From Candidatus Heimdallarchaeum aukensis (GTDB lineage: Archaea; Asgardarchaeota; Heimdallarchaeia; Heimdallarchaeales; Heimdallarchaeaceae): a stretch of 64,000 nt of DNA. How positions within the stretch are numbered: position 1 is the first letter of the stretch; every line of letters starts with the position of its first letter. Shown here in pieces: positions 1 to 64,000 of the stretch. Both the position numbers and the translations under genes were made by a program. Under the pieces are notes generated by a model. That model was not told the origin of the DNA. It worked only from the letters and a program-made list of their open reading frames with translations, and searched no databases. The stretch lies in the NCBI GenBank assembly GCA_021513695.1, contig CP084166.1:32001-96000 (forward strand). Reading direction: 5' to 3'.

Positions 1-225
1 TTCTCCCTCTCTTACTTTCTCTCGGTTCCTCTTTCACCAGTTTCTTAAGGAAAGGTTCATTAATGCTTATGAATTCTCTTGCTTTGTGGGGGTCTATGAT
101 CTGAAAGTAAGCCATACTTCCGACATAAACCCCCACATTAATAAAAATTAATTTTTGGGCATGCTTCTTAAGTTGATTAATGATCTATCTTAAAATTATT
201 CTTTTTAATTATCTAATTAATAGAA

Positions 226-240
226 AATATTAATATATAA
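226..240 (+). promoter_or_regulatory. Putative archaeal TATA box / BRE for a leaderless transcript of the 259-3147 gene
   Basis: AATATTAATATATAA is centred about 25 nt upstream of ATG 259, the spacing expected between an archaeal TATA box and a TSS at or next to the start codon. Confidence 0.3.
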
Positions 241-258
241 GGTGGAAATAAACTGAAT

Positions 259-3147
259 ATGGCTATCAAAACCAAAAAAAACTCCACAAAGAAGAATTTA
301 ATTACTGTTTTTGTAATTTTCTTGGTTTGTTTTAGTTTTATAAATTGTTTAACCTCTAACTTGTTAACTGTAGTAGCTTCAGGAAGCGGAGATTTTCCAC
401 CTCCAAGTAGTGGAGAATGGACAATATCTCAAGAAACAATAGTTAATTCTGAAGTTATTTATATTAATGATTCAGTTTCAATAGAAAGTGGAGGATCTTT
501 AGTATTAGAAAATTGTGTAATAGAAATGAATGGTAATGAAGATGACAAAGCTAATTTTATAGTTAATAATAATGGTAATCTTACAATAATTAATTCTAAA
601 ATAGAAGCTTTTTCTGATTATTCATGGTACATCGAAGCAGAAGAAGGAGCTTCACTTAAAATTACTGACTCAACCCTAATAAACTTCAAAGGAAGCCAAT
701 ATACATCAGTAATTACACTCTATAACAATTATTCTGAAATTACAAACAATAGTATCTCAAACTTCAAATATAAAGCCATTTTTGCTAGATTTACTAGTCA
801 TCATAATAATATTACAAAAAACAAAATAAGTGGAGGGCTTGTTGGTTTTGAAGTAGTCGATGGATGGTACAACGAGATAAATGATAATGAGTTTCACTTA
901 CTATCACAATTTGCGATTGCTATTAATAATGGTAGTTTTTCAAATATTCTTCGAAATAAAATATTTAATGTTTCTTCTATCGCAATCAATTTCCAAAAAT
1001 CAAAGAATGTTTTATGCAATAACAACAATATTTCTACGTCTAAAACTGCAATTGAGTGCTATTCAATCTATAATAGTAGTATCTCTAATAATATGTTCTC
1101 TAATATTCATGATTATTCAATTAGAGTATATACAGGGAATAATGTCACAATATCAAACAATTCAATTGATAATAGCGATTTAGCAAAAGGCATTATTAAT
1201 TCAGCTATTAGCCTGAGTGCGTGTAATAATTTTTCTATTAATGAAAATTCAATAATAAATACCCCAAGAACAGCTCTAGAAATTTTAAGTTCAACAAATT
1301 GTAGAATTTTTAACAATGTTTTTTCCATTAATAATTACTCTATCTTTATCTCTAGTTCTAATTATCTTGAAATTAAAAACAATTTACTATCTTATTCGAA
1401 TGATTATTCTATGTGGTTTATTAAATCAGATTTTTCATTGTTTGAAAACAACACAGTTAATTTTGGTCAATCTTGTGGAATTAGACTAAGTAGCTGTAAC
1501 AATAATTCTATATTAAGGAACATCATATTCAATAATAGTAAATATGGTATCGATATTTCTTCAAGTAATAATAATACGATACTGGAAAATGTTTTTGTTT
1601 TAAACAATAATGGTTCTATTCAAGCTTATGATAATGGATTAAATAATAGCTGGTATAGTAATTTAGAATCTGTTGGTAATTTTTGGAGTGATAATAATGG
1701 ATCATCTTTCTATTTAATAAATGGTGAATCAGGTTCTATGGATATTTTTGCGAATTATTCTGATTACGATAAAGATTTTATTCCTGATTATTATGAACTT
1801 GAAGTTGGTTTAGATATAACAATAAATGATGCTAATGACGACTTAGATGGGGATGGTTTGTCAAACTTCGAAGAATTTACTCTGGGTACTTTTCCTAATG
1901 ATCCTGATAGCGATGATGATGGTTTAATTGATTCAGTAGAAGTAGACTTGAAAACTGATCCTATGTCTAATGATACAGACAATGACAACCTTATTGATGG
2001 GTTAGAAATTCAATATGGATGTGACCCCTTTTCAAATGATACAGACATGGATGGACTAGATGACTGGTCAGAGATATTCTACTACTTCACTGACCCTTTA
2101 GATTATGACACTGATGGTGATGGGTTATCTGACTCTGATGAAGTTTATGCATATAATACAGACCCATTGGACGCTGACACTGATGATGATGGCTTAAATG
2201 ATGTAACTGAAGTACTAGGTTATGGTACTGATCCCAATGATGCAGATACAGATGGAGATGGATTAACAGATTACGAAGAAGTGATTGAATATTTTACTGA
2301 TCCTACGGATGTTGATACTGATGGTGATGGTTTAACAGATTATGAAGAGGTAAAATATTATGGAACAAATCCTAGGAAAGCTGACACTGATGGTGATGGA
2401 ATTTCTGACAATGATGAATTAATTCAAGGAAAAGATCCATTAGTCAATGAGAAACAAAGAAATGTAAGGATAATAATTATTGTATTTTCTGCTTTAGGTT
2501 CTGGTATACTGTTTATAGGATTAACTGTGCTGTTGATACTATTCCTGATAGAAAAGAACAAAAATAAAGAACAAGCATTGTTATCCCTTTTCAAGAAAAA
2601 AATTAGAGAACTAGAAAAGAAAATTAATATTATTGAAACAACAAAAATTGAAGAACTTATGTCTAAGACAGAAGAAAGAGCGAAAATTGATACTTTTTTC
2701 AATGAATTCCTTGAGGTTTTAGTGGACTTCGCAACATATTTTCTGGAAAATGAGGAATTAATTGAGAATAAAAAATGGTTACAAGCCAAAAAGAAGCTAA
2801 ATGAAGAATTAGATAAAGTGAGAGATTGGATTAATAAAAATCTACGTGCTCTAAAGGAATATGATATTTATGACAAACTAGTAAACCAGATAGATGGATT
2901 AGAAAATAAAGAAGAAATTAAGATTAGCAAGTTAGAAGCTTATAAGGAGATTGAAATTGCAAAAGGTATTTTGAGAGAATTCAAAAAAGTAGTAGAGAAA
3001 ACTTCTCCTTTTATCAACAAATTTTCCTATTCTACTTTAACTAAATATTGGGAGATTACAACTGAACTTATATTTGCTAATATGACACAGCTAGAAAAAA
3101 TTGAGGAAAAAATAAAAGATCTACTGGAAAGAGAGAAAACTCTATAA
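259..3147 (+). CDS. Type I membrane surface protein: N-terminal signal/anchor, parallel beta-helix (PbH1/NosD-like) repeats, thrombospondin type-3-like Ca-binding repeats, single TM helix, ~210-aa K/E-rich cytoplasmic coiled-coil tail
   Basis: 962-aa ORF. N-terminal hydrophobic stretch [18 protein letters not shown]. About 500 aa of N/I/S-rich beta-helix repeats ([51 protein letters not shown]). DxDxDGLxDxxE repeats ([36 protein letters not shown]). [29 protein letters not shown] followed by KNKNK and a heptad-like E/K-rich C-terminus. Confidence 0.85.
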
Positions 3148-3149
3148 TC

Positions 3150-3200
3150 TTAATGTTGTTTTTTTCTATTTTTCTTCTTTTACTATTTCTTTTTTAGTTA
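3150..3200. terminator. T-rich bidirectional terminator-like tract between convergent surface-protein genes
   Basis: tgtttttttctatttttcttcttttactatttcttttttag immediately after stop 3147. Archaeal terminators are oligo-T tracts. Confidence 0.4.
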
Positions 3201-3497
3201 AATATTAATTTTAAACTTTGTAACTAGTTTTTCTTGAGAAAGGACTCTTCTCCAGTGAAAAAAACCATCTTCTTGGAATTTGGTCATAATAAAAACATAC
3301 TACCTTTTCGGCAATGGAAATTACCTTTTTTTCCTCTGAAAAGTGGATGCAAATTTATTTATGTGAAGTACTCATTAACCGTCCTAAACGTTTTTTCAAT
3401 GTTCTACCTATGTTTACAAAATATCAGAAATATGTAAAAAGAATAATAAAAGCAAAATAAAAGTAAAAAGAACAAGAAAAAAAGATATAAAAAGATA

Positions 3498-6400
3498 TTA
3501 TTTTCTAGATCTATTTGTTTTTATTGCAAGAATGGTCAAGCCTAAGAGTCCTAGAACGAAATAGAGGAAACTGAATGGATTTTTGGTTGTAGTCTCTTCT
3601 GGATGACTGTTTGAGTCAATAGGGTTAAAACCATTAGACGCTTCGTATCCATCAGTCCAACCATCTCCATCAGTGTCATTATTATGAGGATCAGTATTCC
3701 AATAGAATTCATCTCTATTAGTTAAACCATCTTCATCAGGATCTTCATTAGCATCATCTACTAAAGGATCTAAGTTGTTGTCTACTTCCCAACCATCAGG
3801 CATACCATCATCGTCGGTATCACTGTCAGTAGGGTCGGTGTTATTTGTATATTCTCCTAGATTTGATAAACCATCACTGTCTTTATCATCAGACCCATCA
3901 TCTGTTAATGGGTTTAATTCATATTTTAGTTCCCATCCATCGTCCATTCCATCTCCATCAGTATCTGCGTCAGTGCTTTGAGTGCCTAAAACTACATCTT
4001 CAAGGATATCATCTAAACCGTCTCCATCTATATCAGTTCCACTTATTGGATAAAGATCGACTGAAGAAGCCGTTCCTTGAATATTGGTATAAGTTCCTGT
4101 TGTTCCATTGTAGTCTGACCAATAGTTACCTACTTTTATTTCATCATTATACCATAGATTATTTGACCCATCATCTATAGCTAAAGTAATTTGGTCAAAG
4201 AATAAATAAGAAGCTGAAACGAAATAATTTTGATAGATTAGAGCATTAGAAATCGTAGAAGATAGTGAGATTAAGCAATAAATTTGCCTAATTTCTCCAT
4301 TAATATCAATTATGTCGAATATTTTATTGTACGTAATAATTGCTCCATCAATATCTCCATCTAAACGAATCCCTGCATTAGATACCGTGTTTTCTATGAT
4401 ATTTATAACATTTCTAGTAATCTCGAGATTTTCCCATTGTCCACGAATGTATATTCCTATAGTTCCTCCAGAATTTATTTCATTGTTGTCTATAACAAAA
4501 TTATTTCCTCCATCATTGGCGAAATAAATACCACTGTAAGATGATCCTAGATTTGTTGTTATTTGGTTATATGAGATAGTTATATTGTTGAAGATATTAC
4601 CACTAGCAACATAAATTCCTTTATTACAGTTGCTTATTTGGCTATTAGTTATTATTACATTGTCTACTTTTCTAGCATAATCAGCATAAAGTTCAATTCC
4701 TGAATCTACATTGGAGATGATGGTGTTATTTATTATTAAGCCGTCTGCGGCATAGACATCAATAGCGATTTCTTCATAATTTGATATTATTACATTTTTT
4801 ATTGTAAGATTTTCACTATCAAAAATATATATTGCTTTTGTTGATGTACCATCATGTAAATTTAGGTCTTCAAGAAAAACATTTTTTGAAGTATCAATAC
4901 TTATACTTCCATGTTCAATCTCTGCATTTACAAAAGTAATATTGGTAACTTCGTAAAAGTTTGAGGTACCTGAAAGGGTGTTACTTGTTATTTCGAAATT
5001 ACTAGAATAAGAAATGTAAAACGAGGTATTGGATGACAATATAGCATTATTTGTTATTTCTGTGAACTTTTCTGGCAGATTTGCAATAGTAAAAGCTCTA
5101 TCTACATTTTCAATATAATTGTTGGTAATGTATGTATTTCCTTCCAAAGCGTTACCATAAGAGGAAGTTATTGTGAAAACTTTTTCTGAATCTGAAATAT
5201 CGTTATTATCAAAAGTGACATTACCCACGTAAATTAGATCAAAAGCGGTATTATTAGCGTCTACTATCTCATTATTCACTATTGTAATATTATCATTTAT
5301 TACATAATTTGTGTTATATTTTTTATTTATATCAAGACCGTAAGATACACCTTCTATTATGTTATCTTTAAAAGTCAGAGTAATATTTGCAGTAGTAGAA
5401 TAATCTAAACACATTCCTTTATTTGCTTCATTAATAGTATTTCCTGTCACATTTAATGATTTCGTGTCATATACTATAATTCCATTATAGGCGTTGATAA
5501 ACTCGTTAGAAATTATAATTATTTCTTCATCAGCATATTGATCAATAGGATTCATAATATAAATCGCATTATCGTAAATATTTTCGAAACCGTTACCGGA
5601 AACAGTAATACTTTTTGAATCTTTAATTAAAATTCCTAAATCTGTATTTGATATAGAAAGTGATTTAATGTTAATATTAGTACAATCAATTAGAAATATC
5701 TGACCATAAATGTTAGTGTCAATATTTTTCGTATCGTTGCTAACAAAATAACCTACTTCTTTATTATTTACTTTGTTTCCCTTTACTATTATTGTATTAG
5801 CTTTTTCTTTAAGTGGTGCTAAAAACATCCCATCATTTACTAAAGTATTATTAACAATCTCAATAGTATCTGTTGTTTCCTTAGCAAGATAGATTCCATA
5901 TCCTTTATTTGACTCTATTGAATTATTTGCTATTATTTCATCATTTGATCCACCATTAATTAACAATCCAATATCATCGTTATTATTTATTGAATTATTT
6001 GCAATAGTAATAAAGTCTCCAGTAATATCTATACCTTTATTGTTGAATGAACAGTTATTTCCAGTTATAATTACGTTGTTTGAACCAGTTGAATAAATCC
6101 CTGCGTTACTATTAGATGAACAGGTATTATTTGCAATTATTGCGTTATTAACACCGTAAATGTTTATTCCATTATTACTTCCTGTTATGGTATTATTTAT
6201 TATCTTCTGACTATTAGTCATATAAACATTAATTCCATCTTCATTTCCACTTACAGTGTTTGATTCAATAGTTGCGATTCCATCAGCCACAGATACAATA
6301 TATATTCCCTTTCTAGATGCTTCAATAGAACAATTGACTATCTTAAAGTAAGCTGTTACGCTTAAACTATGAATATAAATTCCATAGTCTGATGATGTCT

Positions 6401-6614
6401 GTATTTTTAAGTTACTGATTATGTAAGGATCGTCTACTGTACCTGCTCCATCAACAACACCATTAGCTGAAGTAAAATCACTATCTGAAGCAATTACTAT
6501 TGGGTCATGTGTTGTGTATATTTTCAGTTTAGACTGTACGTTATTTAAACTTACAATCAATCCACTGCTAATTACAAGCATTATTAAAAACAATGATTTA
6601 TAGTTTTTCATCAA
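3498..6614 (-). CDS. Secreted/anchored surface protein: signal peptide, long parallel beta-helix repeat region, TSP3-like Ca-binding repeats, C-terminal TM + basic tail (PGF/PEF-CTERM-like archaeal sorting anchor)
   Basis: 1038-aa ORF. N-terminus MMKNYKSLFLIMLVISSGLIVSLNNVQS. Beta-helix repeats such as NNTITGSNNGINIYG and NNTCSSNSNAGIYSTGSNNVIITGNNCSFNNKGIDITG. C-terminal DxDxDG repeats (DTDGDGMDDGWE, DSDTDDDGMPDGWE, DTDGDGWTDGYE). Ends NPFSFLYFVLGLLGLTILAIKTNRSRK. Convergent with the 259-3147 gene. Confidence 0.85.
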   Translation of the reverse strand: MMKNYKSLFLIMLVISSGLIVSLNNVQSKLKIYTTHDPIVIASDSDFTSANGVVDGAGTVDDPYIISNLKIQTSSDYGIYIHSLSVTAYFKIVNCSIEASRKGIYIVSVADGIATIESNTVSGNEDGINVYMTNSQKIINNTITGSNNGINIYGVNNAIIANNTCSSNSNAGIYSTGSNNVIITGNNCSFNNKGIDITGDFITIANNSINNNDDIGLLINGGSNDEIIANNSIESNKGYGIYLAKETTDTIEIVNNTLVNDGMFLAPLKEKANTIIVKGNKVNNKEVGYFVSNDTKNIDTNIYGQIFLIDCTNINIKSLSISNTDLGILIKDSKSITVSGNGFENIYDNAIYIMNPIDQYADEEIIIISNEFINAYNGIIVYDTKSLNVTGNTINEANKGMCLDYSTTANITLTFKDNIIEGVSYGLDINKKYNTNYVINDNITIVNNEIVDANNTAFDLIYVGNVTFDNNDISDSEKVFTITSSYGNALEGNTYITNNYIENVDRAFTIANLPEKFTEITNNAILSSNTSFYISYSSNFEITSNTLSGTSNFYEVTNITFVNAEIEHGSISIDTSKNVFLEDLNLHDGTSTKAIYIFDSENLTIKNVIISNYEEIAIDVYAADGLIINNTIISNVDSGIELYADYARKVDNVIITNSQISNCNKGIYVASGNIFNNITISYNQITTNLGSSYSGIYFANDGGNNFVIDNNEINSGGTIGIYIRGQWENLEITRNVINIIENTVSNAGIRLDGDIDGAIITYNKIFDIIDINGEIRQIYCLISLSSTISNALIYQNYFVSASYLFFDQITLAIDDGSNNLWYNDEIKVGNYWSDYNGTTGTYTNIQGTASSVDLYPISGTDIDGDGLDDILEDVVLGTQSTDADTDGDGMDDGWELKYELNPLTDDGSDDKDSDGLSNLGEYTNNTDPTDSDTDDDGMPDGWEVDNNLDPLVDDANEDPDEDGLTNRDEFYWNTDPHNNDTDGDGWTDGYEASNGFNPIDSNSHPEETTTKNPFSFLYFVLGLLGLTILAIKTNRSRK

Positions 6615-6910
6615 TATTCATAGAAGTTCCTTTAACGTATTTTATAAAGATATTTAAAAAACAAATATATGTTTAAAAATTTTAAGACATTATCAAACAA
6701 TTATAAACTTATAACAACAAAAAAAGGCATAAAAAAAAGTTTTAATCTTTTTTTAAATTAGGTGATGTGGAAATAACAAATTTGTTATTTTTATTGAAAT
6801 TTTGAACCTTCTCCCTCTAGACTAAATTTGAAGGAAATAAAAAATGGTTAAATTTCACAAGGAACAATCTTTTGTACTAAAATTTTTATAGCAATGTTAA
6901 CATTTTTTCA

Positions 6911-7594
6911 ATGATAAAAATGAATATTGAGGGAATTGATTTTCACTGGTTAGGACACGATAGTTTTCTTATCCAAGCCAAAGGTAAGAATATCTATATT
7001 GATCCTTATAAATTAACAAAAAAAGATCTTCCAGAAGCTGATATAATAATCACAACACATGATCATTTTGATCATTGTAATCCAGAAGCTATCGAACAGA
7101 TATGTGGTGAAAAAACTATTTTAGTTGGTCCTAAAGTAACAATAGATAAACTCAATGATATCTCCAAAAAGAAAAAGGTAATTGAACTTAATCCTTATGA
7201 TGAAAAGGAAATTGATGGAATAAAAATTAGTGCAATTCCTGCTTATAACACTCACCGTTTCCGTGATCCAGAAACAAAAACACCTTTTCATCCCAAGGAA
7301 TCAGGACATATAGGACCTATTATTGATGTTGATGGTGTAAAAATTTATCACGCTGGAGATACAGATAAAATACCAGAAATGGAGGACTTAAAGCCACATA
7401 TTGCATTAATTCCAGTTAGTGGTACATACGTAATGGATGTTCCAGAAGCAGTTGAAGCTGCAAAAGTAATTAGTGCTAAAATAACTATCCCAATGCATGT
7501 TGGAAGGGGAATTGGAGAATTATCTTATAGAGAAGAATTTAAAGAAAAACTTGAAAACATGGAAGTAATCCTCTTAGATTTAGAAGAAAGTTAG
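6911..7594 (+). CDS. Metallo-beta-lactamase-fold metal-dependent hydrolase
   Basis: 227-aa ORF with HxHxDH-type motif (TTHDHFDHCNP) and downstream His/Asp residues (HAGDTD, PMHVG) typical of the MBL superfamily. Confidence 0.7.
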   Translation: MIKMNIEGIDFHWLGHDSFLIQAKGKNIYIDPYKLTKKDLPEADIIITTHDHFDHCNPEAIEQICGEKTILVGPKVTIDKLNDISKKKKVIELNPYDEKEIDGIKISAIPAYNTHRFRDPETKTPFHPKESGHIGPIIDVDGVKIYHAGDTDKIPEMEDLKPHIALIPVSGTYVMDVPEAVEAAKVISAKITIPMHVGRGIGELSYREEFKEKLENMEVILLDLEES

Positions 7595-7680
7595 CTTCTT
7601 TTTGCTTTCTTTTTTTCTCATTTTTTTCGTTTCAAATAATTGTTTATAAATAAGCTATTTTTTTTTAATCTCGAAGTCTT

Positions 7681-9105
7681 ATGGATGATTATGTGACAGT
7701 AGTAGATAAAAATGTTGAACCTACTAAAATTGAGGCTAAAAGAACTCATTTCGGTAATGTTTTTCTATGGTCTTCCTATGATGCTGCTGATACTCTTTTT
7801 TCTCAAGGAATAATTAGTATTGTTTTTCAACCCTTTGTTTTATTATTAGCTTATGAACAAGGTATAACTAATTATTGGACTGCTTTTGCTTTAATGTCAG
7901 CATTTATGGCTTTTTCAAACTTACTTGTAGCTATTTTTGGTCCAATAATTGGATCTATTAGTGATACGATAGGAAAACGAAAATCTGCCGTTCTTATTTC
8001 AGCATCATTAATGGTTATTTCGACACTAGCTTTCCTCATTTGGAGGAACTTTTGGTGGCTTTCAATAATGTTCGTTTTTGCTAACTTTGGTTATCAAGCA
8101 GGACGAATGTTTTACGATTCAATGATACCTTTCATTTCAAAAACAGATCAAAGAGGAATAACATCTGGTATTTCTGGTTCTCTTAGTTTTATTGGGACTT
8201 TTGCTGCCATTGGATTGGCTCAAGTAGCTTATTCAATATGGGGTAAGTTCTCAGAACCTGGAAAGGTATTTGAAGAAGGTGCATCAATAAGTTATACAAG
8301 CTTAGAATGGTTGACTGTTATAGTTATAGCAGGAATATTAGTTTTTACGATACCCTTTCTATTTTCAAAAGAAAAAGAGAATCCAAATTCATTTTCCTTC
8401 AAACAGAACTTAAAACAAGCTAGACTTGAATTTAAAGACACTTTGAAAGAGATTTTCAAGTACAAGAACGCTTTATTGTTTATTTTGGGTTGGTTTTTTG
8501 TAACTGATGCAAGTAATACTACAATTTTATACATGCAACTTGTAATGATTGATGGTGTAGGAGCTGATCCTGGTCAAGCATTAATGATTATTGCAATGGG
8601 TGGACTTTTATCAATGATTGGAGCAATTATTGTAGGTGTGCTTTTAGATAAACTTGGACCAAAGAAAAATTTCATTATCAACATATTCGCTTGGTTTATT
8701 GCAGTAAGTATAGCTATTATTGCATGTATTGAGGTAGATGGAAAACACATCGTTCCTTGGCAAATAATGTTCTTAGTTGGATTCTTTATTGGAATAGGAT
8801 TCGGAGGAATATGGCTTATCGGAAGACAATTTGTTTTTGAAGTTGCTCCTCCGAAGAAAGTTACTCAATATCAAGGATTTAAACAAATTGCAGGAAGAGT
8901 AAGCGCCATTATAAGCCCAATTATGTTCTTGTTGATGCTTGGTTTAGGTGCTAAACTTGGTTTGAGTATTTCCAATCAATATGCAATTGCTCTTGCTCCT
9001 CTCTTAATATTCTTTACAATTGGACTAATAATTGTTCTAAAATATGTTGATGTTCATAAAGAATATCTAGCTGGAGAAAGAGCTCCATATAAGAAATTAC
9101 AATAA
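7681..9105 (+). CDS. MFS-type transporter (polytopic membrane protein)
   Basis: 474-aa ORF with about 12 hydrophobic segments in a 6+6 arrangement and a central hydrophilic loop (KEKENPNSFSFKQNLKQARLEFKDT). Followed by a T-rich terminator-like tract. Confidence 0.65.
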   Translation: MDDYVTVVDKNVEPTKIEAKRTHFGNVFLWSSYDAADTLFSQGIISIVFQPFVLLLAYEQGITNYWTAFALMSAFMAFSNLLVAIFGPIIGSISDTIGKRKSAVLISASLMVISTLAFLIWRNFWWLSIMFVFANFGYQAGRMFYDSMIPFISKTDQRGITSGISGSLSFIGTFAAIGLAQVAYSIWGKFSEPGKVFEEGASISYTSLEWLTVIVIAGILVFTIPFLFSKEKENPNSFSFKQNLKQARLEFKDTLKEIFKYKNALLFILGWFFVTDASNTTILYMQLVMIDGVGADPGQALMIIAMGGLLSMIGAIIVGVLLDKLGPKKNFIINIFAWFIAVSIAIIACIEVDGKHIVPWQIMFLVGFFIGIGFGGIWLIGRQFVFEVAPPKKVTQYQGFKQIAGRVSAIISPIMFLLMLGLGAKLGLSISNQYAIALAPLLIFFTIGLIIVLKYVDVHKEYLAGERAPYKKLQ

Positions 9106-9112
9106 TAATCTA

Positions 9113-9152
9113 AACCCCTTCTTTTTTTCTTTAATTTTAATTACTTTTTTCT
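9113..9152 (+). terminator. T-rich terminator-like tract after the MFS transporter gene
   Basis: ccccttctttttttctttaattttaattacttttttc. Confidence 0.35.
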
Positions 9153-9233
9153 ATAGTTAAAAGATTAGGATAAGAAAATAACGTAGATTGTTTACTATTT
9201 AAAATTAGAAAAAATATGTATTTTTAAATTAAA

Positions 9234-10496
9234 TTATTTATATTCACGAATAACTGGTAGAGTAACTACGCTTTCTATCCATGGTAATTTAGCTATAGAT
9301 TTCCTTATCAAGTTGTAAGCTTTTCCAATATTTCTTAATCTTATTGAAATTATTAAATCATAAACTCCTGAAGTATAAGCGACAGATTCTATACCCCTTA
9401 TTTGAGATAATTTTTCTAAATCGATTTTCTCTCCAATTTTTATTTTAGCAAAGATCAATCCTCTAGTTTCAGACATAGATAAGGTAACTACACCTATTAA
9501 AATAAGGATCGAACCTGATATTTTAAGGATTATACCTACTATATCATTTCCTCCTGAACTGAATATTGCTGGAAACCAAATTGCAAAAATAGCTGCCAAA
9601 GGATAAGTGGAGATAACGCTTATACTGTTTAAAGCTCTTACAATAGACATCTTCCCCATCGTAAGTGCTCTAGTGTAAGCAATTACACCAAGATAAACCA
9701 ATAACATTGAGCAAATTACAGGAACTAAAGAGGGTCTCCAATTTTCTTTTATCTCATTAAAACCTACTCTGTAGATACTAGGAAGCGATGCTATTACTTG
9801 CCCTGCTGTCATAATAAAAAGTGTCCATATTCTTAGACTTAGCGTATCTATCTTTCTTCCTTTATCATTTTTTGTTACTAAAGCTTTCTTTTGAAAAACA
9901 GTATATAATGCCGAAAATAAAGCAAATGGACCAAAGATAAGTAAAATACCTATAGCATCTAATTTTCCACCAGAAATTGTAGAAATCATTACTCCTACAG
10001 CTATCATTGTAATTGATTGGATTTCAATTGCAACAGGTTTTTCTCTTTCTGAAATAGAATCAGCAATAAGCAAGTAAACGAGAACAAATTGGCTAAATGG
10101 CATTATTAGAGATGCATCATACTTTTCTAAAAGAACAAAATAGAGTATAGTGTTTCCTGTAGCAAAAAGACCAGCAAGAAGGGTATATAGTAAAACTTTG
10201 CCTTTAGGAAACATTATTCCTTGAAAATTAGGGTCAAAATAGTAACCCAGAGTTTTCTTAAATTCTTTATCTTTGTTTGGTAGAGGAATAGAAAGAATAA
10301 GTATAAGAATTATTGACACTATTAAACCTACAACCATCTCATATGCTCCAAAAAGATAAGGATCAGTAATGAAACTGTTGCCAATTGCATCTAGTACTAC
10401 CCACAGGCTAGTGATTAAACCAGATCCCAAGGCTAGTAGATAAAACGTACTTTTTCTTCTAATTTTACTAAATTCTCTATGGGCTGCAATTGACAT
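9234..10496 (-). CDS. DMT/EamA-like 10-TM membrane protein fused to a C-terminal Lrp/AsnC-type RAM (amino-acid-sensing) domain
   Basis: 420-aa ORF. About 340 aa of hydrophobic TM segments, then a C-terminal ~80 aa (IRGIESVAYTSGVYDLIISIRLRNIGKAYNLIRKSIAKLPWIESVVTLPVIREY) with the beta-alpha-beta-beta-alpha-beta RAM-domain pattern of Lrp/AsnC regulators. Confidence 0.7.
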   Translation of the reverse strand: MSIAAHREFSKIRRKSTFYLLALGSGLITSLWVVLDAIGNSFITDPYLFGAYEMVVGLIVSIILILILSIPLPNKDKEFKKTLGYYFDPNFQGIMFPKGKVLLYTLLAGLFATGNTILYFVLLEKYDASLIMPFSQFVLVYLLIADSISEREKPVAIEIQSITMIAVGVMISTISGGKLDAIGILLIFGPFALFSALYTVFQKKALVTKNDKGRKIDTLSLRIWTLFIMTAGQVIASLPSIYRVGFNEIKENWRPSLVPVICSMLLVYLGVIAYTRALTMGKMSIVRALNSISVISTYPLAAIFAIWFPAIFSSGGNDIVGIILKISGSILILIGVVTLSMSETRGLIFAKIKIGEKIDLEKLSQIRGIESVAYTSGVYDLIISIRLRNIGKAYNLIRKSIAKLPWIESVVTLPVIREYK

Positions 10497-10508
10497 ATAA
10501 AACTCTCC

Positions 10509-10760
10509 TTATTCTTCTCCAATTATTTCTTTCTCTACAATACAAGTTTGTGTACTTTCAAGACCTGGGATGAGATGTATGCACTCTGAAGTAATGTTGT
10601 AAAGTTCTTCTAAATCTTTAACTTTGATAGTAGCAACAATGTCCCACTCACCAGTAACAACAGCACAACTTGTTATCGCATGAATTTTTCTTAATTCATT
10701 GACCACTTCTTGAGTCTTACCTAATTTTACTGTCATAAGAATATATGCTGTGATTATCAT
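10509..10760 (-). CDS. Stand-alone Lrp/AsnC RAM-domain protein (small ligand-binding regulator domain)
   Basis: 83-aa ORF MIITAYILMTVKLGKTQEVVNELRKIHAITSCAVVTGEWDIVATIKVKDLEELYNITSECIHLIPGLESTQT, matching the RAM-domain pattern (V..A..VTGE.D....V...L..L......I.....V....T...). 12 nt from the upstream transporter-RAM fusion on the same strand. Confidence 0.6.
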   Translation of the reverse strand: MIITAYILMTVKLGKTQEVVNELRKIHAITSCAVVTGEWDIVATIKVKDLEELYNITSECIHLIPGLESTQTCIVEKEIIGEE

Positions 10761-10898
10761 TAAATTTTCAAAAGACTTTTTACCCTAAAAATCTTACTTT
10801 CATTTACGAAGATAAAAATATTTTAGCCTTTATTCTTCAGAAAAAGAGTCTTCGTTATACCAATAATTACAAATATATCTAATTCTGGAGTATTTCAT

Positions 10899-12053
10899 AT
10901 GATTAATAAAAGAAAAAAAATATTGATGCTTGTTTTGAGTACAGTTAACCCCGATGTCAGAGTAGAAAAAGAAGCAAGATATTTGGCATCAAAAAATTTT
11001 GATGTTTCTGTTATTGGAATAACAAGACCAAGTTTAGATTTACCAAAAAAAGAAGAAAGAGATGGTTATACTATATATAGAGTTGAAATCAAGAAAAAAT
11101 TATTTTTCAAGTATTTTGAATTTTATCGTAAAGTAAAGAAACTTGTTGGTTCTGAAGTATATGATTATATCCATTTCCATGACCTAAATGCTTTACCAGC
11201 TATTTCTAAATTAAAGAAAAATGGAAAAATATTTGTTTATGATTCTCATGAAAACTTCCCAGAACAAATGTCTGAAACTTTTGGTTTACCCGCTCAAATA
11301 GTTTATACTTGGGTAGAACGACATTTCATCAAAAAAGTTGATTATGTTTTTACACCAGGAAAGACTTATTCAAATTTACTTGAGAAAAAATACAAAGTTA
11401 AAGCTTCAGTTATTTCTAACTATCCTTCAAAAGAGGATGTAGATAAAGGCCATGAGATTGAAATTCCTAAAGAGTTAGAAAAAAAAGCCAGATTTCGAGT
11501 AGTCTATTTTGGAGTAATGTATGCAAATTTAGGATACGATGTTACAGTAGAAGTAGCAAAACTTATACGAGATCATTATAATTTGAAGCCTTCAGATATA
11601 GATTTTCTCATAATAGGTGACGGTTCTGCATATGAACCAATGAAAAAGATGATAGAAGAAGAAAAGCTCTCTCCTTATTTTATTCTAACAGGATGGATGG
11701 ATTATCATTTAGCACTTTCTGTGTTAAGAACAAGTGATGTAGGACTCATTCTCTTCCAACCAGGAAAAAACAATTTTAGGCGAATTCCTAATAGACTATA
11801 TGAGTATTTTTCAGCTGGGGTTCCTTTTATTGGTTCAGATTTTGAAGGATTAAGAGAAGGAGCAAAGTATGATAAACAACTAGGTTTCTTTGTTAATCCT
11901 CAGTCTCCAGAAAAAATAGCAGAGAGAATAATTAAATTGTTTAAAGATACAAAAACGTTAGAACAACTAAAGAAAAACGCTGAAGAAGCATACAAAACTA
12001 GATTTAATTGGGAAACTGAAATAAAGAAAATAGATAAAATCTATAAAAAGTAA
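10899..12053 (+). CDS. Glycosyltransferase, GT-B fold (GT4/group 1 family)
   Basis: 384-aa ORF. C-terminal half has group-1 glycosyltransferase signatures (ILTGWMDYH, GLILFQPG, YEYFSAGVPFIGSD, E-x7-E-like region). Confidence 0.65.
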   Translation: MINKRKKILMLVLSTVNPDVRVEKEARYLASKNFDVSVIGITRPSLDLPKKEERDGYTIYRVEIKKKLFFKYFEFYRKVKKLVGSEVYDYIHFHDLNALPAISKLKKNGKIFVYDSHENFPEQMSETFGLPAQIVYTWVERHFIKKVDYVFTPGKTYSNLLEKKYKVKASVISNYPSKEDVDKGHEIEIPKELEKKARFRVVYFGVMYANLGYDVTVEVAKLIRDHYNLKPSDIDFLIIGDGSAYEPMKKMIEEEKLSPYFILTGWMDYHLALSVLRTSDVGLILFQPGKNNFRRIPNRLYEYFSAGVPFIGSDFEGLREGAKYDKQLGFFVNPQSPEKIAERIIKLFKDTKTLEQLKKNAEEAYKTRFNWETEIKKIDKIYKK

Positions 12054-12073
12054 AAGTTAATCAAAATACTTGT

Positions 12074-12928
12074 TTAAAACCAACTTATTACATTGTATAT
12101 TTGTTCTTCTACATCTTTTACTTTATCACTTATTTCTGATACATCATTTATTGAATCGAAGAATTTGTTCAAAATGTTTCTTATTTTTTCTATACCATGT
12201 GCAATATCTTGATATTCAAAAGGATAAGCTAGAGCAACAATACAATAATCCTTACCTTCTAATCTCTTATCTAATTGATTTTTGTCTTTAACAATATATA
12301 GAAGACTTGTAGCATAATAGTCTCTCATTTTAGGGATTCTAACAGGCCCCGAGATTATGGATGAACTTTCAAGTTTATCTATCTCTCCCATTCCAAACAA
12401 AGTGTAAAGCATAACGCCCAAGGATAAAATGACTGTTTCTTTTATGTCTTCATATTCTTCTGGAATTCTGTTTACATATATAGGTTCAGTTCCAGAGGTT
12501 CCAAAACGATAAAAAGCTAAGAATATTTTGTTTTTATCATAACGAGATTTCTTTTTTTTGATGTTTTCAATAATTTCTGGTATTTTACTGAAAAATCTTC
12601 CTCTTTTCACAATATAATCTTGAGCGCCCATTTTCATAGCTTTGACAGCTACTTCTTCAGATCCTTGTCCTGTAATTATAAGGACAGGAATATCAGTTAT
12701 TTTTCTGATCTCTTCCAAAATGTCCAAACCTGTAATGTCTCCTAAAAGATAGTCTAGCAATATTATATCGAAGTCATATTTATATTCTTGAAGAATGTTT
12801 AATGCCTCTTCTTTTGTCTGAGTTATATGTACTTCTACATCATGAAAAGCCTTAATTATATTGATTTTGATAAGAAAGGCTATGTCACTGTCATCCTCCA
12901 CAAGTAGTACACGTAGATCATTAGACAT
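12074..12928 (-). CDS. Response-regulator receiver (REC) domain protein with uncharacterised ~165-aa C-terminal domain
   Basis: Likely ATG start at 12928; the ORF track starts at GTG 12958. N-terminal CheY-like REC: LRVLLVEDDSDIAFLIK...DFDIILLDYLLGDITGLDILEEIRKITDIPVLIITGQGSEEVAVKAMKMGAQDYIVK (phospho-acceptor Asp in LLDY, conserved T and K). The rest has no recognisable output domain. Confidence 0.75.
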   Translation of the reverse strand: MSNDLRVLLVEDDSDIAFLIKINIIKAFHDVEVHITQTKEEALNILQEYKYDFDIILLDYLLGDITGLDILEEIRKITDIPVLIITGQGSEEVAVKAMKMGAQDYIVKRGRFFSKIPEIIENIKKKKSRYDKNKIFLAFYRFGTSGTEPIYVNRIPEEYEDIKETVILSLGVMLYTLFGMGEIDKLESSSIISGPVRIPKMRDYYATSLLYIVKDKNQLDKRLEGKDYCIVALAYPFEYQDIAHGIEKIRNILNKFFDSINDVSEISDKVKDVEEQIYNVISWF

Positions 12929-13094
12929 TGTTTGTTCCTCGAAGTATAAGAAATACACTTTCTTTCCTTTATAATAAAATATAAATTATAAGTTTTAACA
13001 TTTGTGGAATTTCTCATGTATTATGATTCTTTTTTTTGTAGTATGCTTCTAATCTTATGCAAAAGTGAAAGTTTTAATACTTTTTTTATTAATG

Positions 13095-13170
13095 AAGGCT
13101 GATGGGTTGAGGATTGTCATGCACTACGTTGATATGTGATAGAAGCTTAGGGATGAAACCCATCTTTCTA
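13095..13170. ncRNA. Candidate structured element: 8-bp inverted repeat (GATGGGTT ... AACCCATC) enclosing 48 nt, G+C-richer than flanks
   Basis: Stem arms at 13101-13108 and 13157-13164. Lies in the 330-nt spacer between the Arf-like GTPase and REC-protein genes. Followed by a T-rich tract on the plus strand (ctttctatttt). Confidence 0.2.
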
Positions 13171-13261
13171 TTTTAATTAATAAAGAAACTGATTTTTTCT
13201 TGTTTTAAATTTTTATTTAAATTTAGCTAACTACTTTATTTAAATAAAAGTTATTATAGGC

Positions 13262-14251
13262 TTAATGTTCAATAAATTCTTTCTCGCTTATAACTTTACA
13301 TGTTAATGTTTTAGCAGCAAAAGGTATGAAACTTTTTTCTAGCTCCTTTTTAACCTTTTCAAAAATCAAATAGCGATTTTCTTCACTTGTTAGATCCAAA
13401 GTAATGATTTCAGTTAAATTTTCTATTAATGTAAGCAAAGGACCTTTTTCTATTAGTACATACTCTGTTGTTACTAATAAAGCAATGTTATGATAACTAA
13501 TAAACAGTAGTTTATATTCCTCAAAGTTAATTTCTTCCATTGAACTAAGTTGTTTTTTGTTTGTTGAATTTAGCCACTTATTCTCATAAGCACTAATTAT
13601 GTTCTTAACTTTTTCTCTGGTTCTTGTATTATCGTGTATATGAAGATTAACTCCGTCTTTTTTAATGAAAATATCTACCGATAAAATGTTTGGCATTAAT
13701 CCTGTTTTTTTACTAACCAACTTGCTTATTAACCAATTCATCGCATCGCTTATGTATTCGCCTGTTTTGACTGAAATGAAAAAGAATCGAAAACTCATCT
13801 GACTTTCAATTGAAATTAATTTGTTAAGTTCAAATCCTTTAACAATTTCTTCAATAACTCTTTCTTTTTCTGTAATTAAGTCCATCTTATTACCTAGAAA
13901 AAGCACTGGTATATCTTTGTTTTTTATCCATTCTAAAATAGTATAGAACCATTCTTTACTTTCTGGTAAACTTTCTAAATTTGAAGCGTCAAAAATGAAA
14001 ATTAAAGCAGAGGAAAGATTAATGTAATTTTTCCAAATGTGCTTTCTGAATGCTTGGTGTCCCCCCATATCCCAAATTTGAAGGGGAAAACCTTGGTACT
14101 CGGTAAATTCTACATCAACACCTAAAGTCGGAGGAGAAGAAACAAAGGTTCCCGATAGTAACCTTTGGGTAAAGCTAGATTTTCCGGCTTGTGGAAGGCC
14201 AGTTATAGCAATAGAGAATCTTGTCATTTTTGAGTTCACTTCAATTAGCAC
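13262..14251 (-). CDS. Arf/Sar-family-like small GTPase with ~150-aa C-terminal extension of unknown function
   Basis: 329-aa ORF. P-loop GLPQAGKSS. PTLGVDVEFTEY resembles Arf PTIGFNVETVEY. Switch II WDMGGHQ (Arf WDVGGQ) followed by RKHIWKNY (Arf RPLWRHY). IFIFDASN (Arf IFVVDSND). NKMD (NKxD). C-terminal G5-like SVKTGEYISDAMNWLISKL (Arf ATSGDGLYEGLDWL). Confidence 0.8.
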   Translation of the reverse strand: MLIEVNSKMTRFSIAITGLPQAGKSSFTQRLLSGTFVSSPPTLGVDVEFTEYQGFPLQIWDMGGHQAFRKHIWKNYINLSSALIFIFDASNLESLPESKEWFYTILEWIKNKDIPVLFLGNKMDLITEKERVIEEIVKGFELNKLISIESQMSFRFFFISVKTGEYISDAMNWLISKLVSKKTGLMPNILSVDIFIKKDGVNLHIHDNTRTREKVKNIISAYENKWLNSTNKKQLSSMEEINFEEYKLLFISYHNIALLVTTEYVLIEKGPLLTLIENLTEIITLDLTSEENRYLIFEKVKKELEKSFIPFAAKTLTCKVISEKEFIEH

Positions 14252-14376
14252 TAAAAACTATCTTTAATTTGTTATAAAAGTTTAGTTATTTATAATAGTA
14301 GTTCAATTAATTCTTTAAAATTCTAAATTTATCATGTTAAAGAGAACATATAATTGAAAAATAAAAAATCATAATT

Positions 14377-14844
14377 CTATAATTTAGTCTTTTGTTCAAC
14401 TTTAACATCGATGGGTATTCCTTCTTCAATACTAGTTGAAGCTATACAATAGTTTCTAAAAATTTTCAAACACTGATCTAGTTTTTGCTTATCTTCTTCT
14501 GGAATATTTAAAACAGGATTAATTTCTACTTCTATCTTTTTAATTCTCCAAAAACCTTCTTCATTTCTTTGTCTTGTGAGCTTAACTTTTGTCTTTAAAT
14601 CTTTAATTTCTGCTCTTTTTTTCATCATACAGAAAGTTAAGGATGCAGATAAGCAATTACCGACTGCTGCTGCGATTAACATTGAAGCTGTTGGTCCAAG
14701 TTCTTCTCCTCCCGGAACAGATTTATCTTCGTCCATGAGTAAGTTAGGAATAGTTTCTTTTCCAAAATCAACAATGAATTTGAAATTGCTAATTCGACTC
14801 AAATTTAGTTCATATTCAAAACTTTTTTGCTTTTTTTCAGTCAT
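14377..14844 (-). CDS. OsmC/Ohr-family peroxiredoxin-like protein
   Basis: 155-aa ORF with GPTASMLIAAAVGNCLSASLTF, which matches the OsmC core (GP.P.ELLLAALAGC), and a C-terminal conserved Cys (NYCIAS). Confidence 0.6.
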   Translation of the reverse strand: MTEKKQKSFEYELNLSRISNFKFIVDFGKETIPNLLMDEDKSVPGGEELGPTASMLIAAAVGNCLSASLTFCMMKKRAEIKDLKTKVKLTRQRNEEGFWRIKKIEVEINPVLNIPEEDKQKLDQCLKIFRNYCIASTSIEEGIPIDVKVEQKTKL

Positions 14845-14966
14845 ATGTTTGTTTTGGACATACCTTTTTTATGCATTTTGAAATTTCAAATAATGATGCT
14901 TTGAGAAATTTTTTGTTCAAAATAAATATTAAAAAGGGAGTGTTTTAACAAAAACATGAAAAGAAA

Positions 14967-15227
14967 ATGTCATTAGTTCATCCTTTCGCTAAATCAATAA
15001 TTCAGAATTGTCAAAAAGATAATAGTTGGTTGATTATGCTTAAATGGTCAAAAATTGATGAAGTAAAGAAAATACTTGAAGACAGATGCGACTTTATAAG
15101 TAGTGTTGGCAGTTTTATATTAAAATACAAGTATAAAGGAGTTGACATTTCTTTTTACAAAAATGGTAAACTTATTTTCACTAATGTAGAAAATATTGAA
15201 ATTATTATAAAAGATCTATTAGGTTAA
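14967..15227 (+). CDS. Hypothetical small protein
   Basis: 86-aa ORF ending 5 nt upstream of iscS. No recognisable motif. Confidence 0.35.
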   Translation: MSLVHPFAKSIIQNCQKDNSWLIMLKWSKIDEVKKILEDRCDFISSVGSFILKYKYKGVDISFYKNGKLIFTNVENIEIIIKDLLG

Positions 15228-15231
15228 AAAA

Positions 15232-16443
15232 ATGAAGAAAGTAGATGGATTGTTAGAAGAACATGGGCGTTCTAAGATAGAAGTATATGTTGACTGGGAA
15301 AATGGAAATTATGTTCCAAAAGAAGTATTTGAAGCAATGAAACCTTTTTATCTAGAGCGAGGTTTTGCTAATCCTGCCATAACACATCGTTTAGGTTGGG
15401 AAACTTACGAACTTTATGTAGAAACAAAAGAAAAATTAGTTCAACCTTTGAATATTTCTCCTCAGGATTTCTATATTACACATGGTTTAACTGAATCCAA
15501 TAATATTGCTATTCGAGGGGTTGCCAAAGCAAATAAAAAGAGAAAGAAAATAATTACTTCTTCTGTAGAACATCTAAGTGTTATTCATTCTAGCAGATTC
15601 ATGGAAAGTCAAGGATATAAGATAGAAGAGATACCTGTATATAGTAATGGAATTATTGATTTAGACAGATTACAAGACATAATTGACGAAGAAACGCTTA
15701 TAGTAAGTGTGCAGTTAGCAAATCATGAAATTGGTTCAATTCAACCATTACGCGAAGTTATTGAAATCGTGAAGGACAAGAATAAGGATATTCTTGTTCA
15801 CTCTGATATGTCTGCAGCTTTTGGAAGAATGAAAATTGATCTAAACAAATTAGATATTGATTTAGCTACATTTGACAGTTCAAAGATTTTAGGTCCTAAA
15901 GGCGTTGGAGGTCTATTCGTAAAAGAAGGGGTACATGTTAAACCATTGCTTGAAGGTCAATTAAGTGTCGAAATTCTCTCTCCTGAAGTAGAAATTATGC
16001 CCTTGATTGCAGGTTTTGCAAAAGCAGTTGAATTACAATTTGAGAACTTTGATGAACATATTTCGAGTTTAACTAAATTAAGAAACAAACTTCTATATGG
16101 TCTTTATACAACTATTCCAAAAACATTAATTAATGGAGCAGAGGGTGAAAAGAGAATAGCTGATAATGTCAATTTAAGCTTCATAGGTTGTGAGGGCGAA
16201 GCTTTAACAGTAGAATGTAGCATGAATGGTATTTATACCTCAAGTGGAAGCGCGTGTTCTAGTAGAATTCTAATGCCAAGTCATATCTTAACAGCAATAG
16301 GTAGGCGACCAGAGGAAGCCCATGGTAGCCTTTTAATGAAGATAAGTCGTCTAAATACAGAAGCGCAAATTGAGTATATTTTAGAAACAATGCCTAAAGT
16401 AGTTACAAGACTTAGAAAAATTACAGGAAGTATTGAGCTATAG
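15232..16443 (+). CDS. iscS: Cysteine desulfurase (class V aminotransferase, IscS/NifS-like)
   Basis: 403-aa ORF. HGLTESNNIAIRG (IscS SGGTESNNLAIKG), HSDMSAAFG, DSSKILGPKGVGGLFVK (PLP-Lys region), and the active-site Cys loop TSSGSACSSRILMPSHILTAIG (IscS [21 protein letters not shown]). Confidence 0.85.
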   Translation: MKKVDGLLEEHGRSKIEVYVDWENGNYVPKEVFEAMKPFYLERGFANPAITHRLGWETYELYVETKEKLVQPLNISPQDFYITHGLTESNNIAIRGVAKANKKRKKIITSSVEHLSVIHSSRFMESQGYKIEEIPVYSNGIIDLDRLQDIIDEETLIVSVQLANHEIGSIQPLREVIEIVKDKNKDILVHSDMSAAFGRMKIDLNKLDIDLATFDSSKILGPKGVGGLFVKEGVHVKPLLEGQLSVEILSPEVEIMPLIAGFAKAVELQFENFDEHISSLTKLRNKLLYGLYTTIPKTLINGAEGEKRIADNVNLSFIGCEGEALTVECSMNGIYTSSGSACSSRILMPSHILTAIGRRPEEAHGSLLMKISRLNTEAQIEYILETMPKVVTRLRKITGSIEL

Positions 16444-16483
16444 AAAATAATAAAAAATTAAATTAAAAGAAAAGGTGAAAAAG

Positions 16484-16987
16484 ATGTCAAGTAGAATTCC
16501 TCTACCATATTCGCAAAGAGTGATAGAACTCTTTAAGAATCCAGTAAATTTAGGAAAAATGGATGATGCAACAGTATTTGCACAAGCAGGTTCTCCAGCA
16601 TGTGGAGATATGATTGCTTTTTATCTTAAAATAGATGAAAAAAAAGAAAAAATCACAAAATCCTCTTTTGAAAGCTTTGGTTGTGCATCAAATATCGCAG
16701 CAGCAAGTGAAGTAACTATAATGATCCATAATAAAACTTTGAAAGAAGCATGGAATATCAGTTGGAAAGACGTTTCTGATGCTCTTGGAGGGTTACCAAA
16801 AATAAAAAATCACTGTGGGACTCTTGCAGTTGGTGCATTACAAAGAGCTATTAGAAAATACTATACAACCATTAAGAAAGAAATACCCGATTGGTTACCC
16901 AAAGAATACACAAAAGATGAAAAACATGCTATGGAAGAAGAAGAGTTAGCAAAGAAACTTGCCAAAAAATATAACCTTTCAATCTAG
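16484..16987 (+). CDS. iscU: IscU/NifU-like Fe-S cluster scaffold protein
   Basis: Conserved scaffold cysteines in context: GSPACGDMIAFYLKID, FESFGCASNIAAAS, IKNHCGTLAVGALQRAI. SD-like AAAGGTGA 5 nt upstream of ATG 16484. Immediately downstream of iscS. Confidence 0.85.
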   Translation: MSSRIPLPYSQRVIELFKNPVNLGKMDDATVFAQAGSPACGDMIAFYLKIDEKKEKITKSSFESFGCASNIAAASEVTIMIHNKTLKEAWNISWKDVSDALGGLPKIKNHCGTLAVGALQRAIRKYYTTIKKEIPDWLPKEYTKDEKHAMEEEELAKKLAKKYNLSI

Positions 16988-17053
16988 TGTAGTTTATTTT
17001 AGTATAATGTTTTTTTTCTACTTCCAAAATTTATTTTATCGTAAATTTAAAAA

Positions 17054-17983
17054 TTAAATTGAAAGTAAAATCGAACCACAGACAATACTAACTACACCTA
17101 ATAACTGAAGTTTAGATATTTTCTCTTTTAAGAAAACAGAACCTAATAATAAAACGAAGAAAGGAGATATTGAAGAAATTGGTGTGCTTCTAGCTGCGCC
17201 AATAAGAGTAACAGCAGTGAAGAATGATATTCCTCCTGCCCCCCAAGTTACAATTCCCCCTAGTATAAGAAATGACAAATCTTTTTTGCTTGTAAGTTTT
17301 TTATCTATTTTATTAAGTTTATTTCTTAAATATGAAATACTAATCCCGATTCCAGCAATTAAAATCATTATACCATTTCTTATTCCAAGCATCGGAATAA
17401 CATTAATTCCATCAAAACTGAGAAGTATTTTAGTAAAGACTATAGTGAAACCCCATGCTAAAGCTGCTAATATTGCGAATATCATCCCTTGTAAATTATT
17501 TCTCTTTTCTTCTTGAGATTTTTCTAAACCATTTTCATCTTTTCTGTTTGTTTGAAAAGAAATAATTCCTGCACCAATCACATTTAACAATGTACCAATT
17601 ATTATTTGTGTTGTGACTTTCTCAATTCCTCCAATTAAGAGTATTATATTTGTAAATAATGGATAAGTAGCAGAAATAGGTTGTGATATTGAAGCGTCTA
17701 GTTTTTTCATTGAGAAAAGAGAAAAAAAATCGCCTAATGTAATTGTAATTGCTGAGAGAATTAACCACAAGCTTGCTTCGCCTTTAAAGAAAACTGTTAA
17801 TGATTCAATTCCATAAAGTAGAACTGATATTGTTATGATTAATGGAATAGCCACTAGTCCTCTCAAGAATGTTGCAGTTAAAGGATCAGTACTTTTTACT
17901 CCTAGTTTATATGTGATAAATCCTATTCCCCAACCAAAGGCTGCTAAAAAGGATAAACCTATTCCTAAAGCGAAGGCTGTCAT
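17054..17983 (-). CDS. EamA/DMT-family transporter
   Basis: 309-aa ORF with 10 predicted TM segments in two 5-TM halves separated by a hydrophilic loop (QTNRKDENGLEKSQEEKRNNLQGM). Confidence 0.6.
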   Translation of the reverse strand: MTAFALGIGLSFLAAFGWGIGFITYKLGVKSTDPLTATFLRGLVAIPLIITISVLLYGIESLTVFFKGEASLWLILSAITITLGDFFSLFSMKKLDASISQPISATYPLFTNIILLIGGIEKVTTQIIIGTLLNVIGAGIISFQTNRKDENGLEKSQEEKRNNLQGMIFAILAALAWGFTIVFTKILLSFDGINVIPMLGIRNGIMILIAGIGISISYLRNKLNKIDKKLTSKKDLSFLILGGIVTWGAGGISFFTAVTLIGAARSTPISSISPFFVLLLGSVFLKEKISKLQLLGVVSIVCGSILLSI

Positions 17984-18036
17984 TTTTCAAAAAAAGAAAA
18001 AACAATTCGTTAAAAAATGTTTTGAAATAGCAAATA

Positions 18037-18612
18037 TTAGATTTTTGAAATTGAGATTATCTTTTGAACGATGTCATCTAAATTGTTACCAACTGCTAAA
18101 ATACCATGATCACGAAGAATTACAAAATCATTGCTTCCTAAAGCTTTAGTAGCTTCTCTTGCTAATTCCCAAGTTCCATATGGATAAGATTCTTTTGTGA
18201 TTGGAAATCTATTAAGTAGTTGTAATTTTTCAAGATTTGGTAGATGTAAATGTAGACAATATCTTACATCTGGACGATTTTGATAAACTTGTAAATGCAT
18301 TGGTGTTTCACTACTTGGTATCTTGGAACCATAATACCTGATAATGTCTCCACCTAGAGTATTTTCTACAACTTTAGAAAGATCTTGGGGAACCATAAGA
18401 TTCTTTAATTTTGAGCGAGTTGCAGAAATTAAAATTCCATCACTTAATCTCGCAGAAATATTTCCTGTCACTCCTTCAAGAGTCTCAGGAGGTAATTCAG
18501 AAAGAGCTTTTTGAAGTTGTAATGCTATTTCATTTAATGAACTGTTGAACTCCAATTCTCCCTCTTTCACGTGCCTAAACTTGACACCTACATATTCTTC
18601 AGTATAACCCAT
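18037..18612 (-). CDS. Class II aldolase/adducin-family protein (MtnB/fuculose-phosphate-aldolase-like)
   Basis: 191-aa ORF. GNISAR motif (family GN[IV]S.R). SSETPMHLQVYQNRPDVRYCLHLHLP (family SSE...H..IY..RPD..AV.HTH.P). HGILAVGNNLDD (HG.L..G..L..A). Confidence 0.7.
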   Translation of the reverse strand: MGYTEEYVGVKFRHVKEGELEFNSSLNEIALQLQKALSELPPETLEGVTGNISARLSDGILISATRSKLKNLMVPQDLSKVVENTLGGDIIRYYGSKIPSSETPMHLQVYQNRPDVRYCLHLHLPNLEKLQLLNRFPITKESYPYGTWELAREATKALGSNDFVILRDHGILAVGNNLDDIVQKIISISKI

Positions 18613-18809
18613 GTTTTATTCACCTATTTCTTTAATACGTGTTATTAATACATATTAGTTTCGGTTTACATATTAACAGCTTATATAATAAATATAATAA
18701 TATTATGATTAAGAATCATATTTATAAATTAATCTAAATCATATTTAATAAAATATGTGTGATTGTAAAAGAGTTTTTAAAGAGTGATTTATAGCTTAGT
18801 GTGATATAA

Positions 18810-19148
18810 ATGAGTAGAAAAATTCCAATGAAAGTTGAAAGAAAGGAAGAAACTCCACAATATTATGCAGAAAGTGTTCAGGTAGTTTATAATATTAGCG
18901 GATTTAAGATGATAATTTTCAATGATATTGCTGAATATTCTTCAGATTCTAGCGTGGGCCCTGAAGCATTAGTTCCTAAAACAGTGATTAAAAGAATACA
19001 AGCAGAGATCGCTCTTTCTCCACAACAGATGAAAATACTCTCTTCAGTGATAAACAATCAATTGCAAGCATATGAAAAACAATTTGGTGAAATAAAAATT
19101 CCTAATATCCAAGCGAAACATGATAGTTCAAGCGCTTCATATGTTTAA
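18810..19148 (+). CDS. DUF3467-like small protein
   Basis: 112-aa ORF. PQYYAESVQVVYNISGFKMIIFNDIAE ... VIKRIQAEIALSPQQMKILSSVINNQLQAYEKQFGEIK resembles the DUF3467 pattern (YANLA.I.HS..EF.LDF ... RI.L.PQHAKRLL.AL..NI..YE..FG.I), as recalled from memory. Confidence 0.45.
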   Translation: MSRKIPMKVERKEETPQYYAESVQVVYNISGFKMIIFNDIAEYSSDSSVGPEALVPKTVIKRIQAEIALSPQQMKILSSVINNQLQAYEKQFGEIKIPNIQAKHDSSSASYV

Positions 19149-19165
19149 AATTAAATTGTTTTCAA

Positions 19166-19564
19166 TTATTTCTCCTTTTTTCGTTTTTCTATGATTTGGT
19201 TATAAACCCTTACCAATTCATCCAAAGAGAAAGGTTTTCTTAAGAAGTATTTAATACCTAGTTCATTTACATCTTGTCTTGTTAAAGCTTCATCTGCAGT
19301 TGCAATAATTATTTGATCTTTAAGATCTGGATTTATTTCTATTATTCTCTTTGCAACTTCAATACCGGAAGTTTCAGGAATCCTATTGTCAATCAAAAAT
19401 ACTTTTTCTGAGAGTTCATCTTCTGACTCTTCAATTTTTTCTATTGCTGTTTGACCATTGTATAGTATAGTATCGACTTTTACTCCCTCTCTTTCAAATA
19501 GTAATTTATATAGATTAGTTATATCTCCTTCGTCTTCGATTATTATTAAATCTAACTTCTTCAA
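19166..19564 (-). CDS. Single-domain response regulator (CheY-like receiver)
   Basis: 132-aa ORF: KLDLIIIEDEGD...VFLIDNRIPETSGIEVAKRI...IIIATADEALTRQDVNELGIKYFLRKPF, with acidic pocket, phospho-acceptor Asp (LIDN), T/A and K (RKP) positions. Confidence 0.75.
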   Translation of the reverse strand: MKKLDLIIIEDEGDITNLYKLLFEREGVKVDTILYNGQTAIEKIEESEDELSEKVFLIDNRIPETSGIEVAKRIIEINPDLKDQIIIATADEALTRQDVNELGIKYFLRKPFSLDELVRVYNQIIEKRKKEK

Positions 19565-19727
19565 TAGACCACCAGCTTCTCTAATATCGTATTACCATAA
19601 ATAGGAATATAAGATTTTCCTTTTTTTTTAACCTAATTTTAGAAAATTTAAATTCCTTTATTGATATCTATTGGAGAAAAATTAAATACTAGTTGTTTTA
19701 TTCTTCTTTGAAGTCAAAAAACTATAA

Positions 19728-20999
19728 ATGGGTTTTGCATTGAAACAAAAAAAGATTCCCAGTTTTGTAATTATTCTACTTCTTTTTTCCTCTCTCATCG
19801 TTCTTGATGTTGTACGTCAAGGAAAATTTAGATCAGAGAAAAACGAGATTATTCTACGGATGTTATATACTAGCGAAAAAAAAGCTTGGATAAACACTGT
19901 CACTGTGGATTTTCCTGAGTGGTTTTCTTCTCGGAATCCAGACCTATCTGTTCATCTGGAGTTTGAAGTTTTAGGTACTAGATCCTCTATGATTTCAATT
20001 TTGTCAGGAGAGAGTAAACCTGTTATCTGGAGTCCAGCTTCTAGTGTTTGGGTTCCCCTTCTTGATTGGTCTTGGAAGAAAAAATTTGGTTTTTCTATCA
20101 TTGATGAAGAAAAAGTGAAATCACTTGTTTCTTCTCCTATAATTATTGGTGTTTGGAAGAGTTACGCTGAAAAACATAATTTAACATCATGGTCTGACCT
20201 ATATACTTTATCCTTTAAGGACCTTAAACTTGCACATACTTCTGCACAAGAATCAAATTCTGGTTATATGGCGGTTTTATTGGAAATCGCTGCTGCTAGT
20301 GGAAAACCTCCAAATGAAATAACTTTAGATGATCTAAAAAATTCGACTATCCAAAACTGGTTAAAACAAGTAGAATCTTCTGCAGTGTTATACGGCTCTT
20401 CTACTGGCTTCTTAGCAAAACAAGCTGTTCAGTTAGGTCCTGCAGGAATAAATGTTATGATATTATATGAGAATTTAATAATTGAAACTGCAAAAGATGG
20501 CGAAGCTTATGCAAAATGGAACGATAGTATCATTGCTGTTTATCCTTCTGAAGGAACATTATGGAGCGATCATCCAATTGTATTATTGAATGCTAGTTGG
20601 GTTTCTCCTGAAGAATATTTTGCTGCAACAGAATTTGAAAAATTTTTATTAAGTAAAGAAATACAGAAAAAAGCTATTCCTTTTGGTTTTAGACCTGGAA
20701 ATCAATCAATCATTAATGATATTGATGTGTTAGAGGAAATAAACTCTATCTTTAAAGAAGAGAACGGTGTAAAACCTACACTTTCCATTCCACTTTTTAA
20801 AACACCAACTGATGGAGAAGTTCTTGACAGAATTCCTGATTTATGGCTAAAAACAAGGGCAACATCACTTGAAAGCCCAGAAAATAACACGGATGTTCAA
20901 CTAGGTTTCTCTCCTTATTCAACCTATTTAGTTTTTCTAATCGCTTTTCTACTGTTAATTCCCATAAAAAATCGAAAAAATAGGCGGGTGAAAGACTAG
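19728..20999 (+). CDS. ABC transporter substrate-binding protein with N-terminal anchor and C-terminal TM + basic tail
   Basis: 423-aa ORF preceding the permease and ATPase genes. N-terminal hydrophobic segment (FVIILLLFSSLIVL). Trp-rich binding-protein body. C-terminal FSPYSTYLVFLIAFLLLIPIKNRKNRRVKD anchor, as in many archaeal solute-binding proteins. Confidence 0.65.
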   Translation: MGFALKQKKIPSFVIILLLFSSLIVLDVVRQGKFRSEKNEIILRMLYTSEKKAWINTVTVDFPEWFSSRNPDLSVHLEFEVLGTRSSMISILSGESKPVIWSPASSVWVPLLDWSWKKKFGFSIIDEEKVKSLVSSPIIIGVWKSYAEKHNLTSWSDLYTLSFKDLKLAHTSAQESNSGYMAVLLEIAAASGKPPNEITLDDLKNSTIQNWLKQVESSAVLYGSSTGFLAKQAVQLGPAGINVMILYENLIIETAKDGEAYAKWNDSIIAVYPSEGTLWSDHPIVLLNASWVSPEEYFAATEFEKFLLSKEIQKKAIPFGFRPGNQSIINDIDVLEEINSIFKEENGVKPTLSIPLFKTPTDGEVLDRIPDLWLKTRATSLESPENNTDVQLGFSPYSTYLVFLIAFLLLIPIKNRKNRRVKD

Positions 21000-22717
21000 T
21001 GTTTAAAACTGATAAAGAAAATATTGAACTATTCTTCAGGAAAACAAGGTTAAAGATTGAAACTTTTCTTTCGCGAAATTCAGTCTTGCTAATTGGAAAA
21101 ATAATTACAATTTCTATTTTTATTCTAATAATTATTGGACCTATTTTTTACCTACTATTACAAATTTTCTTACATTGGGGCGAAATTTATTCTAAGGTAT
21201 TTAATGACCCAATTCTAGGGAACGAAGCTTTTCTAATGATGCTTCGTTCAATAGGTTTGTCATTAAAAGTTGCTGGAATTGTTACCTTTTTCGATTTAAT
21301 TGTAGGAATACCAATAGCTTGGGTATTGGCAAGATACAATTTTAAAGGAAAAAAGATTTTGGACACTCTTGTAGATATGCCTATGGCTGTACCAACAAGT
21401 GCGCTCGGTTTTTCTATCTATCTTTTTTGGGGAACAAATAATGGTATATCACGTTTATTAAATTCTAATGTCGGATTAGTTTCTCAAGGAACTCTTTTAA
21501 TTATACTTACTCACATAGCTTTTACATTTCCGTATGTTACGAGATCTATCAAGGGAATAATTGCAGATTTAGACATTAACATAGAGAAAGCTGCAAAAAC
21601 ATTAGGAGCTCCTCCTTTTACAATTGCAAGAATGATTTCTCTTCCTATGGTTAAAGAGTCTTTATTAGCAGGGACTGTTCTGGCCTTTACTCGTTCTTTA
21701 GGAGAAACAGGTGCAACATTAATTGTGAGTGGAGTTTACCAAACAGCTCCTGTTGTAATTGTTAGTTGGATGAAAGGATTAAAGATTCCCACCACTGCTT
21801 TTCTTTCTCTGATCTTAATAATTATCAGTTTACTGTTACTTACTGCTGTTAGGTTATTTGCTCGAAAGGTAGGTCTTCCTTGGAACAAAGTTTTTCCAAG
21901 ATTTGAAAGAAAAATTAGTTCAAAAAAAGTAGCGAGAACTAGAGATAGTTTATCTATTACTCTTTTCTTTATTTTTGTCTTTATACCCGCCCTCTTTGTT
22001 GTTATTTACTTGTTTCAATGGTGGAATAAATCTCCTTTTTCTGGAGACCATGAAGCTGGGATGATTTATCAAGTGTTTCAAGCTCCAGATAAAAAAATTG
22101 ATTCAATAGTTCATGCTTTCGTTACATCAGTAGAAGTAGCATTGATAGTTACAATTGTTAATCTGGTAATTGCTACACCTATGGCTCTACTTATTTCAAA
22201 AACTAAGAATGATAAACTTAAAGGACTTCTTGATACATTGATTGATATCCCTTTAATTATTCCTAGTTCTGCACTTGGTTTTAGCATATTCTTCCTCTGG
22301 GGATCAAATGGTCTGCATCTCCTTTCACCAGGATTTATGATGATTATTGTTTCTCATATCTCTTTCACCTATGCCTATTGTGTCAGACCTCTCGTTGGTG
22401 CTTTTGATGCAATCCCAACAATGTATGATGAAGCTGCTTTCGCCTTTGGTTCATCTAGACTTACAGCTTTTAGGACAGTCACCATGCCTTTCCTAAAAAG
22501 TGGATTAATTGCAGTTTCTATTATGACTTTTACTCGCTCTATGAGTGAAACTGGTGCAACAATAATCGTTCAAGGAGTAGAAAGAACAATCCCTGTTTTG
22601 CTGGTTGATTTCTTTGAAGCTTCTACTTTTCCTGCTGCAGCTTTTGCTGCTTCTTTGTTAATATTGATTTCATTCCTTTCATTGCTTCTGCTTCGATATG
22701 TTTCTAAGGAGAGATAG
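20999..22717 (+). CDS. ABC transporter permease, fused duplicated transmembrane domains (FbpB/ThiP-type architecture)
   Basis: 572-aa ORF with GTG start overlapping the upstream stop. Two ~280-aa halves each carry the EAA-like binding-protein-dependent permease loop (FTRSLGETGATLIVSG and FTRSMSETGATIIVQG). Confidence 0.75.
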   Translation: MFKTDKENIELFFRKTRLKIETFLSRNSVLLIGKIITISIFILIIIGPIFYLLLQIFLHWGEIYSKVFNDPILGNEAFLMMLRSIGLSLKVAGIVTFFDLIVGIPIAWVLARYNFKGKKILDTLVDMPMAVPTSALGFSIYLFWGTNNGISRLLNSNVGLVSQGTLLIILTHIAFTFPYVTRSIKGIIADLDINIEKAAKTLGAPPFTIARMISLPMVKESLLAGTVLAFTRSLGETGATLIVSGVYQTAPVVIVSWMKGLKIPTTAFLSLILIIISLLLLTAVRLFARKVGLPWNKVFPRFERKISSKKVARTRDSLSITLFFIFVFIPALFVVIYLFQWWNKSPFSGDHEAGMIYQVFQAPDKKIDSIVHAFVTSVEVALIVTIVNLVIATPMALLISKTKNDKLKGLLDTLIDIPLIIPSSALGFSIFFLWGSNGLHLLSPGFMMIIVSHISFTYAYCVRPLVGAFDAIPTMYDEAAFAFGSSRLTAFRTVTMPFLKSGLIAVSIMTFTRSMSETGATIIVQGVERTIPVLLVDFFEASTFPAAAFAASLLILISFLSLLLLRYVSKER

Positions 22718-22720
22718 ATA

Positions 22721-23821
22721 ATGACAGAGATACAATTTAAACATGTGACAAAAATTTTTGGAAGAAAAGTAGAAGCAGTTAAGGATTTATCTTTCATCAT
22801 AGAAGATGGAGAATATGTTTCGCTCATTGGACCTTCAGGTTGTGGGAAAACAACTACTCTTCGTCTTCTGGCTGGAACAGTTTTACCAACAAGAGGAAAG
22901 ATTTTCTTTGACAATAGAGAAGTAGAGAATCTTCCAATTCAAGAAAGGAATCTAGGGTTTGTTTTCCAACATTTTGCTATTTTTCCTCATATGAATGTAT
23001 GGGAAAATATAGCTTATGGTCCAACTGTAAAAGGAAAGAAAAAAAGTGAAATTGAAGAGTTAGTAGAACATTCTCTCTCTTCTGTTCAGATGAAAGAAAG
23101 AGCAGAATCTTTTCCTTCTGAATTGTCAGCACCAGAACTACAAAAAGTAGCTTTAGCAAGAGTAATAGCTGCTGAAGCAAAAATACTTCTCTTAGATGAA
23201 CCTTTAGGAGCATTAGATCAAAAAATAAGAGAAGAATTTCAATTTTTCTTACGTGATTTTGTTAAAAAGCAAGGCCTTACAGCGATACATGTTACACATG
23301 ATCAAGCAGAAGCTCTTTCAATCAGTGATAAAGTAATAGTGTTGAATAAAGGCCAATTAGTTCAGATGGGTACTCCTGATGATCTGATATTTTCTCCAAC
23401 AAACTTGTTTACTTCATTTTTTGTTGGAGAAAGCGATTTTATTGAAGGATATGTCCTTGACGATTCTTCTCGGTTTTCAAAAGTCAGAGTAGGTTTAGAA
23501 AGTATAAATGTACAAAATGCTGGAATACATAAGGGAGAACATGTAGTTATAGCAATTAGAAGAGAGTTCTTCGATGTTAGAAAAGCAGATCAAAATAATG
23601 AGAACTTTTTAACTGGAAAAGTAATTAGTGACCAATTTTTGGGACTGTTTCGAAGAGTCAAAGTTTTATTAAAAAATCAGCAGATAATTGAAGCTAAAAT
23701 TCATGCTAAAAGTCCTTTAAAATTTGAAGAAAATGAAACAGTTCATGTTATTATAGACCCAGCTAGAACTAGATGCTTTGAATTTCCGAAAGAAGGAATA
23801 AAAAAATCATTGGAGATGTAA
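22721..23821 (+). CDS. ABC transporter ATP-binding protein with C-terminal TOBE-like regulatory domain
   Basis: 366-aa ORF. Walker A GPSGCGKTT. Q-loop and signature region LSAPELQKVALARV. Walker B ILLLDEPLGALD. H-loop HVTHDQ. About 120-aa C-terminal extension. Confidence 0.85.
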   Translation: MTEIQFKHVTKIFGRKVEAVKDLSFIIEDGEYVSLIGPSGCGKTTTLRLLAGTVLPTRGKIFFDNREVENLPIQERNLGFVFQHFAIFPHMNVWENIAYGPTVKGKKKSEIEELVEHSLSSVQMKERAESFPSELSAPELQKVALARVIAAEAKILLLDEPLGALDQKIREEFQFFLRDFVKKQGLTAIHVTHDQAEALSISDKVIVLNKGQLVQMGTPDDLIFSPTNLFTSFFVGESDFIEGYVLDDSSRFSKVRVGLESINVQNAGIHKGEHVVIAIRREFFDVRKADQNNENFLTGKVISDQFLGLFRRVKVLLKNQQIIEAKIHAKSPLKFEENETVHVIIDPARTRCFEFPKEGIKKSLEM

Positions 23822-23824
23822 GAA

Positions 23825-24979
23825 ATGGTTTCTGTGCGAATGGAGAACGTTACTAAAAAATACGGAAAAGTTATTGGCATCAAAGATTTATCTCTGTCTA
23901 TAAATGATGGAGAATATGTTGCCATATTAGGCCCAACTGGAGCTGGGAAAACTACAACAATGTATATTCTTGCAGGATTAATTTCTCCTTCATCAGGGAA
24001 GGTTTTTTTTGATGATGTTGATGTTACGGATGTTCCTGCTGAAGATAGACAAATTGGTTTTGTTTTTGAAGAATATAATCTCTTCCCAAGAATGAACGTG
24101 GAGAAAAATATTTTATTTGGTCCAATTGTAAAAAATCTAGATCTTTCGGTATCAAGAAAGGTTGCACTTGAATTGTTGGACTTGTTAAATATTAAAGGAA
24201 AAGAAAAGAATTATCCTAATGAAATTAGTGGAGGACAAAAACAACGTGTAGCACTAGCTCGAGCAATAGTTTCAAATGCTAAACTATTAATTATGGACGA
24301 CCCTTTACGAGCTTTAGATGCAAAAATAAGAGATATTTTACAAGTTGAACTTAGAAAGTTAGTTAAGGATCTTGGTTTAACTTGTATTCACGCTACTCAT
24401 GATACTCATGAAGCCATGAGAGTTGCTGACCGTATTCTTGTTTTTAAGGATGGGCAAATAGTTCAAGATGGAACACCCGAGGAGATCTACAATAATCCAA
24501 ATTCCATTTATGTTGCAGATTTTCTTGGAGAAAATGTTTCATTTCGAGGAGAAATCTTTGAAGAGAAAGAAGAGAGATATCTTTTAACAGAAAACAACCT
24601 AAAATTAAAAGTTCAAACAAATTATCTCACTGGAACAAAAGTTGTAGCTTTAGTTCCTTTAGAGCTTATAGATGTATATCCTAAAGAAGAATCAAATAGT
24701 TTAAACTACGATAATATCATTTCTGGTAAATTAATTAAATCAAAACTAATAGGTGAATTTTTTGAATTAATTCTTGAAATTTCAGGAATGAAAATAAAAG
24801 CTTATGAGTTAATTGGAAAGAAAAACATTCCAACAACTCCTAATTCAGATATTGTAATTGCTATGGATAAAGATGATTTCAGAATTTTTGAATTAGAAAA
24901 TGAAAAAGTAATAAATAATGAAAAAAGTATAGAGAGTGAAGAAGATGAATCAAAAAGAACTAAAAAGCTGGTTGAGTAG
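23825..24979 (+). CDS. ABC transporter ATP-binding protein (second, divergent paralogue) with C-terminal extension
   Basis: 384-aa ORF. Walker A GPTGAGKTT. Signature ISGGQKQRVALARA. Walker B LLIMDDPLRALD. H-loop HATHD. Confidence 0.85.
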   Translation: MVSVRMENVTKKYGKVIGIKDLSLSINDGEYVAILGPTGAGKTTTMYILAGLISPSSGKVFFDDVDVTDVPAEDRQIGFVFEEYNLFPRMNVEKNILFGPIVKNLDLSVSRKVALELLDLLNIKGKEKNYPNEISGGQKQRVALARAIVSNAKLLIMDDPLRALDAKIRDILQVELRKLVKDLGLTCIHATHDTHEAMRVADRILVFKDGQIVQDGTPEEIYNNPNSIYVADFLGENVSFRGEIFEEKEERYLLTENNLKLKVQTNYLTGTKVVALVPLELIDVYPKEESNSLNYDNIISGKLIKSKLIGEFFELILEISGMKIKAYELIGKKNIPTTPNSDIVIAMDKDDFRIFELENEKVINNEKSIESEEDESKRTKKLVE

Positions 24980-25613
24980 AAGAAGAGAATCAAGGATTTT
25001 AGATAGAATTCGTGAGCATTTAGTTCATGTAAATAATACAATTCTAAAAGCTATGGATTTCTTTCAATTTTGGTTAAAAAAAGACGAATCTGCAGCTACT
25101 CACATTTTTGATTTAATACACCAAGAGGAAAAAACAGCAGATGCTATTGAAGCAGAAATAGTTCAAATGCTTTCAGAAGGAGAAACTCCTGATTATGTAC
25201 GAACAGATTTGCTAAACTTTATTCGTTTGGCAGATAAAGCAGCTGGTGGAATAAAGAGAGGATGTGATAATTTGCTATTGATTATTAACCATACTTACCC
25301 TGAAACTATTCAAAATGTTATAAAAGAAATCTTTGATAAGTTAACTAAAGAATCTGTTAGCTTTTTCGAAGCATTTGATAACATGTTTAAACTTTCTAAA
25401 GAGCAGCTTAAAGATAAAATAACTGAAGTAGACTTGATGGAATCAGAAATAGATAAGTTATACAAACAAATGAAATATGAAATAGCATACTCCACAGAAA
25501 ATGTTCCTGCAGGAGCATTAATAATTCTAGATCATGCTATTAGAGATATAGAGGAAGTATCAGACCTGTTAGAAGATTGTGCTGACTTAATTAGAAGTAT
25601 AGCGATACTTTAG
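24936..25613 (+). CDS. DUF47 / PhoU-like phosphate-transport-regulator family protein
   Basis: 225-aa ORF overlapping the 3' end of the ATPase gene. Two helical repeats with pattern E...D.IE..I...L (HQEEKTADAIEAEIVQML and LMESEIDKLYKQMKYEIAY), typical of the TIGR00153/DUF47 PhoU-like fold. Confidence 0.6.
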   Translation: MKKMNQKELKSWLSRRRESRILDRIREHLVHVNNTILKAMDFFQFWLKKDESAATHIFDLIHQEEKTADAIEAEIVQMLSEGETPDYVRTDLLNFIRLADKAAGGIKRGCDNLLLIINHTYPETIQNVIKEIFDKLTKESVSFFEAFDNMFKLSKEQLKDKITEVDLMESEIDKLYKQMKYEIAYSTENVPAGALIILDHAIRDIEEVSDLLEDCADLIRSIAIL

Positions 25614-25710
25614 GCAAAAGCTTTTTTTCTTTTCTTATTTCTTCTCTGCTTCTTTAATAAATAATGTTTAAATCTGATTAATTAATTTTGAATATAAGTA
25701 GGTGAAACTT

Positions 25711-26022
25711 ATGTTTGATGATGAGCATGAAGCTGTGAACTTCAGATATGATGTACAATGTATGATAAAAGGAGAAAATCTCTCTCGAAAAGATAAGAAT
25801 CTAATAAGAGACAGAATAATGAAAGAATGCGTAGGAGATTGTCTTTTAGTAATAGGAATGCCAGGTCATATTAAAGTTCATTTCCATACAGATCAACCAG
25901 AAGAACTTTTTAAGATTCTAGAAGAATATGGAACTTTTGAAATGAAAGCAATTGAAGATATGAAAGAACAATATGAAGCTTTTAAAGCAAAGAAACAACA
26001 AGAAAAAAAAGAAAAAAGCTGA
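25711..26022 (+). CDS. Hypothetical protein
   Basis: About 103-aa ORF. ATG at 25711 is preceded by AGGTGA 5 nt upstream; the ORF track begins at GTG 25702. K/E-rich tail. No recognisable domain. Confidence 0.4.
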   Translation: MFDDEHEAVNFRYDVQCMIKGENLSRKDKNLIRDRIMKECVGDCLLVIGMPGHIKVHFHTDQPEELFKILEEYGTFEMKAIEDMKEQYEAFKAKKQQEKKEKS

Positions 26023-26202
26023 ATATTGATAGTATTTCCTTTTTTTATTGAAATTGTTTAATTTTTTTATTAACAATTGTTTTTTTTTAATCAATATTTA
26101 ATTATCAATTTTCTAACTGTTTAACCCTATAATACTATTCTACAATTAAATATAAAAATAAGAAAAGAATATTGTTATTAAGAGGTTACTGGAGGCAACT
26201 AT

Positions 26203-28710
26203 GTGAAAAAAGTTAATTTAGCGAGACAATGGGTGTTGTCAACAATTTTGACTGTTTCTTTTTCACTCTTTATAATAATGGGTTCAAACACTTTAATTTT
26301 AGAGACACGAATTCAAGGATTGACTCAATCTACTTTTGATAAATATCTCGAATCAAAAATTGAAAGCATGGAGCTCTCCAGTTATCAATTTGCATCTTCA
26401 ATAGATTCACTCTTTGAAGGATATATAGTCTCTCTGAATAACACAGCAAAGTATATTTCTCATCAACTTTACTCTAATGAATCACTGGAAATTTATGAAA
26501 AAAACTATTTAGAATTCACAAATAGTGATGAAACCCTATATCTAAATGGTTTAATAAATGCTAGTGTAAGGCGAGAAGAAAAAATTGGTTACTTAGACTT
26601 CTATAATGATGGAACAAACATTATGGATACTCCAGGATTAGTTATCACTGGAAAAATTAAAAATACAATCTCAATACAAGGAATTATAACAGTTCAAACA
26701 AATGCTTCATTATCTGGAGAACTTGCATTAAATTCTTCTTTGCTTCTTTTTTACTCTGAACCTAATTCTAGTTTGTTCTCTGTTGATATTTCAGATTTAT
26801 TTCAAAGTTATTTCAACAACTCATTTAATGTTACTCTTCTTGGTTCATGGAATGAAGATCCAAATTTGATTCCTCAAGTAATAAAGTCTAGGATTAATTT
26901 TACAGAGTTTAGTTTCTTTAAAGAGTATTATGTTTTAAATTCGCCTAAAATGTCAAATATTACCTTAACAAAAGAATTAGAAATCTCAAAAATTGATGGC
27001 TGTATTGAGGGTTATATCTTAGGGCAGTATAAAGGTATATTAAAAGGAAACATTAATGGAGTTTTAAGTGGTTCAATTGATTTGCGTCCTAAATATATTT
27101 ATCAACATTTTCCTTCTCTACGTCAATCTTTTTTGCAATGGGTTTATTATGCAACACCAAATTATTTTATCATTTATCCATATTATCCTAACTATTTTGA
27201 CCCTGAGCATTTATTAGCTTTAACTATCGAATTTAATTGGTTAAAAAGACCTTGGTATAATGAAATATTGGCTCAAGAAATAAATGAAACAAGAAAGGGC
27301 GTAAAAGCACATTTTTCTAGTTTAGGAGTAGACTATGTGTTAAAAAATTTATTTATTAGTCTAGGGCAAGCAATTTATAATTCCACAGATTACCAAGGCC
27401 TTTTAGTACAAGATTTCAATTTAGATTTTTTGAAAAATGCTTTAGAACTTAGGATCACTCAAGAAGATTTTAATTGGCTTGTAGACAATTCAGGAAATAT
27501 TCTTTATTCTCCTGAATACTTTGAAAAAGAGAATGTATTCATTTTAACTCCCTATCCTACTTCTAATGTTTTTAAATTAAACAACAGTGCTCTCTCTAAT
27601 TCATTTCTAGCTGCTAAAGCAGGTGAATTGTCTCATATTGAGTTAACCTTCAACGAAACATCATACTTAGTTTTTTATAGAGAACTTGCTTCGCCAGATT
27701 GGTGGATGATTCACTTTTCACCCGTGGATTTAATTCTTGAAGAAATACAACCATTAATTAATGAAATGGAGAAAAACTTCAGAAATGTAGAAGTTATGCT
27801 CTTAGTTACATTGTTTGTTATACTATCTATTGTTGGGAGTATTGAAATATTCTTGACTAGAAATTATACAAAAAACTTAACTAAACTTAGAAACGCTATA
27901 GATCGGGTTTCTAGTGGAGATTATAGCGTTTCTTTTGACTTTAATAGAGAAAAATTAAATGAAATTACTGAAGTATTCTTCCTATTTGAAGAAATGGCTA
28001 TCAAATTAAACGATTCAATTGAAAAAGAAAAACAATCGACAATTTTAGCAAACCTTGCTCTTGACTTGTTTATTCATGATATAGGCAATTATTTGCATGC
28101 TCTAAATGGTTATTTGGAATTAGTTTCATTAAGGTCGGAAACTGAAGAAATGAAATCTCTTCTAGAGAAAATACGAAGAGTATTAGAAAAGACTGAACGG
28201 TTAAGGGATAGAATAATTGTTCTCCGTTCTTTAAGCAGTAAAAAAATGACTTATGCAAAAGTGAATCTAAAACAACAAATAGTAAAAGCACTAGAAAACG
28301 TAAAAATCTTTTATCCACAATTCATGATAGATTATGTTCAGCTTTTTGAAGATGATTTTTCAATTTATGTTTGTAATTACTTCACTGATTTACTAGAAAA
28401 CATATTTGAATTCTTTGTAAAACAATCTCAAACTAAAAAAGTTTCACTTCAGATAGATGCAATAGAAAAAGAAAAACATCTAGAATTAATAATTGAAGGA
28501 AAAGGAAAAGGTTTAAGCTATAGCAGAAAAATTCAGATACAAGAAGAGTTAGCTACAGGTAGAAGACTTTCTGATTTTAATTTAATTACAGCATATATGA
28601 TTGTTAAAAGATCTGGCGGAAGTATGGTTATTGAGGATATGGTTGAAGGAAAACCAGAAGAAGGTTCTAAGCTAATTCTTAAATTACCTAAAAATACACA
28701 GAAAATATGA
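26203..28710 (+). CDS. Sensor histidine kinase with large (~500 aa) extracytoplasmic sensor domain
   Basis: 835-aa ORF. GTG start 7 nt after GGAGG. TM1 (VLSTILTVSFSLFIIMG), then a long N-glycosylation-sequon-rich extracellular region, then TM2 (MLLVTLFVILSIVGSIEIFL). HAMP-like linker. H-box LFIHDIGNYLHALNGYLELV. C-terminal HATPase_c-like region (IIEGKGKGLSY, VKRSGGSMVIED). Confidence 0.8.
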   Translation: MKKVNLARQWVLSTILTVSFSLFIIMGSNTLILETRIQGLTQSTFDKYLESKIESMELSSYQFASSIDSLFEGYIVSLNNTAKYISHQLYSNESLEIYEKNYLEFTNSDETLYLNGLINASVRREEKIGYLDFYNDGTNIMDTPGLVITGKIKNTISIQGIITVQTNASLSGELALNSSLLLFYSEPNSSLFSVDISDLFQSYFNNSFNVTLLGSWNEDPNLIPQVIKSRINFTEFSFFKEYYVLNSPKMSNITLTKELEISKIDGCIEGYILGQYKGILKGNINGVLSGSIDLRPKYIYQHFPSLRQSFLQWVYYATPNYFIIYPYYPNYFDPEHLLALTIEFNWLKRPWYNEILAQEINETRKGVKAHFSSLGVDYVLKNLFISLGQAIYNSTDYQGLLVQDFNLDFLKNALELRITQEDFNWLVDNSGNILYSPEYFEKENVFILTPYPTSNVFKLNNSALSNSFLAAKAGELSHIELTFNETSYLVFYRELASPDWWMIHFSPVDLILEEIQPLINEMEKNFRNVEVMLLVTLFVILSIVGSIEIFLTRNYTKNLTKLRNAIDRVSSGDYSVSFDFNREKLNEITEVFFLFEEMAIKLNDSIEKEKQSTILANLALDLFIHDIGNYLHALNGYLELVSLRSETEEMKSLLEKIRRVLEKTERLRDRIIVLRSLSSKKMTYAKVNLKQQIVKALENVKIFYPQFMIDYVQLFEDDFSIYVCNYFTDLLENIFEFFVKQSQTKKVSLQIDAIEKEKHLELIIEGKGKGLSYSRKIQIQEELATGRRLSDFNLITAYMIVKRSGGSMVIEDMVEGKPEEGSKLILKLPKNTQKI

Positions 28711-29495
28711 AAAAACTAGCGATAATAGGCCTTGGTTTTATTGGAGAAACTGTAATTGATGCAATAATTAGTCAGAAAATTGATTTTGAAATACAAGCTA
28801 TTTATGATATAAATGAAAAAGTGCTAAAAAAAGTACAAAGACACTTAAAAAATGTAAGAATAATGAAAAACTTAACTGATTTTTCTGATTGTGATGTAGT
28901 AATAGAATGCGCGGTTCAATCAGTTGTTGAAGAAATATTTGATAAAGTATTGGAAGATAATATCTATTTTATACCAATGAGTATTGGTGCATTTGTAACA
29001 AATGAATCTCTTTACTTGAAGTATCAAAATTTGGATGAAGAGAAGAAAAAACTTATTCTTCTTCCTTCTGGGGCAATAGGGGGTTTTGATAGCATTGATG
29101 CAATCGCTTTGGAAGGATTAAACAGTGTTTTGTTAGAAACAAGAAAACCCTATCATGTTTTCGAAAAAAGTGCATATGCAATAAAAAATGGTATTAAATT
29201 AGATAAAAATAAAGAGACAATAATTTTTGAAGGAAACGCAAAAGAAGCAGCGAAAGAATTTCCACGTAGTATAAATGTCGCAGCTAGACTCTCGTTAGCT
29301 ACACTCGGGAGAGAAAAAACAAGAGTAAGAATTCTTTCAGATCCTTTAATTAATCAAAACATTCATCGAGTTTTTATTGAATCAAATGTTGGTTTATATG
29401 AATTCACATTTAAAAATAAACCTTCTCCTTCCAATCCAAAAACTTCTTGGTTAGCTGCTCTTTCTCTTATATCATTTTTGAAAAAGATTCAGTAA
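28707..29495 (+). CDS. nadX: L-aspartate dehydrogenase (NadX-like)
   Basis: 262-aa ORF. N-terminal Rossmann fold MKKLAIIGLGFIGETV. C-terminal DUF108-like half with the conserved PSGAIGGFD and NVAARLSLA motifs. ATGA overlap with the upstream kinase gene. Sits in the NAD biosynthesis neighbourhood. Confidence 0.75.
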   Translation: MKKLAIIGLGFIGETVIDAIISQKIDFEIQAIYDINEKVLKKVQRHLKNVRIMKNLTDFSDCDVVIECAVQSVVEEIFDKVLEDNIYFIPMSIGAFVTNESLYLKYQNLDEEKKKLILLPSGAIGGFDSIDAIALEGLNSVLLETRKPYHVFEKSAYAIKNGIKLDKNKETIIFEGNAKEAAKEFPRSINVAARLSLATLGREKTRVRILSDPLINQNIHRVFIESNVGLYEFTFKNKPSPSNPKTSWLAALSLISFLKKIQ

Positions 29496-29502
29496 TTTTA
29501 AA

Positions 29503-29805
29503 TTAATTTGTTTTTTCTTCTTTTTCTTTTTTGAGCTGTTCGATTTCTTGCTTTATATTTCTCCGTAATGGAATTATTACACTAAATATTAGTAGAATCG
29601 TAATTAGTAAAGTAAGGTAAGACCATAGAGATTGAAAATATCCAATTCCGTTATTCAAATCGATAATGTTGAAAATTGCTGAAACAACCCAAATTGTTAG
29701 AATACTTATTGAAAGAAGGATTTTTCTAATTAATGTTATTTTCATGTATTTTTTACTGTTTCTTATATCAGCTATATTTTCTTTCTCGTTTGTGTTTTCT
29801 GCCAT
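29503..29805 (-). CDS. Small two-TM membrane protein (hypothetical)
   Basis: 100-aa ORF with two hydrophobic helices (ILLSISILTIWVVSAIF, LTLLITILLIFSVIIPL) and a K/E-rich C-terminus. Confidence 0.4.
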   Translation of the reverse strand: MAENTNEKENIADIRNSKKYMKITLIRKILLSISILTIWVVSAIFNIIDLNNGIGYFQSLWSYLTLLITILLIFSVIIPLRRNIKQEIEQLKKEKEEKTN

Positions 29806-29975
29806 CTTAAATTCTCTGATTTGTTTGTTAATATATATTTTTCCTTTTTGTTACTTCTAAAATATAATTTCTAAAAAAAAATATATAATGAATTTAAGCT
29901 TCTAAATTAACTATTGATTGTCAATAACAAAACGTTAAAAATAAAATTGAAAAGAATATTTTTAGGTAGATAAAA

Positions 29976-31031
29976 ATGGTAAACGAAGAATTTTTAAAAA
30001 AACTTGTTATAACACCAAGGGCTACAGGATACGAGTTTGGAGCTCAACAAATAATTAAGGAATATCTTGAGAAAGATGTAGACGAGATTTATGCAGACAG
30101 AGTGGGAAATCTTTATGCTGTTATTAATCCAGAAAGTCCATTTAAAGTGATGTTAGCAGGGCATATAGATCAAATTGGTTTCCAAATTAGCTATATCGAT
30201 GATAATGGTTTCTTATGGTTTAAACCTCTAGGTGGTTTCGATACTTCTACTTTACCTGGAAAGAGAGTAAAAGTTATAGGGAAAGGAGGGACATTTTTAG
30301 GAGTAATAGGCAAGAAAGCCATTCACTTGATGAAACCAGATGAAAGGAAGAAAGCACCTGAAATGGAAAAACTCTTCATTGATATTGGATGTAAGGATAA
30401 AGAAGAAGCTTCAACTAAAGTTCAAGTGGGAGACTTTGCTGTTTTTGATTATGGCTATGATAGATTAGGAGAACACAACTATGCAGTTTCTGCTGGTTTT
30501 GATGACTCTATAGGCTCATTTATTGTAGCAGAGATAATGAAAGAACTTGCCAAAGACAAAAACTTTTACGCTGGCGTGTATGGTGTTTCTACTGTTCAAG
30601 AAGAGATAGGATTACGCGGAGCTATTGTTGCAGCAAAGAAAATCAGTCCTGATGTGGGAATAGCTTTTGATGTAGGCTTTGCTTCTGATGCACCAGAGAT
30701 TGATAAAAAAGATGTAGGAGAAGTTAAACTTGGTGAAGGACCTATTATCTCTATTGGACCAAACCTAAACCCTGTACTAGTTAAAAGAATAATAGAAATA
30801 GCCGAGAAAAATGAAATTCCCATTCAACCTCATGCTGCTAATAGAGGAACAGGGACAGATGCAAATGCTATACAGCTATCAGGAGCAGCTACAGCTTTAG
30901 TTGGTATTCCAAATAGGTATATGCATACAGCTTCTGAAGTAATCTCTCTTGATGATGTAAAAAATATTGTAAAATTAGTAGTAGAAGTAATTAAATCAAT
31001 AACTGAAGAAGATACATTTATTCCATTCTAA
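29976..31031 (+). CDS. M42-family (TET/FrvX-like) aminopeptidase
   Basis: 351-aa ORF. Metal-ligand contexts GHIDQIGF, GFDDSIG, EEIGLRGA and a C-terminal His (MHTASE), the M42/TET aminopeptidase pattern. Confidence 0.8.
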   Translation: MVNEEFLKKLVITPRATGYEFGAQQIIKEYLEKDVDEIYADRVGNLYAVINPESPFKVMLAGHIDQIGFQISYIDDNGFLWFKPLGGFDTSTLPGKRVKVIGKGGTFLGVIGKKAIHLMKPDERKKAPEMEKLFIDIGCKDKEEASTKVQVGDFAVFDYGYDRLGEHNYAVSAGFDDSIGSFIVAEIMKELAKDKNFYAGVYGVSTVQEEIGLRGAIVAAKKISPDVGIAFDVGFASDAPEIDKKDVGEVKLGEGPIISIGPNLNPVLVKRIIEIAEKNEIPIQPHAANRGTGTDANAIQLSGAATALVGIPNRYMHTASEVISLDDVKNIVKLVVEVIKSITEEDTFIPF

Positions 31032-31043
31032 TTTCCTTTTTTT

Positions 31044-31880
31044 TTATTCAATTAGCATTGAAAGATCAAAGTTTTTTACCGAATGAGTTAAGGAACCAGA
31101 AGAAATATGGTTAACATTCTCTAATTCAAAATCTTCAATGTTGTCAATTTTTATGTTACCACTTAATTCAATAAGTATATTTTGGTTTATTTCTCTAATC
31201 TTTTTAACAACATGTTTTGCTTGTATTGGTTTAAAGTTATCAAGCATAATTATATCTGCTCCAGCTTTTGCTGCTTCAATAGCTTCCTCTTCATTTTTTA
31301 CTTCTACTTCTATTTTTTTACTAAAACTTACAGTTTCTTTTGCTTTTGCTATAGCTTCTGTTATTGAACTAAAAAGAGATAAGTGATTCTCTTTTAACAA
31401 AACCATGTCAGAAAGATTAAATCGATGAGTATCTCCACCACCTATTGTAACAGCATATTTATCATATTTTGCTAAACCAGGAACAGTCTTTCTAGTGGCG
31501 CATATTTTAAGGTTTGGGTTAATTTTTCTCGTTTTTTCTATCATTTGAGCAGTAGTTGTTGCTATTCCAGACATTCTACCAAGTATATTCAAAGCGATTC
31601 TTTCTCCTTGAAGAAGACTCTTGATGTTACCTTTGATTTCTGCAATAACTTGTTTTTTACTAACTTTTTGCCCCTCTTGCACATTTGCGTTCCATTCTGC
31701 TCCAAGAAGAGTAAAGATTTTTTCTGCAACTGTTAAACCTGCAATAATACCTTCCTGTTTAGCGAAAATTTTTGCTTTTACTTTTTTATCTGGAAGAAGA
31801 TTAGTTGTAATATCCCAATAAGGGATATCCTCTTTTAACCATTCTTTGATATCTTCTTCAATAAGAATCTCTGGTATCAT
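31044..31880 (-). CDS. nadC: Nicotinate-nucleotide pyrophosphorylase (quinolinate phosphoribosyltransferase)
   Basis: 278-aa ORF. N-terminal EDIPYWDITT, type II PRTase core (TRKTVPGLAKYDKYAVTIGGGDTHRFNLSDMVLLKENH) and C-terminal IMLDNF...ELSGNI. Adjacent to nadA. Confidence 0.85.
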   Translation of the reverse strand: MIPEILIEEDIKEWLKEDIPYWDITTNLLPDKKVKAKIFAKQEGIIAGLTVAEKIFTLLGAEWNANVQEGQKVSKKQVIAEIKGNIKSLLQGERIALNILGRMSGIATTTAQMIEKTRKINPNLKICATRKTVPGLAKYDKYAVTIGGGDTHRFNLSDMVLLKENHLSLFSSITEAIAKAKETVSFSKKIEVEVKNEEEAIEAAKAGADIIMLDNFKPIQAKHVVKKIREINQNILIELSGNIKIDNIEDFELENVNHISSGSLTHSVKNFDLSMLIE

Positions 31881-31899
31881 TGTGAAAACCAGATTTTTT

Positions 31900-32931
31900 C
31901 TAGTATTTTAGCATATTGTTTACTGCGTTGAAAGCTCGTTTTCTGATTCCTTCTTCAATTTCTATTATATTTTCTTCCTTTGGATTTTCTAAACACTCTA
32001 AAATATTAATAAGATTACTTTGTTTCATCATAGGGCAAATCATATTACTGTCTACAAACTTCAGATGGGGATATTCTACTTTCATTCGATCAATGAAACC
32101 TTGTTCAGTAACAAACAACACTTCTTTCGATGTCTTACTTGATTTAGAAAATCTGTGCATATCTCCTGTTCCCCCTACTAAATCAGAAATCTCAACAACT
32201 TCAGGTTTACACTCAAAATGAGAAAAAACTAAAGTGTCTTCATTTTTCTTTAGTTGCTCTAGTTTTTCTTTTGTAATTCTATCATGTGTTCTGCAATGTC
32301 CTCTGTAAGTGATAATCTTCTTTCCTGTAACTTTAGCTAAGTTTACTCCCATATTGTAATCAGGGACGAAAATAATTGTATCACTATCTAATTTCTCAAT
32401 AATTTTTCTTGCATTTGCAGAGGTACAACAGACATCAGCTTCAGCTTTTACATCAGCAGTTGTATTGACATAGCAAACAACAGGAGCTCCAGGATATTTC
32501 TTTTTTAATTTTCTAACATCCTCCCCAGTTATTGAATCTGCTAAAGTGCAACCTATTCCTCTTTTTGGAACTAAAACAGTTTTTTCAGGATTAAGAATTT
32601 TGGCTGTCTCAGCCATGAATTCTACACCACAAAAGAGAATAATGTCTTCTTTAACTTCAGTTGCTTTCTTGGATAATCCTAAACTATCTCCTACATTATC
32701 TGCAATACCAAAAATAATATCTGGAGTCTGGTAAGAATGAGCTAGAATATGTACTCCTTTTTTCTTCTTGAGTTTGTTAATTCTTAAAGTTAAAGGAGCG
32801 ATATCTAAACAGTCATTTAACGTCCATCCTAAATGACCTAGCTTTGAATATAGTCTCTGTACTTCATTTTCTATTTCATCTTGTGTAAAGCCAAATGTAA
32901 TCTGTTCAATCTGATTTTCAATAACTACCAT
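31900..32931 (-). CDS. nadA: Quinolinate synthase A
   Basis: 343-aa ORF with three-repeat NadA architecture and conserved Cys residues (e.g. GIGCTLAD, HCRTHD), ILAHSYQTPD and CYVNTTADVKAEADVCCTSANA. Confidence 0.8.
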   Translation of the reverse strand: MVVIENQIEQITFGFTQDEIENEVQRLYSKLGHLGWTLNDCLDIAPLTLRINKLKKKKGVHILAHSYQTPDIIFGIADNVGDSLGLSKKATEVKEDIILFCGVEFMAETAKILNPEKTVLVPKRGIGCTLADSITGEDVRKLKKKYPGAPVVCYVNTTADVKAEADVCCTSANARKIIEKLDSDTIIFVPDYNMGVNLAKVTGKKIITYRGHCRTHDRITKEKLEQLKKNEDTLVFSHFECKPEVVEISDLVGGTGDMHRFSKSSKTSKEVLFVTEQGFIDRMKVEYPHLKFVDSNMICPMMKQSNLINILECLENPKEENIIEIEEGIRKRAFNAVNNMLKY

Positions 32932-33345
32932 TTTTTAGACCAAGTAACGCTTCAATGAAGGTATATAAAGGAAATATGCTTTAGGAAAATATTACAAGAT
33001 TTTTTTGAAAAGAACTAATGTAACATAGAAAATAAATGCATTTTTAGAAAAATACAAGCAAAAATTGCCTAAATATAATAAAAAGGTGTTTTTTATTTTA
33101 AGGCATATCTAAAGAACTCTTGAGAATACTACTAATCGTTAAATTATTTAAAAATTATATACTCCCATTAGTATAAATTATAATCTTTTATTATAGGGTT
33201 ACAATTCTATAGATTTGAAGCATTGTTATTTTTTGTTATTTCTAGCTATCATTCTATTAATAATTAAACACAAGATAAATAAATAAAATTACAAACAATA
33301 AAATGATTAACTAACATAATTGTAAGTAGATTATTTGGTGTGAAA

Positions 33346-34392
33346 ATGAACATATTAATGGTTATAGCTGAAGAAGAAGTTTTTAGAAACTTTGCTGATA
33401 CAATTAAAGAACAATTAACAAGTAATTCAGATAATATCTCCTTTTCAGAAATTACAGAAAGTGAACTCGACACAACTCTACAAAACTCTACCTATACAAG
33501 AAATATTAAAACAACAGATCTTGTCATTTCTGTTGGAGATACAGGGACATTCTTAAAATCTATCTTTTTGTCAAATGGAGAAAAACCCGTTATTGCAGCT
33601 TCTTCAGAAAAGATTAGTTTCTTTACTGAAATGACACCCAACAATCTTGAGGAAGCTGTAGCTTCAATATTATCTAAAAGTTACACAATAGATGAATATA
33701 ATAGAGTAGTTCTACAAGATGCAGTGTCAAATGAATACTTGCCCGCATTAAACGAAATAGCTATTTTTCCAAATCGGTCAGCACAGCTAATGAGCTATAC
33801 ACTAACATTAGATAATAATTATATATATAGAGGAAGAGCTGATGGTATTATTGTTTCAACTCCCTTAGGTTCTACAGGCTATGCACTCTCTGCCAATGGT
33901 CCAATTGCTTATGGAAATCCAGACATTACTCTAATTGTACCTGTAAATCCTTTGAATAAAGATCACCATCCTGTTGTTGCCCCTGCGGAGTCTATCATAT
34001 CAATAACTAATTTAAAAGCGAAAACCCAAATAGAAGTTATAATAGATGGTCAAATTAGGAAGAAAATAGATGGACAAACAATTAAAATATTGAAAGCTAG
34101 AAAGAAAGCAAAAATAGTAAGAATTAGCAAAAATATAAATATTGTATCTAGATTAAGAAATAGGTTAGTAGAACTTGACCTACAATCATTAGAAGGTGTT
34201 CCTCCTTCAGCAAAATACATTTTTAAGTTACTACATACAGAGGGAGAAATGACACAAAGTGAAATAATACAAAGTACAGGTTTACCTTCAAGAACAGTTA
34301 GAAATGCACTCAAAATACTTAGTGAAAAAGGGTTAATTGGAAAAAGGAGATATCTACATGATGCAAGACAATCTATTTACTTTTTAATATGA
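33346..34392 (+). CDS. nadK: NAD kinase (NadK/PpnK-like) fused to a C-terminal winged-helix DNA-binding domain
   Basis: NadK signatures DLVISVGDTGTFL (GGDGT-like), DGIIVSTPLGSTGYALSANGPI (GSTAYS.SAGGP) and the beta-sandwich C-lobe. The extra ~70 aa (LLHTEGEMTQSEIIQSTGLPSRTVRNALKILSEKGLIGKRR) are MarR/TrmB-type wHTH-like. ATG 33346 is preceded by GGTG. Confidence 0.7.
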   Translation: MNILMVIAEEEVFRNFADTIKEQLTSNSDNISFSEITESELDTTLQNSTYTRNIKTTDLVISVGDTGTFLKSIFLSNGEKPVIAASSEKISFFTEMTPNNLEEAVASILSKSYTIDEYNRVVLQDAVSNEYLPALNEIAIFPNRSAQLMSYTLTLDNNYIYRGRADGIIVSTPLGSTGYALSANGPIAYGNPDITLIVPVNPLNKDHHPVVAPAESIISITNLKAKTQIEVIIDGQIRKKIDGQTIKILKARKKAKIVRISKNINIVSRLRNRLVELDLQSLEGVPPSAKYIFKLLHTEGEMTQSEIIQSTGLPSRTVRNALKILSEKGLIGKRRYLHDARQSIYFLI

Positions 34393-34602
34393 CAAGCATA
34401 TTTATTATAAGACACCTCTCTAGAACAACATACTTTTTATTGGTTTTTAAAAATATTGTTTGTATTACTATTATTACAAAAATTATTATTTGTTTATATA
34501 CTAACAATATACCTCGAAGAAAGGCAAAAGACTGTTTTGCCTTACATGATTTTTAAACTTTAAATTTGACTGCTAAAAATGCAACTTTTCAAGGCTTGTA
34601 GT

Positions 34603-34618
34603 ACATTTTATATATTAA
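34603..34618 (+). promoter_or_regulatory. Putative TATA box upstream of the giant-protein operon
   Basis: ACATTTTATATATTAA in a 300-nt intergenic region, about 95 nt upstream of ATG 34710. Confidence 0.3.
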
Positions 34619-34709
34619 TTATCGTATAGTACTCTTTAGAGTTCTGGGATTGGAATTGGGGCTATTATTTCCTGGAGTAAGTAATTGAAAATTGAAAAGA
34701 AGTGTAAAA

Positions 34710-37700
34710 ATGAAAAAAAGTAAAATTAAAGTTATTTCTATTATCGCTATTTTTCTTCTCATCTTGAACGTCTCGACGATATACGTTCAAGGTCAGATGG
34801 TAGGTAATGAAACTAAATTAATGATGACTGGAAATCCTACAGAAGTTTATGAAGATCAGATAGCGATTCTGTATGATCCATTTAATGATATGACAAGAGA
34901 ACTAGCAAATTCGATTTATGAGACTGTTCATATGTTTTATTCTAACGTGAAAATGGTCAAAGTTTTCAATTTAGATTCATTTAACAGAGCTTTTTATGAT
35001 GATGATTGGATTAAAATCTATGTTTTCGACTCTGACTTAAAAGGAATAAAATTTGCTGGTTGGACAATGTCATGGAGAAAACTAACTGGATACTACAATG
35101 TTTTCAAAGATACAAGGCACATTGGAGTTTATGGAAACTCATACAAGATGGGTCCATATCTTAAGACTGAAAACTGTTATATAGAAAATACAGAGATTCT
35201 AGATTATCGTATTGCTTACATTCATGTATTGTGGTCATTATATGATATTTTTACAGAAAAAGAAGATGAAATTCTTCAACAAATAGGAGAAAATTTCAAA
35301 TTAATAGCAATTAAATATTTTGGAGATTCATTTGAAGAAATAATGTCTGCCGAGTTTGATCCACAAGGATTAGGTGTTGTTGACCCAAAAAAGGCAGAAG
35401 AAAGATTACAAGATTCAATGGACCAATATCCAAAGAGATTAAATAAAGTTAATCCATATACGGGTGAGTTAGTTGATCCAACAGCAGAGATTGAAGGATT
35501 TAATCCTGTAATGGATATTAAACCCAAAGCAGCGATAGATGAAGATGACATTGTTTTAGGTGAGTTTCCGTTCTTATCTTCGATTCCTGGAGCTGCAGGT
35601 GACGTTATTAAAATAATTTTAGAGTTTATAGGTGTCGAGATACCAGAAGGTTTATTGACTGTAGGTAAAGAATATGGGGGGCAGATCGTCGCAATAATTA
35701 AAGAGATACCTAAAATTATTGGTTTCTTTAAGGATCCAAGTGCAAGTAGTGCTATTGAACTATTTTTTGATGTAGCAAAAGAAATGTTTCCCAGTATAGA
35801 AGAATATAAGCCCTACTTCGATATAGTAGTGAAAGCCCTATTTTCGATAAAAGATATTGCTTCAGGGGATCTTACTCCTTTAATTGATATATCAATGGAA
35901 CTTCTACGATTTATAATTCCTGATAGTGTAGGAGATTTTGTTGACGATGTTTTTGATGCTTTAAACATATCAAGTGCCCTTTCTGATATTATTAGTGGAG
36001 TTACTAATGTTGGTGATTATCTTAAGAGTTTTCTCAATAGGCAACTAATTACAAATTTAATGAAGAAATTTATTGAACAGACTTTAGATCTAGGGGGAGA
36101 ATCCCAAAAATGGATAGATACCATTTCAGAGATTATTATGATTGCTTATGAAATTGCCAGCACTCGAGATATGGATCACATAATAGCGGATGTCTTTCCA
36201 CGATTAGGAAAATTAGTTTACAAGAACATCTTAGATATGACCTATGATGAAAATGTAGAAAATACCTTCAAAGGAATTGCTGTTGCAATTAAGATGGGTT
36301 TTGGAGCTGCTGGAATCATTGATGTTAATCTTAAGGATTCATTTATGGATTTAATAGGCTTCTTCTTCCCTGACCTCGTTGAGACAGTTAATGATGTTAA
36401 ATTCTTTGTTTCAAGTATTAGGTCTCAAATTGATTCCTTTATGGATCTTGTTAAAGATGTTTCAGAAGGTAAAAATCTAGATGTAAACAACGTTCATGAC
36501 CAAATTATATCTTTAATTACTGAGCTTAGTTCATTATCAGGTCATTCTCTCGATGCAAATAAGATAAATGTACTCTCTCAAGCTGTTTTGATGGCTTTAG
36601 CTCTAATAAATGGTGATTTTGAAGCTTTAAGTGATACTAGCTGCCTAACAAGTCTAGTTGATGGATTTCTAGAACATTTTATTGGACTAGAAGAAGGTCC
36701 TAGAGAAATTGTACAAAAGGCAATAGAAGCTGGAGCAGCTATTTTACCTTTCATTACTGGGAAAAAGAGTTTGAAAAAATATATTATGGGAAGACTTGAA
36801 GATTTTGCTGACAAATTCAAGAATCCTGGAGAAATAATTGAAAAGGTTCTTTATTATTTCCTAAGCAAGTACAACGCAAGTACTCAACTTTACCAACTTA
36901 TTGGAAAAATTGTAGGAATAGTCATTGACATCTTTTCTGGAGGATTTGACTTTTCTGTTCAAAATGTTATTCAGACAATAATCTCAATGGCAGTTGTAGT
37001 TTTGAACATGTTAGATGTCAATATTCCGTTAGAAGCAATGTACAAGAGTTTTCAACTTCTATGGGAAGAGGGGCCAGAATTTTCCAATGTTGTAAAAGTA
37101 GTTCAAGATATTATGGGATTACTTGGAGGAAGCATTGACCCAACAATTAAAACTACTGTAGAAACAGTTCTTACTTTTCTAGGAGGAGCAAAGAATATCT
37201 TCAAAGATGGAATAAAATGGATAATGAACCAACTTGTAGGTTGGGCAGCAGGGCAGATTGCTAATTTATTAAATATGCTTACTGATAAATTAAATGAACT
37301 GTTCCAATCTCTTGGTGATTTGGTAAGTTATGATTCTGAATTCCCAATTGGTTTCGGAAGTTTTACTGCCTTCCAGATGCGAGTATTCTTCTCTTTAAGT
37401 CCTGGATTCGAAATTAACCCTGAACCAATTCAAGAGCTCATTATGAGTATGATTTTTGATGGGTCAAAGGTTTTTGATCTCGATAATATCGGAGAATTGT
37501 TTAAGCTTATCTTAAAATCAATTTCAATTATTCCTATTTTCAAAGCTGGACTTGAAATCAAAGCAGGAACGTCTGGAAAGAACGACTTAATGAAGATGCT
37601 CCTTGATTCTCTTGGTCTGGAACTTTCATTCTCTGGCTCTGCAGGACTAACACTGCAATTAATGAAGATTTCTAATGGTAAAATAAGTACTAGTGATTTC

Positions 37701-40700
37701 TTCAAAGTAATAGAATTCTTCTTTAAATTCCAGATATCAATAGCTAAAACATTCCCATTAGCAGAATTTCTAGGTCCAGGAGGAGCAGTTTTAGCTAAAG
37801 TTGCAGAATTCTTAGGTTTAGGTGGAATTTACCTAAAGATAGAGTTCTTTATAGCAATAGAAATTGTTAAACGATGTGAGACACCTACTCAGAAGGCTGC
37901 AGATATTTTAACAATTGTAATAGGAATAGGTGTTTCTGTAATTATTGATATCGACTTGGTAATTGTTGGAATAAAAATAACTATAGGTTTTGTAGTGACG
38001 CTGACGTTTATCCAGGACTTCTTGGCGGACGCACCGCTGCAAGTGATACTCGAGATAGAGTTCACTGTAGCGGTGAAACTGACGTTCTTGTTCGTCGACT
38101 GGACAGGAACAGCGTCATGGGGTCCAGATCCAATTTATCTGGCAGGAGGACCGGATGATGAAAGCACAAAAGACGAAATGAGCGGCTTGGACGCAGATGG
38201 GGATGGGTTACCTGATTCATATGAGTTAGGAGTTCCAGGAATGAAAGTAGACAGCGATGACAGTGATGGAGACGGTTTATCAGACCAATTCGAAGTGAAA
38301 ACGAGTAAAACAGACCCTATCACTGCAGATTCTGACGATGATGGTCTAGATGATTACATGGAATATGAAGTCTTAAAGACCAATCCTCTACAAGTAGATA
38401 GTGACTATGATGGTTTAACTGACTATGAAGAAGTTGTTATCTATGGAACTGATCCTAATGCACAAGATACAGATGGTGATCAATTAGATGACTATTACGA
38501 AGTAAATACTGCATGGAATATCACTGGAATAACTCCAAGTGTAAGATTTGTTACAATTGGGGGAGTAGAGTATAAAGATCATACTGATCCTCTTAATCCT
38601 GATACTGATGGTGATGGACTTCTAGATGGACAAGAAGGAGAATTTGGGGCTTATTATGGACCAGAATTGTATAACACTTCAGACCCAAGTTGGGATCCCT
38701 ATCCAATATTCTACAATCAAGGATATACTCATCCATTAGATAATGATACCGATGATGATTCTTATAAACAATTAGCAAATGGAACTATAGCTCCAGATCG
38801 TCAGTTCTTAATCTATATGTCTGATAAGGTAGAAATAGATGGACAATGGGTTATTTTCATTGAAGATGATGAATTAATGGGTAGAGTAGTTAGAACTAAC
38901 CCAATTAACCCTGATACTGATGGTGATTCAGCAGTAATGGATAAATCTTGGAGAGGTGATGGGGCTCCTCTTGACTTTTTCCTGAAGTCTGATGGTTACG
39001 AACTCTGGTTAGATCCGCCGACAGACCCGAATGACGCGGATATGGACGATGATGGATTAATTGACGGTTTAGAGGGTTGGGGTAATAAGATCAGTAATCA
39101 TACTGATCCTCGTAATCCTGATACTGATGGTGATGGACTTGGAGACCTGCAAGATATTCTACTCGGTTCGGATCCTTTGAACCCTGATAGTGATATGGAT
39201 GGAATTCTAGATGGTGAGGAGTTCTTCAAGTATGGAACTAACCCCGCTTATGAAGATACAGATCATGATGGGCTTTTGGATGGTGAGGAAGTTTATCTAT
39301 TCCACACAAACCCTCTGGCGGTAGATAGCGATGGAGATGGGATAGATGATGGAATGGAGGTATTAGTTTATGGTTCAGACCCGATGGATGAAGATATGGA
39401 TAACGACGGTCTAACAGACTGGGAAGAGATTTTCTACTACTTTACCAATCCTAGAGATTACGACTCAGATGATGATGGTCTAAGTGATGCTATGGAGGTT
39501 TTAGATGAATATGCTATATACACTGACCCATTGAATTGGGACTCTGATAATGATTCAATCACATATCCTAATGAAAACGGAAATTATACTTTCCCACTTT
39601 CTGATGGAGATGAAGTACTAATTTACGGAACTGACCCATTGACAAGCGATACTGATGGAGATGGATTGCACGATTCGTTTGAACTATATCTTGGTTCAGG
39701 TTTAATTTACAACTTTACTCCTGTACCTTTGGATCCGTTATCTAACGATACTGATGGAGATGGAATATATGATGCAAATGAATACCACATTGCAAATGTC
39801 TCTAACATCATTTATCCTTATGTTAGTTTTATCATCACCCAACCTTACAATACTTCTCCAGTAGATCCAGACTCTGATGATGACGGGATTATCGATGGAG
39901 ACGAAGTCTATGTATATGGAACTATGCCAGATATGAAAGATACAGATGGAGATGGACTAGACGATTGGAGTGAACTTAATATTATGTATACTAACCCTCT
40001 GAGTTCGGATACGGACAATGACTATCTGACAGATTGGGAAGAATGGTATGCGGGTTTTGAACATCCAGGATATCTACTTGATCCTAACGACCCTGATTAT
40101 GATAATGATATGCTGCCAGATGGGCCAGAGTTACTACTTTACGGTTCTAATCCTAATAATGCCTATGAGATTGATCCAAGTTCAGGAAAAGTCGATGGTC
40201 TGTTGATGGATTGGGACCATGATGGTCTAGAAGATGGTTTAGAGTTCTTTGTATACAACACTAGTTATGTAGCAGGAGGAGGAGTCACCCAGCCAGATAG
40301 TGATAGAGATGGTTTGATGGATGGTGCAGAAGTATATGTTCATGGTACAGTCCCCACGAATTGGGATACTGACAATGATACATATAGTGATGGATTAGAA
40401 GTGATGTTAGGACTAGATCCTCTTACATATACAACAGAAGAGGAATTTATAGCAGCTCTATCTGCAAATCAAGATATGCTAGAAGCAGGAGTACTAGTTA
40501 TCTCACCAATAGAAGGTGGAATTTACTCTCCTTCTAACTATACTTTCATCCTCTATAACGTGACAGAACTACTGGGCGTACAATATCAAATGAAGAAGAA
40601 CAAACAAGATTTCGGAGACAACATGAGTATGTACTATGATGATGTTTCAAGGACGTGGATAACTCAAGGAGATTATATTGGACCTGGAGATTATATCGTC

Positions 40701-49113: not shown

Positions 49114-49791
49114 ATGTTGATGGTACCTACTCAGATGAAAAAAATAACCATACTAGGGACAACTGGTAGTGGAAAGACCACCTTTTTAGAAGCTTTATTT
49201 GGTGATTTTGAAAAAAATGATGTTAAAAGAGATTTGAGTAAAGAAAAAAGTTCAAATTGTGATTTTATTCCTTTGAAAAATAATACATTCAAAGAAAGTA
49301 CAACAACAATAAGTTTGAATGTCATTAATTCATTGCTTTATTTGACTACATTTAATCGATTAGGTTTAGAAAAGTTCGAAAATAGAGACAATATTGACTT
49401 TGAAAATGTTGAAGAGATTTATCAAATAGTTTTCAATGATCCTGCAGGACAAGAAAGATTTGATTTCATGCAAGAGATAGCAGTAAGAGGAGCAAACCTA
49501 GTAATTATAATGGCTGATGGCACAAATATCTCGAGTTTAGAAAAAGTAGTTCATTATATTTCGTTGGTAAAAATTGAAGAAAATCTATCTAAAAAGAAAA
49601 TACCGACTATTATTTTCATCAACAAATCTGATTTAAAGGAAAAGGGTGTTTATTTAGGAAAAAATGTAGCTGAGCAGATTATTTATTCAAGCATTCTTGA
49701 TGAGAAATTACTTATTTATGAAACTTCTAACCTTAAGAGAGAAACATATGATGAACCTTTGAGGATTATTTTTAACTATCTTTCATACTAA
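49114..49791 (+). CDS. Ras-superfamily (Rab/Ras-like) small GTPase
   Basis: 225-aa ORF. P-loop GTTGSGKTT. Switch II DPAGQERF (Rab/Ras DTAGQE). NKSD (NKxD). About 70-aa insertion between G1 and G3. Real start may be the internal Met (MKKITILG) at 49135. Confidence 0.75.
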   Translation: MLMVPTQMKKITILGTTGSGKTTFLEALFGDFEKNDVKRDLSKEKSSNCDFIPLKNNTFKESTTTISLNVINSLLYLTTFNRLGLEKFENRDNIDFENVEEIYQIVFNDPAGQERFDFMQEIAVRGANLVIIMADGTNISSLEKVVHYISLVKIEENLSKKKIPTIIFINKSDLKEKGVYLGKNVAEQIIYSSILDEKLLIYETSNLKRETYDEPLRIIFNYLSY

Positions 49792-49843
49792 ATATTTTTT
49801 GTTGATGAAAAAACCTTTTATTTTATAAATCTATTTCTAAGTT

Positions 49844-50818
49844 ATGAGCGTAAAAATAACCTCAGAATATATAGAGCTGCTGAATAAAGCAGTTGCAAGA
49901 GAATTACAAGTTTCTGTTCAATATTTTCTACAACACGCTAAAATTGAAAAAATAATGAGAAAAGTTAAAGCTGAAAATATTTTACTTGATTCCACAACTT
50001 ACGACCAGATAGGTCAGATTTTAAAGAAACTAGCAATAGAAGAAATGAAACATGCAGGATCAATCGTTGAGAGAATTTATTATTTGGGAGGCAAGGCAAC
50101 AACTAAAGCTTTTAAACCTAAAATAGGAGAAAATATGCAAGAATTTATGAAATATGGCTTTGAAGCTGAAGAAGAAGCTTTAGAATTATATCGTGAAATA
50201 ATCCGCGAGGCAGGTAAATTAGGAGATTATGATACTAAAGAACTCTTTAGGAAAATCTATAGAGAGGAAGAAGAACATCTTTATACGTTTCAAGAATATT
50301 TAACAATTAATATTAGTGAACCTGGAGAGACAGCACCAAAGTCCGAATGGAGAAAAGTTTTTGACGACGAATACTTTGCTCTATTAAACAAAGCCTTAGC
50401 TTCAGAACTGTCTGCTATTATTCAGTACATAACCCAACATGAAAAAGCGAGTGCAATCAATCTTAGGAAAAAAGAAACGCCTTTAGAAGTAATTACCAAT
50501 ACAAACAAAGCGCAAGTTATTAGTAACATGTTAAAGAAAATCTTTATGCAAGAAATGGAACATTACGAAAAGATTTCTGAAAGAATATACATGTTGGATG
50601 GAGAATGTACATTGGATCCTGATCCTTTGCCAAAAGTTGGTGAGAGCGTAGAAGATTTCTTGAAACTGGGTCATCAAGCTGAAGATGAAGCTATTGTTCT
50701 TTATCGTAAAATCATAGAAGAAGCTACTAAGAAGGGAGATATAACTACTAAGAAGATGTTTGAAGAAATATTGATGGAAGAAGAAGAACATTACTGGATG
50801 TTTGATGACTACTTGTAA
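49844..50818 (+). CDS. Tandem-duplicated ferritin-like (bacterioferritin/rubrerythrin-fold) diiron protein
   Basis: 324-aa ORF with two ~150-aa halves. Each carries ferroxidase-type E...QY/E..H ligand motifs (ELQVSVQYFLQH + EEMKHAGSIVERIYYLGG; ELSAIIQYITQH + QEMEHYEKISERIYMLDG) and the conserved E-x-x-H second pair (EEEHLYTFQEYL; EEEHYWMFDDYL). Confidence 0.7.
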   Translation: MSVKITSEYIELLNKAVARELQVSVQYFLQHAKIEKIMRKVKAENILLDSTTYDQIGQILKKLAIEEMKHAGSIVERIYYLGGKATTKAFKPKIGENMQEFMKYGFEAEEEALELYREIIREAGKLGDYDTKELFRKIYREEEEHLYTFQEYLTINISEPGETAPKSEWRKVFDDEYFALLNKALASELSAIIQYITQHEKASAINLRKKETPLEVITNTNKAQVISNMLKKIFMQEMEHYEKISERIYMLDGECTLDPDPLPKVGESVEDFLKLGHQAEDEAIVLYRKIIEEATKKGDITTKKMFEEILMEEEEHYWMFDDYL

Positions 50819-50888
50819 TCTAAAACTAAAATATTTTTTCTCTTTTTTGGAAAAGGATTATAAGCTGTAAGGTTGAAGTAATTTAAGA

Positions 50889-51254
50889 ATGAGTAATATA
50901 AAGAAACTCACTTTTTCTGTAAATCAAAGTAGAAGAGTGATTCGTGCAGCAGAAAACAAGAAAATTGAACCTAAAGAATTGCTTAAAGGTTATGAGCTTA
51001 TGGTAAATACCCTCTTTAAGCATTGGAAAGAAGAATATGCTGAAACTATGGAAATTGACTTTCAAACATTTTTTTATGAAATAATGAAATATGCTGAAGT
51101 TAAATATAGATTAGAAAAGACCAAGTCTGATCTAAAAAAAATAAAAGAAATGTCAGAGTTGTTAAACGAAGCCATTGAAGAATATAAAGAAGATTATACA
51201 ATTTTGAAGGCTATAGAAGATAGTTTGAGAAATATGGGTGTTGAGTGGGTTTAA
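50889..51254 (+). CDS. Hypothetical protein
   Basis: 121-aa K/E-rich ORF with no recognisable domain. Directly abuts the next ORF (stop/start TAAATG). Confidence 0.4.
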   Translation: MSNIKKLTFSVNQSRRVIRAAENKKIEPKELLKGYELMVNTLFKHWKEEYAETMEIDFQTFFYEIMKYAEVKYRLEKTKSDLKKIKEMSELLNEAIEEYKEDYTILKAIEDSLRNMGVEWV

Positions 51255-51704
51255 ATGAAATTGAATATTACCCAATTTAAGATTAAATTCAAGGATAAAA
51301 TAGAAATTGAAAATGAAGAGAAATTTGCAGATAATATAATCTATTATTATCCGTTTTTTCAATCTTTAGATAAAAATGAGTTAGAGAAGTCTCTTCAATC
51401 AATAAGAGAAGAAAAAAAAGTCTTGGAGAAAAAATTCAAAAAAATAAAAGAAGAGTTCTCAGATATACTGGGAGAGATAGCAAAAATACGTTTCACAGCT
51501 AATGAATTATATAATCAAAATAGGGTTATAGCTCTGACTACAGGGTTATTAAGACATAAGCTGATAGATTTACATAATAATAATGTTGAACTTCCTTTTG
51601 ATTATGAGGAAACACTTAAGTTTGTAGAACATTTTATTTATAGATATTTAACTAAAAAAGAAGATAAAAGACTTGTTGCCCAGCTACCTTTTAAAGAGAT
51701 TTGA
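51255..51704 (+). CDS. Hypothetical protein
   Basis: 149-aa ORF with no recognisable domain. Upstream of the serine recombinase gene. Confidence 0.4.
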   Translation: MKLNITQFKIKFKDKIEIENEEKFADNIIYYYPFFQSLDKNELEKSLQSIREEKKVLEKKFKKIKEEFSDILGEIAKIRFTANELYNQNRVIALTTGLLRHKLIDLHNNNVELPFDYEETLKFVEHFIYRYLTKKEDKRLVAQLPFKEI

Positions 51705-51783
51705 GAAAATTCACACTTTTTCTATTTGGAATAGTAATACTAAGTTTTATATTAAAAATAGAGAACCTTATTGCAAGGTCAAA

Positions 51784-52506
51784 ATGATTCGTTGTGTTAT
51801 TTATGCTCGTACATCTACAGCTGATCAAACTAGTGGGTTAGAAACACAGATTGAAGATGTAACGGCTAAGATATATCAAGCTGGAGATAGAGCAATAGTA
51901 AGAATAATTAAAGATCAAGATATTGCAGGCGATAGTGACCCTGAATATAGACCCGGATTTAAAGAAATCCTAGAAATGGCAAAGAATAATCAATTTGATG
52001 AGTTATGGTCTCAATCAAGAGACAGATTGTCAAGAGACGTTGATATTTTGGGTTATATTCGCATTCTTCTAAAAAAGAATAATGTTTCTATAGTTTGTTT
52101 AGATGATGAAGAAAACAAGGTTATTTCTAGAGTTAAAGACCTATTTGGTGAAATGGAACTTCAAAAATATAGAGAAAAAAGATACAAAGGAATGATGAGA
52201 AGACTAAAGGAACAAAAAGTAATGTCAAGACCTCCTTTTGGTTATAAAGTGAATGAGGAAGGAAAATTAGTTGTAGATGAGGAAAAAGCAGCAATAATTA
52301 GAAGGCTCTTTTCTGAATTTGACAACCCTTTGGCTTCTTTGAAAAGTTTAAGTTTGAAATATAATTTATCTGTCTCTACACTGCGAAATATTCGTTCAAA
52401 CCCAATTTATCGAACTGGTGAAGTACGTTGGGCAGGAAAAATTGCTTATTATGTTGATCCTATTGTCCCTGAAAATAAAGATCAAAAACTTAAGTTAGAC
52501 GACTAA
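51784..52506 (+). CDS. Serine recombinase (resolvase catalytic domain + partial 'recombinase' domain; truncated large-serine-recombinase-like)
   Basis: ATG 51784 (MIRCVIYARTSTADQ = Y.R.ST..Q catalytic-serine motif). RDRLSRD (SRLSR-like). Downstream recombinase-domain pattern RPPFGYKVNEEGKLVVDEEKAAIIRRLF ... STLRNIRSNPIYRTGEV. The protein ends about 60 aa later, with no zinc-ribbon or coiled-coil region. TATA-like TTTTATATTA about 35 nt upstream. Confidence 0.7.
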   Translation: MIRCVIYARTSTADQTSGLETQIEDVTAKIYQAGDRAIVRIIKDQDIAGDSDPEYRPGFKEILEMAKNNQFDELWSQSRDRLSRDVDILGYIRILLKKNNVSIVCLDDEENKVISRVKDLFGEMELQKYREKRYKGMMRRLKEQKVMSRPPFGYKVNEEGKLVVDEEKAAIIRRLFSEFDNPLASLKSLSLKYNLSVSTLRNIRSNPIYRTGEVRWAGKIAYYVDPIVPENKDQKLKLDD

Positions 52507-52520
52507 TTTTAGTATTTAGA

Positions 52521-53429
52521 TTAACTATACACCTTTTTTATGATATTTTCAGAAAGAGTATACTTTTCTCCTATAGGTTTTTTGTTAAGTCCTTTCTCAC
52601 TTATGTATCCACTTATTAGCTCTCGAGGGATTTTCTCAAAATGAACATCAACTACTTCCAAATTGGGATCATACTCTGTATTCCACAAATCAGTGCTTTC
52701 TGAAGGCATTATTTTGCCTATTACATCTATTTCTTTGAGCATAACCTTTTTCGCTGTTGCACCCACAATGAAAGGAATACTGTATTCTTCAGCTAACTTT
52801 GCCAAAATGTAACTCCCCGCCTTGTTAACTACTTCTCCTTGAGGAAAGATACTGTCTGCTCCAATAATTGCTAAAGTAGGTTTATATTTGTCAAACATAA
52901 CCTTCATTGCTGCATCAAAACTATAACGAACTTTATGTCCTATTTTCAGTAGTTCCTCTGCTAATGTTTTGCCTTCTTTCTTTGGACTAGATTCAAATAT
53001 AATAACTTCTAGTGGCTGTTTATAGAGTTCTTTTCCTACTCTTAACGATTCAAGTACAGTGCTTGCTCTGGAAAAAGTAATTATTGTCTTCTCTTCGAAG
53101 ATATGTTTAGAAATGTTTTGAGCGAGTATTTTCTTACTATTGTTTAATTTTTCAAGTTGTATAGACGGTATTTTCTCTAATTCTACTCCATTTTCCAGAA
53201 GTGACAAAAATTCTAGAACCAAATTTCGGAGGATAATCATATTTTTATTAATGTTAATGATCGGTAATAACTGATCAATTTTCTCATTTGTTGAATAATT
53301 ATCCCAAAGAGTAAAGTTTTTTTCAATTTCTTCTTTTAATATGAGTAAAACTTTTTCTGTTATTTCCATTGCTCCACTTGTTTTATCATCTCTTAAACTT
53401 TCAATCTCTTTGAAAAAGAATCCACTCAT
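52521..53429 (-). CDS. eIF-2B alpha/beta/delta-like family protein (ribose-1,5-bisphosphate isomerase / MtnA-like isomerase)
   Basis: 302-aa ORF with C-terminal family signature IIGADSIFPQGEVVNKAGSYILAKLAEEYSIPFIVGA (IF-2B fold: GAD.I..NG.V.NK.GT...A..A....IPF.V.A). Confidence 0.7.
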   Translation of the reverse strand: MSGFFFKEIESLRDDKTSGAMEITEKVLLILKEEIEKNFTLWDNYSTNEKIDQLLPIININKNMIILRNLVLEFLSLLENGVELEKIPSIQLEKLNNSKKILAQNISKHIFEEKTIITFSRASTVLESLRVGKELYKQPLEVIIFESSPKKEGKTLAEELLKIGHKVRYSFDAAMKVMFDKYKPTLAIIGADSIFPQGEVVNKAGSYILAKLAEEYSIPFIVGATAKKVMLKEIDVIGKIMPSESTDLWNTEYDPNLEVVDVHFEKIPRELISGYISEKGLNKKPIGEKYTLSENIIKKVYS

Positions 53430-53562
53430 ATAAAGATTAGATTAAGATAAAATAAAAAAGGTTACTAATTTTTTTTCTTATTTTTTAAATTGTCCAGATT
53501 TTTTGAGTGAACGTTTTAAATAAAAATTTAAAAGTAAGCGTTAATGAACGAACTCTAGAAAA

Positions 53563-54327
53563 ATGAAACAAGAAAACTCTGTTCCTTTCTTCACTGTTGC
53601 TGCAGGATTTAGCAATTATACTCGAGAATATCCTGCATATGTTGAAAAATTTGGAAAAGAAAATGTAGAATGGGCTTGTTATGCTGATAAATATACAACT
53701 GAAGAGCATATTGAGGAAATAAAGACACATTTTCCAAATGGTCGTCCATTTATTTTAATTGGTCATTCCTTAGGTGGATCATTAATTATTGAGATGTTGG
53801 CTAGAGAAAAGATGCCATCTGAGTGTAAAGGTATTGTTTTAGTAGGTGCAAGTAGAAGATTGTATCCTCACCCTGCTTTGAATTTTGCCTTCAGGTTGCC
53901 TGTTCCTCTCATTTATGCTTTCTCAGCTTTTCTTATGTTGATTTTTCCAATATTTTTAGTTGCTTACAAGTTCAACTTGCATAAAGCTTTTCATGCATCT
54001 TTTGAGGGATTTTGGAGATTAGTTGAAAATGGAGCAAAAAGGATGAAGAAAGAGTTTAACTATTGTTTGAGAGATATAGGAAAAAATGTTAGCGATATTC
54101 TTGAAGAAAATAAACACATTCCTGTACTTTTCATCAGATTAAAAAAAGACATAATGATAAGAGAAGAGGACGTTGAAGAAACAAAAAGCTTTTTCCACAA
54201 GCACAAAGAAAGAATTATTCCAATTGACACTATACATCTAAACCACGAGTTTGATAGTGTTGTAGCTGACATAATCAATGAAGAATTACCCTTTTTTGGT
54301 TTTGAAAGTTTCCAAAAAGGGAACTAA
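53563..54327 (+). CDS. Alpha/beta-hydrolase fold protein
   Basis: 254-aa ORF with nucleophile elbow GHSLGG and C-terminal Asp/His candidates (PIDTIHLNHEFD). Confidence 0.6.
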   Translation: MKQENSVPFFTVAAGFSNYTREYPAYVEKFGKENVEWACYADKYTTEEHIEEIKTHFPNGRPFILIGHSLGGSLIIEMLAREKMPSECKGIVLVGASRRLYPHPALNFAFRLPVPLIYAFSAFLMLIFPIFLVAYKFNLHKAFHASFEGFWRLVENGAKRMKKEFNYCLRDIGKNVSDILEENKHIPVLFIRLKKDIMIREEDVEETKSFFHKHKERIIPIDTIHLNHEFDSVVADIINEELPFFGFESFQKGN

Positions 54328-54480
54328 ATAATAATCAGGTTAAAAGAAACTCAACCCCTTAAATTGAAAATTAAATATAATTACAAATTCCATTTCTTTT
54401 TTTTAAATTTGAAAATCAATATTTAGTTACCGCTTTACTCTTTCAGAAAAAGTAAAAAAGCCCATCGAAATTTGAATTTA

Positions 54481-55401
54481 ATGGTTTCTATAACTTTCAT
54501 ACTTGCAATAATTTTTGGACTGATCTCTTATGCAGCTTATAACTTAGGTTTTGCATTGGAAAAAGAAGTTGTTGATAAAATAGATGAAAAAGATAAGAAA
54601 CCATTTTCAAAATACTTACTGCGTTTATTGAAAGAAAAAAGATGGCTAGCTGGCCTTTTCTTGACTTTCTTAAGTGTTCCATTTTATTATATTGCTTTGA
54701 TTTGGGTTCCTTTAGTAGCTATCTCCCCCTTATCTGGTTTTGGACTGGTTGTGTTAGCTATATATGCTCATGTTAAAGTTAAAGAAAAAATTAGTGTAGT
54801 TGAATTAAGTGCAATAGTTTCTGCTATAATAGGTATAAGCTTATCTTCTATTATTACAAGTAAGTATTCGATTACAATTACCCACGATGAATGGACAAAT
54901 TCTGTAATATCGCTTAAAGGTTTATTTTTAGGAATAAGCGTTTTAATATCTTTTCTGCTTTGCGCTCTTGTTTCGATATTTTCTAAAAAAAATAACTTAA
55001 AATTAATTTCTTTAGCACTGATTTCTGGATTATCTGCTGGAATTCAAGCAATAATTGTTAAAGGCATAGGTTCTTTAATTTATGATTATGGATTGACTAA
55101 TGTTTTTCTGTTATTTGTTTATTTAGCTCTATTAATTATTACTGCAGCTATTTCTACTTTAGTTCTTCAAATAGCTTTTAAATATGGAAAGGTTTCCACT
55201 TCTATGGCAATTTATAATGGACTAGTAACTATTTTACCAATCTGTTTTGCAGGTATTTTGTTAAACGAATGGCGACCAATTCCTTTGCTTTCTAAATTTA
55301 TTCTGGCTATTGCAATTTCTTTGACTGTCTTTGCTATCGTCTTATTAAGTTTAAGCCACTTAAAACACAATAATAGTGAAGAAAAAACCAAAAAAAAATG
55401 A
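54481..55401 (+). CDS. NIPA-like (DUF803) DMT-superfamily membrane protein, putative Mg2+ transporter
   Basis: ATG 54481 (track start TTG 54472). LLKEKRWLAGLF...VPLVAISPLSGFGLVVLAIYAHVKVKEKIS aligns with the NIPA core ([12 protein letters not shown]...[30 protein letters not shown]). Later LVTILPICFAGILLNEWRP matches NIPA ...AILFKEW. 9 TM segments. Confidence 0.55.
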   Translation: MVSITFILAIIFGLISYAAYNLGFALEKEVVDKIDEKDKKPFSKYLLRLLKEKRWLAGLFLTFLSVPFYYIALIWVPLVAISPLSGFGLVVLAIYAHVKVKEKISVVELSAIVSAIIGISLSSIITSKYSITITHDEWTNSVISLKGLFLGISVLISFLLCALVSIFSKKNNLKLISLALISGLSAGIQAIIVKGIGSLIYDYGLTNVFLLFVYLALLIITAAISTLVLQIAFKYGKVSTSMAIYNGLVTILPICFAGILLNEWRPIPLLSKFILAIAISLTVFAIVLLSLSHLKHNNSEEKTKKK

Positions 55402-55417
55402 TTGAATTAAAAAAGAA

Positions 55418-56776
55418 CTAGTCATCTTCTTTTTTTAGCAATCTTAATGTTTTTTTCTCTACCTCTTCTAGCACTTTTTCAATAATAATGGAATCAAAGT
55501 CATAATTCTTAATGACTATTTTTCCATTAACAATTACGTTTTTTATTTCTGAACCATTCATTGAATAAGCAAAATGACTCAATAATGAATCAGAAGAGAT
55601 AGCAGGAGTTAAATGTGGTTTTTTAAGATCAATTGTAACAATATCTGCGAGTGAATCTTGTTCTAAACTTCCTATACCCTTCCATCTTAAAGCTTTTGCT
55701 CCTCCAATCGTAGCTAACCAAAATGTATCCTTTGCTTTTATTACTTCTGGGTCAGAAAGTAATCCCTTATAAAATAAAGCTAAATACCTTACAGTATCAA
55801 AAATATTTAATGTATTGTTACTTGCTGGTCCATCAGTCCCTAATCCCAAATTTTCTATTTTTCTTATCATCTTATCCAATGGAGGCATATGATTTCCAAG
55901 TTTTGAGTTAGATAAAGGATTTACAATAACTCTAACTTTGTTTTTTCGAAGTTTAACGATATCTTCTCTTGAAACATGAATACAGTGGGCAGTTAACAGG
56001 TATTCATGTAATAATCCTATTTTTTCCATTAATTCTACTGAAGAATTGACATCAGGAAAATCTTCATTTTTATTGAGGTTAAACTTTTTAGCTTGAGTTA
56101 ATTCATCTTCTGGTTCTGCTAAATGGGTATGGATGAGTAATTTGTCTACATCTTCGCATTCTTGATTTCTGTTTAGTATATATTCATTTGCTTCAACAAA
56201 GTCAGAAATTGTTACTGTATAAGGAGAATGCAAAGATAAAGCAGCTCGGACTCTTCCTTTCTCTGAATTATGAAGTTTAGTTGCAAGAGAAAGAGAATTT
56301 TTCAGATTATTCATCCCAGAAATAACAGGAGGACCAACCATTCCTCTTATTAGAGTATCTTTAATTGCCTTTGCTTCTTCTTCAGGATACCAATACATTG
56401 AATTGATTGTAGTTACTCCAGCAAGTAAAGATTCTATAGCTCCTAATTTGGCACCATAATAAACATCTTCTGCTGTCAATTTTCTTTCCATTGGCCAAAT
56501 ATGATCTTGAAGCCAGATATTAAGAGGTAAGTCATCAGCTATTCCTCTAAACAAAGTCATTGCCAAATGGGTATGGCCATTAATTAACCCAGGGATAAGT
56601 AATTGATTTTCATCTCCTACTTTGTCATGTCCTACAACATCTTTTTTGACTTCAGAATATTTTCCTATATTTACAATCCTTTCTTGTTCAACCACTATTC
56701 CAGGATCTTCAATAAAATGGAGTTTTAAATCTGAAGAAAAGTAGAGAGCATATTTTCCTCTTATTACTAGTTCCAT
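55418..56776 (-). CDS. Amidohydrolase-superfamily deaminase (MtaD/5'-deoxyadenosine-S-adenosylhomocysteine deaminase-like)
   Basis: 452-aa ORF. Metal-binding LIPGLINGHTHLAMTLFRG (HxH). IHTHLAE. GLGTDGPASNNTLNIFD (His/Asp ligands). Overall MtaD/TRZ-ATZ-family length. Confidence 0.7.
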   Translation of the reverse strand: MELVIRGKYALYFSSDLKLHFIEDPGIVVEQERIVNIGKYSEVKKDVVGHDKVGDENQLLIPGLINGHTHLAMTLFRGIADDLPLNIWLQDHIWPMERKLTAEDVYYGAKLGAIESLLAGVTTINSMYWYPEEEAKAIKDTLIRGMVGPPVISGMNNLKNSLSLATKLHNSEKGRVRAALSLHSPYTVTISDFVEANEYILNRNQECEDVDKLLIHTHLAEPEDELTQAKKFNLNKNEDFPDVNSSVELMEKIGLLHEYLLTAHCIHVSREDIVKLRKNKVRVIVNPLSNSKLGNHMPPLDKMIRKIENLGLGTDGPASNNTLNIFDTVRYLALFYKGLLSDPEVIKAKDTFWLATIGGAKALRWKGIGSLEQDSLADIVTIDLKKPHLTPAISSDSLLSHFAYSMNGSEIKNVIVNGKIVIKNYDFDSIIIEKVLEEVEKKTLRLLKKEDD

Positions 56777-56912
56777 AAATTCTATTTATTCTACTTTTTT
56801 CAAAAATTTTTGGGTAAAAAATATTTAAGTTGTATAACATTCGGTTGCCTTTGAACAAATAATTAAATATGTTTTAACTATAATACTATATAGAAATTTC
56901 AGAGATGATTTT

Positions 56913-58769
56913 ATGAATAAAATAAATATTATATTAACCTATTTAGTGGTTTCTAGTTTTCTTATCCTCTCTGGATCTGTTTATGCTGCCGATGTTTCTG
57001 GTTCAACAATTGAAGCTTCACCTTCTGATATTTATGAGTATCAGATAACTAGTATTACTGTTACTTCAAAGAATGGAGTAGGTACTGCACTTGGAGGAGT
57101 AACTGTAAATATCTCTGCTCAAGAAGGTTCCTTTGTTGAAAATGAGATGAAGTACATAATCTTAACTACAAATGACAATGGTATTGCTTCCGCTGATTGG
57201 AAAGCTCCTGAAGCTAAGAGTGCAGTAGAAGCTAAAGAAGTTACAATAACTGCTGTATTCACTTCTGGTAGTGATACAGCTACAAAAGAATTAAATGTAA
57301 CTGTTCATCCTCTTTCTTTTGATACAAGTACTATAACTATAAGCCCAGATCCAGTTTACGAGACACAGAATTCAACTATTGAGATAACTGCAAAAGGTAC
57401 ATACGGAACCATTGCAGAAGCAAATGTTCATCTAACTTGTGACGATGGAGTGTTTCCAGATTCTGATACTTTCGAGATAGATGTCCAAACAGATTCAGAT
57501 GGAAAAGTTCAAGTTATCTGGAATGCTGATTTAACTACATTAGTTTCTGAACTAAACTATGTTAACTTTACTGCTACAGTAACTTATAGCGGTTCTACAG
57601 CCACTAAAGACTTGACTGGAACTATTTATGTTAATGAACTAGATTTGAGTAGTTCAACAATGGTTGCGTCAAGTACGGATGTAGGAGGAGGGACACATGT
57701 TTCTATTGTTGTTACTGCAGAGGGAGCTTTAGGAGTGATTTCTAACGCAAGAGTAGAGTTAGACGCTCTTGATGGTAAATTCTCCAATAACGAACAAGAT
57801 ATTACAGGATATACTAACTCTTCAGGAATGTATGAGACAGAATGGATAGCTCCTGATGTTTCAAATGCTATTGACATTATAATCTCAGGAACAGTTTCTG
57901 TTGATAACACTCTCGCAACTAAGGATCTAGATGATATAACAATTACTGTTAATCCTATAGTTCACAACTTCACAATAAGTTTAGATGCAAATGCTACAGA
58001 AATAACAGCTGGAGAACCTGTAGAATTAACTGTAACTTTGACTAATGAATTAGGTTATACTGTAGAAGATGCAGAGATTACTTTCAATGCTATGGAAGGA
58101 GAATTTGTAGGTTTTGATGCTCTAACTGCTAAGATTAACAGTTCATCTGAAGGAATTGCTTCTGTAGTATGGAATACAACTGATTTATCTCCACCAATAC
58201 CTAATGGACAGGATTATCCTATAACTATTAATATAGTTAAAGAATTCTATAATTCTGAAGAAGATTCAATAGATATACATGTTAATCCTATTATCCTTAA
58301 ACTAAGCTCTAGCACTACTCCAGATAAGACAACTATAACTCAAGGAGAAAATGTTACATTTACTGTTTTTGTTAGTGCTGGAGAACAAGGAGTAGAAGGA
58401 GCAACTGTAACTATAACCGCTCTAGCAGGTACTTTTGCCAGCAGTGGGAATCAAATTACTTCACTAGAAACAAATTCCACTGGATATGTTACTTTTGTAT
58501 GGATAACAGAAGATATGACAGTAACAACTGCAAAGAACTATACATTTACTATCGATGCAGCCCTTCCAGGATATGATTCATCAGAACAAGAAACAGTTAC
58601 TATATTAGTTAATCCAGTTGATACAGGAGGAGCAGAACCTACACAAACTACTACTCCTACAGGAGGATTGTCTACAATGACTAAACTAGGTATCCTTCTT
58701 GGAGCACTTGGAGGAGTGGTTCTATTAGGAGGTTTAGGTTACTTCTTAATTAGTAGACGAGGTATATAA
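56913..58769 (+). CDS. Secreted surface protein with about 5-6 tandem Ig-like (Big/invasin-like) domains, T/P-rich stalk and C-terminal TM anchor
   Basis: 618-aa ORF. Signal peptide INIILTYLVVSSFLILSGSVYAADVSG. Repeated ~100-aa beta-sandwich modules (TKDLTGTIYVN..., TKDLDDITITVNP..., SIDIHVNPI...). C-terminus PTQTTTPTGGLSTMTKLGILLGALGGVVLLGGLGYFLISRRGI. Stop is 1 nt before the next gene. Confidence 0.8.
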   Translation: MNKINIILTYLVVSSFLILSGSVYAADVSGSTIEASPSDIYEYQITSITVTSKNGVGTALGGVTVNISAQEGSFVENEMKYIILTTNDNGIASADWKAPEAKSAVEAKEVTITAVFTSGSDTATKELNVTVHPLSFDTSTITISPDPVYETQNSTIEITAKGTYGTIAEANVHLTCDDGVFPDSDTFEIDVQTDSDGKVQVIWNADLTTLVSELNYVNFTATVTYSGSTATKDLTGTIYVNELDLSSSTMVASSTDVGGGTHVSIVVTAEGALGVISNARVELDALDGKFSNNEQDITGYTNSSGMYETEWIAPDVSNAIDIIISGTVSVDNTLATKDLDDITITVNPIVHNFTISLDANATEITAGEPVELTVTLTNELGYTVEDAEITFNAMEGEFVGFDALTAKINSSSEGIASVVWNTTDLSPPIPNGQDYPITINIVKEFYNSEEDSIDIHVNPIILKLSSSTTPDKTTITQGENVTFTVFVSAGEQGVEGATVTITALAGTFASSGNQITSLETNSTGYVTFVWITEDMTVTTAKNYTFTIDAALPGYDSSEQETVTILVNPVDTGGAEPTQTTTPTGGLSTMTKLGILLGALGGVVLLGGLGYFLISRRGI

Positions 58770-58770
58770 T

Positions 58771-61494
58771 ATGTTTAGGAAGAAGAGAGGAGTTTCTCCT
58801 GTAATTGCAGTTGTTCTGATACTTGGTCTTACCTTAGCTGCAACTGCAATTGTTTTTCTAGTTGTACTTCCAATGGTAAATCAAAGAAATGCTCCTGAGT
58901 TATACATTGATGAGACTTCAGCACCTTTGTTTATGGATTACGATAATGATGGAAAATGTGACTATATAACTGTCCAAGTTGGAAATATCGGTGGGAGTGC
59001 GTTTAATGTTACTAATATAACGATCGTAGCTTCCAAAGATAGTTCGTCCAACTTCTACACTTGGGAGTTAATGGATAATGTAAATGGGACAATAGGTGTA
59101 AATGATCGTGTTCTATTAAAGATGAGGGCTGCTGTAGATGATACTGATGAAATAGATGATGGTTCAAGTCTAATTTTAACACTAATAAATGACCAATATA
59201 TTGTAGGTCTAGAACTTGGGACAATTACTGTTGAACAAGGAGAACCACTATCTATTGAATTTACTGATTCTTCAGGAGATCCTGTTGTTGGTTCTAATAT
59301 TTATTTCTACTATTCCACAGGAGAATTTGCTTACACAGGGGAACCAACATCTGTTAGTGGTGTTTCAAACACTTATCTATTTCCAGGGACTTACTATGCA
59401 AAAGCTCAATCTGGAATGCAATTCTACACCACAGATGTTTTTATTCATCCAGGAACACCCCAATTACATTTAGAGATGTCTGGAGGAACTTTAACTGTTA
59501 AAGTTAAATCAGGTACAACACCTTTAAGTGGTGTAAGAACTTATTTGTATGATACCTATAGCCATTATTTGAATAAATACTCTGATACTAATGTTGATGG
59601 ACTAGCTACTTATTCTCTTGATGATGGAGTGTATAAGATCAGAGCAGATGTTTCTGGAATAGTCTATTATTCAGAAAATATAAACTTCCCAAATACAACT
59701 TATATAGAAATTGACACAGGAGGAGGTACTGTTTATGCTCACGTAATTGATGGAGGAAATAATCCAATAGTCAACACTCGTGTCTATCTTTTCACCTCAA
59801 GTGGAAGCTACACTGGTAAATACGGTAACACCAATGCTACAGGGTATGCTGAATTTGCTGCAGTTTCAGGAGGAACTAATTATAAGTTTAGAGTAGATTA
59901 CTTGGCTTATAGAATCTGGAGTCAAACCTTTGGAGCTTCAGATGGGGCAGTTATTGATGTTAATGTAGGAGGAGGAACAATATATGTCAATGTAACTGAT
60001 GGTGACGGCAATCCAATAAAGAACACTCGTACATATCTCTTTACTTCAAGCGGAAGTTATACTGGTAAATACTCGAATACAAATACAAGTGGAATAGCCA
60101 CTTACAGCTCTATAGCTGCTGGAGATTACAAGATTAGAATTGACTATCTTGCTCAAAGATTCTGGAGCCCAGTTTTCACTGCTTCAAATGGATTAATAGT
60201 TAATGCATCTATAGGAGGAGGAACACTTTATGGAAATATTACTGTGGCTGGAAATGCTTTAGTTAACACTCGTGTTTATCTTTTCACTTCAAGTGGAAGT
60301 TATACCGGTAAATATGGAAATACAAATGCTTCTGGAATAGTAACATTTGTTGGAATAGGCACTTCTAACTATAAGTTAAGGGTAGATTACCAAGCAGATC
60401 GTCATTGGTCAGATGTTTTCTATTTCAATGAAACAATGGTTTATCACTTTGAACTAGGTGGAGGAACAGTTTATGCCAATGTCACTGCTGGAGGGGTACC
60501 AGTTGTCAATACTAGAGTCTATGTATTCACTGATAGCGGAAGTTATACAGGAACTTATGCAAACACTAATGCTTCAGGAATAGCAACATTCAACACATTA
60601 AGCAGTGGAGACTACAAATTCAGAGTTGACTACCTCGCAAAAAGATTCTGGAGTGATGTATTCACTGCCAGTGATGGTTTAGTTGTAGATGTTGATTTAG
60701 GTGGAGGAACAATATATGTCCATTTGACTAATACCTATGGTGTAGATATTGCTAATGTACGTCTCTATCTCTTCACTTCAAGTGGAAGCTACACAGGTAA
60801 GTATACAAACACAAATGCTACGGGTTGGGGAGTTTTTGCAGGAATAGGAGAATCAGACTATAAAGTACGTGCAGACTATCTAGCAAAAAGATACTGGTCA
60901 AACGTATTTACTGCAACCGACGGATTAAATGTAGATTTCAATATAGGTGGAGGAATAGTTTGGTTACATGTGTTTGACGGAAGTGGGACAAATATAAGCG
61001 GACCAAGAGCTTATCTCTTTACTGAGAGCGGAAGTTATACTGGAATCTACAGAAACCTGGATGCTAATGGATATCTGAACTTTACTGGAATAGGTGATGG
61101 TAACTTCAAATGGAGAGTCGACTATCTTGCAAAAAGATTCTGGTCTGATGTTTTCTCTGCGACAAACGGTACAACTTTAGAATTCAACATCGGTGGAGGA
61201 ACAATATACGTTCATCTAACAGTTAATGGTGCTGATGTTAATAACGGAAGAATATACTTGTTTACAGATACTGGTAGTTATACTGGAAAATATGCAAATA
61301 CAAACTCTACAGGTTGGGCAGTGTTCTATGGAATTGGAGCAGGAGATTATAAGTTGAGATATGATTATGATGGAACACGTTATTGGAAGAATTTCTCCGC
61401 AGATGCAGATTTACAGGTAGGGTTTGCTATTGTAACCACAATGACCCTTTCTGTATTAACAGTTCAACCTTCTAAGTCAAAAGAAAATTATTAA
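58771..61494 (+). CDS. Large (907 aa) protein with archaeal class III (type IV pilin-like) signal peptide and 8 tandem ~83-aa beta-sandwich (carboxypeptidase-regulatory-domain-like) repeats
   Basis: N-terminus MFRKKRGVSPVIAVVLILGLTLAATAIVFLVVLPMV matches the archaeal pilin/class III signal pattern ([KR]-G-[VA]-S-P-V-I-A + hydrophobic). Eight repeats such as GGGTIYVNVTDGDGNPIKNTRTYLFTSSGSYTGKYSNTNTSGIATYSSIAAGDYKIRIDYLAQRFWSPVFTASNGLIVNASI. Confidence 0.85.
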   Translation: MFRKKRGVSPVIAVVLILGLTLAATAIVFLVVLPMVNQRNAPELYIDETSAPLFMDYDNDGKCDYITVQVGNIGGSAFNVTNITIVASKDSSSNFYTWELMDNVNGTIGVNDRVLLKMRAAVDDTDEIDDGSSLILTLINDQYIVGLELGTITVEQGEPLSIEFTDSSGDPVVGSNIYFYYSTGEFAYTGEPTSVSGVSNTYLFPGTYYAKAQSGMQFYTTDVFIHPGTPQLHLEMSGGTLTVKVKSGTTPLSGVRTYLYDTYSHYLNKYSDTNVDGLATYSLDDGVYKIRADVSGIVYYSENINFPNTTYIEIDTGGGTVYAHVIDGGNNPIVNTRVYLFTSSGSYTGKYGNTNATGYAEFAAVSGGTNYKFRVDYLAYRIWSQTFGASDGAVIDVNVGGGTIYVNVTDGDGNPIKNTRTYLFTSSGSYTGKYSNTNTSGIATYSSIAAGDYKIRIDYLAQRFWSPVFTASNGLIVNASIGGGTLYGNITVAGNALVNTRVYLFTSSGSYTGKYGNTNASGIVTFVGIGTSNYKLRVDYQADRHWSDVFYFNETMVYHFELGGGTVYANVTAGGVPVVNTRVYVFTDSGSYTGTYANTNASGIATFNTLSSGDYKFRVDYLAKRFWSDVFTASDGLVVDVDLGGGTIYVHLTNTYGVDIANVRLYLFTSSGSYTGKYTNTNATGWGVFAGIGESDYKVRADYLAKRYWSNVFTATDGLNVDFNIGGGIVWLHVFDGSGTNISGPRAYLFTESGSYTGIYRNLDANGYLNFTGIGDGNFKWRVDYLAKRFWSDVFSATNGTTLEFNIGGGTIYVHLTVNGADVNNGRIYLFTDTGSYTGKYANTNSTGWAVFYGIGAGDYKLRYDYDGTRYWKNFSADADLQVGFAIVTTMTLSVLTVQPSKSKENY
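59482..61440 (+). repeat. Eight near-tandem coding repeats, unit 243-249 nt, encoding the ~83-aa modules of the pilin-signal protein
   Basis: Recurrent unit starts (ggaggagga/ggtggagga...ac..t.tatg..) at 59482, 59719, 59968, 60214, 60457, 60700, 60946 and 61192. Spacings are 237/249/246/243/243/246/246 nt. Confidence 0.85.
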
Positions 61495-61496
61495 TT

Positions 61497-61530
61497 ATCT
61501 CTTTCTTTTTTCTTTTTTCCTTTTGCAATT
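61497..61530 (+). terminator. T-rich terminator-like tract after the pilin-signal repeat-protein gene
   Basis: ttatctctttcttttttcttttttccttttgc after stop 61494. Confidence 0.35.
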
Positions 61531-61570
61531 CTATTTATAAGAAATTGTTTGTTATAAATTCTCTTAAAAA

Positions 61571-62638
61571 TTAATTTTTGTTTTTGATTTCGTTTACTCT
61601 TCTATAGGGGTAAATAGGTATTTCTTCTAAACAGTTAGGACATTTTAAATCTACTGTCATATTGGTATAAGTTACTGACATTAGATCTCTCTTTACTAAA
61701 AGTTCAGAGCAAATAGGACAAAAAGTATTCTGTAGAGGATGACCAGGAACATTTCCGAGATAAACATACTTCAATCCTTCATTTTTTGCAATAGAATGAA
61801 CTTTTTGAAGAGTATCTATTGGAGTTGCAGGTATTTCAAACAAATAATGTGGAAAATATCTAATAAAATGAACTGGTGTATAAATTGAAAGATTTTGTTT
61901 TATTTTTTCTACAAATTCTATAATTTGTTCTTCTTCATCGTTAAATTCTGGAATAACTAGATATACAATCTCTATATGGACGCCAGATTGATAGGCTGAT
62001 TTAACATTTTTCCAGATTTTTTCAAATTTAACATCAAGATTATGTTCTATTTTTTCACTAATTCCCTTAAAAGAGACCGTCATTCCGTTCATTCCAGCAT
62101 CTATGAGTAAATCTAAAGCATAAGGTGACATATATCCATTTGTCACATAGTGTTTGTAATAGGTAGGATCAATATTCTTGAAAACATCAACAGTATATTC
62201 TAATGAGAGCGTAGGCTCATTGAAAGAAAAAGAAATTCCTTGAATACTAGGGTTTGTTCTAATAGTTTCAATGACTCTCTCAATAGAAAGAAGACTAGAA
62301 TTAAGAAAATCTTGCGGAGGAGGACGTTTTGAAATTTCAAAATTCTGGCAAAATTCACAAGGAAAATTACATCCCCAAGAACCAAGAGTAAGAGCTGTGG
62401 ACGTTGGATAGTAATGATAAGCAGGTTTTTTTTCTATTGGATTTAAGTTATAGCTTGAAATATCTGAATATTCAATACTATATAGCTTTCCTTCATAATT
62501 TGCTCTTACCTTGCAGTAACCTAGTTCTCCTTTTTCTATAATGCAAAATCTGTTACAAGTTAGACACTGTACTTTAGAATCATCGAGTTTTTTGTATAAG
62601 TAAGCTTCTTTAATTCTTGGGTCAGTCATAGAGTTCAT
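61571..62638 (-). CDS. Radical SAM enzyme, AmmeMemoRadiSam-system type (pyruvate-formate-lyase-activase-like)
   Basis: 355-aa ORF. N-terminal Cys cluster CLTCNRFCIIEKGELGYC. Canonical Cx3Cx2C in GSWGCNFPCEFCQNFEIS. Overall TIGR04337-like layout. Confidence 0.7.
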   Translation of the reverse strand: MNSMTDPRIKEAYLYKKLDDSKVQCLTCNRFCIIEKGELGYCKVRANYEGKLYSIEYSDISSYNLNPIEKKPAYHYYPTSTALTLGSWGCNFPCEFCQNFEISKRPPPQDFLNSSLLSIERVIETIRTNPSIQGISFSFNEPTLSLEYTVDVFKNIDPTYYKHYVTNGYMSPYALDLLIDAGMNGMTVSFKGISEKIEHNLDVKFEKIWKNVKSAYQSGVHIEIVYLVIPEFNDEEEQIIEFVEKIKQNLSIYTPVHFIRYFPHYLFEIPATPIDTLQKVHSIAKNEGLKYVYLGNVPGHPLQNTFCPICSELLVKRDLMSVTYTNMTVDLKCPNCLEEIPIYPYRRVNEIKNKN

Positions 62639-62786
62639 TCAAATAAACAGTAAAGAAAAATGATATTTAAATCAATTGTTCAACTTTGTTTTCTAAAAAA
62701 TCCATTAACTTTTTCTTTATAGAAAGAAGTAAAAACAGCAAGCTCTATTCTGAGTAACAAAAGAAAAAAAGTGTTAATTAGTAAGA

Positions 62787-63404
62787 TTATCTGGCTTTTC
62801 TAATCATTCCCCATACTTGAACATTTGAATTAGGAATCTTTTCAGAAATAGCAACCTCGAAACCAAAATGCTCGTAGAGTGAAATGTTTTCCTCGTTTTC
62901 TGTTTCTAAATAACAAATCTCCTTTTGGGAATCAAAGAAATCTAATGCAGGTCTTAGCAACTTTGAAGCGAATCCTTTGTTCTGGTGCGGAGGATCTACA
63001 GCAATTGAATTTAAATACCAGTGTGGACTATCTATTGCTCTTTCATGTATTTCATCAATAAACTTTTGCATTTTCATTGGTTTTCTCCAATTCATAATAA
63101 AAGGGATGATATATCCTTTACTCTTTAATAAAGCCAAAATGTTGTCTTTCTCTTTTTTTGGAGGAGTTAGAACCATTAAACCTTCAATTTTTTTGGATGT
63201 AGCCACAATATAACCATAATTCATCGCGTAATTTAAGCTGACGTAAAACATGTAGTACATTTTTTTTCTTTTTTTAATGTTAGGAAATAGGTACTTAAAT
63301 AAAGGATCTTCAAAAAAAGCCCTTGTTAGAACGGTACAAGCTTTTTTAATATCTTTTTTTTTGACCGTGTATAGAGAGTCAAAAAATAATGAATTATTTT
63401 TCAT
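62787..63404 (-). CDS. GNAT-family N-acetyltransferase
   Basis: 205-aa ORF with acetyl-CoA motif A-like IAVDPPHQNKGFASKLLRPAL and C-terminal YEHFGFEV. Confidence 0.65.
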   Translation of the reverse strand: MKNNSLFFDSLYTVKKKDIKKACTVLTRAFFEDPLFKYLFPNIKKRKKMYYMFYVSLNYAMNYGYIVATSKKIEGLMVLTPPKKEKDNILALLKSKGYIIPFIMNWRKPMKMQKFIDEIHERAIDSPHWYLNSIAVDPPHQNKGFASKLLRPALDFFDSQKEICYLETENEENISLYEHFGFEVAISEKIPNSNVQVWGMIRKAR

Positions 63405-63488
63405 TAATTTAATTTCTCTTCTTAAAATAATAAACTGTTCCTTGAAATGAAATTATTTAAATCAAAAATAAAAAAAAGAAAAGTGTTA

Positions 63489-64000
63489 TTAGTTCAGATA
63501 GAAGTAAGCACCTGTGTTTCCGTCAAATTGTTGGGGTGTGTCTCCACCGCTGTAAGGATAAGCGTTGAGGGCATAGTTGAATATTGTTTCTAATGCTGTA
63601 GAAGAAGATCCTCCGTAGTAGTTAATCCAGGAGTATTCCAAGAAGTAATATGTCCATGCTCCATTTTGATGTGTAGAATCATCATATCCATAACCGTTTT
63701 CTGTACAAGTTGTTGTTAAGTAAACGTTGCTTTTATTGGGCATGTTCATTAAGTTATCTCCAAAACCGCCACTGAAACAATGATCCAAGAAAACGAATAT
63801 TTTCTCAGCTACTGCATCATCTAGTATTACAGCTAGTTCGGTATCATAAAGGCTACCATCTTCTCCGTTTTCTCCAGAGTTGCAGTCCCACATGCATAAG
63901 TAAGAGCTTCCAGAACCATCTCCAGAACCATGTCCTGAGCTTATGTAAGCAATAACATCATCTGCATCAGCGGTGCCAACTAGCCAGTTTAGAGCTTGTT
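63489..64000 (-). CDS. Clan CD (caspase/gingipain-like) cysteine peptidase domain protein, 5' end beyond window (partial)
   Basis: The minus-strand frame stays open to the window edge (...VGTADADDVIAYISSGHGSGDGSGSSYLCMWDCNSGE...). His-Gly dyad context (ISSGHGS) and catalytic Cys context (VFLDHCFSGGF) match the caspase-like fold order His...Cys. Confidence 0.55.
   Translation of the reverse strand, partial: QALNWLVGTADADDVIAYISSGHGSGDGSGSSYLCMWDCNSGENGEDGSLYDTELAVILDDAVAEKIFVFLDHCFSGGFGDNLMNMPNKSNVYLTTTCTENGYGYDDSTHQNGAWTYYFLEYSWINYYGGSSSTALETIFNYALNAYPYSGGDTPQQFDGNTGAYFYLN

Follow-up and report, generated by a model that had tools for sequence, protein, structure and literature searches.

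The window analysed here, a 64-kb stretch of the roughly 3.08-Mb genome of Candidatus Heimdallarchaeum aukensis, contains a giant modular pilin gene and, immediately upstream, the gene of a membrane-anchored partner protein (Table 1). The pilin gene starts with ATG and encodes 907 amino acids plus a stop; its product begins MFRKKRG↓VSPVIAVVLILGLTLAATAIVF (arrows mark processing sites), and the sequence agrees exactly with the coordinates, length and N-terminus given in the preliminary description. An identical protein is on public record as UJG40929.1 and already bears the name "type IV pilin [Candidatus Heimdallarchaeum aukensis]". In the encoded product, a small but complete archaeal pilin carries nine beta-sandwich modules arranged as a long stalk. 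Its size had been presented as exceptional, which is overstated: among the nearest relatives of the pilin module (138 representatives of 50% clusters), 72 are at least 300 aa and 25 at least 800 aa long. Long proteins with this module are common among its relatives; about half are long.

Table 1. Positions of the giant pilin gene, its parts and adjoining elements within the 64-kb window.
Feature	Position	Strand	Basis and remarks
Partner gene, 618 aa	56913..58769	+	Sequence; homologues upstream of giant pilin in related loci
Shine-Dalgarno-like GAGGT, 8 nt 5' of giant pilin ATG	58759..58763	+	Sequence; putative function
Giant modular pilin gene	58771..61494	+	907 aa, profile matches, identity to UJG40929.1
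Leader peptide MFRKKRG, aa 1-7, predicted prepilin-peptidase cleavage after Gly7	58771..58791	+	Conserved motif, Iho670 alignment, PMC4371748 criteria
Hydrophobic N-terminal helix alpha-1 (H-domain), aa 8-40	58792..58890	+	AlphaFold2, family conservation
Beta-sandwich head of pilin module, aa 41-154	58891..59232	+	
DYDNDGKCD loop, aa 56-64, DxDxDG-type putative Ca2+-binding motif	58936..58962	+	Conservation, AlphaFold2 loop
Two divergent beta-sandwich modules, R1 (aa 155-236) and R2 (aa 237-310)	59233..59700	+	
Seven tandem beta-sandwich repeats R3-R9, 81-83 aa, aa 311-884	59701..61422	+	Identity, profiles, AlphaFold2, Foldseek
C-terminal tail, aa 885-907, low model confidence	61423..61491	+	Poorly conserved
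T-rich tract 3' of stop, candidate archaeal oligo-T terminator	61499..61524	+	Sequence; putative function

The partner protein carries a Sec-type signal (MNKINIILTYLVVSSFLILSGSVYA↓AD), followed by tandem Ig-like repeats and a Thr/Pro-rich linker, and ends in a transmembrane helix and the tail SRRGI; Pfam returned sub-threshold matches only. Its stop codon (TAA, 58767-58769) lies 1 nt before the pilin ATG, and the GAGGT motif falls inside the 3' end of the partner gene. A partner homologue sits directly upstream of the giant pilin in seven related loci (L001, L004, L005, L006, L012, L013 and L014); the pairing is kept at all Heimdall loci examined and recurs in a distant class of 1282-1287-aa proteins. 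The partner homologues (n=10) come from Heimdallarchaeaceae only, six of them on contigs equal in size to giant-pilin contigs. The earlier proposal of an operon with an Ig-like-domain surface protein gene at 1-nt spacing is supported by the sequence and by conservation of the pair across loci; the partner, probably co-transcribed, is a conserved companion of the giant pilin and perhaps acts as a membrane-proximal dock or co-adhesin. On the 3' side, the T-rich tract is common to the giant pilin gene and a convergent gene at 61571..62638. Scans of the window for tRNAs and Rfam families gave no matches.

Class III signal and pilin module

Archaeal class III signals have their processing site before the H-domain, with Gly, Ala or Ser at -1 and a charged residue at -2 (PMC4371748); the predicted site in the giant pilin has Arg at -2, Gly at -1 and Val-Ser at +1/+2 (K-R-G↓V-S-P-V), and the sequence from V8 to about Q38 is free of charged residues. 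The processing sites of Haloferax PilA proteins read RA↓VS (PMC4371748). The Pfam profile PF07790 (Pilin_N) matches residues 6-90 with 37.3 bits (cutoff 25.2), and NCBIfam TIGR02537 (arch_flag_Nterm) matches residues 5-32 with a score of 21.4 (cutoff 20). The motif [KR][GA]↓VSPV is kept in all 22 aligned members of the giant-pilin family, and the solved filament subunit Iho670, which in its mature form begins VSPVIATLLL..., aligns from V8 onwards. In the AlphaFold2 model a helix occupies residues 10-40; behind the hydrophobic stretch there is no small-residue cleavage motif, and the helix runs on into the pilin-fold head. Mean pairwise identity within the family is highest in alpha-1 (62%), followed by R3-R9 (56%) and the head (31%). 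The bacterial N-methylation motif of IPR012902 (G↓F/M-T-L-x-E) is absent; the site reads G↓VSPVIA, with neither Phe/Met at +1 nor Glu at +5.

Sequence and predicted structure together support the view that the N-terminus is a class III (prepilin) signal of archaeal type and that the pilin module carrying it is genuine; the class III assignment in the preliminary description is borne out by Pilin_N and TIGR02537 scores above their cutoffs, the Iho670 alignment, the fold matches and homology to short pilins. Sec signals have a similar outline, with a hydrophobic stretch after a basic N-region, and the N-terminus might accordingly be read as an ordinary Sec signal or uncleaved signal-anchor with a superficial likeness to pilins; this is extremely improbable, since the hydrophobic stretch continues into a pilin-fold head instead of ending in a cleavage motif, the curated pilin profiles are passed, the conserved motif coincides with the start of a solved mature subunit, and fold and profile homology both indicate pilins, grounds on which an ordinary Sec signal is rejected, whereas a typical one, ending VYA↓AD, is found in the partner protein.

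In the predicted structure, residues 1-154 form a full pilin module with the 'lollipop' fold, in which a long alpha-helix at the N-terminus leads into a beta-sandwich head; this predicted fold is matched best by archaellins and archaeal type IV pili of solved structure. When an alignment of the N-terminal 158 aa was compared by hhalign with 15 short Heimdall pilins (132-142 aa), the match reached 99.7% (E 6.9e-26) over 126 aligned columns, columns 2-128 of 140 in the template and hence almost the entire short pilin. Judged by sequence, aa 8-154 of the giant pilin are a complete pilin module and a whole-length homologue of the 132-142-aa pilins of the same lineage. The short pilins (a sequence starts MKKRGVSPVIAT...) have the invariant N-terminus MKKRGVSPVIATxLLIALVTAAAAIVFLVVxPM, to which that of the giant pilin is closely similar; metagenome 3300033141 contains both a short (P0134) and a giant pilin (P0002).

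In contrast to the short Heimdall pilins, the giant pilin head contains an invariant DxDxDG loop, DYDNDGKCD, which is an insertion relative to them and lies between strands in the AlphaFold2 model. Within the consensus DYDxDGxxD, all 22 sequences agree at D56, Y57, D58, D60, G61 and D64, and the 1287-aa class carries the same head motif as DFDGDGKAD. EF-hand and dockerin profiles match the loop weakly, and 12 non-pilin proteins matched this segment, each in 6-24 stretches. The loop probably serves as a putative Ca2+-binding site.

Beta-sandwich stalk

The eight repeats counted in the preliminary description become nine modules, namely seven clear units of ~82 aa and two divergent ones. R3-R9 are mutually 40-65% identical and share the signature GGGT.Y..V...G.....R.YLF..SGSYTG.Y.NTN..G...F......YK.R.DY.A.R.WS. 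while R1 and R2 show 16-41% identity to other modules. Codon-aligned DNA identity among the repeat units is 53-66%, and Tandem Repeats Finder detected no DNA-level tandem repeats in the giant pilin gene; the duplications are therefore old, and a recent repeat expansion is ruled out.

The suggested CarboxypepD_reg/transthyretin-like beta-sandwich fold holds in profile, model and fold searches. PF13620 (CarboxypepD_reg) reaches 56.8 bits (cutoff 32.3) and covers six stretches of the protein, and Big_1 (54.6) and Ig_DR_A0283-like (41.2) also exceed their cutoffs; AlphaFold2 (pLDDT 87.8, and about 90 in R3-R9) predicts all-beta units with six to eight strands in each 81-83-aa unit, and Foldseek matches the stalk to the TIE protein, Gram-positive pilins, SdrD and macroglobulins. 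SlaB appears at rank 45 among the fold matches. PF13620-type repeats like those of the giant pilin also fill bacterial RHS/YD proteins. N-glycosylation sequons number 19, compared with 11.9 +/- 3.1 expected. On these predictions aa 155-884 are an elongated extracellular stalk of nine CarboxypepD_reg/transthyretin-like modules, enriched in sequons. The C-terminus, ...FAIVTTMTLSVLTVQPSKSKENY, has neither LPXTG or another sorting motif nor a terminal transmembrane segment with a basic tail; a C-terminal anchor is ruled out, the tail being short, poorly conserved and modelled with low confidence.

The top whole-chain fold matches are the prealbumin/CnaB-like strings of Gram-positive adhesin and sortase-pilin stalks (BcpA, SpaC, PitA, the SdrD B-repeats and the B. 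anthracis TIE protein); the TM-scores are low because the chains are flexible. Stalks of this kind hold an adhesive tip away from the cell. Unlike sortase pilins, the giant pilin lacks LPXTG and is anchored by its N-terminal pilin helix, and the likeness is one of fold only.

Proposed assembly and display, and comparison with known systems

The preliminary description had found no assembly ATPase or platform gene in the window, and this is upheld: secretion ATPase, platform and peptidase A24 families are missing from the 42 window ORFs of at least 110 aa. No prepilin peptidase, ATPase or platform gene occurs within 10 kb of 14 related loci, nine with giant pilins (L001, L004-L006, L012-L015) and five with short pilins; unannotated neighbours of the short pilins at L007-L010, translated or scanned, are soluble or NfeD-like proteins and include no peptidases. 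The giant pilin gene and its partner form an isolated pair surrounded by housekeeping genes. The Haloferax pilins PilA1-6, which share a conserved H-domain needed for assembly, are not linked to assembly genes either (PMC4371748), and linkage is therefore not required. Type IV filament systems are described as widespread in most archaeal phyla except Asgard archaea, and some Heimdall/Asgard genomes have core-only filament loci with candidate pilins encoded elsewhere (preprint 10.64898/2026.04.22.720090). Pili, pilins and archaella are nowhere mentioned in the text and 25 supplementary files of Wu et al. (2022; PMC8813620).

The giant pilin resembles the Pilin_N (PF07790) adhesion pilins, such as PilA1-6 of Haloferax volcanii, the type IV pilin of Saccharolobus solfataricus (PDB 8fjs) and Ignicoccus Iho670, in its class III motif (Arg/Lys at -2, Gly/Ala at -1, V-S-P-V at +1 to +4) and in combining an alpha-1 helix with a beta-sandwich fold; with Haloferax PilA1-6 it also shares a gene position away from assembly genes and an H-domain highly conserved within the lineage. 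These pilins measure 130-300 aa, whereas the giant pilin adds nine beta-sandwich modules, about 750 aa. In this respect it is comparable to bacterial modular pilins (Streptococcus sanguinis PilB/PilC, ETEC CofB), in which non-pilin modules are grafted C-terminally onto an N-terminal pilin module (PMC8179133). The giant pilin likewise combines a complete N-terminal pilin module with C-terminal modules of a type not specific to pilus biology. In their InterPro survey, Raynaud et al. (2021; PMC8179133) list PF13620 among the frequent grafts and include an 860-residue multi-repeat case; archaea are nowhere mentioned in its text. The bacterial set is defined by IPR012902 (G↓FTLxE), in contrast to the archaeal G↓VSPV without Glu5; lacking this motif, the giant pilin is an archaeal analogue of the modular design and not a member of the bacterial set. 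Furthermore, the PilB/PilC genes sit in a pilus locus whereas the giant pilin gene lies apart from assembly genes, and no conserved C-terminally anchored partner like that of the giant pilin appears among the bacterial cases in the passages of PMC8179133 consulted.

Judged by its architecture and by analogy, the giant pilin is most likely a surface adhesin displayed via the pilin pathway. The preferred reading, to which a probability of roughly 55% is assigned, is that of an archaeal modular type IV pilin co-polymerised with short pilins as a low-abundance or tip subunit. The precursor would enter the membrane through Sec, and a prepilin peptidase of the PibD/FlaK type, whose gene would lie in another part of the genome, would cleave it after Gly7. 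Alpha-1 would keep the protein in the membrane until the ATPase and platform of a type IV filament system pull it out and build it into a polymer together with short pilins of very similar alpha-1. At about 3.5-4 nm for each Ig-like domain, the stalk that it would display as a low-abundance or tip subunit of the filament would measure an estimated ~30 nm, and would serve in holding on to surfaces or partner cells. Of the two options in the preliminary description, a minor or tip pilin and a bindosome-type surface protein, the first is tentatively preferred, and filament incorporation with it is favoured over simple membrane anchoring: the high conservation of alpha-1 relative to the rest of the protein, the similar N-terminus of the short pilins and the co-occurrence of P0134 and P0002 in one metagenome point to polymerisation, as does the Haloferax PilA1-6 parallel. 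Against polymerisation, packing along a filament would be difficult for a pilin head bearing a 750-aa rod, assembly genes are missing from the window and from the surroundings of the 14 loci, and filament systems are reported to be scarce in Asgard archaea (10.64898/2026.04.22.720090).

These last two observations also argue for an alternative, somewhat unlikely on the whole, in which the giant pilin is never polymerised and the class III signal and alpha-1 serve as a membrane anchor only, with or without removal of the leader; the protein and its anchored partner would then combine into a heteromeric fibril of envelope or adhesion type, standing on the cell or on its protrusions. The strict pairing with a membrane-anchored Ig-repeat protein suggests such a two-protein surface complex, and a parallel exists in type IV pilus loci of Pyrobaculum and Thermoproteus (Makarova et al., 2016; PMC4858521), where an 'adhesin or minor pilin', a large protein with a class III signal, is paired with an 'S-layer-like' protein whose one transmembrane helix is C-terminal. 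The adhesin-like proteins of subsystem 4G are also rich in Ig-like folds (10.64898/2026.04.22.720090). The likeness to these systems is one of outline, and their genes lie inside ATPase and platform loci whereas the giant pilin and its partner are found amid housekeeping genes. The SlaB fold match, at its rank of 45, is consistent with a surface fibril, and so are the Sulfolobus bindosome proteins, which use a class III signal without a classical pilus; like the giant pilin, they are large non-filament-like proteins with a prepilin signal and not classical major pilins (PMC4371748). However, bindosome substrates are sugar-binding proteins without a pilin head, while the giant pilin has this head and shows no solute-binding-protein family among its Pfam and NCBIfam matches at E <= 1. 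A full pilin head homologous to short pilins would be unneeded in a plain anchor, as would an alpha-1 more conserved than the rest of the protein.

Quite improbable is the broader proposal that the giant pilin and its C-terminally anchored partner constitute a previously undescribed Asgard surface apparatus, either as the material or tip of the 15-25 nm knob-tipped filaments at the contacts of cultured Heimdallarchaeia (Hodarchaeales) with their syntrophic partners, or as a pilin-anchored fibril without type IV machinery. The giant pilin might also be the major subunit of a thick decorated filament, with an alpha-1 core and the nine-module stalks arranged as a bottle-brush or sheath; the full pilin module with its conserved alpha-1, the very common occurrence of long proteins with the same module among its relatives, and the unexplained helical filaments of cultured Hodarchaeales, which at 15-25 nm are thicker than pili (preprint 10.1101/2025.02.26.640444), would fit this scheme. 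It is nevertheless highly doubtful, as the role of major subunit would better suit the invariant short pilins of this lineage.

Asgard archaea are tightly and physically partnered with other microbes. The current view of pilus biology is unchanged by this locus; the modular design is known, and the gene was already annotated as a type IV pilin. Archaea, too, make wide use of the grafted-module pilin design documented in bacteria. In Heimdallarchaeia, the genes of the giant pilin family, of its conserved partner and of the short pilins, whose helix is very similar, are concrete candidates for surface filaments and adhesion.

Pilin module and its conservation

The giant pilin gene has an ATG start and lies where the preliminary description had placed it (table); its product is identical in sequence to UJG40929.1 ("MAG: type IV pilin [Candidatus Heimdallarchaeum aukensis]", GenBank, 3.08-Mb contig) and 93% identical to its Ca. 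H. endolithica orthologue (UJG43838.1, CP084167.1). The protein is uncharacterised, though this automatic annotation as a type IV pilin already exists, and a literature search found no paper describing either the giant-pilin Heimdall family or its partner, the protein encoded just upstream.

The N-terminus, MFRKKRG/VSPVIAVVLILGLTLAATAIVFLVVLPMV (slash, predicted cleavage), carries Arg and Gly at positions -2 and -1 and Val-Ser at +1/+2, followed by about 30 uncharged residues; Haloferax PilA pilins are processed at RA/VS and DA/VS (PMC4371748). Pfam Pilin_N (37.3 bits, cutoff 25.2) and NCBIfam arch_flag_Nterm (21.4, cutoff 20) were both passed, and a search of PDB sequences with a profile built from the first 158 residues matched the Pilin_N filament subunit 8fj5 (E 0.006) and aligned VSPV at residue 8 to the start of the mature Iho670 subunit as solved, VSPVIATLLLILIAVAAAVLLYT. 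The class III (prepilin) signal proposed in the preliminary description is thus borne out by the motif, by both profiles and by the Iho670 alignment at V8.

AlphaFold2, given 18 family fragments, modelled the pilin module (pLDDT 91.5) as a helix (10-39) followed by an eight-strand sandwich. Searching 5.8 billion proteins with a profile recovered about 80 short Pilin_N proteins (132-157 aa) from Heimdall and Asgard MAGs, and a short-pilin alignment (n=15, 132-142 aa) matched the giant pilin's N-terminal module from end to end (hhalign 99.7%, E 6.9e-26, 126 columns). Because profile, fold and short-pilin alignment agree, residues 1-154 represent a full pilin, beyond a pilin-like signal; by all features tested the protein belongs to the archaeal Pilin_N family, and it is very likely a modular pilin with a class III signal.

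Conservation within the family is highest in the hydrophobic N-terminal helix, alpha-1 (pairwise identity averages 62% overall and 53% between the two subclades); the values are 56% and 42% for repeats R3-R9, and 31% and 20% for the pilin beta-sandwich head. The giant pilin N-terminus is close to that of the short Heimdall pilins, which is invariant (MKKRGVSPVIATxLLIALVTAAAAIVFLVVxPM). The head contains, as an insertion relative to the short pilins, an invariant DYDxDGxxD segment (aa 56-64) that forms an inter-strand loop in the predicted structure; a 1287-aa class of pilin-module proteins has DFDGDGKAD at the equivalent position. The segment resembles the DxDxDG calcium loops of FG-GAP and EF-hand proteins and is a putative Ca2+ loop, with weak statistical support.

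Beta-sandwich stalk and size

Anchoring on the GGGT motif delimited seven clear units of 81-83 aa (R3-R9, aa 311-884; mutual identity 40-65%), preceded by two divergent units (R1-R2, aa 155-310; 16-41% identity to the others); the tandem beta-sandwich modules reported earlier are real, but they number nine instead of eight. CarboxypepD_reg, Big_1 and Ig_DR_A0283-like profiles all exceeded their cut-offs and the repeats were modelled at pLDDT about 90, which upholds the proposed CarboxypepD_reg/transthyretin-like assignment. The full-length model reached pLDDT 87.8 and pTM 0.46, a low value that is expected because the architecture resembles beads on a string; its top whole-chain fold matches were adhesin stalks (B. 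anthracis TIE protein, BcpA, SpaC, PitA, SdrD, macroglobulins). The finding is real, and the original interpretation was correct.

The repeat units share 53-66% identity at the DNA level, and Tandem Repeats Finder detected no DNA-level tandem repeats in the gene. Orthologues (37-73% identity) are colinear and of similar length (843-933 aa), so module copy number varies by about one; the array appears old and stable. The protein has a single Cys and 19 N-X-S/T sequons (11.9 +/- 3.1 expected from shuffles), a density on par with the other secreted proteins of the window and above that of cytoplasmic ones; its C-terminus has no anchor or sorting motif.

The repeat type also fills bacterial RHS/YD proteins, so the stalk module is not confined to pili. 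Long arrays occur in RHS/YD-repeat and chitobiase-domain proteins (P0019-P0060, mostly Desulfobacterota; about 30% identity across about 80% of the query), which suggests an extracellular module common to Asgard archaea and sulfate-reducer-type bacteria, possibly exchanged.

The exceptional size implied by the preliminary description did not hold. An exhaustive HMMER search for the pilin module in 1.84 billion cluster representatives gave 1306 matches at E <= 0.001; among the best 150 of these, 138 have the module N-terminally, and of these 138, 72 have 300 aa or more and 25 have 800 aa or more. Six of eight checked have the same kinds of beta-sandwich domains; the other two have no Pfam match at E <= 1e-5. 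Bacterial modular pilins share this design; according to one survey, they comprise > 1,200 proteins in 264 architectures, with PF13620 a common graft and 860 residues the extreme case, and are defined by a bacterial N-methylation motif (PMC8179133). Because the giant pilin lacks that motif, it is an archaeal analogue, not a member, of the bacterial set.

Partner cassette and genomic setting

The partner has a typical Sec signal (…SGSVYA/AD), Ig-like repeats in tandem and a Thr/Pro linker; at its C-terminus, a transmembrane helix is followed by a short basic tail. Its stop codon precedes the giant pilin ATG by 1 nt, the spacing first reported, with a GAGGT motif 8 nt ahead of the ATG. Partner homologues immediately precede the giant pilin in related loci L001, L005, L004 (45% identity, E 4e-134), L006 (33%, E 1e-45) and L012; the genes flanking the cassette differ in L004 and L006. 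Detectable homologues (n=10) are confined to Heimdallarchaeaceae, 6 of them on contigs equal in length to a giant-pilin contig. The 1282-1287-aa class is also paired: 624-630-aa genes with Sec signal and C-terminal anchor immediately adjoin it upstream (4-10 nt gap), and the 624-aa gene is a partner homologue (29% identity, E 7e-28). Since this separate class also has an upstream anchored gene, the cassette predates the 907-aa family. Giant pilin and partner form a conserved two-gene cassette; its nearest analogue, known from Thermoproteales pilus loci, pairs a large protein bearing a signal peptide ("adhesin or minor pilin") with a large "S-layer-like" protein anchored at its C-terminus, and differs in sitting within an assembly locus (Makarova et al. 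2016, PMC4858521).

None of the 42 window ORFs of >= 110 aa encodes a secretion ATPase or platform protein, as previously noted, or a peptidase A24, and the window holds no class III signal besides that of the giant pilin. Assembly genes were also absent within 10 kb of the giant-pilin and short-pilin loci examined; the short pilins are located in conserved housekeeping neighbourhoods. Asgard archaea seldom have type IV filament systems, according to a 2026 preprint (10.64898/2026.04.22.720090); core-only or Aap-like ones occur in a few Heimdall genomes, with candidate pilins encoded elsewhere in them; the unlinked giant pilin matches this picture, which is not decisive for the H. aukensis genome. 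Such separation is normal elsewhere, as exemplified by Haloferax PilA1-6, which show no co-regulation with the assembly genes and rely on an H-domain that is conserved (PMC4371748).

Large surface proteins are unusually frequent in the window. Its G+C content (roughly 30%) and Arf/Ras-family GTPases agree with the origin from an Asgard (Heimdallarchaeia) genome that the sequence identity indicates; Arf-like genes also occur next to short pilins (L007-L009) and next to the 1287-aa pilin of L013. The FtsX-type permease proteins, a few genes away from short pilins, are another route joining beta-sandwich stalks to a membrane module. A dodecameric double-ferritin-fold protein of an Asgard archaeon is described, with mention of Heimdallarchaeum, in a 2026 bioRxiv preprint (10.64898/2026.08.25.747088). 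The Resolvase trio may represent a mobile element, active or reduced to a remnant, like those described from Heimdallarchaeum genomes.

Coordinates of the giant pilin cassette, related loci and other genes
Sequence	Coordinates (strand)	Feature
Window	56913-58769 (+)	Partner, 618 aa
Window	58771-61494 (+)	Giant pilin, 907 codons
Window	59701-61422	~82-aa repeats (…YLF..GSY.G…T…G…F…YK.R.DY.G.QFWS)
L013	8116-13864	1282-1287-aa pilin-module cassette
L014	8104-13849	1282-1287-aa pilin-module cassette
L007	10001-10399	Short pilin (132-142 aa, 33-residue N-terminus invariant); conserved neighbourhood of Rpb6, ribosomal L44e, succinyl-CoA ligase, GDPD, AdoHcyase
L008	10001-10408	As L007
L009	10001-10429	As L007
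L008	15970-20163	~1390-aa protein, FtsX-type permease domain and CarboxypepD_reg/Big_3 repeats
L009	16052-20221	As preceding
Window	259-3147 (+)	Secreted, ~1000 aa; right-handed beta-helix/NosD regions, TSP3 repeats
Window	3498-6614 (-)	As preceding
Window	13262-14251 (-)	Arf-family small GTPase, 329 aa (Asgard 'eukaryotic signature' type)
Window	34692-40913 (+)	2073 aa, bacterial TSP3 repeats, N-terminal hydrophobic signal; probably very large Ca2+-binding surface protein
Window	40913-48922 (+)	2669 aa, FG-GAP repeats, otherwise as preceding; tandem, one base common at junction
Window	49114-49791 (+)	Ras/Roc-like GTPase, 225 aa ('eukaryotic signature' type)
Window	49844-50818 (+)	324 aa, two ferritin-like stretches (double-ferritin fold)
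Window	50889-52506 (+)	Serine recombinase (Resolvase) after two small ORFs without family match
L005 (related Heimdallarchaeaceae contig)	587-2215	Same Resolvase and two-small-ORF trio

Proposed display on a filament and its alternatives

The class III motif, pilin fold and homology, beta-sandwich stalk, operon partner and conservation pattern are directly supported. The most likely reading, with a probability of roughly 0.55, is display on a filament by a minor or tip subunit bearing the stalk. The precursor would be inserted via Sec, cut after Gly7 by a PibD/FlaK-type peptidase and kept in the membrane by alpha-1; it would co-assemble with short pilins of very similar alpha-1 and present a stalk, roughly 30 nm long, that serves adhesion, and the partner would be its membrane-anchored companion. 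The main rival, a fibril that is never polymerised but is held by alpha-1 and forms a pair with the partner, would account for the strict pairing and for the assembly machinery missing from the searched window and loci; it is somewhat unlikely, given that the pilin head is complete and alpha-1 unusually well conserved. A thick filament made mainly of giant pilin is improbable, and an ordinary Sec signal at this N-terminus, set against the class III motif, is very improbable.

Cultured Hodarchaeales have unexplained filaments, 15-25 nm thick with ~50-nm tip knobs, at partner interfaces (preprint 10.1101/2025.02.26.640444); a link between them and the giant-pilin family is speculation, and a doubtful one. 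The giant pilin is of moderate interest for its partner cassette, its invariant putative Ca2+ loop and its many long pilin-module relatives, and the family may have a bearing on cell-cell contact in Asgard archaea.

Follow-up and report, generated by a model that had tools for sequence, protein, structure and literature searches.

Does a periodic repeat within a surface-protein gene mark a locus whose unit number is actively changing, or does it record an old and stable array of protein domains? We asked this of a pilin-like gene in a 64,000-nucleotide stretch of Candidatus Heimdallarchaeum aukensis (contig CP084166.1; hereafter the window), in which a preliminary description made from the DNA letters had counted eight near-tandem units and proposed them as a substrate for copy-number variation. 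Our analysis favors the second answer: the array most probably arose by ancient in-frame duplications of a ~81-residue transthyretin-like domain and makes up a nine-domain modular pilin with a stable array, not an active copy-number switch.

By exact protein look-up, the product of ORF 58771-61494 is identical to GenBank UJG40929.1, a "type IV pilin" of Candidatus Heimdallarchaeum aukensis, so the gene is archaeal and the bacterial adhesin first invoked for it does not apply. The gene and the tract that follows it are:

58771..61494, forward strand: pilin-like gene, 907 aa plus stop, 2724 nt, with Pfam Pilin_N, CarboxypepD_reg and Big_1 above their cutoffs
61500..61525, forward strand: T-rich tract directly past the pilin-like stop codon, read directly from the sequence

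Oligo-T tracts are transcription terminators in archaea, and this tract is of the kind that may serve as one here. Rfam and tRNA scans across the 64-kb window gave no matches, so that the periodicity cannot be put down to an RNA element or a CRISPR-like feature; as had been recognized from the start, the repeats are coding, are not CRISPR, and lie within a surface-protein gene.

The N-terminal part of the protein is a pilin module with three elements:

58771..58791, forward strand: charged leader MFRKKRG of the class III (prepilin-type) signal peptide, from Pilin_N and TIGR02537
58792..58899, forward strand: hydrophobic N-terminal pilin helix (VSPVIAVVLILGLTLAATAIVFLVV...), with residues 10-40 helical in the AF2 model
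58900..59238, forward strand: head domain (aa 44-156) with a beta-sandwich fold and a DYDxDG motif, completing the pilin module, from Pilin_N and AF2

By sequence, the protein belongs to the archaeal type IV pilin-like proteins (PF07790 / TIGR02537), with Pilin_N (PF07790) spanning aa 6-90 at 37.3 bits (cutoff 25.2) and TIGR02537 scoring 21.4 bits (cutoff 20). A leader motif of the class III type occurs only once in the window, at this gene, and its cleavage site is predicted between G7 and V8. Among 21 aligned orthologs, S9, P10, V11 and A13 are invariant, as are D56, Y57, D58, D60, G61 and D64 in the head domain, whose strands are modeled at residues 44-151 with pLDDT 83-92.

The array that follows had been placed accurately: the eight unit starts (59482, 59719, 59968, 60214, 60457, 60700, 60946 and 61192) are correct and all lie in frame 0 of ORF 58771-61494, and the units run in frame with lengths that are multiples of three (237, 249, 246, 243, 243, 246, 246 and 249 nt). 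All eight were recovered here, with two amendments to the original count: a ninth, degenerate unit at 59239-59478 had been overlooked, and the first of the eight (59482) is much more divergent than the others. The units and the tail are:

59239..59478, forward strand: unit 0, the degenerate ninth beta-sandwich, aa 157-236; weak HMM score of 6 bits, beta-sandwich in the AF2 model with strands at 160-235
59482..59718, forward strand: unit 1, divergent, 237 nt; HMM 32 bits
59719..59967, forward strand: unit 2, core type, 249 nt; HMM 126 bits, with the best CarboxypepD_reg stretch at aa 321-398
59968..60213, forward strand: unit 3, core type, 246 nt; HMM 136 bits, with the best Big_1 and Ig_DR_A0283-like stretches at aa 400-457
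60214..60456, forward strand: unit 4, core type, 243 nt; HMM 126 bits
60457..60699, forward strand: unit 5, core type, 243 nt; the unit modeled on its own
60700..60945, forward strand: unit 6, core type, 246 nt; HMM 135 bits
60946..61191, forward strand: unit 7, core type, 246 nt; HMM 130 bits, counterpart absent from ortholog P0014
61192..61440, forward strand: unit 8, the last unit, 249 nt, in which the domain proper stops at aa 887 (nt 61431); HMM 118 bits
61441..61491, forward strand: short tail at the C-terminus, disordered by prediction and differing from ortholog to ortholog; pLDDT <50 over residues 891-907 (AF2)

Seven units each scored 118-136 bits with the unit HMM, which found nothing else in the window. 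Unit 1 shares 27-38% amino-acid identity with the core units and unit 0 only 15-23% with the other units, yet unit 0 is found at the matching position in all orthologs. Within the repeat, G2, G3, R20, Y22, Y30, G32, G41, R56, D58, Y59, S66 and F69 are invariant or nearly so. Both CarboxypepD_reg (PF13620; three stretches, 56.8 bits, cutoff 32.3) and Big_1 (54.6 bits against 34.9) pass, leaving the sequence ambiguous between two Ig-like families, and the modeled unit has the seven-stranded prealbumin-like sandwich fold of a transthyretin-like domain (PF13620). In the full-length AF2 model (pLDDT 87), the helix at 10-40 is followed by ten beta-sandwiches. A Foldseek search of this model against the PDB returned generic Ig-like bead arrays (titin/MyBP-C, TIE, alpha-2-macroglobulin, contactins) at TM-scores of ~0.1, uninformative beyond "array of beta-sandwiches"; the unit profile found no significant match among PDB sequences (best E = 0.17), and no ligand-binding domain was recognized in the 907-aa protein. 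The 19 N-X-S/T sequons, compared with 11.9 +/- 3.1 in shuffled sequences, are consistent with an extracellular location; the protein also has conserved NTN(A/S)(T/S)G loops.

As a modular pilin, the protein carries nine CarboxypepD_reg/CnaB-type domains, of which seven are well conserved and the first two degenerate, behind the class III signal peptide, helix and head domain. Its insertion would be Sec-independent and followed by prepilin peptidase cleavage at G7|V8, and the N-terminal helix would then keep it either in the membrane or in a type IV filament, where the most plausible role is that of a subunit at the tip or of low abundance. From there, ten beta-sandwich domains could project as a glycosylated stalk of some tens of nanometers, with a role in attachment or in the architecture of the cell envelope that it probably shares with the partner protein described below. 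A function as an extended surface stalk or adhesin is likely. The non-overlapping ORFs of 100 aa or more in the window include no type IV pilus ATPase (T2SSE), platform protein (T2SSF) or prepilin peptidase, so that gene context does not support incorporation into a filament. In its architecture, the locus is an ordinary multidomain gene, with nothing unexpected for an archaeal cell-surface protein.

Gene context offers instead a neighbor that bears on the best-surviving alternative, and an alignment feature at their junction:

56913..58769, forward strand: partner gene, 618 aa, from translation; weak MG4 match, below the Pfam cutoff
58652..58988, forward strand: near-identical tract across the partner/pilin-like junction, 337 nt, one mismatch to H. 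endolithica, from alignment

The pilin-like ORF begins 1 nt past the partner's stop codon (TAA-T-ATG). In the partner protein, a Sec-type signal peptide is followed by about five Ig-like modules of ~105 aa (a visual count based on recurring V(N/H)P boundaries), and a Thr/Pro-rich linker then leads to a C-terminal transmembrane anchor whose last residues are RRGI. It adjoins the pilin-like gene at every Heimdallarchaeaceae locus examined, at 39-88% identity, while the genes flanking the pair differ between loci. This retained pairing amid changing neighbors is what one would expect if the pilin-like protein were displayed outside any filament, anchored in the membrane by its N-terminal helix (uncleaved or cleaved) and forming a two-component cell-surface coat with its C-terminally anchored partner, perhaps a canopy of the S-layer kind or a layer of fibrils, comparable in principle with SlaA/SlaB or with the Sulfolobus bindosome sugar-binding proteins, which carry a class III signal peptide. 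Such a coat would fit the lack of pilus assembly genes in the window and the difficulty that nine bulky domains would likely pose for packing as a major pilin; moreover, some surface proteins of Sulfolobus that are not pilus components carry class III signal peptides (PMC3047682). However, the 3.08-Mb genome may well have pilus genes outside the window, and the coat has to assume lattice-forming contacts and an interaction between the two proteins. We therefore regard this coat as possible, with the odds against it. It is doubtful, still further down the scale, that the pair constitutes the main two-component coat or fibril system on the surface of Heimdallarchaeaceae, mediating the cell-cell or cell-mineral contact that these syntrophic, rock-attached organisms, of an Asgard lineage placed close to eukaryotes, depend on; if it did, the 337-nt near-identical tract would mark a recent exchange of anchoring segments between sympatric species.

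The tract consists of identical runs of 112 and 224 nt within a block that is 89% identical overall, and codons 1-43 of the pilin-like gene have dS = 0 compared with 0.54 gene-wide between H. aukensis and H. endolithica. On this alignment, it is probably a recent inter-species recombination tract. Deep nucleotide-level constraint was considered as its cause and rejected, since a third species carries many synonymous changes there.

Returning to the modular pilin and its array, we consider whether the units could instead be recombination-prone DNA repeats, at which unequal crossover or slippage varies the length of the surface protein within populations. Units lying head to tail with lengths in multiples of three would suit such a process, but their DNA would not. 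The self-match of 59719-61440 peaks at lags 243/246 (41.5%) and their multiples, with a maximum of 44% at lag 735 over a background of 26.7 +/- 2.6% (z = 5.7-6.6), and a repeat search returned families with 6-7 copies at intervals of 243-249 nt. These signals correspond to codon-aligned units (units 2 to 8) with only 51-66% nucleotide identity (mean 59%), third codon positions that are 43% identical compared with the 33% expected from composition, and dS values between units of 1.4-1.7 or saturated. Tandem Repeats Finder reported no array in 55000-64000 because the units are too divergent. The longest exact stretch common to any two units is 18 nt, and the high inter-unit identity with long exact stretches that would characterize a recombination-prone locus was not seen. 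The "long nucleotide-identical stretches" of the preliminary description are thus not borne out, and a 36-mer quoted there as recurring is nowhere present in exact form; its two near matches have 2 and 3 mismatches. In bacteria, homologous recombination usually needs ~20-30 nt of identity to be efficient, and exact matches of at most 18 nt fall below this usual bacterial requirement, which may differ in Asgard archaea.

Comparison across relatives points in the same direction. Thirteen of the 14 Heimdallarchaeaceae orthologs (58-93% identity) have nine units, as do most members of a clade that is 37-39% identical. Down to ~58% identity, each unit best matches the unit at the same position in the orthologs, and the sole exception to this positional orthology among nine-unit orthologs is the last unit when compared with P0012. 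The H. endolithica ortholog likewise has 907 codons, with no indels over 4582 nt, and dN/dS between the two species is 0.08 gene-wide and 0.01-0.21 per unit, the highest value belonging to unit 8; every unit is under purifying selection. In three clusters at 90% identity, full-length members differ by at most 7 residues, without unit-sized length differences among the members examined; the shorter members read (P0062, P0064, P0067 and P0069) are each truncated at one end. A metagenome scan yielded only one further close archaeal relative, L046, a full-length protein at 58% identity; its other matches were bacterial proteins at ~30%. In sum, unit number did not differ between close relatives or strains when orthologs, H. 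endolithica and cluster members were compared.

Unit number has changed elsewhere in the family. P0014 and P0031 have 8 units, with exactly one missing in each, and P0016 (L005, in assembly GCA_964534625.1) has 10, among which 8 core units, homogenized recently, are up to 94% identical in DNA, with a 195-nt exact stretch. Such losses and recent expansion, confined to other lineages, show that events of this kind do happen and that the array is not absolutely immutable. The copy-number mechanism put forward at the outset is therefore sound for the wider family and wrong for the H. aukensis gene, in which units at 59% identity, nine in number in nearly all orthologs and matched one to one by position, make recombinational length variation very unlikely. 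Low inter-unit identity and an invariant copy number were the very observations that the preliminary description had set against its own claim, and both are what the available data show.

Least likely of all, and barely credible, is an assembly artifact in which short-read assembly collapsed or mis-joined an array of different true length: the H. aukensis genome is a SPAdes assembly of Illumina reads, for which Nanopore reads served as scaffold (PMC8813620), and one metagenome contig in the same 90% cluster has, between units 1 and 2, an out-of-frame gap that splits one interrupted gene into two pieces (P0063 and P0065), but the units are too divergent for assembler confusion, the collinear and indel-free sister genome of H. 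endolithica is a de novo Nanopore/Canu assembly (PMC8813620), its protein was recovered unchanged in two independent short-read Logan assemblies, and several independent assemblies agree on length, so that the short-read collapse suspected earlier is not upheld.

The main value of these results is a correction: a periodic coding repeat alone does not make a hypervariable locus. The proper test combines inter-unit DNA identity with copy number across relatives, and the H. aukensis gene fails on both counts. To our knowledge, little has been published on Asgard archaeal surface proteins, and a literature search on this pilin-like family in Asgard archaea found no specific paper. The conserved two-gene module, in which an anchored Ig-like protein accompanies a modular pilin-like stalk, makes a sensible target for cryo-ET or proteomics of Heimdallarchaeaceae enrichments.

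Among known systems, the protein resembles archaeal type IV pilin-like proteins (PF07790/DUF1628; TIGR02537) in its leader (...KRG|VSPVIA...), hydrophobic helix and beta-sandwich head. Archaeal pilins are typically about 130-200 aa long, and in contrast to them it has about 750 extra residues. A CnaB isopeptide domain was tried for the repeat and rejected, as the repeat has no conserved Lys; compared with Gram-positive pilin CnaB and MSCRAMM B-repeats (BcpA, SpaA, SdrD), the protein thus has neither the isopeptide Lys nor LPXTG/sortase anchoring. The similarity to the Sulfolobus S-layer stalk protein SlaB is limited to a single fold and does not extend to an established relationship in sequence. 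The protein also matches the concept of modular type IV pilins, such as Streptococcus sanguinis PilB, introduced by Raynaud et al. 2021 (PMC8179133), whose survey of bacterial IPR012902 pilins includes, at its extremes, an 860-aa protein with 12 repeats. The H. aukensis protein fits their definition, by which a pilin module precedes domains that are not particular to the biology of type IV pili (PMC8179133), with Pilin_N at aa 6-90 followed by nine CarboxypepD_reg-like domains. Unlike the bacterial examples, it has the archaeal Pilin_N (PF07790), nine transthyretin-like domains and no recognizable binding module. Finally, like the streptococcal alpha C/Rib and staphylococcal Sdr/Bap-type repeat genes, it consists of in-frame, head-to-tail units that each encode one surface-protein domain. 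Repeats of that class are near-identical in DNA and vary in number between strains, whereas the H. aukensis units have diverged to 59% identity and are fixed at nine; it is the relative P0016 that does resemble that class.

The repeats noted in the preliminary description lie inside a single open reading frame (ORF) of 907 codons (58771-61494, plus strand). Its product is identical to GenBank UJG40929.1, annotated as "type IV pilin" of Candidatus Heimdallarchaeum aukensis, so the window (G+C 31.6%) comes from an Asgard archaeon and not from a bacterium. The protein combines Pilin_N, the archaeal type IV pilin N-terminal domain of Pfam (residues 6-90; 37.3 bits, cutoff 25.2), with repeats matched by Pfam CarboxypepD_reg (56.8, cutoff 32.3) and Big_1 (54.6, cutoff 34.9), and it scores above the cutoff of NCBIfam TIGR02537. 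Its N-terminus, MFRKKRG followed by VSPVIAVVLILGLTLAATAIVFLVV, is a class III signal peptide, the sole one in the window. In a full-length AlphaFold2 model with 21 orthologs as alignment (mean pLDDT 87), a helix (residues 10-40) is followed by a beta-sandwich head (44-151), nine further beta-sandwiches, and a disordered 17-residue tail; a single unit, modeled from 35 aligned units (pLDDT 96.8), forms a seven-stranded sandwich. The isopeptide lysine of CnaB is absent, since lysine is conserved nowhere in the repeat. N-glycosylation sequons are mildly enriched (19 versus 11.9 ± 3.1 in shuffles).

The eight unit starts originally read from the sequence are all in frame 0, delimit units of 237, 249, 246, 243, 243, 246, 246, and 249 nt, and each open with the peptide GG(G)T. 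The periodicity is real: a repeat search yields families with 6-7 copies at 243-249-nt spacing, and the DNA self-match of 59719-61440 peaks at lags of 243 and 246 nt and their multiples (41-44% versus a background of 26.7 ± 2.6%; z = 5.7-6.6). Against a profile built from the units, seven units each reach 118-136 bits, and nothing else in the 64-kb window matches. The supposed long nucleotide-identical stretches are not borne out: the 36-mer cited as recurring occurs nowhere exactly and only twice approximately (2 and 3 mismatches), the longest run of identical bases common to any two units is 18, and Tandem Repeats Finder detects no array. Codon-aware alignment of the seven units in 59719-61440 gives DNA identities of 51-66% (mean, 59%) and protein identities of 42-67% (mean, 54%); their third codon positions match at 43% versus 33% expected from composition, and dS between units is 1.4-1.7 or saturated. 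The unit at 59482, first of the eight, has only 27-38% protein identity to the others, and a further degenerate unit precedes it at 59239-59478; the protein therefore has nine units rather than eight.

Heimdallarchaeaceae orthologs (58-93% identity) are 907-923 aa long, and 13 of 14 have nine units, as do most members of a more distant Heimdallarchaeota clade (37-39% identity). Each window unit finds its best ortholog partner at the same ordinal position, with the runner-up unit clearly behind; the sole exception among nine-unit orthologs is the last unit against P0012, the most distant. These positional matches indicate that the array predates the family and has been neither homogenized nor reshuffled since. 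Against Candidatus H. endolithica, the gene and its upstream partner align across 4582 nt with zero indels at 87% identity. With dN/dS of 0.08 gene-wide and 0.01-0.21 for single units, the gene and each of its units are under purifying selection. The earlier worry about short-read collapse is no issue, since the H. endolithica genome is a de novo Canu assembly of Nanopore reads (PMC8813620) and the same protein is recovered in two independent short-read Logan assemblies. Nor is the suspected length polymorphism found: full-length members of three 90%-identity clusters vary by at most 7 residues, and the shorter entries that were read are cut at one end, by a contig end, an internal start call, or apparent Nextera adapter read-through. 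We take the VSYTHL tail of cluster entry P0064 to be the last of these. Two entries in the window protein's 90% cluster, P0065 and P0063, come from one 7483-bp JGI metagenome contig, where an out-of-frame gap of some 47 codons, no multiple of the repeat period, separates unit 1 from unit 2 and splits the gene; the split reflects either a pseudogene variant or misassembly.

The fixed unit number and order thus speak against copy-number variation at this gene, while the proposed expansion or contraction does occur elsewhere in the family. The ortholog P0014 lacks exactly one unit relative to nine-unit relatives, that at the eighth position, the exact deletion point not being resolvable because the flanking segments are equally similar. 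Another ortholog, P0031, has eight units, again exactly one fewer. A relative of the gene, encoding P0016 (L005:656-3739, assembly GCA_964534625.1), has ten, of which eight core units reach 94% DNA identity and have a 195-nt exact stretch in common, a near-identity that points to recent expansion or homogenization. Bacterial loci (L012-L029 and L032-L045; Desulfobacterales and others, many with YD/RHS repeats) encode proteins with the array in common, at 29-35% identity over approximately residues 140-900, and are thereby almost as close as the distant Heimdallarchaeota clade (37-39%); transfer of the array between domains of life is conceivable.

The pilin-like gene starts 1 nt past the stop of a 618-aa ORF (TAA-T-ATG) and is followed by a T-rich tract. 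From a Sec-type signal peptide, this partner runs through about five Ig-like modules and a linker rich in Thr and Pro to a transmembrane anchor at its C-terminus. It adjoins the pilin-like gene in every examined Heimdallarchaeaceae locus (39-88% identity) despite differing flanks, lying downstream in one case; at a more distant locus it is divergently oriented (about 31% identity). At L005, a partner-type gene lies downstream of the P0016 gene. Upstream of this locus, the window has a gene for a serine recombinase (Resolvase; 51673-52506, plus strand), and collinearity with H. endolithica starts only at 54432; L006, a more distant Heimdallarchaeaceae contig, has the same resolvase-containing arrangement.

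Within a syntenic block of 9.6 kb with 89% overall identity, a 337-nt tract (58652-58988) differs from H. endolithica at a single position, 58764. It spans the gene junction, with the partner's membrane anchor on one side and the signal peptide and helix of the pilin on the other, and takes in 218 nt at the start of the pilin-like gene (dS = 0 over codons 1-43). A constrained nucleotide element is rejected as the cause, since a third species has many synonymous differences there; recent recombination between two sympatric species, H. aukensis and H. endolithica, is the likeliest explanation.

The window also encodes four further very large predicted surface proteins with right-handed beta-helix/NosD domains, bacterial TSP3 calcium-binding repeats, and FG-GAP repeats, two of whose ORFs overlap by one base (at 40913), and two eukaryote-like small GTPases, which are typical of Asgard genomes.

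Other genes in the window.
259-3147, plus strand: large predicted surface protein, 962 aa
3498-6614, minus strand: large predicted surface protein, 1038 aa
13262-14251, minus strand: eukaryote-like small GTPase, Arf-family, 329 aa
34692-40913, plus strand: large predicted surface protein, 2073 aa
40913-48922, plus strand: large predicted surface protein, 2669 aa
49114-49791, plus strand: eukaryote-like small GTPase, Ras/Roc-like, 225 aa
49844-50818, plus strand: protein with two ferritin-like domains, 324 aa

The last probably belongs to the double-ferritin-fold class of a 2026 bioRxiv preprint, whose abstract mentions H. endolithica.

Architecture, fold, conserved unit number and order, purifying selection, and gene pairing are established here, and we consider it quite probable that the repeats form a stable and ancient array of domains in a pilin-like surface protein. 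The signal peptide would be cleaved after G7, and the hydrophobic helix would then hold the protein in either the membrane or a type IV filament. Given such a stable array, a filament subunit is somewhat favored over a membrane-anchored coat component. Within a filament, its bulk would make it most plausibly a minor or tip subunit, a role suggested for the modular pilins of bacteria (PMC8179133). Among non-overlapping ORFs of 100 aa or longer in the window, searches turned up no ATPase or platform protein of a type IV pilus and no prepilin peptidase. The ten beta-sandwich domains may make up an extended, glycosylated stalk that serves in attachment or in the architecture of the envelope, probably acting with the partner protein.

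The pilin assignment is already in the GenBank annotation, and our literature search found no description of this nine-domain family or of the partner conserved with it in Heimdallarchaeaceae. In kind, the protein belongs with the modular type IV pilins, its stalk being CarboxypepD_reg/CnaB-like, and both of these elements are already well known.
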